A stretch of DNA of 39,263 nt from Promethearchaeota archaeon. GTDB lineage: Archaea; Asgardarchaeota; Lokiarchaeia; Sigyniarchaeales; SOKP01. The notes below the pieces were generated by a model. That model was not told the origin of the DNA. It was given only the letters and a program-made list of their open reading frames with translations, and ran no database searches. Shown piece after piece: positions 1 through 39,263 of the stretch. Positions within the stretch are counted from its first letter, which is position 1, and every line of letters starts with the position of its first letter. The stretch lies in contig SDNL01000003.1 in assembly GCA_004524365.1 (NCBI GenBank), forward strand, positions 1-39,263. Reading direction: 5' to 3'. Both the position numbers and the translations under genes were made by a program.

Positions 1-64
1 AAAAGTAATTAGTTAATGATATATAAGCCTTTATTCTTTTTATTTATCTGGAGGGAATGAAAAT

Positions 65-202
65 TTGAGTGAATCAAAACGAAAGGATATTGAAATGGAA
101 AACATATTTTTAACCATCTTGGGCGTTCTCGGATTAATAGCGTTAATCTTCATAGTAATAGGATTACTTTTCCTCGCAGGATTGATTTCAAATTTCACTT
201 AA
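65..202 (+). CDS. Small single-pass membrane protein (45 aa), not in the ORF track
   Basis: Manual translation from TTG65 to TAA202 gives MSESKRKDIEMENIFLTILGVLGLIALIFIVIGLLFLAGLISNFT. GGAGGG at 50-55 is SD-like. The protein has a charged N-terminus and one long hydrophobic helix. Confidence 0.65.
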   Translation: MSESKRKDIEMENIFLTILGVLGLIALIFIVIGLLFLAGLISNFT

Positions 203-433
203 TATTCTCTACTTGAAAATTTATAAATATTTTTTCAAATATAAAAAAAATTACGATTGTATACGAAATATTAATTTGAAAATTTCACAAAATTTTAGCA
301 TAAACAGAATTAACTAAAAATAGTATAGAATTTCGTTAAATTTCTTTGAAAAATCCTTTTTGTAAAAATTTTTAGTGGTATACTAAAAACTATTAAAACA
401 AATAGATAAAGTCGAAATATTTCTATTTTATTT

Positions 434-829
434 CTACTTTTCTGAGAGAATACTATCAACTTTTCTTAGTAATTCTTTGCCTGAGAAGGGTTTAGTTAGG
501 TAGAAATCTGCGCCAAGCCTTTTTCCTTTTTGAATATCCTCATTAAAGCTTTTAACGGTGAATAATACAACAATTATATCTTTATATTCATCATCAGTCT
601 TAATGCGATCTAGAACGGTATACCCATCGATACCAGGCATCATTACATCGAGAAGAATTAGATCTATCTTATCGCTTTTATCTTCTAAGATCTTAATTGC
701 TTCCTTTCCATTATTGCATGTAATAATATTATAATGGCCTAATGTAAGAAACTTACTTGTAAGATTTAAAATGTCTGGTTCATCATCCACAATAAGAATT
801 GTCTTTCCATTATCTACTTTTTCTGACAT
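434..829 (-). CDS. Stand-alone response regulator receiver (CheY-like)
   Basis: Motifs ILIVDDE, LILLDVMMP (phospho-Asp), FT and TKPF; no output domain. ATG829 is preferred over TTG862. Confidence 0.92.
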   Translation of the reverse strand: MSEKVDNGKTILIVDDEPDILNLTSKFLTLGHYNIITCNNGKEAIKILEDKSDKIDLILLDVMMPGIDGYTVLDRIKTDDEYKDIIVVLFTVKSFNEDIQKGKRLGADFYLTKPFSGKELLRKVDSILSEK

Positions 830-1101
830 TTTACGATTTTTTAAATTTTTCCCTTTTATCAATATTTAATTCTTAAATTATATTCTTTTAAAAAACTTTG
901 GATTTTTCTCCTATTTTATACAACTAACACGAACAATATTATCATAAAATAATATAGTTGTTTAATTTATTGTAAGAAAAACTCCAAATTATACTTAAAT
1001 GAATTTAAAAAAGATAATATACTTTTTTATTTGATTTGCCATAGAATCAAAATTTATTTAATAAGAATTGATTTTGAATCAGTTAAGAATGTAAGCATTA
1101 T

Positions 1102-1758
1102 ATGACTCGAAAAGAGGGGTTACCCCAATTTCCTTATGATTATATCGGAGAAAAAGCAAAAGAATATAATAATTTGGAATGGATGGAACAAAACCAAAAA
1201 AGGACAACTTTAAAGTGCCTTGACTACCTATTCGATCCCAAATTGGGCGATTTAGAGATTTCTGAGTTTTTTAATTATATTGTGATTGATTTAGGATGTG
1301 GGACCGGTTTTTCATCAGAAGTACTAATAGATTTAGGTTTTAATGTAATTGGGATTGATATTTTGAAAGACATGCTTTTTAAAACTCAAAACAAAAATAT
1401 ATCTTATGAAAAAAACCAAATACACGAACTATTATTAGGAAGTATAATAAATATTCCAATTAGGACTAATTGTATCGATTTTATTATTTCTGTATCAGCC
1501 TATAATTTTATAACTCATAACATTCCAACTTTTTCAGAGAAAAAATCAGTAATAAGTAGTACAGCTCGTTATTTATATCAAATACTCAAAAAGAACGGTC
1601 GAATGATAATTGAATTTTACCCTGGAGATGAGCAAAATTTGAATTTATTCTTAAGCTCTTTTAAAAAGAATAAATTTAATGGATTTCATATCAAAGGAAA
1701 CAAAGGTGGTCAACATTTTGTACTATTAAAAAAAAGGGGATATAACAGTGAGATGTAA
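1102..1758 (+). CDS. Class I SAM-dependent methyltransferase, Bud23/WBSCR22-like (SSU rRNA m7G MTase family)
   Basis: Motif I IDLGCGTG and GIDI. Segments IPIRTNCIDFIISVSA and LYQILKKNGRMIIEFYP resemble yeast Bud23 as recalled. Confidence 0.8.
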   Translation: MTRKEGLPQFPYDYIGEKAKEYNNLEWMEQNQKRTTLKCLDYLFDPKLGDLEISEFFNYIVIDLGCGTGFSSEVLIDLGFNVIGIDILKDMLFKTQNKNISYEKNQIHELLLGSIINIPIRTNCIDFIISVSAYNFITHNIPTFSEKKSVISSTARYLYQILKKNGRMIIEFYPGDEQNLNLFLSSFKKNKFNGFHIKGNKGGQHFVLLKKRGYNSEM

Positions 1759-2884
1759 ATTTTGTCAAAAGGAAACCGAATTAATTTCCGAAACGCTTGG
1801 GGTATGTAGGGAATGTATCTTAAAAGGTGACTGGAATGAAATTAAACCTCATATTATGGCAGTACATGAAAAGATCCGTGAATTAGAAAATTTACCAAAA
1901 GTGTCCCCACGTGCATCTAAATCAAAAATAGTCTTTGAATGTGAGTTATGTATAAATAATTGTCAGCTTACTAACCAAGATAAAAGTTATTGTGGTCTTC
2001 GGAATACTCCAAAAGATTTAAAGGATAACCTTCCCTTTCCTAAAAAATCTGAGGGATACATGCACGGATATCTAGACTCCAACCCAACAAACTGTTGTAA
2101 TGCATGGTTTTGCCCAGCGGGAACATCACGGGGATTTCCCAAATATTCAAATACAAATGGTCCAGAATATGGTACTTATAGCTATGCTGCCTTTTTATAT
2201 GGATGTTCATTTGATTGTTTATTTTGTCAAAATGCCCAACATAAGCATTTTTCAACATATGATATTATAAATATCAATGAAATCGCAGATCAGATAACAG
2301 ATAATAAGGATATCACTTGTATCTGCTTTTTTGGGGGGACTCCAGAACCTCAATTACCCTTTACAATACATTTATCGAAAAGGATTCTAAAAAAAATCAA
2401 AGAGCAAAATGAAAGAAGATTTCGTATATGCTGGGAATGGAATGGAAGTGGAAAGCGAGAATTGGTGGAAGAATGTATGAAATTAGCATTAAGATCTGGT
2501 GGAAATATTAAATTTGACTTAAAAGCTTTTCATGAACGGCTTAATTATGCCCTATGTGGTGTGAGTAATGAAAGAACCCTCGATAATTTTAAATATTTAG
2601 CAGAAAACTATTTCGGAACAAGAGGCGAAGAAATGCCAGAATTAAGCGGATGCACACTCTTAGTGCCAGGATATACCAATGCAGAAGAGGTTGAAAATAT
2701 CGCTAAATTTATAAGTCTAATTGATAAAAATATTCCTTACTCTTTATTAGTATTCCATCCAGATTATCATATGAAGGATCTACCAATAACTCCCAAAAAA
2801 CAAGCAATTCAATGTCTTAATATAGCGAAAAAATTTCTAAATAATGTTCATTTAGGAAATAGATTTTTATTAAATTTAACATAG
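1748..2884 (+). CDS. Radical SAM protein (PFL-activase/AmmeMemoRadiSam-like archaeal family) with N-terminal Cys-rich domain
   Basis: CSFDCLFC (CxxxCxxC), FFGGTPEP, KFDLKA, TLLVPGY and FHPDY motifs; N-terminal CxxC..CxxC. The GTG start overlaps the upstream gene by 11 nt. Confidence 0.88.
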   Translation: MRCKFCQKETELISETLGVCRECILKGDWNEIKPHIMAVHEKIRELENLPKVSPRASKSKIVFECELCINNCQLTNQDKSYCGLRNTPKDLKDNLPFPKKSEGYMHGYLDSNPTNCCNAWFCPAGTSRGFPKYSNTNGPEYGTYSYAAFLYGCSFDCLFCQNAQHKHFSTYDIININEIADQITDNKDITCICFFGGTPEPQLPFTIHLSKRILKKIKEQNERRFRICWEWNGSGKRELVEECMKLALRSGGNIKFDLKAFHERLNYALCGVSNERTLDNFKYLAENYFGTRGEEMPELSGCTLLVPGYTNAEEVENIAKFISLIDKNIPYSLLVFHPDYHMKDLPITPKKQAIQCLNIAKKFLNNVHLGNRFLLNLT

Positions 2885-3057
2885 TTTTTTAATGGTGAAA
2901 TTCTAAAGAAATAATTCATTATTATAGATATCATTTTAATGAAATAATGGAATACATGAGTTAAGAAGTATATCAATATCAAGAAAAGAGAAATGATTTT
3001 TAATAAATTAAACTTTTAAAATAATTCTAAATTCTTTCAATTATTAGTTGATGAATA

Positions 3058-4221
3058 TTGAATGACTTGTTAGAAAGGCATTTTTTGGAAAGAACTTATA
3101 AATATCTAGTTGGAAAAATTAAAAAATCCTTAGATAATGTGGATAAAAAAGAAGTATATAAGTTTTTAGATGCTCTCAAATCAGGAATGGATGATAAACG
3201 AGTGACCGTTGACGGGGCGGGGCGTTCATTACAAAGTGTTCTTTTATTAGTATCCCAATTAGAAAATACATATGGAATACGAGTCAATCAAGTTAATAAT
3301 GCGAATTTACGACCGTTAAGGGGAGGCGATATTTTTGTTGCAAATTCTCGATCTGCCAAAGTAGAGCCAGAAGAAGCAAAGATTGTCAGTCATGCAAGGT
3401 TCGCTAGAAAGAAAGGACTTGATGTCTTTTTTATTACTGCGAATGAGGAGATTAAGGATATATTCGAAAATGTTATTCTTATAAAAAAAGAAGGCTATAA
3501 TAAAGAATATGCTCCCTTAGGAACAGGCTTTGAACAAGCTACCGCAACATTAATGTCTTGTATTGCCTGTTCATATTATAAAAAAAATCCCAAGGAATCA
3601 TTTGACACATTATGCAAAGAGGTAATTCAAGGATACAATAGAAATTTAGAAACTCTTTTGAAACAAGATAGGGCCCTTGATGCCTTTATTGAAATCGTCA
3701 ATGAATATCTAAGTATAGAAAATCCTGGTGTAGTTTACTTTAAAGGGATGGGCATCAATGATATCATTGCAAAAGTTATTGCTATTAGATACGGTCATCT
3801 ACATAAAAATAATTGTAAGGATTTAAATGTTGTATATGAAAGCCACTGGAGGTGCCGACGTTCCAATGATTTGGGGATCTTTCTCAGTGGAAGTGGGCAA
3901 ACCACACAGATGATTAAATATTTAAGCCAAGCTAAATCGATTGGTATGAAAACTTTTGTTATTACATCCTATAAGGATTCTAAATTAGCTAGATCAAACC
4001 AATGGTATAAAAATTGTAGGGGAAACTTAATTATTAGTGGCAGAAGCATAAAATACAGTTATTTCAATCAGGCGCTTGAAACAATTGATGAAGCGTTCTT
4101 TCCCCAATTTGAATTAAATACTTATCTGACTTTAGACGCACTTTTAGCACTCATTGCTAAATATAATAATATTGATGAAGAAGATATGAAAAAAACACAT
4201 AGAGATAAAGAACTCGAATAA
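3058..4221 (+). CDS. Tandem SIS-domain protein, 6-phospho-3-hexuloisomerase (PHI/HxlB)-like duplication
   Basis: First half has GAGRS and APLGTGFE. Second half has LSGSGQT, ITSYKDSKLA, QFE and the C-terminal MKKTHRDKELE. About twice the length of a PHI monomer. Confidence 0.75.
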   Translation: MNDLLERHFLERTYKYLVGKIKKSLDNVDKKEVYKFLDALKSGMDDKRVTVDGAGRSLQSVLLLVSQLENTYGIRVNQVNNANLRPLRGGDIFVANSRSAKVEPEEAKIVSHARFARKKGLDVFFITANEEIKDIFENVILIKKEGYNKEYAPLGTGFEQATATLMSCIACSYYKKNPKESFDTLCKEVIQGYNRNLETLLKQDRALDAFIEIVNEYLSIENPGVVYFKGMGINDIIAKVIAIRYGHLHKNNCKDLNVVYESHWRCRRSNDLGIFLSGSGQTTQMIKYLSQAKSIGMKTFVITSYKDSKLARSNQWYKNCRGNLIISGRSIKYSYFNQALETIDEAFFPQFELNTYLTLDALLALIAKYNNIDEEDMKKTHRDKELE

Positions 4222-4279
4222 AATCTTGTAATTTCAAAATATCAGCTATTAGTAGATTATAATATTATACTTATAGATC

Positions 4280-4335
4280 ATTGAAGTCTCCCCGCACTGA
4301 ATAAAGGGAGAGGACTTCTTTCGCAATTTCGTTAA
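4280..4335. repeat. GC-rich imperfect hairpin; possible IS200/IS605-end or MITE relic, or a terminator
   Basis: GAAGTCTCCCC(4283)...GGGAGAGGACTTC(4318) is an imperfect inverted repeat in AT-rich intergenic DNA. The minus strand ends GCGGGGAGACTTCAA. Confidence 0.4.
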
Positions 4336-4510
4336 AAATTTATAATTAAACCTTTTTTTAGCATTATTATTATACTTTAAAAAATAATTTTCTAAATCTA
4401 TTAATCTATTCGTTATCGTTTCTATATTTTCTTTTTTTAAAAATAAATTTAAAGGTTATAATAAAAGATATATACTTATATTATAGGTATTATTATTTAA
4501 AAATAGAATA

Positions 4511-6103
4511 ATGTCAGAAAAATCCAAAGGTTTCTTAATCTCAATTTTTTTAAGCATATTCATATTTATTATGGGTATCTCCATTTTATATTCTGTTAGT
4601 ATAGCATTACCTGGTGATCCAACTTTAGCACTATTACCAGACACTTTTACAATAGCACAGTATCAAGCTGCCAGAAATGAATTAGGACTAGATTTACCTA
4701 TATTTATTCAAATTCTTAGATATATTTTTAATATGATAATTGGAAATTGGGGTCCTTCTGAATTAGGTACTCCTGAGGATGTTTTAGGAGTATTAACCTT
4801 ATTAATACCAAGATTAATTTTAAGATTTCTTATCCCCTTGTTAATCAGTATTCCATCTGGTGTAATTTTAGGAATATATCTAAAAAATAATAAAAAGAAA
4901 ATCGTGAAAAAAACTATGTTAATGACTATAATTACCCTTATTTCATTATCATTTATCTTTGTGATCTTATTTTCATTATTAAATCTCTTCATTCTAAAAG
5001 ATTTTATAAATATTTTATTATTAATTCTTATTTTTATTCCCTTTACAGCTTTTTTAACATATATAAAACCCCGAAATAAAGATATTTTAGATGATATAAT
5101 ATCTAATTCTTTATTTACATTTTTAGGTTTTGGAATGTTAATTTCTTGGTATTTGCTTATAAATATTCTTCTCTATAATGATGGATTTGGAACTTATTTA
5201 TTTTTAGCAATACAAACATTTGATTTTTTTTCTATAATGGGTTTAATAGTGTTTTTAATTATTTCTGAAGCAATAGTGGTTTTTATTTTTAATTTATTGG
5301 TAATTAATCTTAACCATTCAAACGAAAAGGAGGTGAATGAATCAGAAATTAATAATAAAGAAAACCAATCAGATTCTGATAATTATATAGATAAAAAAAG
5401 TAGAAATAAAGAGAAATCAATTTTTAAACACCCAATTTTATTGCTTGGTTTATTGATACTAAACGGATTAATTATTTTTATGATAGTAGCAGTTTTTATT
5501 CCCCAATTTTCTCTATTTTTATATGGTTTACTAGATTCTTTTATATTTACAATTATTCTATTAATTCCAACTTTATTAATTGGTTCCATTTTTGGATTTT
5601 TAATTCAATTCTCTGAGTTAATTTCCCAGAAATTTAAAAGAATTATAAAAATTATAACAATGATTTCTTTATTTACCGTTTATTTTATTCCTGGAATTAT
5701 ACTTCCCATTTTATTATTCTATGTATATTTTACAATAGGAATCCATGGAATTATTCCATTTTCCCTTTTTTTCATTCCCCTTCTCACGTTTTATATATCA
5801 AATTCAAAGGTTGAAAAAAATCAGATAAAAGAGGGATTATATAGGATGGTAAAAAATATTATTCTCATTATACCCTTTATAATAGGATTTTCCCTCACTT
5901 ATTATTATTTATTAGGTTTTTCTGGTTATAACTATTCTGGTTTTAATTTTGGTTATATAATAAAGAGTGGGATAAATAATATTTATGATACATTTTGGTC
6001 TTTAATTTTTCCAGCTATTGGTATTTTTTTACTTCTTGTTTCTTTCTTTTTCATTTATGGAGGAATGTCAATAAATTTGAATTTCAAAGAAATGAATGAC
6101 TGA
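4511..6103 (+). CDS. Fused, divergent DppB/DppC-like ABC peptide transporter permease
   Basis: N-terminal LPGDP...ARNELGLDLPIFIQILRYIFNMIIGNWGPS is DppB-like. C-terminal FGYIIKSG..FWSLIFPAIGI is DppC-like. There are many TM helices and a charged linker between the halves. Confidence 0.72.
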   Translation: MSEKSKGFLISIFLSIFIFIMGISILYSVSIALPGDPTLALLPDTFTIAQYQAARNELGLDLPIFIQILRYIFNMIIGNWGPSELGTPEDVLGVLTLLIPRLILRFLIPLLISIPSGVILGIYLKNNKKKIVKKTMLMTIITLISLSFIFVILFSLLNLFILKDFINILLLILIFIPFTAFLTYIKPRNKDILDDIISNSLFTFLGFGMLISWYLLINILLYNDGFGTYLFLAIQTFDFFSIMGLIVFLIISEAIVVFIFNLLVINLNHSNEKEVNESEINNKENQSDSDNYIDKKSRNKEKSIFKHPILLLGLLILNGLIIFMIVAVFIPQFSLFLYGLLDSFIFTIILLIPTLLIGSIFGFLIQFSELISQKFKRIIKIITMISLFTVYFIPGIILPILLFYVYFTIGIHGIIPFSLFFIPLLTFYISNSKVEKNQIKEGLYRMVKNIILIIPFIIGFSLTYYYLLGFSGYNYSGFNFGYIIKSGINNIYDTFWSLIFPAIGIFLLLVSFFFIYGGMSINLNFKEMND

Positions 6104-6221
6104 GTCTGAAGAGATTTTTTTCTGGTAAAATTTTTTTAAAAACATTAATTATCGAAATTACATTTTTCAATTTACTTAGTATATAATTTGAATGAATAAA
6201 CGAATAAATAATGATTAAATA

Positions 6222-6527
6222 ATGCAGAAAGCTAGAATCAGACTCTCATCCACAGATCTCGACGCCTTAAAGAGCGTTTGCGAACAAATAGAAAACGTTT
6301 GTAAAACTCAAGGAATCAAACAATATGGCCCTATTCCTCTTCCAACTAAAAGATTGAAGGTTCCTACGCTCAAAGGGCCATCAGGACAAGGAACCCAAAC
6401 GTGGGCGAAATACGAGATGAGGATTCATAAGCGTCTTTTTGAGATTGTAGCCAACGAACGGTCAATGCACTTGATTATGAAAATTCAAATCCCTGAATCT
6501 GTTCTTGTTGAAATAGAATTAATGTAA
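6222..6527 (+). CDS. rpsJ: 30S ribosomal protein S10 (uS10), archaeal type
   Basis: MQKARIRLSS, GPIPLPTKRL and TWAKYEMRIHKRL motifs; 101 aa. Confidence 0.97.
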   Translation: MQKARIRLSSTDLDALKSVCEQIENVCKTQGIKQYGPIPLPTKRLKVPTLKGPSGQGTQTWAKYEMRIHKRLFEIVANERSMHLIMKIQIPESVLVEIELM

Positions 6528-6783
6528 TTAAGAAATCTATAAGATTTAGTTTTGAAGAACAGAGAAAATTGAAAAGTTCCTCATATTTTCTATTTGTTAA
6601 AGATAAATTTACGAATTTTAATTAAATAAAAATAATCTATCAGGTTTAATCTCCCCTATTTAATCTTTCTTAATATTTCAAATCGATTAATTTTTAATAT
6701 GGCTTGTTTTATAAAATCTAAATTATTCAAGCTGTTTTTATATAGAAAGATTTAATTGAATATATTATTTTTTTAAATTGAGA

Positions 6784-8019
6784 ATGGCAACCTCAAACTC
6801 CAAACTAAAAATTTATGAGCGTCCTCTTTTCATCAATATATTTCTGTTTATTGTTAATACAGGACTTTTTATCCTTAAATTAATTTTTGCATATTTTACC
6901 AATAGTCTGGCCCTTCAAGCAGATGCATTTGATAATTTAACTGATATTGTAATGGTTATCACTTCATTGATCGGAATAATCTACACAAATAAAAAACCAA
7001 ACGAAAAATTCCCCTATGGTTATTATCGATTGGAGAATATTGTAAGTTTAATTATTTCCATTTTCATTTTTTTCACCGCTTATACAATTATTAGAGATTC
7101 AATAACAGAAATGACTAATTTTTTACAAGGAGATTATAAAGCTATTATTGTTTCGCCTTTTATTATTACAATTTTAGTAATCTCTATTGTAATTTCTTTT
7201 CTTACAACATTATATTTAAAACTAATTGGAAAAAAAGCTGAATCGGAAATCATTGAATCGGAGGCGACTGAAAAATTGATGGATAATTTTATTTCCCTCA
7301 CCGTTTTATTCGGGTTTATCGGAGCCTACTTTAATATCGACATATTGGATTCAATATTTGGATTAATTATAGCTCTTTTCATAATAAAGGGGGGATATGA
7401 TATTTTTATAACCTCTACAAAAACATTATTGGATGCTGTAATTGAATTCAATAAGCGAACAGAATTAATTCAATTAATTAAAAATTTCCCAAAAGTAAGA
7501 ATTATTGACAATATTGAAATTCGAGCTTATGGAAAATATAATTATGTTGAAGCAAATTTAGAATTAAGCAAAGATCTTCCACTTTCAAAAGTGGATCTGC
7601 TAAAGAAAAAACTTATGAATGAAATTAAAAAAAAGTTCCCTGTGATCTTTAAAATTGTCATTTCTACTCGTACACCAGAAATAGAAATGACTAAGATTGC
7701 AGTACCTCTTGAAAATAACAATGGTCTAGACTCTAAAGTTCATGAAAGGTATGGAGAGGCGCCATATTTCGGGATATTAGAATTTCGTGAGGGAGATGTT
7801 TCAAAATTCGAAGTTCTTTCGAATGAATTTATTGATGAGGAGAAAAGAAAAGGAATTTTAGTATCAGATTGGTTAAGTTCAAAAAATATTGACAAAATCT
7901 ATACAGGAATGAAATTAAAGCGCGGGCCAAAACTTGTCTTCGAAAATAGTTTCATTGAGATAATTCTAACTGAAAAAAATAAATTGAACGGTATTATAGA
8001 GCAAGAAAAATCCCAATAA
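6784..8019 (+). CDS. Cation diffusion facilitator transporter with C-terminal NifX/NifB-like (FeMo-co biosynthesis family) domain
   Basis: SLALQADAFDNLTD, KFPYGYYRLE and LLD motifs plus a dimerization domain. The C-terminal KIAVPL..SKVHERYGEAPYF is NifX-like. Confidence 0.9.
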   Translation: MATSNSKLKIYERPLFINIFLFIVNTGLFILKLIFAYFTNSLALQADAFDNLTDIVMVITSLIGIIYTNKKPNEKFPYGYYRLENIVSLIISIFIFFTAYTIIRDSITEMTNFLQGDYKAIIVSPFIITILVISIVISFLTTLYLKLIGKKAESEIIESEATEKLMDNFISLTVLFGFIGAYFNIDILDSIFGLIIALFIIKGGYDIFITSTKTLLDAVIEFNKRTELIQLIKNFPKVRIIDNIEIRAYGKYNYVEANLELSKDLPLSKVDLLKKKLMNEIKKKFPVIFKIVISTRTPEIEMTKIAVPLENNNGLDSKVHERYGEAPYFGILEFREGDVSKFEVLSNEFIDEEKRKGILVSDWLSSKNIDKIYTGMKLKRGPKLVFENSFIEIILTEKNKLNGIIEQEKSQ

Positions 8020-8082
8020 AAGAGATAAGGTTTTTAAAGATTTTTTATAGGTTTTTTTATAACAATCTTCTTTTATATAATT

Positions 8083-8922
8083 ATGAGCATAGAAGAACCC
8101 ACTATTAAATTTCTCAAAGAACTTGCTTTAAAAGTCTCAAAGAAAGTTTCTCCATTAATAGGAACTTCAGAAGGGGCTACGGAACTTGAGCGAGGCGCGG
8201 GAGGTGATATTTCTATGAAGATAGATGCACTAGCAGAAGAAGTCATTATCAAAGAATTGGAAAACAGTAATATGGATGTTTTATTAATCAGTGAAGAGAT
8301 TGGTAATAAATATCTTGGTGATAAAAAAAGAGCTCAGAAATCGGAAAGAAAACTGATTGTCGACCCAATTGATGGTTCTACTAACTCAAGTCGGGGGATT
8401 CCCTTTTATAGTGTATCAATTGCCTATGCTCAAGGGTCAAAATTAAAAGATATTAAAAGAGGTATCATTCTTGATATATCTACAAATGATTTATATTGGG
8501 CAGAAAAGGGAAAGGGGTCCTTTTATAACAATAAAGCTATTTCAGTGTCAGAACGAAAAATCTCGGATAATTTAATCTTCGAAATTGACTTTTCTATATT
8601 GAGTTTACGAAAAAAATTAAGACAATATAGAAAAATTATTAATAAATTATACCGAATAAGAGTAATGGGTAGTATGGCACTAAGTTTTTGTCTTCTTGCA
8701 AAAGGTGCCATAGATGGATATATGGACTTCAGATTTGCCACTCGATTGTATGATATCGCAGCAGGGTATCTAATAATTAAGGAAGCAGGTGGGGAGTTTT
8801 TTACTATAAAGGGTGAAAGCGTAGAACAAGAAAATTTAATAAACACTATACCACCATTAGTGGCATGTAATTCCTCCCTTGTTTCCTTTATGAAAAATGA
8901 GTTAAAGAAAGCAATAAAATAA
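8083..8922 (+). CDS. suhB: Bifunctional inositol monophosphatase / fructose-1,6-bisphosphatase (archaeal SuhB)
   Basis: GAGGD, ISEE, VDPIDGSTN, RVMGS and DIAAGYLIIKEAGG motifs. Confidence 0.92.
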   Translation: MSIEEPTIKFLKELALKVSKKVSPLIGTSEGATELERGAGGDISMKIDALAEEVIIKELENSNMDVLLISEEIGNKYLGDKKRAQKSERKLIVDPIDGSTNSSRGIPFYSVSIAYAQGSKLKDIKRGIILDISTNDLYWAEKGKGSFYNNKAISVSERKISDNLIFEIDFSILSLRKKLRQYRKIINKLYRIRVMGSMALSFCLLAKGAIDGYMDFRFATRLYDIAAGYLIIKEAGGEFFTIKGESVEQENLINTIPPLVACNSSLVSFMKNELKKAIK

Positions 8923-8951
8923 GTCTTTAATAGAACGTAACTAAAAGGGTG

Positions 8952-9557
8952 TTATTTTTCTATCTTAAATCTTAACAATCTATCTTTATCCTCTTCAGCA
9001 TAATCAATTCCAATCCGTTTATAGGCCTTTATTTCTGATGGATTGGCGGGATTGCCTTCAGCAAAAAACAGCTTACTCTTTGGATCACACGCATCTTTTC
9101 CATTGAATTTTTCTTTAGTAATATCTAACGCCATACATAATTTACCAGGTCCATCCATTAGATTCTTGTAATTTTTTCCGATCTTAACACTCCTATTTTC
9201 TTTGATCAATTCAATTCCATCTATGGGATAGAGTTCCCGGATTAATACCGCACAAGGCTCTCCCTTAGGTTCAGTAATGACATTTAAACAATGATACATG
9301 CCATAAATAAGATACACATATATCGTTCCTGGGCGTTCATACATCGTTTTAGTTCTTTTTGTCTTTTTGTAATTATAAGTATGACATGCTTTATCATTTG
9401 GTCCTAAATAGGCTTCGGTTTCAATGATTTTCGTAATCATATCACCTTTTTTAGTTCTTCTAACCAGAGATCTCCCCAATAAATCTTTTGCTATACCTTC
9501 AGTCGTTCTCTTAAAAAAGTCTCTTGGAAGTCGTTTTAATTGATTTTCAGAAGTCAT
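8952..9557 (-). CDS. mpg: DNA-3-methyladenine glycosylase (MPG/AAG family)
   Basis: IIETEAYLG, YVYLIYGMYHCLNV, AVLIR, GPGKLC and RIGI motifs. Confidence 0.95.
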   Translation of the reverse strand: MTSENQLKRLPRDFFKRTTEGIAKDLLGRSLVRRTKKGDMITKIIETEAYLGPNDKACHTYNYKKTKRTKTMYERPGTIYVYLIYGMYHCLNVITEPKGEPCAVLIRELYPIDGIELIKENRSVKIGKNYKNLMDGPGKLCMALDITKEKFNGKDACDPKSKLFFAEGNPANPSEIKAYKRIGIDYAEEDKDRLLRFKIEK

Positions 9558-9619
9558 TTTAGAATTCTAATTAATTTATTAATTAAACAATTTACAGTAA
9601 GTACATTGAAGAATTATCT

Positions 9620-10255
9620 TTATCGATCCATTATAAAGTCGTCCTTGGTGTAGGTTTTTTTTTCATAATCTTGAAAACCTAAAGATTTAATAAAATCATA
9701 GGAAGCTTGATTATCTTCATAGACTTCACAGCGTAATTCTTCCACGTTTTTTTCTTTAAAATAATTCCAAGCTGATACACCTAACACCGTTCCTAGACCC
9801 TTTCTCTGAAAACGAGGGAGAACTCCGAGTCCAGCAATAATTCCAATTGTTCCTTCCTGTTCGAAATCTAAAATTATAAATCCTCCATCTTGACCATAAA
9901 CCCGTGCAATTAAGATTTCTGTCTCAGGATATTCAAAGATTTTTTCTAATGAATCTATTTCAATCGGTCTAAATGGCTCATTCGCGGTAAGCCATGCACG
10001 ATTATGAATTTGACACACAGAAGGTAAATCCTCTTCACTAGCTTCTCGTATTTTTGCATTTAAGAAGTTTTTCTTGACTTTTGCCTTAACTTTTTCTTCA
10101 AATTCAGGTGTAATATCCTCGACTGGGAGTCGCATTTGGACATAAGTTAAAGTCATTTCCTCCTCCTCTTCCAAAGTATCAGGCTCAACATCTAGGCGCG
10201 TAAAAAAGCTTCTAATCCGTTTTTTTTTTAGATCCATTCTCGATGATTCTGGCAT
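9620..10255 (-). CDS. GNAT family N-acetyltransferase (paralog 2)
   Basis: Motif A LGVLPRFQRKGLG; EVYEDNQASYDFIKSLGF. Confidence 0.9.
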   Translation of the reverse strand: MPESSRMDLKKKRIRSFFTRLDVEPDTLEEEEEMTLTYVQMRLPVEDITPEFEEKVKAKVKKNFLNAKIREASEEDLPSVCQIHNRAWLTANEPFRPIEIDSLEKIFEYPETEILIARVYGQDGGFIILDFEQEGTIGIIAGLGVLPRFQRKGLGTVLGVSAWNYFKEKNVEELRCEVYEDNQASYDFIKSLGFQDYEKKTYTKDDFIMDR

Positions 10256-10363
10256 AAGATCTCCTCACTCCTTAAAATGAATATTTAATAATAAAAAATT
10301 AGGTTTTAAAACCTTAAAGAAAGGAAAAATAGTAAAAATAATAAAATAAATTTTTAATGGTAA

Positions 10364-11026
10364 TTAAGGTTCAAAATCCTCCCTTCGATAAGTTTCAGTG
10401 CCATATTCTTCAAATCCAAGATTTTTAATGAAATTAAACGACACCGTATTATTTTTATAGACTTCACATCGTAGTTCCTTAATATTAGAAAAATGTTCTT
10501 TTAAATAGTTCCAAGCAGCCATACCCATTATCGTCCCTAAGCCTTTCCGTTGATATTTTGGAATAACGCCCAAGCCCGCTATAACAGCATATTCTTTATT
10601 TGGTCCTTCAAAGTCTAAAATAACGAAAGCCGCATCCTGACCATAAAGTTTTCCAATTAAAAAAACAGTATCAGGATCTTTAAAGATTGGATTGAGTGTA
10701 TCTATTTCTATCATTCGAAAAGGAGTTTTACTTGTCAACCAGCTTCTATTATAAATGGCTTTAACACTTTCCAAATCTTCCTCTTTTGCTTCTCGGATAT
10801 GAGCTTTTATAATATTGCCTTCGATTTTTTCTTTTAATTCATTCTCTTTTTGTTGGGTTATCTCATCTATAGGTAAACGCATCTGGACATATTCTAATCC
10901 TTCTCTTTCGATTTTTTCGATTTCCGTTTCTTTTATGACTTCACTTTTATCAGATTCAACAGTAAATGTATGAAAAAAAGCCCTAATTTTTTCTTTTTTA
11001 AAATCCAATCTTTCTTTAGGTTTCAT
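10364..11026 (-). CDS. GNAT family N-acetyltransferase (paralog 1)
   Basis: LGVIPKYQRKGLG and EVYKNNTVSFNFIKNLGF. Clearly homologous to 9620-10255 (shared YVQMRLP, AWNY and ELRCEVY). Confidence 0.9.
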   Translation of the reverse strand: MKPKERLDFKKEKIRAFFHTFTVESDKSEVIKETEIEKIEREGLEYVQMRLPIDEITQQKENELKEKIEGNIIKAHIREAKEEDLESVKAIYNRSWLTSKTPFRMIEIDTLNPIFKDPDTVFLIGKLYGQDAAFVILDFEGPNKEYAVIAGLGVIPKYQRKGLGTIMGMAAWNYLKEHFSNIKELRCEVYKNNTVSFNFIKNLGFEEYGTETYRREDFEP

Positions 11027-11058
11027 GAAGTTTATTAATCTTCTTTATTCATATATTT

Positions 11059-12705
11059 TTAGAGTATTTTACCTAAATTTTTGTTAACTCCTCTTTCCAC
11101 TTCAAAGATAAATCCTTGTTCTTCTAATAATCTGACTCCTTTCTCAATTCTTTCTCTGAATTTTGGATCCTTCAATAAATTATTATTTTCCGCAGTAAAT
11201 TCAAAATTAGATCGAAGGGGCATATCATTTTCAATTTTATCGTTTATGATTGCATCTAATTTTGAAAATAAATCAGACAAATCTTCATAAACTTTATCGG
11301 AATCCTTCAAAACATACCCAGGAAAAACTATCTCCATTTTTTCTTCCATCATATCTTCATCCTCTACAAACATTACATATAATGGCATATAAAACCATTG
11401 AATGGGTTTCTTAATAGTTGGAGCATCCTCGTCCTTAATTGACCAGCTTACTAATTCATCTACCTCATCCAGACAATCTCTTCGTTTTGATATAATAATT
11501 CTCTTGATTTCAGTAAAAAGAGCCTCCATTCTCGCTCTAAGATCTTCAAGTTTTTGAACATTTTCTTCTTTTTCTTTTTCCAATCTTGATATTTCATCAT
11601 CTTTGGATTCTAATTGTTCTGTTAATTCACTGCGTAATTGTTCTAGCTGTTCTTTAGCGTGAATATTAATATCTTCTGCTCGTTCTTTTTGAATTTCAAA
11701 TTTATTTTCAATTGTATCAACTTGAGTTAAAATTTCAGATATTTCGGTTCTTAAGGAATCAAATTGATTTTTAATTTTAGGAACAAGATCTCCAAACGAA
11801 CTTCTGGAAAGCGTTTCTGGATTGCTATAAAACTTATTTTTCTTAAGGATTTCTTCCATGTTTCTATTTAGAGTTTTGAAGAGAGATGCTACATTTTCAG
11901 TGACTTTTTTCTTCTCAGTGCGTTTCCATAAATTAATATTATCTTGCTTATTTTCTAATTGATTTTCTACTTCCTCATCACTTATACTATTAGAAGCTCT
12001 TTCTATCTCTGAATTATATCTCCTTTCTACATCCATAATGCGTACTTTTATATCCTTTAATAAAGATTCTAATTCATCTCCAATTAATTCAATTTGTTCT
12101 TTCCAGCGATTGGCATTCCCCTTTAATTGTTGGATAGTATTTCTATATTCCTCTGAAATGTCTAAGGCTTCTTCAGTACTTAAACTCGCATCCAACGGAA
12201 TGAACCCCTCTAATGATTTATATTGTAAGTTTGGTAACAATTTCTTTATTGAATTAATGAATTCAGGGCTCGTAAGTGAAGGTAATTCAAAAGCTTGATA
12301 TTCAGAGACCGATCCTTCACCTATCTCTTCTGCTTCACTATCTTGGTATGTAAGTATATTTTTAATTCTATTTAATAACTCAATCTCGTTTCGTTCATCT
12401 ATATTTCTCAACACATGGCCCAATAGAGGTTTACGAGGAGGATTGGTAAATTTTGATTTTTTAGAAAATACTTTTAATCCGTCTAAAATAATATGAGTTG
12501 AATAGGGTTTTGTAATCCCTTGGATTGCTAAAAAAGGCCAAAGTAGCTTGGCAAAAGAAAGTACATTATGATTTCCATTTAAATGCAAATCCCGTGTTAA
12601 TAAATGGAATGCAACAGCCAATTCATCATCTTTTTTTAAAAATGGTCGCCCACTTGACTCCTTTAAAAAAAGCGGCAAAATATATTGATCACCATGAACG
12701 CTCAT
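11059..12705 (-). CDS. Uncharacterized protein with long central coiled coil
   Basis: 548 aa ORF with an E/K/L/Q-rich heptad-like region at roughly residues 180-420, flanked by globular termini. No Walker motifs. Confidence 0.8.
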   Translation of the reverse strand: MSVHGDQYILPLFLKESSGRPFLKKDDELAVAFHLLTRDLHLNGNHNVLSFAKLLWPFLAIQGITKPYSTHIILDGLKVFSKKSKFTNPPRKPLLGHVLRNIDERNEIELLNRIKNILTYQDSEAEEIGEGSVSEYQAFELPSLTSPEFINSIKKLLPNLQYKSLEGFIPLDASLSTEEALDISEEYRNTIQQLKGNANRWKEQIELIGDELESLLKDIKVRIMDVERRYNSEIERASNSISDEEVENQLENKQDNINLWKRTEKKKVTENVASLFKTLNRNMEEILKKNKFYSNPETLSRSSFGDLVPKIKNQFDSLRTEISEILTQVDTIENKFEIQKERAEDINIHAKEQLEQLRSELTEQLESKDDEISRLEKEKEENVQKLEDLRARMEALFTEIKRIIISKRRDCLDEVDELVSWSIKDEDAPTIKKPIQWFYMPLYVMFVEDEDMMEEKMEIVFPGYVLKDSDKVYEDLSDLFSKLDAIINDKIENDMPLRSNFEFTAENNNLLKDPKFRERIEKGVRLLEEQGFIFEVERGVNKNLGKIL

Positions 12706-12813
12706 AGCTTCATATACCTCATCAATTTTTTATACATTTTATTTACCCTATTAATTAAAAAAAATTATTTTAAATTTTTTGGTTTCCAAATTTCTTATTC
12801 TTTTGAATTTGCC

Positions 12814-13623
12814 CTATTTTAAAGCTTCAAAACTATTCGCGATAACAATAATTAGCAAAGATAATAAAATTACCAAGGGAGGCAATATTGCCTGGGTATG
12901 AGGGGCATCTGCCACCTTTAAAAGACTATAAAGAATTCTCCCGAAATAATAGATGAGAAAACCTATCCCATTTAATGCATATGATTTTCTTATTACCCCA
13001 AATGTTTTTTTAGCTAAATAGAAAAACATTATAGGAACAAGAATATTAAATAATGGTTGGAAAATGAAATTAACTATTAATCGCCCCACAGGATAATTAA
13101 ACACTACCATAGGATATACGGGAGAATCAATTCCAAATTCATTTAAGTATGTGATGTCAACCAGAAGAGCATCTGGAAACACTAACGCTAATATACCCAC
13201 AATTATAGGCGATATTATTAGAATAACTCTAAATACAAATTGAAGATTGAATTCTATATTAAATTTTCCCCCCTCTTTCACATCAGGAGGAAATAATAAA
13301 ATTCCGAGCATCCCCATCAAACACGATATTCCAATCCATGTGAAGAATACTGCAAGTCGGTAGGAAATCATTGTTAAGCCAAAATTTAGGGTTTCTGGGG
13401 CATAGAAATAATAAATAATGAAAAATACACGTGATAGAGATAATGCAATAAATAACATTGAAAAAAAGAACCAATATGACTTTTTTGATAACCGAAATCT
13501 CATTATCAAGAAATATGCGAATATTAAGAAATAATATCCTACAACTACCATATACAATCCAAGTTCTAAACTATCCCAAAAATTAAAAAAATTGAAATCT
13601 TGTATAAACATTTGTACTCCCAA
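12814..13623 (-). CDS. Uncharacterized integral membrane protein with about 7 TM helices
   Basis: Seven hydrophobic segments counted by eye in 269 aa; no soluble output domain. Confidence 0.78.
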   Translation of the reverse strand: MGVQMFIQDFNFFNFWDSLELGLYMVVVGYYFLIFAYFLIMRFRLSKKSYWFFFSMLFIALSLSRVFFIIYYFYAPETLNFGLTMISYRLAVFFTWIGISCLMGMLGILLFPPDVKEGGKFNIEFNLQFVFRVILIISPIIVGILALVFPDALLVDITYLNEFGIDSPVYPMVVFNYPVGRLIVNFIFQPLFNILVPIMFFYLAKKTFGVIRKSYALNGIGFLIYYFGRILYSLLKVADAPHTQAILPPLVILLSLLIIVIANSFEALK

Positions 13624-13865
13624 TTTTAGGTAATAATATAATATAATATAAATATAATAGCTTATATTTATTATTTTATATTTTCTATATGATTAATATT
13701 TTTTCTTATTTTTCAAACTTTTTATTATACTATTAGTAATAGAGATATCATTGGGAGTATTCAAAATTTGAGTGTTAAAAAAGCTCTTTTTAGTTAAAAA
13801 GAGAACTCGCAAACAAATTTTTTAGAAATTAAACATTAACTATCCAAAAAACTATTTGAATACGT

Positions 13866-15368
13866 ATGAAGATCAAAGATAATATCGATACTTTTAACAG
13901 TCTAGTCAAGCGTCGTGGATTCATTTGGGGACCATCTCCAGAGATTTATGGAGGATTAGCGGGATTTTATTCCTATGGTCCGGCGGGAATGTCTCTTAAG
14001 AACAATATTTTATCTCTTTTCCGAAGGGAGTTAAACATCTTAGGGTTTGGAGAAGTAGAATGTCCAACTGTGATGCCTGAAATTGTTTGGGATGCATCTG
14101 GACATTTAGAACGATTTATTGATCCCATTTTAAAATGTAATAAATGTGATTCCGTTTACCGAGCTGATAAGTTTCTCAAGAATCAGCTTCCAGAAAAGAT
14201 GATAGATGGACTTTCATTTGAAGAGATGGAAACATTAATTTCAGATAATAATCTTGTATGTCCCAGTTGTGGGAATTCATTTGAAAAAATAGAAGAATAT
14301 AATCTAATGTTAAAAACTCAAGTAGGAACAGATACTATTGCGTACCTACGCCCTGAAACCGCAACAACAACTTATCTTTTATTCAATCGGTTAGATCAAG
14401 TAATGAGAAGACAATACCCATTAAAAGTATTTCAATACGGAAAGGCTTATAGGAATGAGATTTCTCCCCGTCAAGGGGTACTTAGAATGAGATCATTTGA
14501 CCAATTTGAATTGCAGTTATTTATTAGTAAAGAACAAGAATATAATTTTGAGGAATTTGAAGAAGTGAAAGAGATGAAATTACCCCTATTAGATTGGAAA
14601 ATGCAAGATGAAAACATTAGTGAACCCAAGATGAGAAGCTTAAATGATGCGATTAATAATGGTATATTGAAAAAGCCAGCCTATGCTTATTGTTTATTTA
14701 TAGCCCATCATTTGACCAAAAAATTGGGATATTCCAATGAAGTAATGAGATATCGACAACATAGTCCAAACGAACGGGCGCATTATGCAGATGATGCATG
14801 GGATTTAGAGATCCAGACCCAACAATTTGGCTGGGTAGAAATCTGCGGTATTCACGATAGAACCGATTATGATCTGAGAAGACATGGAGATTTCTCTAAG
14901 AATGATTTTGCTGTGAGTATGGGAGATGATCAACAAGAACAAGAGATCCCCCAGATTCTAGAAGTTGCCTACGGAATTGATCGTATCATTTATACTCTCC
15001 TTGAAACCAGTTTTTCAGTTAAGAAAAAACGAATTAATTTGAAGTTAGAGAATTATTTGGCCCCCAATTTAGTTTCAGTATTCCCATTAGTGAGTAATAA
15101 AAAAGAGATTGTTGATTTGGCAAAAGAAGTACACCATAGCCTTCAAGATAATTTAATTAATTCCTTTTACGACGGATCTGGTTCAATAGGTAAGCGATAT
15201 AGAAGGCAGGATGAGCTGGGAACACCTTATTGTATTACTATTGATTATGATTCATTGGATGATAACGCCGCTACCATTAGAGATCGGGATTCAATGGACC
15301 AAATCCGTGTTAAAATAGAGAAGATTCCTGATGTAATTAAAAAGCGATTAAATGAATCCAAAATATAG
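13866..15368 (+). CDS. glyS: Glycine--tRNA ligase (alpha2, archaeal/eukaryotic type)
   Basis: KRRGF, EIYGG, YLRPETA, YRNEISPR, RAHYA, GSIGKRYRRQDELGTPYCITID. Confidence 0.97.
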   Translation: MKIKDNIDTFNSLVKRRGFIWGPSPEIYGGLAGFYSYGPAGMSLKNNILSLFRRELNILGFGEVECPTVMPEIVWDASGHLERFIDPILKCNKCDSVYRADKFLKNQLPEKMIDGLSFEEMETLISDNNLVCPSCGNSFEKIEEYNLMLKTQVGTDTIAYLRPETATTTYLLFNRLDQVMRRQYPLKVFQYGKAYRNEISPRQGVLRMRSFDQFELQLFISKEQEYNFEEFEEVKEMKLPLLDWKMQDENISEPKMRSLNDAINNGILKKPAYAYCLFIAHHLTKKLGYSNEVMRYRQHSPNERAHYADDAWDLEIQTQQFGWVEICGIHDRTDYDLRRHGDFSKNDFAVSMGDDQQEQEIPQILEVAYGIDRIIYTLLETSFSVKKKRINLKLENYLAPNLVSVFPLVSNKKEIVDLAKEVHHSLQDNLINSFYDGSGSIGKRYRRQDELGTPYCITIDYDSLDDNAATIRDRDSMDQIRVKIEKIPDVIKKRLNESKI

Positions 15369-15497
15369 CAATTTATATTATATTAAATTTCTTAATAATT
15401 GCATTTATTCGTTTCATAATTAATTAAGGAGATTAGTACAAAATTTTTTTTAACTTCCAATATTTTTCATTCTAATATTTTCAGATGAATCATACCG

Positions 15498-18197
15498 ATG
15501 AATAAACGAAACTTTAAATTTTCGATAAAAAAGAAGAAGAGCCCAAAAAAGAAGGTAATTGTGTTATGTATAGGGTTGCTATTTATAAATCTCGTAGTAA
15601 TTGGAGGATTATTAATTCATAATCCATATTTAAATGGCATTGGTTTAGTTCAAGAAGATAAAAATGCTCCATATTTTATAGATAAAATAAATACGCAAGG
15701 AGCTGATATTTCTCTATTACAAGATCCCTACACAGCTAATTTTAACGATACTTGGCAATTTTTTGAAAGCAATTATCAATCCGATTTAGGATATGAAATT
15801 CAAACTTATTTTAGGGAAGGAAGTGCGGATGGAACTATTATTAATAGTCTAGTTTATTCTTTAGATAATCTATTGCTATATAATACATTACTCAAATCAA
15901 TAAATGATTATGATTACTCACAGATTTTAGAAAAATATTTAGATCTAAAAAATACTGATTTATGGTATGAAGGATCGGATCAATTAGATTATGGATTTGT
16001 TGAATCAATAGATAATATTACAGGAGATGTAAATAATTATAACAGATATTTAATAGACAATTTATATCCCATCTTTCTATTGGGAGATAATATCAAAAGT
16101 TCTACCGGACAATCATATGTAGATGAATTAGAAGATATATTTTTGCTTATAAATTCAAGTAGGTTTTATGATACCAGTTCAAATATTTTCTATCATTATA
16201 ACTCTTCAACGGGAGATATCTATACAAGAGATAACTTATATGCCATATTAGGAAATTTACTTCTTAATCAAACAGATAGATTAGATAATGAGATACAAAT
16301 AAGAGCAGGAGAATTGGCGAATGAGACAATGGAAACGTTATCTAATACCTATTGGGACGCAACTAATTTAGGATATTATTATAGTGATTCAAATAATAGC
16401 AAAAATTTGGAAACAAATGCTTTAGGAATTATTACCTTAATTGAGTATTGGAAATGGACTAATAATTCCGAATATTTAAATAATGCTATCTCACTTTTCA
16501 ACAAGATAAATTCTACATTATGGTACGAATTTGCAGGAAATGGAGCATATTTGAATTGGTCAACACAGAATTGGGGGAGTAATATTACTGATATAGCTGA
16601 TTTAAAAGCTAATGCAATTATGCTACAAGCATGTGTATCATTATTTGAAGTATCAGGAAATATAACATATTATGATTTGGTAAAAGAATTATATAATACA
16701 TTTGAAAATGAATTTTATGATAATAGCTATAATTCATATGCAAAATCTAAAAGCATTAGCACCGGAATTAATAATAATAAAAATCTGCTTTATAATTTAA
16801 GAATATCTGAAGCTTATTTATCTGCTTTAGAAGTGTATGAAAATTCAAGTTTATCATCCATATTCAATAAAAGTACTCCAGTTCCCGAATTTATCTTTAA
16901 TCAAGAAACTTTAAAACTTACTACAAACTACACATATAATTCAATTTATTCCTCATATGGAATCTCTGATGCATCACTAACCTATACACTTCGATATCCT
17001 AATGGTACAATAATAGATACTCAAGAATTTGCTACAGATGAAAATGGGACACATACATTTACTTATTACATTTCAAGTGATTTACCAGTAGGAGAAGATT
17101 ATTCAATTACGATATTTGCTAATGCAAGTTTCCATAAATTCGTAAATATTACTAAATTTTTTGATATTATCGGAGGAATTAAATATGAATCAGGGTTAGA
17201 AGATGAAACTGAATATTATCAAGGGACTACACAAAATATAACATTTATACTTAATAACACAAGAAATAATGATATAAATTTGACTTATTCAATAAAAGCG
17301 GATTCAATATTGATTCAGAACCCAAAATTAGTATTCTTGAATACATCTGGTTTAAACAACATTACAGCGAATTTCACTATTAAAAATGAAGCCGCTCCAG
17401 GTAATTATTCCTTCCATTTCTTATTAAAAAATGGAAGTATTACGTTTTTAGATTATGTGAAGGTCATTGAAATAAAAAATGCACTAGAAATCACTAATTT
17501 AATTTATGACAGTGAAGTGGTAAAGGGTGATATAGCTCAGATTAATTTAACAGCAACAAATTTTCTACAAAATGAAAGCCAATCATTTAATTTGAGCATT
17601 TCTGGAGATTATATTGATAATATCCAAAACCAAGAATACCAATTATCTCCATATGAAATAAAAATAATTTCCCATATATGCAATATTAGTAATAATATAG
17701 ACTCAGATACGATTCAAGTTGAGATAGATGTCTCCAAAGGGAATGAATCATATTACACAAAATCTTTAACTTTACAAGTAGTCGATAAATTGGAAATTAT
17801 TGATTGTAGCTTCTCTCAAAGTGTAGCACAAGCTACTTCTGCTTATTTAATATTAGTTGTAAAAAACAATATGGAAACTAGTCAAGAATATACATTATAT
17901 ATTAATAATTTGAAAATAACTGGTTCCTTAAACCCTGGAGAGAACAGAATTGTTAAATCAGTAGTACCAACCATAAATCCTTATGATTTTAGCACAAAAA
18001 CATATTCTATAAGATTATATGATCAACAGAATAATGAAATTTACAGAAACTCATTTAAAGTTAATATTGAACTATCTGTTATGCTTCTAGTGTTATGCTA
18101 TATCTTGCCCATTATGGTTCCTATAGCAATTGTAATATATTTTAAAAATAAACAAGTTAAAATAGACCGTTTAAGAAAAAGTGGAAATAAAAGATGA
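15498..18197 (+). CDS. Large membrane-anchored surface glycoprotein; putative alpha/alpha-toroid (six-hairpin glycosidase-like) domain plus Ig-like beta domains
   Basis: Basic N-terminus plus TM/signal; helical repeats such as YWDATNLGYY, EYLNNAISLFNKI and NEFYDNSYNSY; beta-rich N/T/S-rich C-half; C-terminal TM with a basic tail; many NxS/T sequons. Confidence 0.7.
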   Translation: MNKRNFKFSIKKKKSPKKKVIVLCIGLLFINLVVIGGLLIHNPYLNGIGLVQEDKNAPYFIDKINTQGADISLLQDPYTANFNDTWQFFESNYQSDLGYEIQTYFREGSADGTIINSLVYSLDNLLLYNTLLKSINDYDYSQILEKYLDLKNTDLWYEGSDQLDYGFVESIDNITGDVNNYNRYLIDNLYPIFLLGDNIKSSTGQSYVDELEDIFLLINSSRFYDTSSNIFYHYNSSTGDIYTRDNLYAILGNLLLNQTDRLDNEIQIRAGELANETMETLSNTYWDATNLGYYYSDSNNSKNLETNALGIITLIEYWKWTNNSEYLNNAISLFNKINSTLWYEFAGNGAYLNWSTQNWGSNITDIADLKANAIMLQACVSLFEVSGNITYYDLVKELYNTFENEFYDNSYNSYAKSKSISTGINNNKNLLYNLRISEAYLSALEVYENSSLSSIFNKSTPVPEFIFNQETLKLTTNYTYNSIYSSYGISDASLTYTLRYPNGTIIDTQEFATDENGTHTFTYYISSDLPVGEDYSITIFANASFHKFVNITKFFDIIGGIKYESGLEDETEYYQGTTQNITFILNNTRNNDINLTYSIKADSILIQNPKLVFLNTSGLNNITANFTIKNEAAPGNYSFHFLLKNGSITFLDYVKVIEIKNALEITNLIYDSEVVKGDIAQINLTATNFLQNESQSFNLSISGDYIDNIQNQEYQLSPYEIKIISHICNISNNIDSDTIQVEIDVSKGNESYYTKSLTLQVVDKLEIIDCSFSQSVAQATSAYLILVVKNNMETSQEYTLYINNLKITGSLNPGENRIVKSVVPTINPYDFSTKTYSIRLYDQQNNEIYRNSFKVNIELSVMLLVLCYILPIMVPIAIVIYFKNKQVKIDRLRKSGNKR

Positions 18198-19903
18198 GAA
18201 TGAAAGTAAACAAAAAGGATTTCGTACTTGCGTTACTTATAACTAGTATTATTGCTAGCTTTTTTACTGTTGGATGCTTATGCAATTCATACAATTCTAT
18301 AAATTTAAAAAAAAATCCTGAAAAGAATGATTTTTCTGAAATCTTAATTGCAAATGGTAACAATGCCATTGCTACTGAAGATATATATCTTAATGACACA
18401 GAAGTTATTTCCTTATTTGAATCAATTAAAATAGATTTAAATACTTCTGAATATAATTCAAAGAATTATACAACAATTCAATTCAAGTATTCCGATGGAA
18501 CAGAATTTATTAAAAATATGAGTCATGTTTCGACCGGCGATGGAAATAATTTTACATATACTTATACCCCATCTTATAATATTCCAACTGGTATGCACCG
18601 TATTTTTTTCCAAATATACGCTGAAAATGGTACTTTATTAAATGCTAATGAAACCGAAACTACCTTTATGGTAATATCTAACTATTATGCAGCATCATTT
18701 GTAATTGAGGAAATTTATCTCGATGATACTTTGGATGTTGCGCTGACCATTAAAGATGTTGGAGGATACAGTTTTAATTATAATGTCTCAATTGTTGACT
18801 CAACTAATGAATCAGCCCAAACAGATTTAATTTTTATTGGTAATAATATCAACTGGTTCAATAGAACTATAGAGGAATCCAAGTTTAATGAAGTTAACTC
18901 GTTTTACTATATAAAAGTGAATCTCACAGATGTATCTACTGAAAAAGTGCGAGCAACATATTTCCCTTTTAAATTATTAAACAATAAACCAGAGATAATT
19001 GAAAATACGATTAATATCCCTACAGAAATCTATAGATCTAATACTAATAATGGTTTTGTATCCTTAAATATTTCTGATGTTGAAACTGATCCACAGAATC
19101 TTACTGTGTCTATGGTTTTTACAGAAAAGTTTGGAGAACAAGTTGGAATCCCCAAGATTTTAAATCGAGAAAGTTATAACAACTTCTCTACAGCATTTCA
19201 TATAGGAACAAGCAATCCAATAGGAACTTATTATGTGAACATAACTGCAATGGATTTAAATAGTGGGTCTAGCTCATATATTACTACTCTTCAGGTAAAA
19301 AATAATCCTCCTGAAATAAATAGTTATAAAATAAATGGTCAAGAAAGAACCGAGAGTATCTCTGTAAACTATGGCGACGATTTAAGTTTTATTTTTAATA
19401 TAACCGATAAAGATAGCAATATTGAATTTGTTACTGTTTCCTTATTTGGAGATAATGGACAATGGTTCAATATAACAAGAGATTACAAAGAAGATATGAT
19501 AATATCTGTGAGTTCTTATGATTTAGTTCAAGGGAGTTGGTATGTGTATATCTCTGTGTTAGATTCAGATGGGGCGCGTACAAGCTTGACTTCAGATTAT
19601 GGTTTAGCACCACAACAAATCCAAATTATTCCCGATGTTCTAAGCGATATTCTACCTTGGATTTCTTTAGTGATTGGAGTGATTATAGGCTTGATTGTTG
19701 GAACTGGACTAGCATACAAACTGCTCAAAATGAGGACGGAGAAGGATTTAAAACCTAAAAAGAAAACAAAAGCTAAAAAGAAAGAGGAAAAAACTCCGAA
19801 AAAACAACCTCCAAAAGAAAAAGAACCAAAAGAAGAAAAAGTAGAAGAAGAAAAAAAAGAAAAAGTAAAACCATCGAAACGCAAAATTAAACGTGGGTTT
19901 TAA
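18194..19903 (+). CDS. Type I membrane surface protein with Ig/cadherin-like beta repeats and Lys/Glu-rich cytoplasmic tail
   Basis: Signal peptide; NNKPEI and NNPPEI repeat starts; C-terminal TM (ILPWISLVIGVIIGLIVGTGLAY); low-complexity K/E/P tail. ATGA overlap with the upstream gene. Confidence 0.72.
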   Translation: MRMKVNKKDFVLALLITSIIASFFTVGCLCNSYNSINLKKNPEKNDFSEILIANGNNAIATEDIYLNDTEVISLFESIKIDLNTSEYNSKNYTTIQFKYSDGTEFIKNMSHVSTGDGNNFTYTYTPSYNIPTGMHRIFFQIYAENGTLLNANETETTFMVISNYYAASFVIEEIYLDDTLDVALTIKDVGGYSFNYNVSIVDSTNESAQTDLIFIGNNINWFNRTIEESKFNEVNSFYYIKVNLTDVSTEKVRATYFPFKLLNNKPEIIENTINIPTEIYRSNTNNGFVSLNISDVETDPQNLTVSMVFTEKFGEQVGIPKILNRESYNNFSTAFHIGTSNPIGTYYVNITAMDLNSGSSSYITTLQVKNNPPEINSYKINGQERTESISVNYGDDLSFIFNITDKDSNIEFVTVSLFGDNGQWFNITRDYKEDMIISVSSYDLVQGSWYVYISVLDSDGARTSLTSDYGLAPQQIQIIPDVLSDILPWISLVIGVIIGLIVGTGLAYKLLKMRTEKDLKPKKKTKAKKKEEKTPKKQPPKEKEPKEEKVEEEKKEKVKPSKRKIKRGF

Positions 19904-20005
19904 TTGAGATAAAGATTCAAAGATATAATCCAATTTTTTAGAATTTCTATTTTTTTAATTCTTTTCACTTCTTTAAAATTTTAAATGGTTTGAATTTTTT
20001 TAATC

Positions 20006-20830
20006 CTAATATTCTATATCTTCCCATTTCAATCCATGTTTCCTTCCAATATTAAAGAGACCCCCATCAATTGGAATACAACTCCCTGTGATATAATCTG
20101 AGGAGGGGGAGGAGAGAAATATCACCAAATCGACAACATCTTGGACAGTACCAATTCTTTGTAATGGAATTTTTATTTTTCCATATCTCATAGTCACTCT
20201 CATTGTTTCTTCATCGTTTAAATAGATACCTGTAACATGAAACCCCGGCGCAATAGAATTAACCGAAATATTCGGGGCTAAGCTTTTTGCTAATAAGATA
20301 GTAAGCGAGTTAATTGCTGCTTTTGTAATACTATACGTGGGAAGATTTGGATCTAAAATTAAACCTGCTGTTGAAGATGTATTAATGATTTTCCCAGATA
20401 GATCCTCGCCTTCGAATTTTTGGGATTTCATTATACGCCAAAATGCTTTGGCAACTAACCATTGACCTTTAAGATTAATATCCATAATTCTGTCCCAATC
20501 CTTTTCCTTTACCCGACAAATATTTTTGCCGTAAGCCACACCTATCCCTGCATTGTTAAACAGAATATAAACATTTGGAAGTTCTTTTTGGGCTTTTTTA
20601 GCCATAGATTTAACTTGGTCTGATTTTGAAACATCGCATAAAATTGGAATTACATTCGTTCCTGTTTTTTCTCTAACTTTCTCTGCCGTTTCATCTAATA
20701 ACTCTTTATTAAAATCAACTAAAACTATCTCTGCGCCTCTTTCTGCTAAAGCAAAAGCAGCTCCCCTCCCAAATCCGGATGCTCCACCTGTTATAACTAC
20801 TCCCTTATTTTCTAAAAATGATTCTTTCAT
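20006..20830 (-). CDS. SDR family NAD(P)-dependent oxidoreductase (FabG-like)
   Basis: TGGASGFG, NNAG, YSITK (YxxxK), VNSIAPG and YITG..IDGG motifs. Confidence 0.93.
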   Translation of the reverse strand: MKESFLENKGVVITGGASGFGRGAAFALAERGAEIVLVDFNKELLDETAEKVREKTGTNVIPILCDVSKSDQVKSMAKKAQKELPNVYILFNNAGIGVAYGKNICRVKEKDWDRIMDINLKGQWLVAKAFWRIMKSQKFEGEDLSGKIINTSSTAGLILDPNLPTYSITKAAINSLTILLAKSLAPNISVNSIAPGFHVTGIYLNDEETMRVTMRYGKIKIPLQRIGTVQDVVDLVIFLSSPSSDYITGSCIPIDGGLFNIGRKHGLKWEDIEY

Positions 20831-21113
20831 ATTTATGTTTTTACCATATTATATATTTTTATCATAAAAAAAGCAAGCTTACTATTTATATAATTTTTTT
20901 CGATTAAATCTTTTTATTAATTACTAATATTGGAATAAAATGGTATTAGGAATTTCAAAATTATACAATAACAATTAAAGAGGCTAAATATATGATTTAA
21001 CCCAATTTTATTAAGTAAAACTGAAAATAAGATTTTTTATATATTTAACAATGAAAAAATTTAGCAAAAAATAAAAAAATAAAAGATAATTTCATTTAGA
21101 ATTAAATTAATTT

Positions 21114-22016
21114 TTAAAGTAATTCGTGAAGATTATATTGATATTTACCCAATTTGCCACCGTAATTTCCTGCAGAAATACGAGTTATTCCAGGAATCTC
21201 TATAGCTGCTTCAATTCCCTGTTTAATAGCGGATTTAACAGCCTTTTCCGTTGCACCGTCTAAAATAACCTCATATACGCAATTTTCCCCTTCTTTTAAT
21301 AAAGAGTTGTCTATTTTATCTTTCAGTGTAGGACAAAGTGGATCATTAGTAGAAGCCCCTAAAAAGTCATACTTGGAGCCTACTTTTGAGCCAGAGCGGG
21401 CAATCCCTCCAGGAAACGGCGCTATAACATTAGGTACATCTTTAATAGCTTCAACAGCTTTACTGGCGGCCTTTAAGGTTGCAGTTTGGTTCTCTCCCAT
21501 TATTAAAAAGTTTCCACCTGCAATTCCCTTGCCCACCTTAAATTTACTTTCAACGATAAATTCTCCGTCCATAACTGGAATTTTCCATCCTTCTACGGGT
21601 TCATCAATTTTTTCTTCGAATTTGTCCCCAAAAAATTTCAGTTTATATCCGGTTTTTACCTCAAATTCTTTTTCAGGGTTTAGGGAAGTCTCCAGTCCAT
21701 CAAAACAAGCTGTTGTGGGGCATGTGAGAATACACTGTCCGATTCGACTAAGCAACACTTGATCGACTTTCTTTTTATCGCCTACAAAAAACATTAATGC
21801 AGCTCCAACACGTCCATCCGGTGTTTGATCGGGAGATATATATACATCTCTTGCTGCTTCTGAATCACAATGAATCGTAGATGTACCATACCCAGTTGCT
21901 TCTTGAGCACAGATATCTAACCAATTCTTATCTTCTGCTGTGACAATAACTCGAGCAAAATAATTACCAAACGCCTCACAATAAGTATCTTCAATAGTTA
22001 CTCCATTCTTTTCCAT
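21114..22016 (-). CDS. ftr: Formylmethanofuran--tetrahydromethanopterin N-formyltransferase
   Basis: NGVTIEDTYCEAF, TPDGRVG, RIGQCILTCPTTACF, PFPGGIARSGSKVGSKY, ISAGNYGGKLG. Alternative GTG start at 22028. Confidence 0.96.
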   Translation of the reverse strand: MEKNGVTIEDTYCEAFGNYFARVIVTAEDKNWLDICAQEATGYGTSTIHCDSEAARDVYISPDQTPDGRVGAALMFFVGDKKKVDQVLLSRIGQCILTCPTTACFDGLETSLNPEKEFEVKTGYKLKFFGDKFEEKIDEPVEGWKIPVMDGEFIVESKFKVGKGIAGGNFLIMGENQTATLKAASKAVEAIKDVPNVIAPFPGGIARSGSKVGSKYDFLGASTNDPLCPTLKDKIDNSLLKEGENCVYEVILDGATEKAVKSAIKQGIEAAIEIPGITRISAGNYGGKLGKYQYNLHELL

Positions 22017-22450
22017 ATTTTTTTTCACCGTAATATAATTTACATAATTATAATTATCAATTCTTTAAAAAATATATTTAGAGATTATTATTTTTGAAGT
22101 GATGACCGATGCTAAATATCTGGACATTTGGCAACATCCCAAATCTCCTTTTGAGGGATCTTCCCATCTCTTAAGTAAAATCGGCTATTAGCCAAATTAA
22201 AAAGGATTAATGTAATATCTGGAGGTAACTTGTATTCTCTTATTTTTTCTGCAAAATTATAACGTCATATTTGTATTTCAAAATATTTAATCGTTATTTA
22301 GGGGCAAATATTTATTCATATTTGGTTTCTTCAATAAAAGTTCCACTAAAATAGATGATTGGATTCAAAATTAAAAAAATTCTAAAATTATAAAAAAAAT
22401 TCATAATTATTTACTTTAAATTTAATAAACTAATCTTAAGTTGATAAAAA

Positions 22451-23293
22451 ATGAGTGATTTACTTAAAATTGGTGTCTTGAAGAACGGCACAATTGGAAG
22501 TTCTTTACTGCTTTCTTTCTTGATCGATGAGCGAGCAGAAGGAGAAAAATTAGAATTTCGTGAAGTTACATCTGGACCCAAAATGCATCCTGCTGAATAT
22601 TGCGTTGAGACGATGAAAGAACTTTTAGAGTATGAGCCTGATTTAATTCTTATGAGCTCTCCAAATGCCGCTTTGGGCGGACCAAAAAAAGCAAGAGAAT
22701 TAGCAGGAGACATTCCAACAATTGTGATCTCGGACGCTCCAACCAAGAAAGCGAAAGATGAAATTAAAGAAAAAGGAATGGGCTATATAATAGTAAACTG
22801 TGATTCAATGATAGGAGCACGTAGACCCTTCCTCGACCCAGTCGAAATGAGTTTTTTCAATTCAAACTTGCTAAAAGTGTTAGCTGGTACGGGAGCATTG
22901 AAGTTAATGATGGAAGAGATTAACAAAGTTATTATGGACTTATTGGAAGGTAAAACTCCCACACTTCCTCAAATAACGATTAAGGCAGATAATGCAACCG
23001 AGAGAGCTGAATTTTCTAATCCTTACGCACGAGCCAAAGCAATAGCCGCTTTTGAGATCGCCGAAAAAGTTTCCCAGATTACTGGAAAGGCTTGTTTTGT
23101 TATGAAAGAGCGGGAGAATTATATGCCTCAACTAGCAGCAGCTCATGAAATGATGAGAGAGGCAGCTGAATTAGTACAAGTAGCAAGAGAGATTGAAAAA
23201 TCCAATAATACTGTAGTTAGAGTGCCACATCACAAGAACCAGTACCTTCTAAAGAAGACTAAATTAATAGAAAAAGAAGAACCAATTAAATAA
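22451..23293 (+). CDS. mtd: F420-dependent methylenetetrahydromethanopterin dehydrogenase
   Basis: KNGTIGSS, DERA, SGPKM, SPNAALGGP, DSMIGARRPFLDPVEM, FSNPYARAKA, AAAHEMMR. Confidence 0.95.
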   Translation: MSDLLKIGVLKNGTIGSSLLLSFLIDERAEGEKLEFREVTSGPKMHPAEYCVETMKELLEYEPDLILMSSPNAALGGPKKARELAGDIPTIVISDAPTKKAKDEIKEKGMGYIIVNCDSMIGARRPFLDPVEMSFFNSNLLKVLAGTGALKLMMEEINKVIMDLLEGKTPTLPQITIKADNATERAEFSNPYARAKAIAAFEIAEKVSQITGKACFVMKERENYMPQLAAAHEMMREAAELVQVAREIEKSNNTVVRVPHHKNQYLLKKTKLIEKEEPIK

Positions 23294-23304
23294 ACAAGAG
23301 AATT

Positions 23305-23362
23305 TTTAAAAATTCTTTACTTTTTATCTTTTACTTTTTTATCTTTTTTCATTTTACTCATC
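23305..23362. terminator. T-rich tract between convergent mtd and GTPase genes (probable archaeal oligo-T terminator)
   Basis: Repeated TTTACTTTTT(T)ATCTTTT immediately downstream of mtd. Confidence 0.4.
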
Positions 23363-24331
23363 TTACATCGAAAAATGAAATTCTCCATTAGTAAAAATTT
23401 TCTCCAATTCTTTAAATTCAGTACTATTAAAGACTTTCATGACATCAAAATAAACTTCCTCCTTTTTATTATCAGTAGCTGCCATGATGACCGCTTCATT
23501 GACTAACTCTTTAATGATAATATAAGAATTTTCACTCTCATACACTATAATTGATAATTGTAAGGGAGTTACGTCACAACTTTTCTTTAAATCCATCACT
23601 TTTCTATAGATTTGATAAATGTTAAGATCTAATGAAGAAAGTTCGAGTTTCATAAACTCTAATGGTTCCGATTGGAATTTACCTAGGGTGGATGTTATGA
23701 GTAAACCATCAGGTCGATTAAAGAGGAAATAGTCTGCTAATGTGCTTCTCTTCAATTTATCCATTATATGACGTATTTTTCCCAGTCGCTGGAGTGCTAA
23801 AGTCGATTTCTGAATTTCAGTATCCAATATTTCGATTAAACGATGTTGGGCAGTTCCTTGTTTGACAGATACGGGAGTTACTTCAAGTTTTTCCTCAACC
23901 TCTTCTCCTACTCCATCCAATAATAATTTTAGTATTTCATCTTCTTTTGAATCATGCAAATCAATTTTATTTAGTAATACATAAACATTTTCTATATGTG
24001 GACTATATTGAAATATATACGATACAAATTTCGCAAATACTTCTTGTATTTCGGGTTCAGGAGCTGAAGCATCTACCATAAATACCGGAGTTGTGACTTC
24101 AGAGAAGACAAAATCTCGCTTCGTATCGGAAAAATAGTCTTTTAAATATCTTTCTTGGCCTCCCGCATCCCAAACATTAATTTCCATAAGCCCTCTGAAG
24201 ATAAAATTCTCACGGGAAATACCTTTCGTCGGCGGGAGGTTTGCAACTTTCATAAAATTATAGCCTTGACATGCTGTACGCATAAGAGAAGTTTTTCCCG
24301 CCCCTGCAGGCCCGAATAGTAGCACTTTCAT
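23363..24331 (-). CDS. Rag/Gtr1-like small GTPase with C-terminal roadblock/longin-like domain
   Basis: G1 GPAGAGKTS, G2 PTKG, G3 WDAGGQ, G4 NKID, G5 VSVK. The roughly 140 aa C-domain has the FLFNRPDGLLITS roadblock-like pattern. Confidence 0.82.
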   Translation of the reverse strand: MKVLLFGPAGAGKTSLMRTACQGYNFMKVANLPPTKGISRENFIFRGLMEINVWDAGGQERYLKDYFSDTKRDFVFSEVTTPVFMVDASAPEPEIQEVFAKFVSYIFQYSPHIENVYVLLNKIDLHDSKEDEILKLLLDGVGEEVEEKLEVTPVSVKQGTAQHRLIEILDTEIQKSTLALQRLGKIRHIMDKLKRSTLADYFLFNRPDGLLITSTLGKFQSEPLEFMKLELSSLDLNIYQIYRKVMDLKKSCDVTPLQLSIIVYESENSYIIIKELVNEAVIMAATDNKKEEVYFDVMKVFNSTEFKELEKIFTNGEFHFSM

Positions 24332-24570
24332 AATTTTTCTTTCACTTATGTGTTATTATTGTTGTAACAAATTTAGATCTTATAAATCAATCTTTTTATA
24401 AAAAAAAATTCCCAAATAAATATTTGTTTTTTCTATTTTTCTAAAGGAATTCTCTATTAATAAATCTAATAAATTTTAAGTTATTAAAATTTTAGGTTGA
24501 AAAACATTTATAGAATTTTCTACATTAATTCTAAGTAAAATAAAAATAAAACTAAAATATTTGGATAATT

Positions 24571-25101
24571 ATGGTTAAATTAATCGATTTTATTCGAAAT
24601 GTCCCTGATTTTCCCGTGAAGGGCGTACAATTTAAGGATATTACCACGCTTTGTTTAGAACCCATCGCATTTAAAGATGCTATTGATAGAATAGTGGAAG
24701 AATATAAAGATAAAGGTATAGATAAGGTTGCTGCAATAGAAGCACGAGGTTATGTATTTGGTTCTGCGATTGCATATTTATTAGACGCCGGGTTTATTTT
24801 AATTCGAAAACCAGGTAAGTTACCATATGATAAACATTGTGAAGAATACGAATTAGAATATGGAACGGATTCCATCGAGATGCATGTCGATGCGGTAAAA
24901 GAAGGGGAGAAGGTTCTATTATTTGACGATCTTTTGGCTACTGGTGGCACGGCTAAAGCAGCCATTAAATTAATAGAAAAGGCAGGAGGAGTGGTTGAAG
25001 GTTTTGCGTTCGTTATTGAACTAACAGGAAGTCTTCATGGAAGAGACTTATTGGACGGATACGAAGTCTTCTCTCTCTTGGAAATTCCTGTCGAGGAATA
25101 A
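24571..25101 (+). CDS. apt: Adenine phosphoribosyltransferase
   Basis: IRNVPDFPVKGVQFKDIT, IEARGY, IRKPGKLP, YELEYG, LFDDLLATGGT. Confidence 0.97.
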   Translation: MVKLIDFIRNVPDFPVKGVQFKDITTLCLEPIAFKDAIDRIVEEYKDKGIDKVAAIEARGYVFGSAIAYLLDAGFILIRKPGKLPYDKHCEEYELEYGTDSIEMHVDAVKEGEKVLLFDDLLATGGTAKAAIKLIEKAGGVVEGFAFVIELTGSLHGRDLLDGYEVFSLLEIPVEE

Positions 25102-25182
25102 GTGATTATTAGGTTTTAACATAAAATAAATTAAACTGGAGCAAATAAAAAACTAAAGTAAGAAACGTAGTTGATAAATAAA

Positions 25183-25932
25183 ATGGTTAAAATAGGTATT
25201 ATTGGTGGCTCTGGATTGGATAATCCAGAAATTTTAAAGGAGGCTACAGAAATAGAAGTTGAAACACCCTATGGAGAACCAACCTCTTCATTAAAAATGG
25301 GGAAAATTTCAGGTGTTGATGTAGTGATTTTAGCTAGGCATGGAAGGCAACACACTATACCTCCGACACAAGTAAATTATAGGGCTAATATTCATGCCTT
25401 AAAGGAACAAGGATGTACTCATATACTTGCAACTACAGCATGTGGAAGTTTAAGAGAAGAAATTGATAGGGGGCACTTTGTAATACTCGATCAATTTATT
25501 GATTTCACCAGACTCAGAAAGGTATCATTCTACGAGGAATTCCCTCCTGGTGATGCTAAACATACTCCTATGGCATATCCTTATTCAGAAGAGCTCAGAG
25601 ATTTATTAATTGAAACCGCAGAGGAACTTGATCTGGATTATCATAAAACGGGTACTGTAGTTACGATTGAAGGACCCCGGTTTTCAACAAAAGCGGAATC
25701 GGAAATGTTTAGAATATGGGGTGCTGATGTAATTAATATGAGTATCGCACCAGAAACTATCCTAGCAAATGAAGCAGGAATTCCATATGGAGCAGTTGCG
25801 ATGTCAACAGATTATGATTGTTGGAAAGAAGATGAGGAACCTGTAACATGGGCAGAAATCGAGAAAATTTTTGGTGAAAATGTGAATAATGTGATTGAGT
25901 TATTAATCAAAACAATTGAGAAGATTAATTAA
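25183..25932 (+). CDS. mtnP: S-methyl-5'-thioadenosine phosphorylase (copy 1, resembling eukaryotic MTAP)
   Basis: KIGIIGGSGLDNPEIL, LARHGRQHTIPP, VTIEGPRFSTKAES, GADVINMS, TDYDCW. Confidence 0.93.
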   Translation: MVKIGIIGGSGLDNPEILKEATEIEVETPYGEPTSSLKMGKISGVDVVILARHGRQHTIPPTQVNYRANIHALKEQGCTHILATTACGSLREEIDRGHFVILDQFIDFTRLRKVSFYEEFPPGDAKHTPMAYPYSEELRDLLIETAEELDLDYHKTGTVVTIEGPRFSTKAESEMFRIWGADVINMSIAPETILANEAGIPYGAVAMSTDYDCWKEDEEPVTWAEIEKIFGENVNNVIELLIKTIEKIN

Positions 25933-26031
25933 TCTATCTCTAAATTCCATTATCTTTATAATTTTTTTATTTTTTTTTGAAAATAATTGGAACTCTTTAA
26001 ATATAATAGAAAAGAAAATTAAATTTTTAAA

Positions 26032-26904
26032 TTAAAGAAGAGAGCCCTTAAGGGAATGATGGCATTCGCAATCCCTTTCTGTATCAATTTTAGGAATCGT
26101 TATTTCAAGAATTTTTTGAAGATTTTTTGCGTTTTCTTCCATTGTTTCTAAGACTTCATCCACATCTACAGCAACTTTTTTTACAGATCTTCCGCAATTT
26201 TCACAAGCTTCAGCAAATTCAACAATTCCACAATTTTCACAATATCCCGCCCAAACATCTAAATCGGATATGGTAGCTATGCAGCAATAACATATTTGCT
26301 TTTCTGCGGCGAGAACGACTTCGGGATATGTAGTCATTCCTATTATATCACCGCCCCACTTCCGGAACATAAGAGATTCCGATCGAGTAGAAAACCGGGG
26401 TCCTTCAATACAAACATAAGTTCCACCTTTCTGGATATTGAGTCCATTAATATTCCTTCCTGCTTCATAAAGTAAGTTATTTAAATAAGAGCAATAGGGA
26501 TCCTCTTGAGATATATGGCAAACTTGTCCCCCTTCGTAAAAGGTATCAATACGTTTCTTGGTTCTATCAATATATTGATCAACGAGGATGAATTTCCCTT
26601 TTTCATGCTCTTTTCGTAAGGATCCTACAGCAGAGGGGGAAATTATACATCTAACACCTAATTCACTCAATGCCCATACATTAGCACGGAAGTTTAATTT
26701 ATGGGGCGGAATGACGTGTCCTTTCCCGTGTCGAGGAATAAATGCAACTTTTTTACCTTTAAAATCTCCTATTCGGATATTATCAGAGGTTTGTCCATAA
26801 GGTGTGTAAACTTTTATTATTTCTTCGTTTTCAATCTCAATATTTGCCCCTGTCCCCCCAATAATTCCTATTTTAGCCTTATGTTCATTTTTTTTAAGTT
26901 TCAT
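26032..26904 (-). CDS. mtnP: S-methyl-5'-thioadenosine/purine nucleoside phosphorylase (copy 2) with Zn-ribbon-like insertion
   Basis: IGIIGGTG, PRHGKGH, CIEGPRFSTRSES and SDLDVW, followed by CENC-x8-CENC; C-terminal CEC. Confidence 0.9.
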   Translation of the reverse strand: MKLKKNEHKAKIGIIGGTGANIEIENEEIIKVYTPYGQTSDNIRIGDFKGKKVAFIPRHGKGHVIPPHKLNFRANVWALSELGVRCIISPSAVGSLRKEHEKGKFILVDQYIDRTKKRIDTFYEGGQVCHISQEDPYCSYLNNLLYEAGRNINGLNIQKGGTYVCIEGPRFSTRSESLMFRKWGGDIIGMTTYPEVVLAAEKQICYCCIATISDLDVWAGYCENCGIVEFAEACENCGRSVKKVAVDVDEVLETMEENAKNLQKILEITIPKIDTERDCECHHSLKGSLL

Positions 26905-27105
26905 TATATATCATTTTTCCCAATAATTACGTGCTTTTAGTTGTTTTTATTAAAGAATAGAATTTTTTATAATTTTCCCCTTTTCTATGATAAATTATTT
27001 TTGTACGATTAAAGAAATAATAAATGTAATTCAAAAAGTTCTTTTTGTTAAATTCATTAAATTATTTGAATTACATTTTAGCAAATTTTCAAGAGGGAAA
27101 AGGAA

Positions 27106-28413
27106 ATGGTAAATATTTCATTTTTGGGAAGTTGTAGAGAAGTAGGACGTTCTGCCATACTTATTGAATCAAGTAAAGGAGACAAATGTCTTTTAGACTA
27201 TGGAGTCCGATTTAGTGAGAAAAGTCGAATGCCCGTTCAAGTCGATTTATCAAATTTAAAGGCATGCGCTTTAACTCACTGTCATATAGATCATTCGGGT
27301 GCTTTACCATTTCTTTATAAAAAACATAAAAGATTACCATTTTTTACGAATGCTCTTACATTAGAGATTGTAGATAAACTTATTAATGATATGCTTAAGG
27401 TAACTAGTTATCCATATCCATTTGGTAAGGCAGAAATTAATAGTTTGAAAGAAAATTCAGTTTTACTAGATGTTGGAGTCAAACAGAAGATTGCTGATGA
27501 TTTTTTCATAACATTTTACAATGCTGGACACGTTCCTGGGAGCGTTTCTATATTAGTTGAGGTAGATGGTAAAAGAATTTTATATACTGGAGATATTAAT
27601 ACTAATCCTACAAATCTTATTAATTCAGCAAATCCGAAAAATATCCCCAAAATAGATTGCGCGATTATAGAATCCACCTACGCTTTAAGAGACCATTCTC
27701 CTCGAATAGAAACAGAAAAAGCTTTCACTGAAGAAGTGATAAATATAACTGATAACGGGGGTAGAGTATTAATTCCTGCATTCAGCGTAGCAAGATCGCA
27801 AGAAGTTTTTATGATCTTAGAAAAATTTAATTACAAAAAACCTCTTTTCCTTGATGGAATGGCAACTTTAATATCAAAAATTTATTTAGATCATCCCTAT
27901 TCATTACAAGATAGAAATTTATACCGTAAAGCACTGAGCAAAGTAAACTTTGTAAACAGGAGAAGAAAAAGAGCAAAAGCAAAAAACACGAATGGAACTA
28001 TAATCTCGCCCTCAGGCATGGTCAAAGGGGGTTCCGTGCTAAATTATATTAAATCCTTTCTTAAAGATCCAACTTCCGCTATATTTCTAGTTGGGTACCA
28101 AGTAGAAGGTACTCCAGGAAGAGGCCTTTTAGATAATAACATCTTTAAATTTAAGGAAAAAAATGAACATAGAAAAACTGATTATAATTATAATATCAAA
28201 GCTAAATGTAAAGTCGCATCCTATGATTTTTCAAGCCATTCAGATGGGAAAGGACTACATAATTATGTAGAAGAATTAAATTTCACTGATAATGCAAAAG
28301 AAATATTCTGTGTCCATGGAGATAATAAAGCAACAACTACCTTCGCAGGAGAATTAGCAGATAAAGGTTATACATCAGTTGCCCCAGAAAGTGGAGAAGT
28401 TTATAGGATTTAA
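27106..28413 (+). CDS. MBL-fold beta-CASP ribonuclease (aCPSF2-like, no KH domains)
   Basis: EVGRSA, LDYG, THCHIDHSG, AGHVPGS, YTGD, ESTY, FSSHSD and VHGD motifs. Confidence 0.92.
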   Translation: MVNISFLGSCREVGRSAILIESSKGDKCLLDYGVRFSEKSRMPVQVDLSNLKACALTHCHIDHSGALPFLYKKHKRLPFFTNALTLEIVDKLINDMLKVTSYPYPFGKAEINSLKENSVLLDVGVKQKIADDFFITFYNAGHVPGSVSILVEVDGKRILYTGDINTNPTNLINSANPKNIPKIDCAIIESTYALRDHSPRIETEKAFTEEVINITDNGGRVLIPAFSVARSQEVFMILEKFNYKKPLFLDGMATLISKIYLDHPYSLQDRNLYRKALSKVNFVNRRRKRAKAKNTNGTIISPSGMVKGGSVLNYIKSFLKDPTSAIFLVGYQVEGTPGRGLLDNNIFKFKEKNEHRKTDYNYNIKAKCKVASYDFSSHSDGKGLHNYVEELNFTDNAKEIFCVHGDNKATTTFAGELADKGYTSVAPESGEVYRI

Positions 28414-28497
28414 TGGGTTCAAGAGATCTACAACTTTATACTTTCATTTTAATACATTTGCTATTTGAAGATAATGTTTTATTCTTCAATGATCTTC

Positions 28498-30003
28498 TTA
28501 TGAATTATTTATTTGATCTCCTATTACTTTATTAATGTTTTCAAGAAAAAGGTTTATTTTCTCCGTAGGAACTTTAGTACCTGCTGCGGGAGGATGACCC
28601 CCTCCTAACGCCTCTAATTTAGATACTTTTAATGCTTTCCTTATTGCTTCTGATAAATTGACACCTCGTTTTACCAAGCTTTTATGTGCTCTAGCAGAAA
28701 TTTTAAATGCATCCTCATTCTTGCGTTTAGCATATCCAAAAAGGGGTTTATTAAGTTTAAGAATCTCATTTTCATCAAAAATTAAAATAGAGGCAACTGT
28801 ACCTACAATATTATCCGATATTTTATCCTCTCCATCATAATATTGAATATAATCCTTTTCCTTTATTTTATTTTCTTCTTTTAACCATCTTATGGCGTCC
28901 ATAAGAGATTTTCGATATTCTTTTAGGTTTTTTTGAGCCTTTTGATATATTGAGTTCCTATTCCCCATAGCGGTTGCAATACCAATCGAAGCATTGTTCA
29001 TTCGTCCACAAGCGTTCAATAAGTTTGAAAATTCACCAATATCGTATAGATTTGAATCCTTTTTTTCATTTTTTAACAGATAACGATTAACAATAAGTTT
29101 TTCTAAAATTTCATAAGGTTCTATATCTAATTTTAAAGAAGCATATTCTACTAAACCTGAGGTTATTTTTTGTTTTTCTTCTTGAGTTAGATCCATTAAA
29201 GTTTTAATTGTATCATCTGAATTTTCTACTTCAACTTCAAGTTTTTTAAGGAACTTTAAACTTTTATTCTCATCTCCACTTAATCCCGGTAATTTTATAT
29301 CTGTAGAGTATGCTAGTGCTTGATTAACGGGTTTAAGAGTCGAAAAATTGAGATCATTTACAATCTCTATCAAATCTTGTTGTTTTGCATCCTCCAGAAT
29401 TTTTGCATTAAGTCCGATAAATGATTTATTAGGCCCTTGATTTTGAATATCACCATTCGCTCCAACGAGGGCGATCGTTGAAAGGTCGATATTAGCCTCA
29501 TTCATTTTTTTTGCAAATAGATAAGAAATCCCAGAACCAGAGATTTCAGAAGAACCGTCAAACCCATAGAAATAGGGATTAATATGCCATTCTTTAGTTT
29601 CCATATAAATCTCATCTATTTTTTCTAATTGATCCTTACTAGAAATTCCTTGAGGAATATGGTGATCTAAAATAAAAAAGGGAACATTTATTTTATTCTG
29701 AAGTTCATGATATTGTCCACTCCCGAAATCTGAGAAAATAATAAGGTTATCAGCGTTATTAGTCTCAAGAGCGATATTCTCAATATTTTCTCTTTCTAAT
29801 TGTTTAATTACTGTTATTTGAAAAGGAATGTCTTCTCGATAGAGAGCTTTCCCAAGAATAGCTCCTGCAGATAATCCATCCGCATCTAAATGGGTGTAAA
29901 TTTTAATAGGTGATTCTAATAAATTATATTTTTCGAAAAAAGAGTCTATTATATTTCCTAAATCAGAATTCAACTGTTTAAAGTTATCATTAAAACTATT
30001 CAT
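28498..30003 (-). CDS. recJ: DHH family RecJ/Cdc45-like protein (archaeal GAN/HAN type)
   Basis: HLDADGLSAG, SDFGSG, LDHH, INPY, NACGR and DHHA1 GGGHPPAAG motifs. Confidence 0.9.
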   Translation of the reverse strand: MNSFNDNFKQLNSDLGNIIDSFFEKYNLLESPIKIYTHLDADGLSAGAILGKALYREDIPFQITVIKQLERENIENIALETNNADNLIIFSDFGSGQYHELQNKINVPFFILDHHIPQGISSKDQLEKIDEIYMETKEWHINPYFYGFDGSSEISGSGISYLFAKKMNEANIDLSTIALVGANGDIQNQGPNKSFIGLNAKILEDAKQQDLIEIVNDLNFSTLKPVNQALAYSTDIKLPGLSGDENKSLKFLKKLEVEVENSDDTIKTLMDLTQEEKQKITSGLVEYASLKLDIEPYEILEKLIVNRYLLKNEKKDSNLYDIGEFSNLLNACGRMNNASIGIATAMGNRNSIYQKAQKNLKEYRKSLMDAIRWLKEENKIKEKDYIQYYDGEDKISDNIVGTVASILIFDENEILKLNKPLFGYAKRKNEDAFKISARAHKSLVKRGVNLSEAIRKALKVSKLEALGGGHPPAAGTKVPTEKINLFLENINKVIGDQINNS

Positions 30004-30226
30004 ATTTTGATTGAATTAATTTTACTATTATTTTCATTTTTAACCATATGAAATAAATAAAAAATCTACAAACTCATTATTGAAGAAAAACCTATATTTT
30101 TATTTTCTTTGTATAATGAATTATATTTTCTATTATTTAAAGTAATTAAAAAAAATAATAAGTTACTACATTAATAATTACGAAAAAGAAAAAATAAAAT
30201 TAATAAATATAATCAAAAATATCTAC

Positions 30227-30242
30227 AAAAAAACTTAAATAA
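30227..30242 (+). promoter_or_regulatory. Putative BRE-TATA promoter of mch
   Basis: AAAAAAACTTAAATAA about 50 nt upstream of the ATG; the AT-rich background lowers specificity. Confidence 0.4.
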
Positions 30243-30289
30243 TGAAGAGACTTATAACAATAAAAAAACATAATGTGTGAAAAAATCAT

Positions 30290-31288
30290 ATGCATCATGT
30301 AAAAGTAAATAGCTTGGCTAGAAATATTGTAAACAAAATTATTGAAAATAAGGAATACTATGGGGCAGAAATAAAGAAACTGGAAAATGGAGCAACTGTT
30401 ATTGGAATGAAGAAAGGTACATGGGAAGGAGGGAGATTAGTTGGAGAAATCTGTATGGGAGGATTGGGGACTGTTGACTTTACACACTTCACTATTGATA
30501 ATCATTATATTCCCGCTGTTAATGTCTATACATCTTATCCAATAATTTCTTGTATGGCTTCACAATTAGCCGGTTGGAGCGTTAAAATAAAAAAGAAAGT
30601 TGAGAAAGATGGGGAAATAAAGAAAAAGAAAGTATTTGATTCCTTAGGTTCTGGACCCGCTCGAGCTAAAAGTAAAGTAGAAAAATTATTTGAAGAAATT
30701 GATTACCAAGATGATTCAGATTGTGCAGTTATCGTTTTTGAAACCTCAAAAGCACCCAATGAAGAAGTTATGGGACTAGTTGCCGATAAATGTGGAGTCG
30801 ATACATCGGAAACATATGCCGTTTATGCTCCGACCGCGTGTTTAACGGGTTCAATTCAAGTTGCTGCAAGAATAGTAGAAACAGGGATTCATAAATTACA
30901 TGAGATTAAATTTCCTTTGGAAGTCCTTCAAGATGGTTTTGGAACAACAACTATTGCTCCAATTGCAAAAGATGATTTAGGTGCTATGGGGCGAACGAAT
31001 GATTCACTGATCGCAGGTGGAATGACTTATTATACAATTAAAGCTGATAAGGAGGAAGAACAAGAATTATTTGAGTTAATTCGAAAAGACGGTCCTGCTA
31101 ATACATCATCGAGTTATGGAGATCCATTCCTTAAAACATTTAAAGATGTAAATTATAAATTTTATGATATTGACCCGGGTTTATTTGCCCCTGCAACTTA
31201 CACAATCAATAACCTTAAGACGGGACATTCCATTTCCGCAGGTTTAAAGAACTTGGATTTATTAAAAGAATCATATAAATTAGATTAA
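30290..31288 (+). CDS. mch: Methenyltetrahydromethanopterin cyclohydrolase
   Basis: EICMGGLG, CMASQLAGW, GSGPARA, GSIQVAARIVETGIHK, AMGRTND, FYDIDPGLFAPA. Confidence 0.96.
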   Translation: MHHVKVNSLARNIVNKIIENKEYYGAEIKKLENGATVIGMKKGTWEGGRLVGEICMGGLGTVDFTHFTIDNHYIPAVNVYTSYPIISCMASQLAGWSVKIKKKVEKDGEIKKKKVFDSLGSGPARAKSKVEKLFEEIDYQDDSDCAVIVFETSKAPNEEVMGLVADKCGVDTSETYAVYAPTACLTGSIQVAARIVETGIHKLHEIKFPLEVLQDGFGTTTIAPIAKDDLGAMGRTNDSLIAGGMTYYTIKADKEEEQELFELIRKDGPANTSSSYGDPFLKTFKDVNYKFYDIDPGLFAPATYTINNLKTGHSISAGLKNLDLLKESYKLD

Positions 31289-31362
31289 AAGAAGCAGAAT
31301 TTCTAACTTATTTTTTTTTTATCTTAAATAAAAATCAGGAAATGCTAATTAAAGCTTTTATA

Positions 31363-32457
31363 TTAAATGCTAGTTAATTCTTCCTTATACTTAATAATTT
31401 CAGCGTTAGATACATCTCTATCAAAGGTAATCTCTTTCTGAATACCGAGATAGGCAACAGCAAGTTTAGCAGCCGCCACAATTTCCGCTTTTTTTAGAGT
31501 TTTCGAATACTCTTCGCTGGAGCTATAATTATTTACATCAAATGATGATTTCTGGTAATTATCCTTATTGAGATTAAAAGAACGTTCAGTTTTCATAGAA
31601 TGAAGCAAACTAGCCATTTTATCTGCCACGATAAAAGGTAAATTATTTTTTGTTATTAACCGTGTAATATTGTTTACATCAAAATAATTTAAACTATCGA
31701 ACTTAGCTCTCAAATAGCTTTTAAGATTATCAGAATTAAGTTCACATTCCATCTCTGTCCAATCATGAATACCAAGGCGTCTTCGAAAGAAGATTAACTC
31801 CCAGTCAATTCCGAGTTCCTTTAAAAACTCTAAAAGTTTATCTCCATTAATCACTTTTGATTCTATAATAATATACAATTGAAGACCATAATATTGATGT
31901 TCTTCTTTAAGAAAGAGCCCTCGTTGTTGCATAGAAGCCAATATCTTCAATTTTATGGAAAATACATTTTCAGATAAATTTCTTTGAACACAAGTTAGAT
32001 ATTCGACATTTCCTTCTTCTTTACTATAATTACAATCGAGAAATCCCAAAATGCTTTCATTATTTTCTTCTACAAAATTTATTAATCCATTGAGGGTAGG
32101 TTTTACATCAAATTTCACTAAATCTTTTTCCCCAATGGTAACATAATCTGTTTTATTCGCTCCAATACCCAATTTAATCATATTTAACTCTAAGCCTTTA
32201 TCGTCTCCAAACACTTTTTTAATCGCGTCATTGATTGGAAATACTTCTTCCTCTAAGATCTTCATTTCTGCCATTGTACTTTCATAAGGCTCTGGATTTT
32301 TAAGGTATTTATTCAAGATCGGGGCTTCTGACGCATCAACCTCAATTTCATAATCCTTTGCTAAATTCTTCCTTATGACAGTAAAGAACCGATTTTTACG
32401 ATTATAAATAGTAAGTGCTGTATTTTTATCGGCGACTGCTCTAAATTTTTCTGTCAT
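31363..32457 (-). CDS. Hypothetical soluble protein
   Basis: Long ORF with normal composition and no recognised motif. ATG32457 is preferred; a TTG at 32511 is possible. Confidence 0.75.
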   Translation of the reverse strand: MTEKFRAVADKNTALTIYNRKNRFFTVIRKNLAKDYEIEVDASEAPILNKYLKNPEPYESTMAEMKILEEEVFPINDAIKKVFGDDKGLELNMIKLGIGANKTDYVTIGEKDLVKFDVKPTLNGLINFVEENNESILGFLDCNYSKEEGNVEYLTCVQRNLSENVFSIKLKILASMQQRGLFLKEEHQYYGLQLYIIIESKVINGDKLLEFLKELGIDWELIFFRRRLGIHDWTEMECELNSDNLKSYLRAKFDSLNYFDVNNITRLITKNNLPFIVADKMASLLHSMKTERSFNLNKDNYQKSSFDVNNYSSSEEYSKTLKKAEIVAAAKLAVAYLGIQKEITFDRDVSNAEIIKYKEELTSI

Positions 32458-32595
32458 CTTCTTCTCTGTTCTGTCGGAATTGGGATTTTTACGACGAATG
32501 GTTAATATCAACTATTTTTTATGGTTATTAAAGTAATAAAAATTTATCTATATATGTTTAATGGATATATGTTATAAAAAAAATACCCTTTATAA

Positions 32596-32775
32596 TTATT
32601 CTAATTCTGATCTCAAAAAATAATCATCATTTTTCTTGATATAGGTGATTTCAGAACCGAAATTATTAATTACGGTATATTCATCACCATTTACCTCAAT
32701 CAATTCCAGAGAATATGGTAATCTTCTCTTTTCGGTTATCTCTTGAATAATTCTTTTCTTTTCTGCTGGTTCCAT
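32596..32775 (-). CDS. Small hypothetical protein (about 59 aa)
   Basis: MEPAEKKRIIQEITEKRRLPYSLELIEV...; fills an intergenic gap, has protein-like composition and is co-oriented with the downstream ORF. Confidence 0.65.
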   Translation of the reverse strand: MEPAEKKRIIQEITEKRRLPYSLELIEVNGDEYTVINNFGSEITYIKKNDDYFLRSELE

Positions 32776-33050
32776 GTTTTTTATAATAAGGCATCTCAAA
32801 AAAAATTTTTGTTCTATTCTATTAGTTTTTTTAGGAGTAGAATCCTAAATTATCCATTGATTTCCCATTTTTTCTCCTAAAAAAACCATTATCAAAACTT
32901 CAACTTTTTTAAATAACTAATTAGTTGAATCTATAAAGCAAATGAATTTGAATATATTTAAATGAAGAATGATTATTCTATTAAGTAAAATTGCACTATT
33001 AATTTGTTAGGAAGTAATATATGAAGATTTTCGCATTAAAATTCCTTTTT

Positions 33051-33066
33051 AAAAAAGTTTATTAAG
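33051..33066 (+). promoter_or_regulatory. Putative BRE-TATA promoter of the glycosyltransferase
   Basis: AAAAAAGTTTATTAAG upstream of the ATG at 33136. Confidence 0.4.
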
Positions 33067-33135
33067 TTCGGAATTATTTAATTAAATAATTATCTAGATA
33101 AATTAATGTCCAAACATCAATAGAAATGATCAACC

Positions 33136-34380
33136 ATGGTAAGGGAACGATTAAGTATTGGCATGTATTCGTGCCTATATAGTCAAATTAACGGCAGTGC
33201 GCATGCTGTTCGATTTTTAAGCGAAGAGTTAGCAAAATTAGGACATGATGTTCACGTATTTGCTCCACGTATTGTAAATGGACACCAAAAACCCAAACAT
33301 CTTCATTATCATGATTTAGGAGGTGCTCGTGTTGCAGATTCAACGGGTTTTATATTAAGTTTCCCACTTCACCAAGCATTTGCCCCTGCCCCCAATTATT
33401 TAGATGTAGCACATATTCAAACCCATGTTTCGATAGGTGCATTAGCAATTCATTGGGCAAAGAGAACGGGAACACCAATCATTGGATCCCATCATTCGCC
33501 AATGACTTATTACACGAATAACATCCCTATCATTGGTAAGTTTCTCATGAAAAATGACCTTATTTGGCGATATGAAAGATTAATGATGGAAAAATATGAT
33601 CTCTGTCATGTCCCGACACCTACAAAAAAAGAAATGCTTTTAAATTATCGTTTTAAGGAACCTATTGTTGCTCTCACCAATGGTATACGAGATTATTATT
33701 TTAAAAATGTTAATTGTAATGGAATTCTCGAAAAATATGGAATTAAAGGCAAAAAAGTTATGCTTTATGCATCCCGATTAGCCCCAGAAAAACATCCTAT
33801 AAGAATTATTAAATCATTTAAACGAATTCACAAGCGAGTACCAGATGCGCACTTATTACTTGTGGGTTCAGCAGGACCTTCATCAAATGCAGTAGAAAGA
33901 ATTGTTAAAAAAAGAAAATATAGAGATTTTGTCTCATATGGAGGAAGAGTTTCTTTTGAAGATTTAGTCAAGCTTTATAATGCTGCAGATATATCAGCTT
34001 TATGGTCTTGGGTTGAAGCAGAGGGTTTAGTATTGCTAGAGGCAATGGCTCAAGGAACTCCCAACGTAGGAACAAATGCAAGCGGAATAGCAAATGTAAT
34101 CCGGCATGGAGAAACAGGATTCTTAGCAAATGATTTACAAGAGTTTGAAGATTATGTTGTTAAATTATTAAAAGAGGACGATTTAAGGGAACAATTCGGA
34201 AAAAATGCTCGAAAAGTTGCTGAAGATTACAGATTAGAAAATGTTGCTCGTAAATGGGTGGAACTATACAAATTAACAAGAGATCAACTTTACCCTTTAA
34301 GATACCACGGAGAAGAAAGAGCCGAACGAGTAGAAATAACTAAAAACTTCGCCAGAAATGAAAAAAGTATATATTTCTAA
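33136..34380 (+). CDS. Glycosyltransferase family 4 (GT-B)
   Basis: NGSAHAV..LAKLGHDVHVFAP, SRLAPEKH and EAEGLVLLEAMAQGTP (E-x7-E) motifs. Confidence 0.93.
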   Translation: MVRERLSIGMYSCLYSQINGSAHAVRFLSEELAKLGHDVHVFAPRIVNGHQKPKHLHYHDLGGARVADSTGFILSFPLHQAFAPAPNYLDVAHIQTHVSIGALAIHWAKRTGTPIIGSHHSPMTYYTNNIPIIGKFLMKNDLIWRYERLMMEKYDLCHVPTPTKKEMLLNYRFKEPIVALTNGIRDYYFKNVNCNGILEKYGIKGKKVMLYASRLAPEKHPIRIIKSFKRIHKRVPDAHLLLVGSAGPSSNAVERIVKKRKYRDFVSYGGRVSFEDLVKLYNAADISALWSWVEAEGLVLLEAMAQGTPNVGTNASGIANVIRHGETGFLANDLQEFEDYVVKLLKEDDLREQFGKNARKVAEDYRLENVARKWVELYKLTRDQLYPLRYHGEERAERVEITKNFARNEKSIYF

Positions 34381-34577
34381 TTTATTAATATAATTTTATT
34401 AAGTCATTTTTTACCTAAAAAGTCATTCTATTGTTTTTCATTCTATTTAATATAATCTAAATCATTTTTTATTACCTATTTATGCGAAAAAATAAAAAAA
34501 AATAATTATCATCATAATTTTAGTTATTTAATTATTACTTAAACCATCAAAATTTTCTACTTAGAGTTAATTTAACC

Positions 34578-35606
34578 ATGTCTGATGATAAAGAGAGAGA
34601 AGTGAACGATAATCGTAATGAAAATCGTGAGAAAGTTGATAAAGAAGCGATTCCGCATTTTTTTCCTACATTTCGAATGAAAAGAACATTATACCCCATC
34701 CCAATCATTATCACAATGCTAGGAGCAGGCATATTAGCATATTTATCATATATCGTAGCAGGAATTCAAATAGAAGGAGGATATTTTTCTGAAGCTGAAT
34801 TTGGATTTATTGCTGCACTACTCAATGGATTAATTTTTACTGGAATAGCCGTTGGCTCAGCCTTTTTAATCGTTATCATAGTGAAAAAAAAAGGGGTTAA
34901 TGCCTTAAAATATATATTTGGAATTAGTTTACTTCTTATTGGCATATTAGAAACCATTTTTTTTGGTGAGATAATTTTATTCCTATTCTTCAATTCTATT
35001 CCTGAGTTTCCAACTATTCAGCTTACCTATAATATATCCTATTATATAATGATAGCTTTGATAGTAATATTTAATATTTATATGATTTATAGGTATTTTA
35101 CGACTGTAAGCATTATAATAAAGAATTTTATTGTAATTTATATTGGGCTTATCACAGGCGCATTGATGGGAATTGTGATGCCTCCTTGGACCACAATCGC
35201 AATATTGGTGGGCATTTCGCTCTATGATATCTATGCGGTTCTTCATAAACACGGTCCAATTAAACAAATGATTGATCTTATTACAGAAAATGAGGAGGAA
35301 GATGATCAAATTGAAGAAAGGATTAAAAGTGGCGAAGTAGAGTACGATACCTCTAGCTTAGAATTAGGAATTGGTGATTTAGTATTTTATTCTATGTTAA
35401 CTTCTACCGCATTGGTTATTAAGAATCTTTTCTTTTTAGAAAACTTAATCATTACTTTATTATCAGGGGTTGCTATAATAATTGGGGCGGCAATTACCAT
35501 TCATAATTTGAAAAAAAATAAGATTCTTCCTGGATTACCGATTTCCATATTTCTTGGCTTAGCAACTATGCTTATCTCTTGGGCAATCTTCGCTTTTATC
35601 CTCTAA
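34578..35606 (+). CDS. Presenilin-family (A22) GxGD intramembrane aspartyl protease
   Basis: YD motif (ISLYDIYAVL), GxGD (LGIGDLVFYS), PAL-equivalent LPGLPISIFLGL; about 9 TM helices with an acidic loop between the two catalytic helices. Confidence 0.92.
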   Translation: MSDDKEREVNDNRNENREKVDKEAIPHFFPTFRMKRTLYPIPIIITMLGAGILAYLSYIVAGIQIEGGYFSEAEFGFIAALLNGLIFTGIAVGSAFLIVIIVKKKGVNALKYIFGISLLLIGILETIFFGEIILFLFFNSIPEFPTIQLTYNISYYIMIALIVIFNIYMIYRYFTTVSIIIKNFIVIYIGLITGALMGIVMPPWTTIAILVGISLYDIYAVLHKHGPIKQMIDLITENEEEDDQIEERIKSGEVEYDTSSLELGIGDLVFYSMLTSTALVIKNLFFLENLIITLLSGVAIIIGAAITIHNLKKNKILPGLPISIFLGLATMLISWAIFAFIL

Positions 35607-35620
35607 TTAATAGGATCTAT

Positions 35621-35633
35621 AAAAACTTATAAA
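35621..35633 (+). promoter_or_regulatory. Putative BRE-TATA promoter of the small wHTH gene
   Basis: AAAAACTTATAAA about 60 nt upstream of ATG35695. Confidence 0.4.
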
Positions 35634-35694
35634 AATCATATAATTATTCAATATGTAAAAAATAAAATTACAAAAAAATCCTCTATTTTGAACA

Positions 35695-35964
35695 ATGTCC
35701 GATTCATCTAGTCCCGGGTTCGAAAAACTCGTAAAATTTATCAATAATTCTCTTGAAGTAAATTCTCCAGTTGATATAGCGGAAATTGAAAAGAAAACTG
35801 GTTTATCTTGGACTTATGTCAAGCGTTTACTAAACCAACTGAAAAAGCAAGATTATATAGGATTTCATTTCGAAAAGATTGGAAATTCTTGGGCAATCTG
35901 GAAGAGCCGGGAGCATATTATCAAACCAATGGATGATACATGTGGGAGATTTTTAGAAGATTAA
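35695..35964 (+). CDS. Small winged helix-turn-helix protein
   Basis: VDIAEIEKKTGLSWTYVKRLLNQL (HTH) followed by the beta-hairpin FHFEKIGNSWAIW. Confidence 0.75.
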   Translation: MSDSSSPGFEKLVKFINNSLEVNSPVDIAEIEKKTGLSWTYVKRLLNQLKKQDYIGFHFEKIGNSWAIWKSREHIIKPMDDTCGRFLED

Positions 35965-35971
35965 TATAAAA

Positions 35972-36769
35972 CTATCTTCTTAATATTTTTTTCTGAAAGA
36001 ACCGTATTGTCTCTCCTTTTGGGGTAAAGGGAGCAATATGGGCTAAAAATGATTCAGGAATATTTATTGCCATCTCTTCAACGAGCCATCGTCTTAAAGA
36101 AAGACTAAGTATATTATGAGGAATTGTTTTCCGCGCAAATGTGTCCCAAATTCCCATTATTGCATCTGCTTCAGGTTTTTTCTTCATTTTAAGGGGGTAA
36201 TTCAATAAACTCATGCATCCTGAACCTGCTGCAGCTTTTACAGCGTAAGGAATATGCCTCTCGTAATTCATTAGGGTAATTAATTTTGCCATTTTATTTG
36301 GAGTTACGAAAAATAGAATGAATTCAATATTTTGGTTATCTGGAATTTCTTCCAAATTTTGGTACACAATATATCTAAAATTCTTGATTCCCTCAACTGT
36401 TCCGGGATCTTTTATTGTTTTTACAGCAACAGGTATATTTTTTTTAAAATGTTCTGCGCGACCACCAAGAACATCTTCTTTCCCATGGGTAAGGAAATGA
36501 GCCCATCCTGTTGGTACTTTCTTTCTGAATCCCGACCAAAATTGTCCTCCCGGACATCCAATACCTTCTTGTATGATACTGGACCCTCCCTTTTTTGAGG
36601 CTTTAAAAACATGACCTACAATACATCTTCTAAAAATTTTTCCTTGAGTTTTAGTTTTCCCATCGGGCATTTTATTTGAGAAATACATTCCTAATGGGTA
36701 ATAGTTAAGATTCATATATTCCATGAATCGGTGCGCTATTTTTGTGTTTGATAAATTAGTTTCATCCAT
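35972..36769 (-). CDS. DUF169 family protein
   Basis: LNYYPLG, GCPGGQFWSG, ILFFVTPNKMAKL, GSGC and MGIWDTFARK pattern. Confidence 0.75.
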   Translation of the reverse strand: MDETNLSNTKIAHRFMEYMNLNYYPLGMYFSNKMPDGKTKTQGKIFRRCIVGHVFKASKKGGSSIIQEGIGCPGGQFWSGFRKKVPTGWAHFLTHGKEDVLGGRAEHFKKNIPVAVKTIKDPGTVEGIKNFRYIVYQNLEEIPDNQNIEFILFFVTPNKMAKLITLMNYERHIPYAVKAAAGSGCMSLLNYPLKMKKKPEADAIMGIWDTFARKTIPHNILSLSLRRWLVEEMAINIPESFLAHIAPFTPKGETIRFFQKKILRR

Positions 36770-37047
36770 TTTATTTACTAAATTTTTTATAGCTAATATG
36801 TTCTATATTACTATTCAATTAAATAAAGATATTTATCAAAATAAAAAGAATTTAGGTATAAAAAATAAAACTATCAAATATGAAATAGGTAAAAAAAAAA
36901 TAATAATAACAAGAAAAATAAAAAATAAATCAGAAATTATTTTTTAGAATATTTCGATTCTAAAAAGTGCTTTCCTCACTTTAAAATATATTCCTACACA
37001 ATCTTTTTTGGTTTTTTCGAATTTTAAAAATTAAAATTTGTTTAAGA

Positions 37048-37977
37048 TTACAGATTTTTTTTGATGTCCTTAACCCGACTACGAAGTGTAACTTCCGTAA
37101 TTCCTGCGATATCGCTTACTTCTTTTTGTGTTTTTCTATCATCGGTGCTTTTTGCCGCCATGTATAATACACTTGCAGCGAAGCCCTTGGGATCTTTTCC
37201 TACTCGATTTAAACCGCCTTTCGTAGAATTCTTGAGCAACTTATATGCTTCTTTCTGGGTATTTAGTGGTAAATTTAAGTCGTTTCCAAATCGGAAAATT
37301 AATTGTTCTGAAGTGATTGGACGATACTTTAAATTCAAGTCAGGTAAGATCTGTTTGATTATCATACCAAGTGATCGAATAATTGTATGTCTAGAGGTCA
37401 TTGCTGCATCGGATACTTCTTCTAGGAGGCGTGGAAATTCATGAATTCTGATCGCTGCATAGAGCGAAGCCCCAATAAATCCGTCAATTGATCGTCCCAT
37501 TGTTAACTTGCGCTTGGCAACCTCTGTGTAGATTCTCCAAGCAGTTTCCTCAATATATTCGGGAATATTTAACTTAGAGACTAGCATTTTCAATTTTGGT
37601 TTTGCTTCCCAGAAATTCCTCTCGATACTTGAAACGAGTGATTGCTGAATCTTTGATAATCTTGAAAATAATGTTTTATCCTTTACATTTAATTTATTTC
37701 CCTTAGAATCTACAGATTCGTTAGGAAGGATCGTGCGAGGTCCAAAACCGCGCCACCTTGGTTCAGTTTGCCGTCTTTTCTCGACTTCCTGAGCGGTATA
37801 AGCCCTTCTTTCGTTTTTTACAATATTCTTTCCGAAAACCATACCGCAGTTAATACATACGAAGTTGCTATCCCTTGGCTCAATGCAAGGATTCTCGCAA
37901 CATTTGGTTTCCCCATATTCGGCATCAATTTGATTTTTCCTCTGCTTTCTTAGCCGATCTTTATAATTATTAGCCAT
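37048..37977 (-). CDS. tfb: Transcription initiation factor IIB (TFB paralog)
   Basis: Zn ribbon ..VCINCGMV, B-reader-like ERRAY, cyclin repeats with GRSIDGFIGASLYAAIR, GKDPKGFAASVLY and TQKEVSDIAGITEVTLRSR. Confidence 0.95.
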   Translation of the reverse strand: MANNYKDRLRKQRKNQIDAEYGETKCCENPCIEPRDSNFVCINCGMVFGKNIVKNERRAYTAQEVEKRRQTEPRWRGFGPRTILPNESVDSKGNKLNVKDKTLFSRLSKIQQSLVSSIERNFWEAKPKLKMLVSKLNIPEYIEETAWRIYTEVAKRKLTMGRSIDGFIGASLYAAIRIHEFPRLLEEVSDAAMTSRHTIIRSLGMIIKQILPDLNLKYRPITSEQLIFRFGNDLNLPLNTQKEAYKLLKNSTKGGLNRVGKDPKGFAASVLYMAAKSTDDRKTQKEVSDIAGITEVTLRSRVKDIKKNL

Positions 37978-38009
37978 AATACTTCACATTTCTTTTTGCT
38001 TTTTAAATA

Positions 38010-38026
38010 TATATATAAATACTTCT
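38010..38026 (-). promoter_or_regulatory. Putative BRE-TATA promoter of tfb
   Basis: Minus strand AGAAGTATTTATATAT about 35 nt upstream of ATG37977; GTGA SD-like element at 37984-37987. Confidence 0.5.
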
Positions 38027-38328
38027 GATAATTTCAAGAGTAAAGAAAAGTGAAACCTAAACAGTTTCTTTTCCGGTATCTCTAAAAACTATCTTTTTTA
38101 GTGTTTTGATAAGAATTATCAAAATAACTAGATTATGTTTAAAATATCAAATCTCCCTTTTAAGTCTTTCGGTTTTAAATTTAAATGCGGGGGAGGGATT
38201 TCCCACAAAAAGATGGATTTCTAAGAACATAGAATATAGATTATTATGATTTATAACCTATGGCTTTATAAAGAATTATTATTCATAATCTTTTAAGGAT
38301 TTAAATAGCTTTTTCGTTAATACTTTTA

Positions 38329-39263
38329 TTATTTTTTTCTTTTTTTGGTATAAAAATAGGTAAATGCTAAGACCACGAATAAGACAACTCCAATAAAAGA
38401 TATAACAAAAATTAGTGAAAAAAAGTCCTCTAAAATAGGAGAATTATTAGAGATATCTTTAAAAGGGGCATTTGGGCCTTTTGTTAAAGCGTTAATCAAA
38501 ATATAGTCATCATTTCCTGGTTCTCCCAATTCAAATATTGAAAATCCACTAATATTATGTGCCCGTCCATATTTTATTTTTTCCGCAATTTCATTAGCTA
38601 CATCGGAGGGTGAGATTTCGGGATCTTCCCATACTCTGGAATAATATCCCAATCCCATAAACACATTACTAATGTTTGAACGTAACCAATTATTCCAGAT
38701 ATCAACCTCTCCCTTCCACCAATTAGTATTATAACAATATTCCATAGAAACTGTAAAGTCTGTGATGTTTTTAATAATCCACTCCTTTGGATCTTGTTGT
38801 ACCCGAAAAGGAGTGGGTATACCTGAAAAATTATATCCCGAGCGATTCCAGCGGTTAATCGCATTATTTTCTGGATTATCTGTCCACACATCAAACCAAG
38901 AAGGTACTTCATCTTGAGATTCTCTGATTTCTCCAGATAAGGGAAAAGAGGCAGTACTGAGAGTTTTATCAGGAAAATGTATTCTTATGGCATTCTTTGT
39001 AAGTGAAATAGTTTTTTGAATAGCATTCATTTTTGTATAGTTAACCAATGAGAGATTTTCATATCGAATATAATCAAAATGAATGCCATCCAATTGTTTG
39101 TATTCATTAAGGAGTGCTAAGGTCCAGTCCTTCTGGGCTTCACGTTCTGATGCGTTTGTAAAGTCTGCTATTTTTCCCTTGATTCGATATAAATTACAAA
39201 TCCAAGCATGTACATAATAATTTTTTTCTTTTAAAAGCATGAGAGTAGCGTTAAAATCAGCAA
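38329..39263 (-). CDS. Membrane-anchored putative glycoside hydrolase (GHL10/DUF187-like TIM barrel), 5'-truncated by the window edge
   Basis: YVHAWI, LDGIHFDYIRY, QDPKEW and GFSIF motifs; C-terminal TM plus KKRKK. The frame stays open to the window end. Confidence 0.75.
   Translation of the reverse strand, partial: ADFNATLMLLKEKNYYVHAWICNLYRIKGKIADFTNASEREAQKDWTLALLNEYKQLDGIHFDYIRYENLSLVNYTKMNAIQKTISLTKNAIRIHFPDKTLSTASFPLSGEIRESQDEVPSWFDVWTDNPENNAINRWNRSGYNFSGIPTPFRVQQDPKEWIIKNITDFTVSMEYCYNTNWWKGEVDIWNNWLRSNISNVFMGLGYYSRVWEDPEISPSDVANEIAEKIKYGRAHNISGFSIFELGEPGNDDYILINALTKGPNAPFKDISNNSPILEDFFSLIFVISFIGVVLFVVLAFTYFYTKKRKK

Follow-up and report, generated by a model that had tools for sequence, protein, structure and literature searches.

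The window analysed here is a stretch of 39,263 nucleotides from an Asgard archaeon (Promethearchaeota; contig SDNL01000003.1). Near its beginning, a methyltransferase gene and a radical SAM (rSAM) gene follow each other on one strand, facing away from a receiver-domain gene on the other. The arrangement comprises the following features:

434..862, minus strand: stand-alone receiver-domain (CheY-like) gene (Pfam Response_reg, 9.6e-27)
863..1101, no strand assigned: divergent intergenic region, a 239-bp AT-rich spacer between the receiver gene and the methyltransferase-rSAM unit
1102..1758, plus strand: A-type Bud23-family class I SAM methyltransferase, an ATG-to-TAA ORF of 218 aa without the eukaryotic C-terminal extension
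1748..2884, plus strand: radical SAM enzyme of 378 aa with a GTG start (Pfam Radical_SAM, 7.6e-15, and Fer4_12)

The term A-type, or A, denotes the lineage of the window methyltransferase, and A/B denotes this lineage together with its sister group B. The two coding regions on the plus strand are interlocked, such that the GTG start of the rSAM gene precedes the end of the methyltransferase stop codon, with an overlap of 11 nt. The promoters of both divergent units presumably lie within 863..1101. The remainder of the window carries housekeeping genes, namely those for a CDF transporter, an inositol monophosphatase, an MPG glycosylase, GNATs, a class II aminoacyl-tRNA synthetase, an SDR and Ftr. 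Ribosomal genes are absent from the window, and an Rfam scan of it returned no RNA family.

The translation of 1102..1758 contains every motif string that the initial annotation had quoted for this ORF, including motif I, DLGCGTG, at residues 63-69. Family profiles place the protein in broad terms only: the Pfam scan returns generic families (Methyltransf_11, 25 and 31; Methyltransf_11 at 6.3e-11), and the NCBIfam scan likewise returns generic families, all far under their cut-offs. The chain stops about 10 residues past the last strand and has no Pfam match to PF12589 (WBS_methylT), in agreement with the earlier statement that the eukaryotic C-terminal extension is lacking. An AlphaFold2 model built from an alignment of 29 relatives has a pLDDT of 82.8 and a pTM of 0.81.

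Bud23 of S. cerevisiae and human BUD23-WBSCR22, together with Trm112/TRMT112, constitute the 18S rRNA (guanine1575/1639-N7)-methyltransferase. The window methyltransferase is a member of this Bud23/WBSCR22 superfamily, and the likeness spans the whole methyltransferase domain. Among PDB chains searched with phmmer, the top match is yeast Bud23 (4qtt_B, E 3.6e-13, query residues 60-197), with human WBSCR22 (7wtw_q) at E 3.7e-10 and the first generic methyltransferase, PH0226, at E 2.9e-7. The structural comparison gives the same ranking, whereby the best eight chains found by Foldseek with the AlphaFold2 model are all Bud23/WBSCR22 (E 2e-16 to 5e-15, TM on target 0.71-0.88, about 200 aligned columns, 23-26% identity) and the next fold is Trm11 (E 1.5e-11). 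An HMM built from 25 eukaryotic Bud23 domains assigns the A-type proteins a median of 124 bits, as against about 40-57 bits for generic methyltransferases. The contention of the initial annotation that the similarity extends beyond the generic motif I is thus borne out by the phmmer and Foldseek rankings, the latter being a check which it had itself proposed, and the yeast Bud23 strings which it quoted are present in the computed alignments to Bud23. The significant phmmer stretch begins at residue 60, and the N-terminal collinearity therefore rests on the structural alignment.

The known structures of Bud23/WBSCR22 (PDB 4QTT/4QTU, 6G4W and 7WTS-7WTW) have in common with the window methyltransferase the class I fold, the N-terminal lid and the C-terminal beta-hairpin, and the crystal and cryo-EM chains of Bud23 match it with a TM on target of 0.84-0.88 at a Foldseek E of 2e-16. 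The conserved Q32 of its lid and its C-terminal strands align with Bud23, and both proteins carry motif I, an S-x-S-A motif and an F-Y-P motif. The two nevertheless differ in several respects. Their identity is about 24% in the Foldseek alignment, the basic WBS_methylT extension at the C terminus is present in eukaryotic Bud23 only, and the window gene is coupled to a radical SAM gene, whereas Bud23 is not known to have a radical SAM partner.

The relatives of the window methyltransferase are of Asgard origin. A word-indexed search yielded 80 of them, 77 of which measure 188-224 aa, and the named ones belong to Promethearchaeota, Lokiarchaeota, and Heimdall- and Odinarchaeota MAGs; several JGI relatives are auto-labelled as '18S rRNA (guanine1575-N7)-methyltransferase', and some as UbiE. 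A scan of species-representative genomes gave 140 relatives. Among the best 80 loci of these 140, the titles read Asgard or 'uncultured archaeon' in 79, the exception carrying the label of a Nanopelagicaceae bacterium, and the earlier attribution of the gene to an Asgard archaeon is backed by these names. An exhaustive search with HMMER, covering 1.84 billion representatives, gave 720 matches at E <= 1e-3. The eukaryotic C-terminal domain, detected with an HMM of our own, is present in 25 of the best 150 of these 720 matches and in none of the short archaeal forms among them, and the Pfam WBS_methylT extension appears in 21 of the 30 long representatives scanned. Many proteins of about 200 aa score between the family of the window methyltransferase and the eukaryotes, and the record names of such short forms include Helarchaeota, Promethearchaeota, Micrarchaeota and Aenigmarchaeota.

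Related Asgard genomes code for a second, short Bud23-type protein, termed here par2 (P0145, P0122 and their relatives). It belongs to the same superfamily as the window methyltransferase, with which it shares 25-36% identity, a comparable length (about 200-215 aa), the lack of a C-terminal extension and occurrence in the same genomes. Since the par2-type archaeal forms are also devoid of the extension, its presence marks the eukaryotic form only. The resemblance of par2 to Bud23 is considerably stronger than that of the A-type protein: P0145 matches human WBSCR22 at E 4.1e-26 and yeast Bud23 at E 3.6e-23 over nearly its full length (residues 13-210 against 3-202), and P0122, of the Helarchaeota type, matches Bud23 at E 1.8e-36 and shares 42-43% identity with named fungal Bud23/WBSCR22 proteins. 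Some par2-type proteins are auto-labelled by JGI as K19306-type '18S rRNA (guanine1575-N7)-methyltransferase'. Judged by these matches in related genomes, the closest homologue of eukaryotic Bud23 within this genome lineage is par2 and not the A-type protein.

Some match to par2 occurs in 41 of 41 relatives, and par2 is present in all five A-type genomes tested. Of the six other genomes in the genus of the window, five contain par2 (E 1e-67 to 1e-75) alongside the A-type gene. The assembly of the window itself, at 62% completeness, yielded no par2 and shows the A-type gene only, such that the latter could be the sole Bud23-family copy of this organism. The genomic context of par2 is also its own: the gene has no rSAM or receiver-gene neighbour, unlike the A-type gene, and in a same-genus genome it stands head-to-head with a gene for eS25 (Pfam Ribosomal_S25, 29.7 bits, cut-off 28.8).

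The sister group of the A-type, designated B-type, is the P0091 family, for which the NCBI names include Lokiarchaeum ossiferum and Promethearchaeum syntrophicum, and which is one group among the proteins of about 200 aa that score between the window's family and the eukaryotes. Its members share 35-40% identity with the A-type proteins and display the same N-F/E signature (see below). The A and B types were never encountered together among the genomes examined, and a search for B in five A-type genomes leads back, as its best match, to the A locus. A different family of the window's order has par2 next to the B-type gene as a tandem pair, and in the three regions inspected neither an rSAM nor a receiver gene occurs within 5 kb. 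Such a tandem fits an origin by tandem duplication. Asgard genomes carry two old Bud23-family lineages, and the window gene belongs to the more divergent of them (A/B).

The phylogenetic analyses are in keeping with this division. In a FastTree phylogeny of 140 rows, 14 generic methyltransferases (97*) stand apart from 126 Bud23-like rows. A more careful IQ-TREE analysis was performed on 74 rows and 205 columns under LG+C20+F+G4 with PMSF; both trees were restricted to rows of at least 185 aa, and the reduced set consists of representatives picked by the authors. In this tree, the eukaryotic Bud23 proteins form a clade at 100/100, and 16 eukaryotic, 10 par2 and 20 short sequences are united at 99/95 in a clade which does not include the lineage of the window. 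The A-type is supported at 100/100, A with B at 99/93 and an A/B core of 21 rows at 95/93. The base of the A/B lineage is weak (66/36), as is the branch between all 69 Bud23-like rows and the last outgroup row (63/48). A position among generic UbiE/Methyltransf_11 enzymes, which the initial annotation had named as an outcome that would speak against it, was not observed. In an AU test, a single clade of eukaryotic Bud23 and A/B was not rejected (delta lnL 9.35, p-AU 0.273), and the topology alone thus leaves orthology unsettled, since A/B could be a fast-evolving orthologue. On balance, the tree favours paralogy without proving it.

Additional information is provided by the conserved positions of the family. 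In the 16 eukaryotic Bud23 rows examined, 31 columns are conserved at 90% or more; the window methyltransferase keeps the eukaryotic residue at 16 of these, and at 5 of the 15 columns which are family-specific, i.e., rare in the outgroup. Three of the 31 columns split the lineages cleanly:

Loop/helix just after strand beta4 (window N135 and F136): Q-W in 100% of eukaryotes, par2 and short forms; N-F in 100% of A, B and AB2
End of strand beta5, before F-Y-P (window E171): Q in 90-100% of eukaryotes, par2 and short forms; E in 80-100% of A, B and AB2

The Bud23 signature of Q-W plus Q, conserved at 94% or more in the 16 eukaryotic rows, is therefore absent from the window methyltransferase. In class I methyltransferases, the region after beta4 and the end of beta5 line the substrate pocket, and the N-F/E columns, judging by their place in the class I fold, would be substrate-pocket positions. 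All three residues (N135, F136 and E171) lie outside the predicted interface with Trm112. The pocket of the window lineage may thus be read, from this alignment, as remodelled. The replacements of Q by N, W by F and Q by E are chemically mild, such that a guanine or another purine is still a plausible substrate, and the Q-W/Q states may simply be ancestral.

The genome codes for a Trm112 of 206 aa (Pfam 4.4e-11, spanning residues 5-165), in which an insert of about 120 aa separates the two zinc-knuckle halves; this long form of Trm112 is found in 31 of 31 relatives. The predicted complex of the window methyltransferase with Trm112 scores 0.92 with both alignments in use, as against 0.36 for the best of three controls; of 157 solved complexes 116 reach that mark, and of 215 mismatched pairs only 2 do. 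At least 96% of the contacts agree between runs, and the partner pLDDT is at least 89. The predicted interface involves residues 107-126 of the methyltransferase together with residues 1-17 and 161-177 of Trm112. It corresponds to the beta-zipper known from Trm112-methyltransferase complexes (PMC5372719), in which strand beta3 of the methyltransferase pairs with the Trm112 C-terminal strand. The complex with Trm112 that the initial annotation had suggested modelling is thus recovered well above the controls, yet like complexes have been solved, and the score consequently shows likeness rather than proof of binding. The window methyltransferase is probably Trm112-dependent.

The radical SAM protein encoded directly downstream carries the CxxxCxxC motif at residues 153-160, as well as invariant cysteine clusters in its N-terminal part. 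An alignment of 27 sequences has a mean column identity of 78%, and the invariance of M1, C3 and C6 in it supports the assigned GTG start. Its nearest characterized match is pyruvate formate-lyase activating enzyme (PFL-AE), identified by phmmer against the PDB at E 3.5e-4; with Foldseek, 3cb8_A is matched at E 9.7e-10 with a TM of 0.71 on target and 0.48 on query, the model being poor at residues 54-173. In the NCBIfam scan, TIGR04337 (51.1 bits, cut-off 220) and PFLA (38.9 bits, cut-off 231.75) both remain under their cut-offs, as do all other families. An assignment to the AmmeMemoRadiSam or glycyl-radical activase families is not supported, as the scores are far below the NCBIfam cut-offs. 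The rSAM and PflA (PDB 3C8F/3CB8) have in common the radical SAM core with its CxxxCxxC motif. In contrast to PflA, the rSAM possesses about 135 extra N-terminal residues containing three invariant cysteine clusters, and there is no glycyl-radical enzyme gene in the methyltransferase-rSAM block.

The association between the two genes is extensive. Among the best 80 of the 140 loci, the rSAM gene lies directly downstream of the methyltransferase gene and on the same strand in 69; in the other 11, one sequence ends 18 bases past the methyltransferase, and ten have no rSAM despite at least 1.5 kb of downstream sequence. In 77 of the same 80 loci, a homologue of the receiver gene (about 56-74% identity) lies upstream of the methyltransferase at a distance of at most 1.5 kb. 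In the family of the window, the rSAM was found in 17 of 24 other genomes, each time beside an A-type match, and in none of the four genomes which lack an A-type match (91-100% complete); in the remaining three, which possess an A-type gene, the rSAM was not found, and at least one of these A-type genes is at a contig end. The genomes compared are kin, and these co-occurrence counts therefore overstate independence. In all five tested genomes whose A-type locus has no adjacent rSAM, no copy was found at E <= 1e-20, which rules out the rSAM as an obligate partner. The methyltransferase can thus stand alone, whereas a close rSAM was never seen without the methyltransferase.

Taken as a whole, the evidence makes it fairly probable that the window gene encodes a divergent paralogue of the A/B branch of the Bud23 family, which forms a heterodimer with Trm112, acts on a substrate other than the G1575-equivalent and is coupled to an rSAM in most A-type lineages. 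Observed directly are the membership in the family, the pattern of paralogues, the altered signature, the conserved gene order and the co-occurrence. In such a system, the methyltransferase would pair with the long-form Trm112 via the canonical beta-zipper, as the modelled complex suggests, and would carry out SAM-dependent methylation at a target distinct from the G1575-equivalent in 16S rRNA, the N-F/E pocket taking the place of Q-W/Q. We infer that this substrate would most likely be an rRNA or tRNA base, and less likely a protein related to translation. In most A-type lineages, the methyltransferase would be co-transcribed and translationally coupled with the activase-like rSAM, which probably acts on the same substrate, in an order that we infer to be after methylation or conditional on it. 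A more elaborate version of this proposal can be offered only tentatively. In it, the A-type Bud23 paralogue, Trm112 and the rSAM may together represent an undescribed two-step module for modification of the Asgard translation machinery, whereby methylation comes first and the rSAM elaborates the product, the receiver gene may place the module under signal control, and the module may have originated by tandem duplication of the archaeal Bud23 gene before the Asgard classes diverged.

The initial annotation took the window gene to be an Asgard orthologue of Bud23. As such an orthologue or equivalent, it would act with Trm112 to produce m7G at the G1575-equivalent of 16S rRNA, a guanine which is, to our knowledge, universally conserved, and would thereby serve a eukaryote-type maturation of the small subunit. 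Several observations agree with this role: Bud23 and WBSCR22 are the best characterized matches, Trm112 binding is predicted, the signature substitutions are chemically conservative, par2 is not found in the window assembly, and the AU test leaves the clade of eukaryotic Bud23 with A/B unrejected (p 0.273). The claim of orthology is nonetheless undermined by par2, which resembles Bud23 far more closely (E 4e-26, versus 3.6e-13 for the window protein), keeps Q-W/Q, adjoins the gene for eS25 and is present in five of the six other genomes of the genus. In addition, A/B falls outside the clade of eukaryotes plus par2 (99/95), and the window neighbourhood is free of ribosomal genes. Identity of the window gene with the Asgard Bud23 is thus judged to be quite unlikely.

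Another explanation concerns the nature of the substrate, since the methyltransferase and the rSAM may jointly modify not RNA but a protein, such as a translation factor or a ribosomal protein. Pyruvate formate-lyase activating enzyme, the nearest match of the rSAM, acts on a protein glycine. Moreover, some Trm112-dependent methyltransferases modify proteins, such as Mtq2 on eRF1 (Bourgeois et al. 2017, PMC5372719). However, the closest characterized relative of the methyltransferase, Bud23, methylates an RNA base; the rSAM matches the activase fold only weakly (TM on query 0.48), with a model that is poor over residues 54-173; and the only gene conserved in the block besides these two is the receiver-domain gene, with no candidate substrate among them. 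A protein target is therefore considered rather unlikely. A much less probable account, to which very little weight is given, regards the window gene as coding for a generic small-molecule methyltransferase of the UbiE/Methyltransf_11 type, the likeness to Bud23 reflecting the Rossmann fold only and the rSAM belonging to a cofactor or metabolite pathway. The generic Pfam and NCBIfam names, the UbiE label of some JGI relatives and the weak branch (63/48) between the 69 Bud23-like rows and the last outgroup row are compatible with it. Against it stand the 5-6 orders of magnitude by which generic enzymes trail Bud23 in both sequence and fold searches, the separate, starred group of generic methyltransferases in the 140-row tree, the alignment of the N-terminal lid (Q32) and C-terminal strands with Bud23, and the predicted binding of Trm112 through the canonical interface.

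In Bourgeois et al. 2017 (PMC5372719) and in van Tran et al. 2018 (PMC6144793), both from the Graille group, archaea are said to have no Bud23 homologue, and no m7G is known there at the equivalent archaeal 16S rRNA site. The main text of Birikmen et al. 2021 (PMC8481954) does not mention Bud23 and states that Asgard has no exclusive ribosome biogenesis factor, yet in its Supplementary Table S10 BUD23 appears in the abundance-filtered repertoire of Asgard alone, and in the unfiltered one for Asgard, Euryarchaeota and TACK. A 2026 structural-modelling paper on Asgard ESPs (PMC12962969) contains no entry for Bud23, WBSCR22 or Trm112 in three of its supplementary files. A full-text literature search found no paper joining Bud23 with Asgard or Lokiarchaeota, nor anything in print on the pair of paralogue lineages or on the block of methyltransferase and rSAM, within a coverage that included neither subscription journals nor bioRxiv supplements. 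In the literature thus covered, Asgard Bud23 is in print only as the entry in Table S10 (PMC8481954).

For arguments on eukaryogenesis, it matters which copy of the Bud23 family is compared. The copy in the window is the divergent one, and is thus unfit as evidence for a eukaryote-type step of 40S maturation. The close linkage to a strongly conserved rSAM, which recurs across many loci, points to an uncharacterized modification. If the proposal of a module that includes the receiver gene is true, this would be a regulated modification of the ribosome or of tRNA. In the ESM Atlas, look-alike clusters of the rSAM are listed for Bathyarchaeota and Nitrososphaerota.

The predicted partner of the methyltransferase, Trm112, is encoded in the same genome in an elongated version, which has relatives at loci L106-L128:

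L001 (contig C95 of the window's own genome, G000), 550-1170, minus strand: Trm112 gene, long form, 206 aa

An insert of ~120 aa splits the N- and C-terminal zinc-knuckle halves of this protein, and the same long form occurs in all of the related genomes (31/31). In a 2017 review (PMC5372719), a central region in archaeal Trm112 is ascribed to Crenarchaeota only, with a length of 130-140 aa. The 3' end of the gene and its flank are present in near-identical copies on contigs C95 (L001) and C92 (L002) of this assembly, in opposite orientation and with 97% identity at the protein level, a doubling which likely reflects heterogeneity among strains or else overlapping contigs that the assembly left unmerged.

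The surroundings of the methyltransferase gene comprise a conserved neighbor on its upstream side and further ORFs downstream:

434-862, minus strand: stand-alone receiver-domain gene
3058-4221, plus strand: 387-aa protein, two stretches of which match the 6-phospho-3-hexuloisomerase (HxlB/SIS) model
15498-19903, plus strand; 11059-12705, minus strand; 4511-6103, plus strand: large ORFs without Pfam match

Of the 80 best loci from species-representative genomes, 77 have the receiver gene on the 5' side of the methyltransferase gene, in divergent orientation, and it exhibits ~56-74% identity across Asgard classes. The 387-aa protein looks like a duplicated SIS-domain protein, its score against the HxlB/SIS model being 86.5 bits, well under the cut-off of 160; its gene is kept beside the block in a single locus (1/80). 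For several large ORFs of the window, of 899, 569, 548 and 530 aa, a Pfam search with a cut-off of E <= 1e-6 returned nothing.

In the assembly that contains the window, which is 62% complete, par2, the paralogue closer to Bud23, was not found; in a genome of the same genus (locus L103) it is arranged head-to-head with a small gene:

L103, 3828-4463, minus strand: par2
L103, 4596-4895, plus strand: 99-aa gene above the Pfam Ribosomal_S25 threshold

One of the 80 loci, L035 (DATKTW010000010.1), comes from a MAG and bears the title 'Candidatus Nanopelagicaceae bacterium'; on this contig an Asgard-type methyltransferase (49% identity) is followed by the radical SAM gene (61%). The occurrence of this pair under such a title suggests that the bin is mislabelled or contaminated.

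Follow-up and report, generated by a model that had tools for sequence, protein, structure and literature searches.

Cofactor-free archaeal homologues of presenilin have been known since 2010–2013, and as a discovery the locus described here adds little to them. Among the Pfam families concerned, we take PF01080 to correspond to MEROPS A22A and PF04258 to be that of signal peptide peptidase (SPP, A22B), and we assume that the euryarchaeal enzyme MCMJR1 belongs to PF06550. MCMJR1 carries PPL in place of the PAL motif yet needs neither cofactors nor endoproteolysis for its activity (PMC2947513, excerpts), and SPP is likewise described as working alone (PMC2647162, excerpts). Eukaryote-like presenilins of the PF01080 type were reported from Loki, Heimdall and MK-D1 archaea in 2021 (PMC7997004, excerpts), and database records already bear this name. 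Our literature search found no biochemistry, structure or phylogeny for the Asgard subfamily considered below.

The window, i.e. the whole stretch of 39,263 nucleotides that was analysed, belongs to a Lokiarchaeial Asgard archaeon (Promethearchaeota); archaeal genes flank the one of interest (TFB, Ftr, Mtd, Mch and ribosomal protein S10), and the composition is uniform at ~30 % GC. An open reading frame on the plus strand at 34578..35606 starts with ATG and encodes 342 residues, with the same coordinates as in a first-pass annotation made from the sequence, which had called the product a presenilin. Translation plausibly starts at M1, since the next Met, M34, would come too late to include the conserved motif IPHFFPTFRMKR (residues 25–36), whose P26, P30 and T31 do not vary among all 32 relatives aligned. 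The gene is real and intact, and encodes a compact archaeal presenilin relative in a widespread, already annotated Asgard family. Its features and nearest neighbours are as follows.

33136..34380, plus strand: GT4-family glycosyltransferase (Pfam Glycos_transf_1, E 2.7e-35), the upstream same-strand neighbour across a 198-bp gap
34578..35606, plus strand: gene for a presenilin-family GxGD intramembrane aspartyl protease of putative activity (from the ORF, PF01080, PDB matches, AF2 model and Foldseek)
34641..34697, plus strand: predicted cytoplasmic juxtamembrane motif before TM1 (residues 22–40, K..IPHFFPTFRMKRTLYP), conserved and specific to the core family
35226..35228, plus strand: codon of the putative first catalytic Asp (D217, ‘YD’ in TM6), which aligns to ‘YD’ of PSEN1
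35244..35366, plus strand: short acidic TM6–TM7 loop, predicted cytoplasmic (residues 223–263, from DSSP of the AF2 model)
35367..35378, plus strand: GIGD (G264–D267) with the putative second catalytic Asp at the start of TM7, which aligns to GLGD of PSEN1
35529..35537, plus strand: PGL (P318-G319-L320) at the start of TM9, the counterpart of PAL by motif counts in relatives
35695..35964, plus strand: 89-aa winged-helix-like protein (weak wHTH matches below the Pfam cut-offs), the downstream same-strand neighbour

The protein matches Pfam PF01080 (Presenilin) far beyond chance, with 89.2 bits (E 3.3e-25, gathering cut-off 34.3) in two stretches that cover its N- and C-terminal halves, and this was the sole family found at E ≤ 0.01, with neither an SPP-family match nor a match to PF06550. 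The score falls inside the 22–125 bit span of prokaryote-type PF01080 members and far below the 260–800 bits of the eukaryote-type members. When PDB sequences were searched with phmmer, all eight matches at E ≤ 1 were PSEN1 or PSEN2; HMMER aligned the PSEN1 chain 5a63_B to the protein in two stretches (E 2.2e-9), and a profile of 32 family sequences matched PSEN1 at 2e-14 and PSEN2 at 1.6e-11. PSH chains were matched neither by phmmer at E ≤ 1 nor by the family profile at E ≤ 10. The protein is thus a PF01080-type presenilin rather than an SPP, as the first-pass annotation had it.

The AF2 model (pLDDT 79.7, pTM 0.77) contains nine long helices, at residues 40–60, 72–105, 109–139, 145–175, 179–200, 203–222, 265–279, 286–311 and 319–341, with the lowest confidence in the TM6–TM7 loop (blocks of pLDDT 54–65) and the N-terminal tail (32–55). 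Human PSEN1, in inhibitor- or substrate-bound complexes, heads the Foldseek list (E 1e-8, TMq 0.63–0.68, TMt 0.70–0.75), followed by the archaeal PSH structure 4hyg (E 4.6e-5, TMt 0.74) and SPPL2a (9k93; E 1.2e-3, TMq 0.49, 13 % identity). If the N-terminus is assumed to lie inside, 16 Lys and Arg residues are inside and one is outside, and the short loops of the family (n = 32) hold on average 3.3 inside versus 0.4 outside. The positive-inside rule alone therefore predicts a cytoplasmic N-terminus (N-in), whereas SPPs have the N-out orientation.

All three sequence strings that had been quoted for the gene are present, and exactly these are aligned by HMMER to the PSEN1 strings given beside them: PPWTT...MIDL at residues 202–234, which contains D217; LELGIGDLVFYSML at residues 261–274, which contains D267; and KILPGLPISIFLGL at residues 315–328, whose P318-G319-L320 confirms the reading of PGL in place of PAL. 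Both Asp residues, GxGD, PxL and GP are invariant in 32/32 aligned relatives, and the column of D217 holds Asp in all 71 aligned relatives. The two Asp residues are 50 residues apart. Across the 71 aligned rows the first Asp motif and the Asp–Asp spacing were compared by alignment columns, as regular expressions are unreliable in long-loop proteins. Among 120 close relatives the first motif is WD in 115 and YD in five, the window protein being one of the five, while GIGD and PGLP occur in every one. Elsewhere in the family, PGL is found in 57 of 88 other prokaryote-type representatives, PAL in 25 and other forms in six, and all 20 eukaryote-type rows have PAL. PGL is the majority state among archaeal PF01080-type proteins, and GP is found in 70 of the 71 aligned rows, from all groups. 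PGL and the GP after TM6, which had been pointed out for this gene, are present, but they characterise the archaeal group as a whole. The middle position of PxL is not indifferent, because A434D abolishes the activity of PSEN1 (PMC2647162, excerpts), and it can vary in an active enzyme, because MCMJR1 has PPL (PMC2947513, excerpts). Our literature search found no report on the effect of Gly at this position.

The loop between TM6 and TM7 is short and acidic, as had been noted, with 42 residues (223–264) and 13 Asp/Glu versus 4 Lys/Arg. In the model, DSSP assigns to it the GP motif with a short helix (227–235), a second helix (241–250) and a β-hairpin (254–256/260–264) that bears the conserved EYDTS motif. 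G226-P227-I228, Y256-D257-T258-S259 and E262 are invariant in 32/32 aligned relatives, and within the 71 aligned rows YDTS is confined to the family of the window protein. The juxtamembrane motif before TM1 is similarly conserved in the 32 relatives: K22 is invariant together with the Pro and Thr residues named above, and H27, F29, R33, R36, Y39 and P40 each reach 90 % conservation or more. P26/P30/T31 read ‘PPT’ in 10 of 11 rows of the family versus none of 60 other rows, and the model places a strand at 31–35 inside this motif.

Of 140 pattern matches in GTDB genomes, 123 encode a relative. The protein's 120 best database relatives share 51–79 % identity with it and all have PF01080; several bear the name ‘MAG: Presenilin’, and P0125 and P0160 have been named A22-family proteases by JGI. 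The nearest of all, P0002, shares 79 % identity, the nearest GTDB genome locus (L001) 78 %, and PF01080-type homologues are present also in Thermoprotei and Helarchaeota. Two candidate relatives, P0132 and P0253 (E 3e-32 and 1e-11, in 10 and 4 stretches), are tandem RhoGAP-repeat proteins. Their scores are artefactual because the repeats multiply a weak 48-residue similarity (35–38 % identity) to the TM6–TM7 loop, and both were left out of the trees.

Synteny is conserved across the best 80 of the 123 GTDB loci, where the conserved neighbour families are GT4, M54, 3HCDH, the wHTH protein, Mch and a soluble 382-aa protein. A GT4 homologue on the same strand precedes the gene in 74–75 of these 80 loci (two counts), a homologue of the 89-aa wHTH-like protein, again on the same strand, follows it in 64, and the block Mch–unknown–GT4–presenilin–wHTH recurs in 63–75. 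An M54 archaemetzincin flanks the gene in 69 of the 80 loci and a 3-hydroxyacyl-CoA dehydrogenase in 72; the window and L001 are without both genes.

Taken together, we hold it probable that the protein is a nine-TM, N-in intramembrane aspartyl protease of the presenilin family, most likely one that acts alone. D217 in TM6 and D267 of GIGD in TM7 would form the catalytic pair within the membrane, and PGL318–320 at the start of TM9 would complete the pocket of the active site, the part played by PAL in PSEN1. The short TM6–TM7 loop is expected to form a small helix after GP and a β-hairpin directly before GIGD, and this hairpin, by analogy with substrate-bound γ-secretase, may pair with an extended segment of the substrate. 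The loop, at 42 residues, has no counterpart of the long loop in which activating endoproteolysis takes place. As in MCMJR1/PSH, the enzyme would work without nicastrin, APH-1 and PEN-2 and without endoproteolysis of the loop, and its substrates could be TM segments of single-pass membrane proteins that are cut for turnover or signalling.

The first-pass annotation had also proposed a minimal, possibly cofactor-free enzyme, and the short loop agrees with a minimal form. Pfam scans of 28+5 ORFs gave no match to nicastrin, Aph-1 or PEN-2 in the 33 ORFs of the window (39 kb), nor did they appear in nine of these ORFs rescanned at E ≤ 1 or among representatives of the conserved neighbour families (~7 kb around the gene in 80 loci). 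Its further suggestion, that regulated intramembrane proteolysis predates eukaryotes, has been established since the work on MCMJR1 and is not new here (PMC2947513, excerpts).

Several other explanations have to be weighed against a stand-alone protease. That the protein needs unrecognised archaeal partners, analogous to nicastrin, APH-1 and PEN-2 and encoded elsewhere in the genome, seems to us improbable: the visible part of the genome amounts to 39 kb, and the invariant cytoplasmic motifs (IPHFFPT..R..R and the EYDTS hairpin) could be interaction surfaces, but the 80 loci yielded no conserved neighbour that is a membrane protein, the cofactor families lack Pfam matches in the window ORFs, and MCMJR1 and SPP work alone in the excerpts of PMC2947513 and PMC2647162. 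Our literature search found nothing linking nicastrin with Asgard. The ectodomain of nicastrin is M28-like in its fold. In L002 the presenilin gene is directly followed by a Peptidase_M28 gene, which speaks for a partner; however, such a gene was found there in only 2 of the 80 loci (L002 and L003) and is absent from the window, and the sequence on inspection has no hydrophobic anchor, so we rejected it both as a proto-nicastrin and as a conserved partner. The 382-aa protein conserved in the neighbourhood (31363..32511, minus strand) was rejected as a membrane partner, having no hydrophobic segment and no Pfam match, and a 269-aa multi-pass membrane protein (12814..13623, minus strand) was rejected as APH-1-like, having no Pfam or PDB match; in the ESM Atlas the latter matches only unnamed Promethearchaeota clusters. 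A main role as a leak channel for cations (Ca2+), and not as a protease, is in our judgement very unlikely. A transporter survey has filed Asgard homologues under TC 1.A.54 (Presenilin ER Ca2+ leak channel family) with a suggested control of calcium influx (PMC7997004, excerpts), which was repeated in the context of Ca-regulated gelsolins (PMC9433394, excerpts). For these proteins the channel idea draws on homology alone and is compatible with proteolysis, and both Asp residues, GxGD and PxL are invariant in 120/120 close relatives, which is what purifying selection on a protease site would give. Finally, the match to a eukaryote-type Pfam family might point to horizontal transfer from a eukaryote, or to a contaminant or chimeric contig. 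This is effectively refuted by the archaeal flanks, the uniform GC content, the recurrence of the gene block in the Asgard loci, the homologues in Thermoprotei and Helarchaeota, and a tree in which the eukaryotic proteins stand apart from the archaeal clades.

That same tree bears on the origin of the eukaryotic enzyme. In our trees, which are unrooted (no PF06550 PSH or SPP outgroup) and have a long eukaryote stem, the eukaryotic presenilins are monophyletic (99/100) and outside the archaeal clades in the careful tree, and the quick and careful trees alike have them outside the 21-row Lokiarchaeial superclade that holds the window protein (100/99), with low backbone supports of 14/1 and 75/77. 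A short divergent eukaryotic protein, P0243, shifted its position between quick trees and groups with the other eukaryotes in the careful one. In AU tests, for which the groups were defined post hoc, once the quick tree had been seen, joining the eukaryotes to the superclade costs a delta lnL of 0.83 (p-AU 0.284) and joining them to a Thermoprotei-like, PAL-type group 0.26 (p-AU 0.461), while joining them to the core family of the window protein alone costs 15.9 and is borderline-rejected (p-AU 0.053). The eukaryotic state PAL occurs in 10/12 of the Thermoprotei-like group versus 0/11 of the family, and GLGD in 8/12 versus 0/11. We therefore regard it as rather unlikely that eukaryotic presenilin has its direct archaeal sister or ancestor in this family, with vertical inheritance from the Asgard ancestor, which would make the protein a proto-γ-secretase catalytic subunit. 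The Asgard host, the match to PF01080 and not to SPP families, the place of PSEN1 at the top of the Foldseek list and the survival of the superclade grouping in the AU test speak for it; the tree topology, the equally good fit of the Thermoprotei-like attachment, and the distribution of PAL and GLGD speak against it. The grouping of the eukaryotes with this family that had been anticipated did not emerge from the trees, although the AU test leaves a sister position of the superclade standing. More specifically, and in our view distinctly unlikely, the Lokiarchaeial PGL-type presenilins might be the true sister of all eukaryotic presenilins and represent a cofactor-free ancestral state of γ-secretase, in which the N-terminal strand (31–35) and the pre-GIGD hairpin (260–264) form a built-in, self-gating or autoinhibitory β-sheet. 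If so, the built-in sheet would stand in for the enzyme–substrate hybrid sheet of PSEN1, and eukaryotes would later have swapped self-gating for endoproteolysis of the loop and accessory subunits. The strand in IPHFFPT-R-K-R and the 260–264 hairpin strand are of equal length as predicted by the model.

Returning to the protein as a probable stand-alone protease, we compared it with the described members of the superfamily. It has PF01080, size class and motifs in common with the Asgard proteins named ‘Presenilin’ or ‘presenilin-like A22 family membrane protease’, and differs from most of them in the YD of its first motif. Within the same superclade, NEF87_001720 of Ca. Lokiarchaeum ossiferum (P0165) is a longer, paralogue-like form of 454 aa with GSGD and PAL. 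SPP and SPPL proteins, represented by SPPL2a, have the GxGD aspartyl intramembrane protease fold in common with the window protein and work without cofactors; of the three structural matches SPPL2a ranks lowest, and the window protein is predicted to be N-in where SPPs are N-out. MCMJR1/PSH (4hyg, 4hyc and 4y6k), a compact archaeal GxGD protease of the same fold with a non-PAL middle residue, is by analogy the best functional counterpart.

Human PSEN1/2 (5a63, 6iyc, 6idf, 7c9i and 7y5x), the catalytic subunit of γ-secretase, have YD, GxGD, PxL-P, the post-TM6 GP, the nine-helix fold and the predicted N-in orientation in common with the window protein, and PSEN1 is its best PDB match by both sequence and structure. 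The protein has PGL and GIGD where PSEN1 has PAL and GLGD, its Asp pair is closely spaced whereas PSEN1 has a long loop with an endoproteolysis site, and it is without the long N-terminal tail of the human presenilins. The first-pass annotation had placed it close to the eukaryotic subunit; the match to PSEN1 is confirmed, but the closeness is modest, at E 2e-9 compared with 1e-55 to 1e-82 for eukaryote-type presenilins. Nor is the match peculiar to this protein, since Thermoprotei-type and other Asgard homologues match PSEN1 too and a Lokiarchaeum ossiferum paralogue does so better (6.4e-13). Nevertheless, the protein is somewhat nearer to PSEN1 than PSH is, with 21–23 % identity between it and PSEN1 versus 15–18 % between it and PSH in Foldseek alignments, and with PSEN1 but not PSH detectable by HMMER. 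On account of this sequence proximity, a compact single-chain Asgard enzyme of this kind could be a better minimal model of the γ-secretase active site.

Presenilin-family gene: 34578..35606, + strand, ATG start, 342 aa

The open reading frame lies exactly at the coordinates given in the first-pass annotation. The three strings in which that annotation saw a likeness to human PSEN1 are residues 202–234 (with D217), 261–274 (with G264-I-G-D267), and 315–328 (with P318-G319-L320) of the encoded protein (the query), and the HMMER alignment to PSEN1 (5a63_B, E 2.2e-9) pairs the same stretches and displays the PSEN1 strings quoted there. HMMER against PDB sequences also matched PSEN2 (7y5x_B, E 3.5e-9), and all eight sequences matched at E<=1 are PSEN1 or PSEN2. 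PF01080 (Presenilin) is the sole Pfam family at E<=0.01, with 89.2 bits (E 3.3e-25; gathering cut-off 34.3 bits), and no NCBIfam model matched the query. The presenilin observation is real and far above chance level.

Of the 7998 candidates scored in a word-indexed protein search, 466 proved to be relatives at E<=1e-3. The best 120 of these 466 all contain PF01080, share 51–79% identity with the query (the window's own record, 100%, aside), and come, where a source is named, from Promethearchaeota/Lokiarchaeota, Thorarchaeota or Hodarchaeota. The name "MAG: Presenilin" is already attached to several of them, and "Presenilin" to one UniRef record; the query is a further member of a family already known and annotated. 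With each GTDB species represented by a single genome, a scan produced 140 pattern matches, 123 of which encode a relative, and the best 80 of the 123 loci were analysed, with ranks from NCBI.

Taxonomic labels of the best 80 of 123 loci
Promethearchaeota/Promethearchaeia: 55 loci
Uncultured archaeon without rank: 13 loci
Hermodarchaeota: 4 loci
Hodarchaeota: 3 loci
Odinarchaeota: 2 loci
Thorarchaeota: 2 loci
Actinomycetota label ("Nanopelagicaceae bacterium", L055): 1 locus

The nearest of these 80 loci, L001, encodes a protein 78% identical to the query. Because the one locus with a bacterial label (L055; DATKTW010000152.1, 'Candidatus Nanopelagicaceae bacterium') has the whole Asgard block Mch-unknown-GT4-M54-presenilin-3HCDH-wHTH and a GC content of 31%, we attribute the label to a binning error, and the contig is almost certainly Asgard.

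Across an alignment of 32 relatives, D217, G264-I265-G266-D267, and P318-G319-L320-P321 are invariant, as are G226-P227-I228, Y256-D257-T258-S259, E262, and the N-terminal residues P26, P30, and T31. The query does have PGL where PSEN1 has PAL, as had been pointed out, but this is not peculiar to it: PGLP occurs in 120/120 close relatives (best 120 of 466), and the 88 other prokaryote-type representatives in our first tree have PGL (57), PAL (25) or another residue (6), so that PGL is the majority archaeal state. PAL is found in 20/20 eukaryote-type rows. Similarly, the GP motif after TM6, also cited as a PSEN1 likeness, is present in the query but recurs in every group (70 of 71 rows of the alignment for the second tree). 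The first Asp motif of the query, YD, is PSEN1-like, yet a minority state within its own family (YD 5/120 and WD 115/120 close relatives). Two features are specific to the query's core family: the hairpin motif EYDTS and, near the N-terminus, PxxxPT. In the 71-row alignment, 10 of the 11 query-family rows read 'PPT' at P26/P30/T31, as against zero rows of other groups.

The AlphaFold2 model of the query, computed from the 32-sequence alignment (mean pLDDT 79.7, pTM 0.77), has nine long helices (40–60, 72–105, 109–139, 145–175, 179–200, 203–222, 265–279, 286–311, and 319–341). A short helix (227–235) follows straight after the GP motif, with a further helix at 241–250, and strands 254–256 and 260–264 lie immediately ahead of GIGD. 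The N-terminal tail, with strands 18–20 and 31–35, and the loop are the least reliable parts (block pLDDT 32–55 and 54–65, respectively). For an N-in topology, the query has 16 Lys+Arg inside versus 1 outside, and the short loops of the 32 relatives average 3.3 inside versus 0.4 outside; this charge bias predicts the presenilin orientation rather than the inverted one of SPP.

Foldseek matches of the model in the PDB (percentages are sequence identity)
PSEN1 in inhibitor- or substrate-bound gamma-secretase: E 1e-8 to 1e-7, TMq 0.63–0.68, TMt 0.70–0.75, 21–22%
Archaeal PSH (4hyg, 4y6k, 4hyc): E 5e-5 to 2e-4, TMq 0.53–0.55, TMt 0.70–0.74, 15–18%
SPPL2a (9k93): E 1.2e-3, TMq 0.49, TMt 0.58, 13%

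An exhaustive search of 1.84 billion representatives yielded 708 matches at E<=1e-3, 156 at E<=1e-10, and 13 at E<=1e-30; 113 of the 150 representatives listed from the 708 were scanned with Pfam, short fragments being omitted. Eukaryote-type presenilins score 260–800 bits to PF01080 and are long and all PAL, some with ArfGap or PDZ fusions, a tentative label that rests on the Pfam scores, one named sequence (P0243, "Eukaryota sp. TZLM3-RCL"), and the comparison of two members with human PSEN1 (P0237, E 7e-82; P0249, E 1e-55). Prokaryote-type proteins score 22–125 bits, a range that includes the query's 89, and their named rows are from Helarchaeota (P0146, P0149) and Promethearchaeota (P0126). 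Thermoprotei and Thermofilum names occur among cluster members of P0164, P0257, and P0208. The Ca. Lokiarchaeum ossiferum protein P0165 (454 aa, GSGD and PAL) matches PSEN1 better than the query does (E 6.4e-13), and the Thermofilum-type P0208 likewise matched PSEN1 (E 4.7e-5), with no match to PSH. The query-family profile matched PSEN1 (E 2e-14) and PSEN2 (E 1.6e-11) and none of the PSH chains even at E<=10; two other profile matches (E 0.57 and 2.5) were rejected as chance hits. PF01080-type presenilins therefore make up a broad archaeal class across Asgard and TACK; their sequences set them apart from the crystallised euryarchaeal PSH, and the query is an average member.

Among the distant prokaryote-type homologues, some are fused to LRV/HEAT (P0130, 1100 aa; P0144, 855 aa), FG-GAP (P0180, P0207) or TPR (P0182) repeats, and in P0163 a zinc ribbon interrupts the loop. 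Two tandem RhoGAP-repeat proteins, P0132 (E 3e-32) and P0253 (E 1e-11), were rejected as relatives: their scores are a repeat-inflation artefact of phmmer, because a weak 48-residue likeness to the TM6-loop region of the query repeats 10 and 4 times.

For phylogeny, we dropped from the 150 representatives those of <270 or >700 aa, those without GxGD followed by PxL, and fused, repeat or partial rows (P0130, P0132, P0144, P0227, P0226, P0235, and P0253), retaining 88 other, 20 eukaryote-type, and 13 query-family rows. The resulting quick tree (121 rows, 308 columns) unites the eukaryote-type rows in one clade (95), on the same side of a 96 SH-aLRT split as the Thermoprotei-like PAL-type proteins, and places the query in a separate 31-row clade (100). 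A more careful tree (IQ-TREE, LG+C20+F+G4 PMSF, 71 rows, 317 columns), thinned of the longest branches (e.g. P0219, P0203, P0155, P0238, P0233, and P0259), recovers the 14 eukaryote rows as monophyletic (99/100) on a long stem, outside the 21-row Lokiarchaeial superclade that contains the query (100/99); the deep backbone (14/1, 75/77) does not resolve.

AU tests did not reject the eukaryotes as partners of the Thermoprotei-like PAL group (12 rows; delta lnL 0.26, p-AU 0.461) or of the query superclade (0.83, 0.284), and gave a borderline rejection of them as partners of the core family (10 rows; 15.9, 0.053), for groups chosen after the quick tree was seen, trees without outgroup, and several eukaryote rows of deviant composition. 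A sisterhood of the query family to eukaryotic presenilins is only one of the placements that these tests allow. As far as the profile searches show, the query does not group with SPP or MCMJR1-type PSH. The first-pass observation was correct, and the special closeness to the eukaryotic subunit that it inferred is only partly supported: PF01080 and the PSEN1/2 matches speak for it, but the query scores as an average prokaryote-type protein and the eukaryotes fall outside its superclade.

Conserved neighbours of the presenilin gene (homologue within 7 kb, best 80 of 123 loci)
Mch, upstream: 63/80
Soluble protein of about 360–380 aa, function unassigned, upstream: 65/80
GT4 glycosyltransferase, upstream, same strand: 74–75/80
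Peptidase_M54 (archaemetzincin), directly upstream, divergent: 68–69/80 (L002 8976..9773, -; L005 9072..9818, -; 66–67 further loci)
3-Hydroxyacyl-CoA dehydrogenase, directly downstream, same strand: 71–72/80
wHTH protein of about 90 aa, downstream: 60–64/80

Where M54 is present, the genes of two proteases stand head-to-head and share a divergent intergenic region. At the presenilin locus of the window and of L001, both M54 and the dehydrogenase gene are absent; in the window's lineage, M54 has been lost or moved. None of the six conserved neighbour families is a membrane protein, and nicastrin, Aph-1, and PEN-2 gave no match in 33 scanned ORFs of the 39-kb window at default thresholds or in 9 unannotated ORFs at E<=1. 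M28 is the fold of the nicastrin ectodomain, and a soluble Peptidase_M28 of 397 aa is encoded directly downstream of presenilin in L002 (11095..12288, +) and L003 (11065..12258, +); inspecting its sequence revealed no membrane anchor, and with 2/80 loci the adjacency is not conserved.

The window has ~30% GC from end to end, encodes ribosomal protein S10, a class II aminoacyl-tRNA synthetase and the H4MPT-pathway enzymes Ftr, Mtd, and Mch, and gave no tRNA or Rfam RNA when searched.

Other features of the window
6778..8019, +: CDF cation-efflux transporter with C-terminal Nitro_FeMo-Co domain
12814..13623, -: multi-pass protein, 269 aa, six hydrophobic segments
15498..18197 and 18194..19903, +: pair of large ORFs (899 and 569 aa) overlapping by 4 bp, with hydrophobic N- and C-terminal segments in both
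21114..22028, -; 22451..23293, +; 30290..31288, +: Ftr, Mtd, and Mch (tetrahydromethanopterin C1 pathway), within one 10-kb stretch
23363..24331, -: small GTPase, 322 aa, Pfam Gtr1_RagA (E 5e-22), also Arf
37048..37977, -: archaeal TFB

Mch belongs to the block syntenic with presenilin. The GTPase gene is flanked by those of Mtd and a phosphoribosyltransferase; RagA/Gtr1-type GTPases count as eukaryotic signature proteins in Asgard archaea. The two large ORFs, with a weak MG2 match and no Pfam family above cut-offs, may encode surface proteins anchored in a type I-like manner; a presenilin-type protease would act on single-pass membrane proteins of this kind, and no link to the presenilin was found. 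The 269-aa protein has no match in Pfam or the PDB, and its ESM Atlas look-alikes are in clusters almost all from Promethearchaeota. Nitro_FeMo-Co is the dinitrogenase iron-molybdenum cofactor-binding domain, and its fusion to CDF is an unusual pairing.

Within the full-text library searched, no study was found on the biochemistry, structure or phylogeny of the query's Asgard subfamily; subscription journals and supplements of the large Asgard genomics papers may list it. PMC7997004 and PMC9433394 propose a channel role for Asgard presenilin homologues, from homology alone. In the best-supported reading, the query is a GxGD aspartyl intramembrane protease with nine TM helices, a predicted N-in topology and presumably stand-alone activity, without cofactors, on membrane substrates. 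D217 (TM6) and D267 (TM7) would oppose each other as the predicted catalytic pair, with PGL at the start of TM9 shaping the pocket. The hairpin ahead of GIGD could take up an extended segment of substrate, by analogy with the PSEN1 beta-2 strand in substrate complexes, established from structures 6iyc and 6idf. As for PxL, PMC2647162 reports that P433L, A434D, and L435R abolish PSEN1 activity, and PMC2947513 describes MCMJR1 as an active archaeal enzyme with PPL for PAL; the middle residue is therefore variable in a working enzyme.
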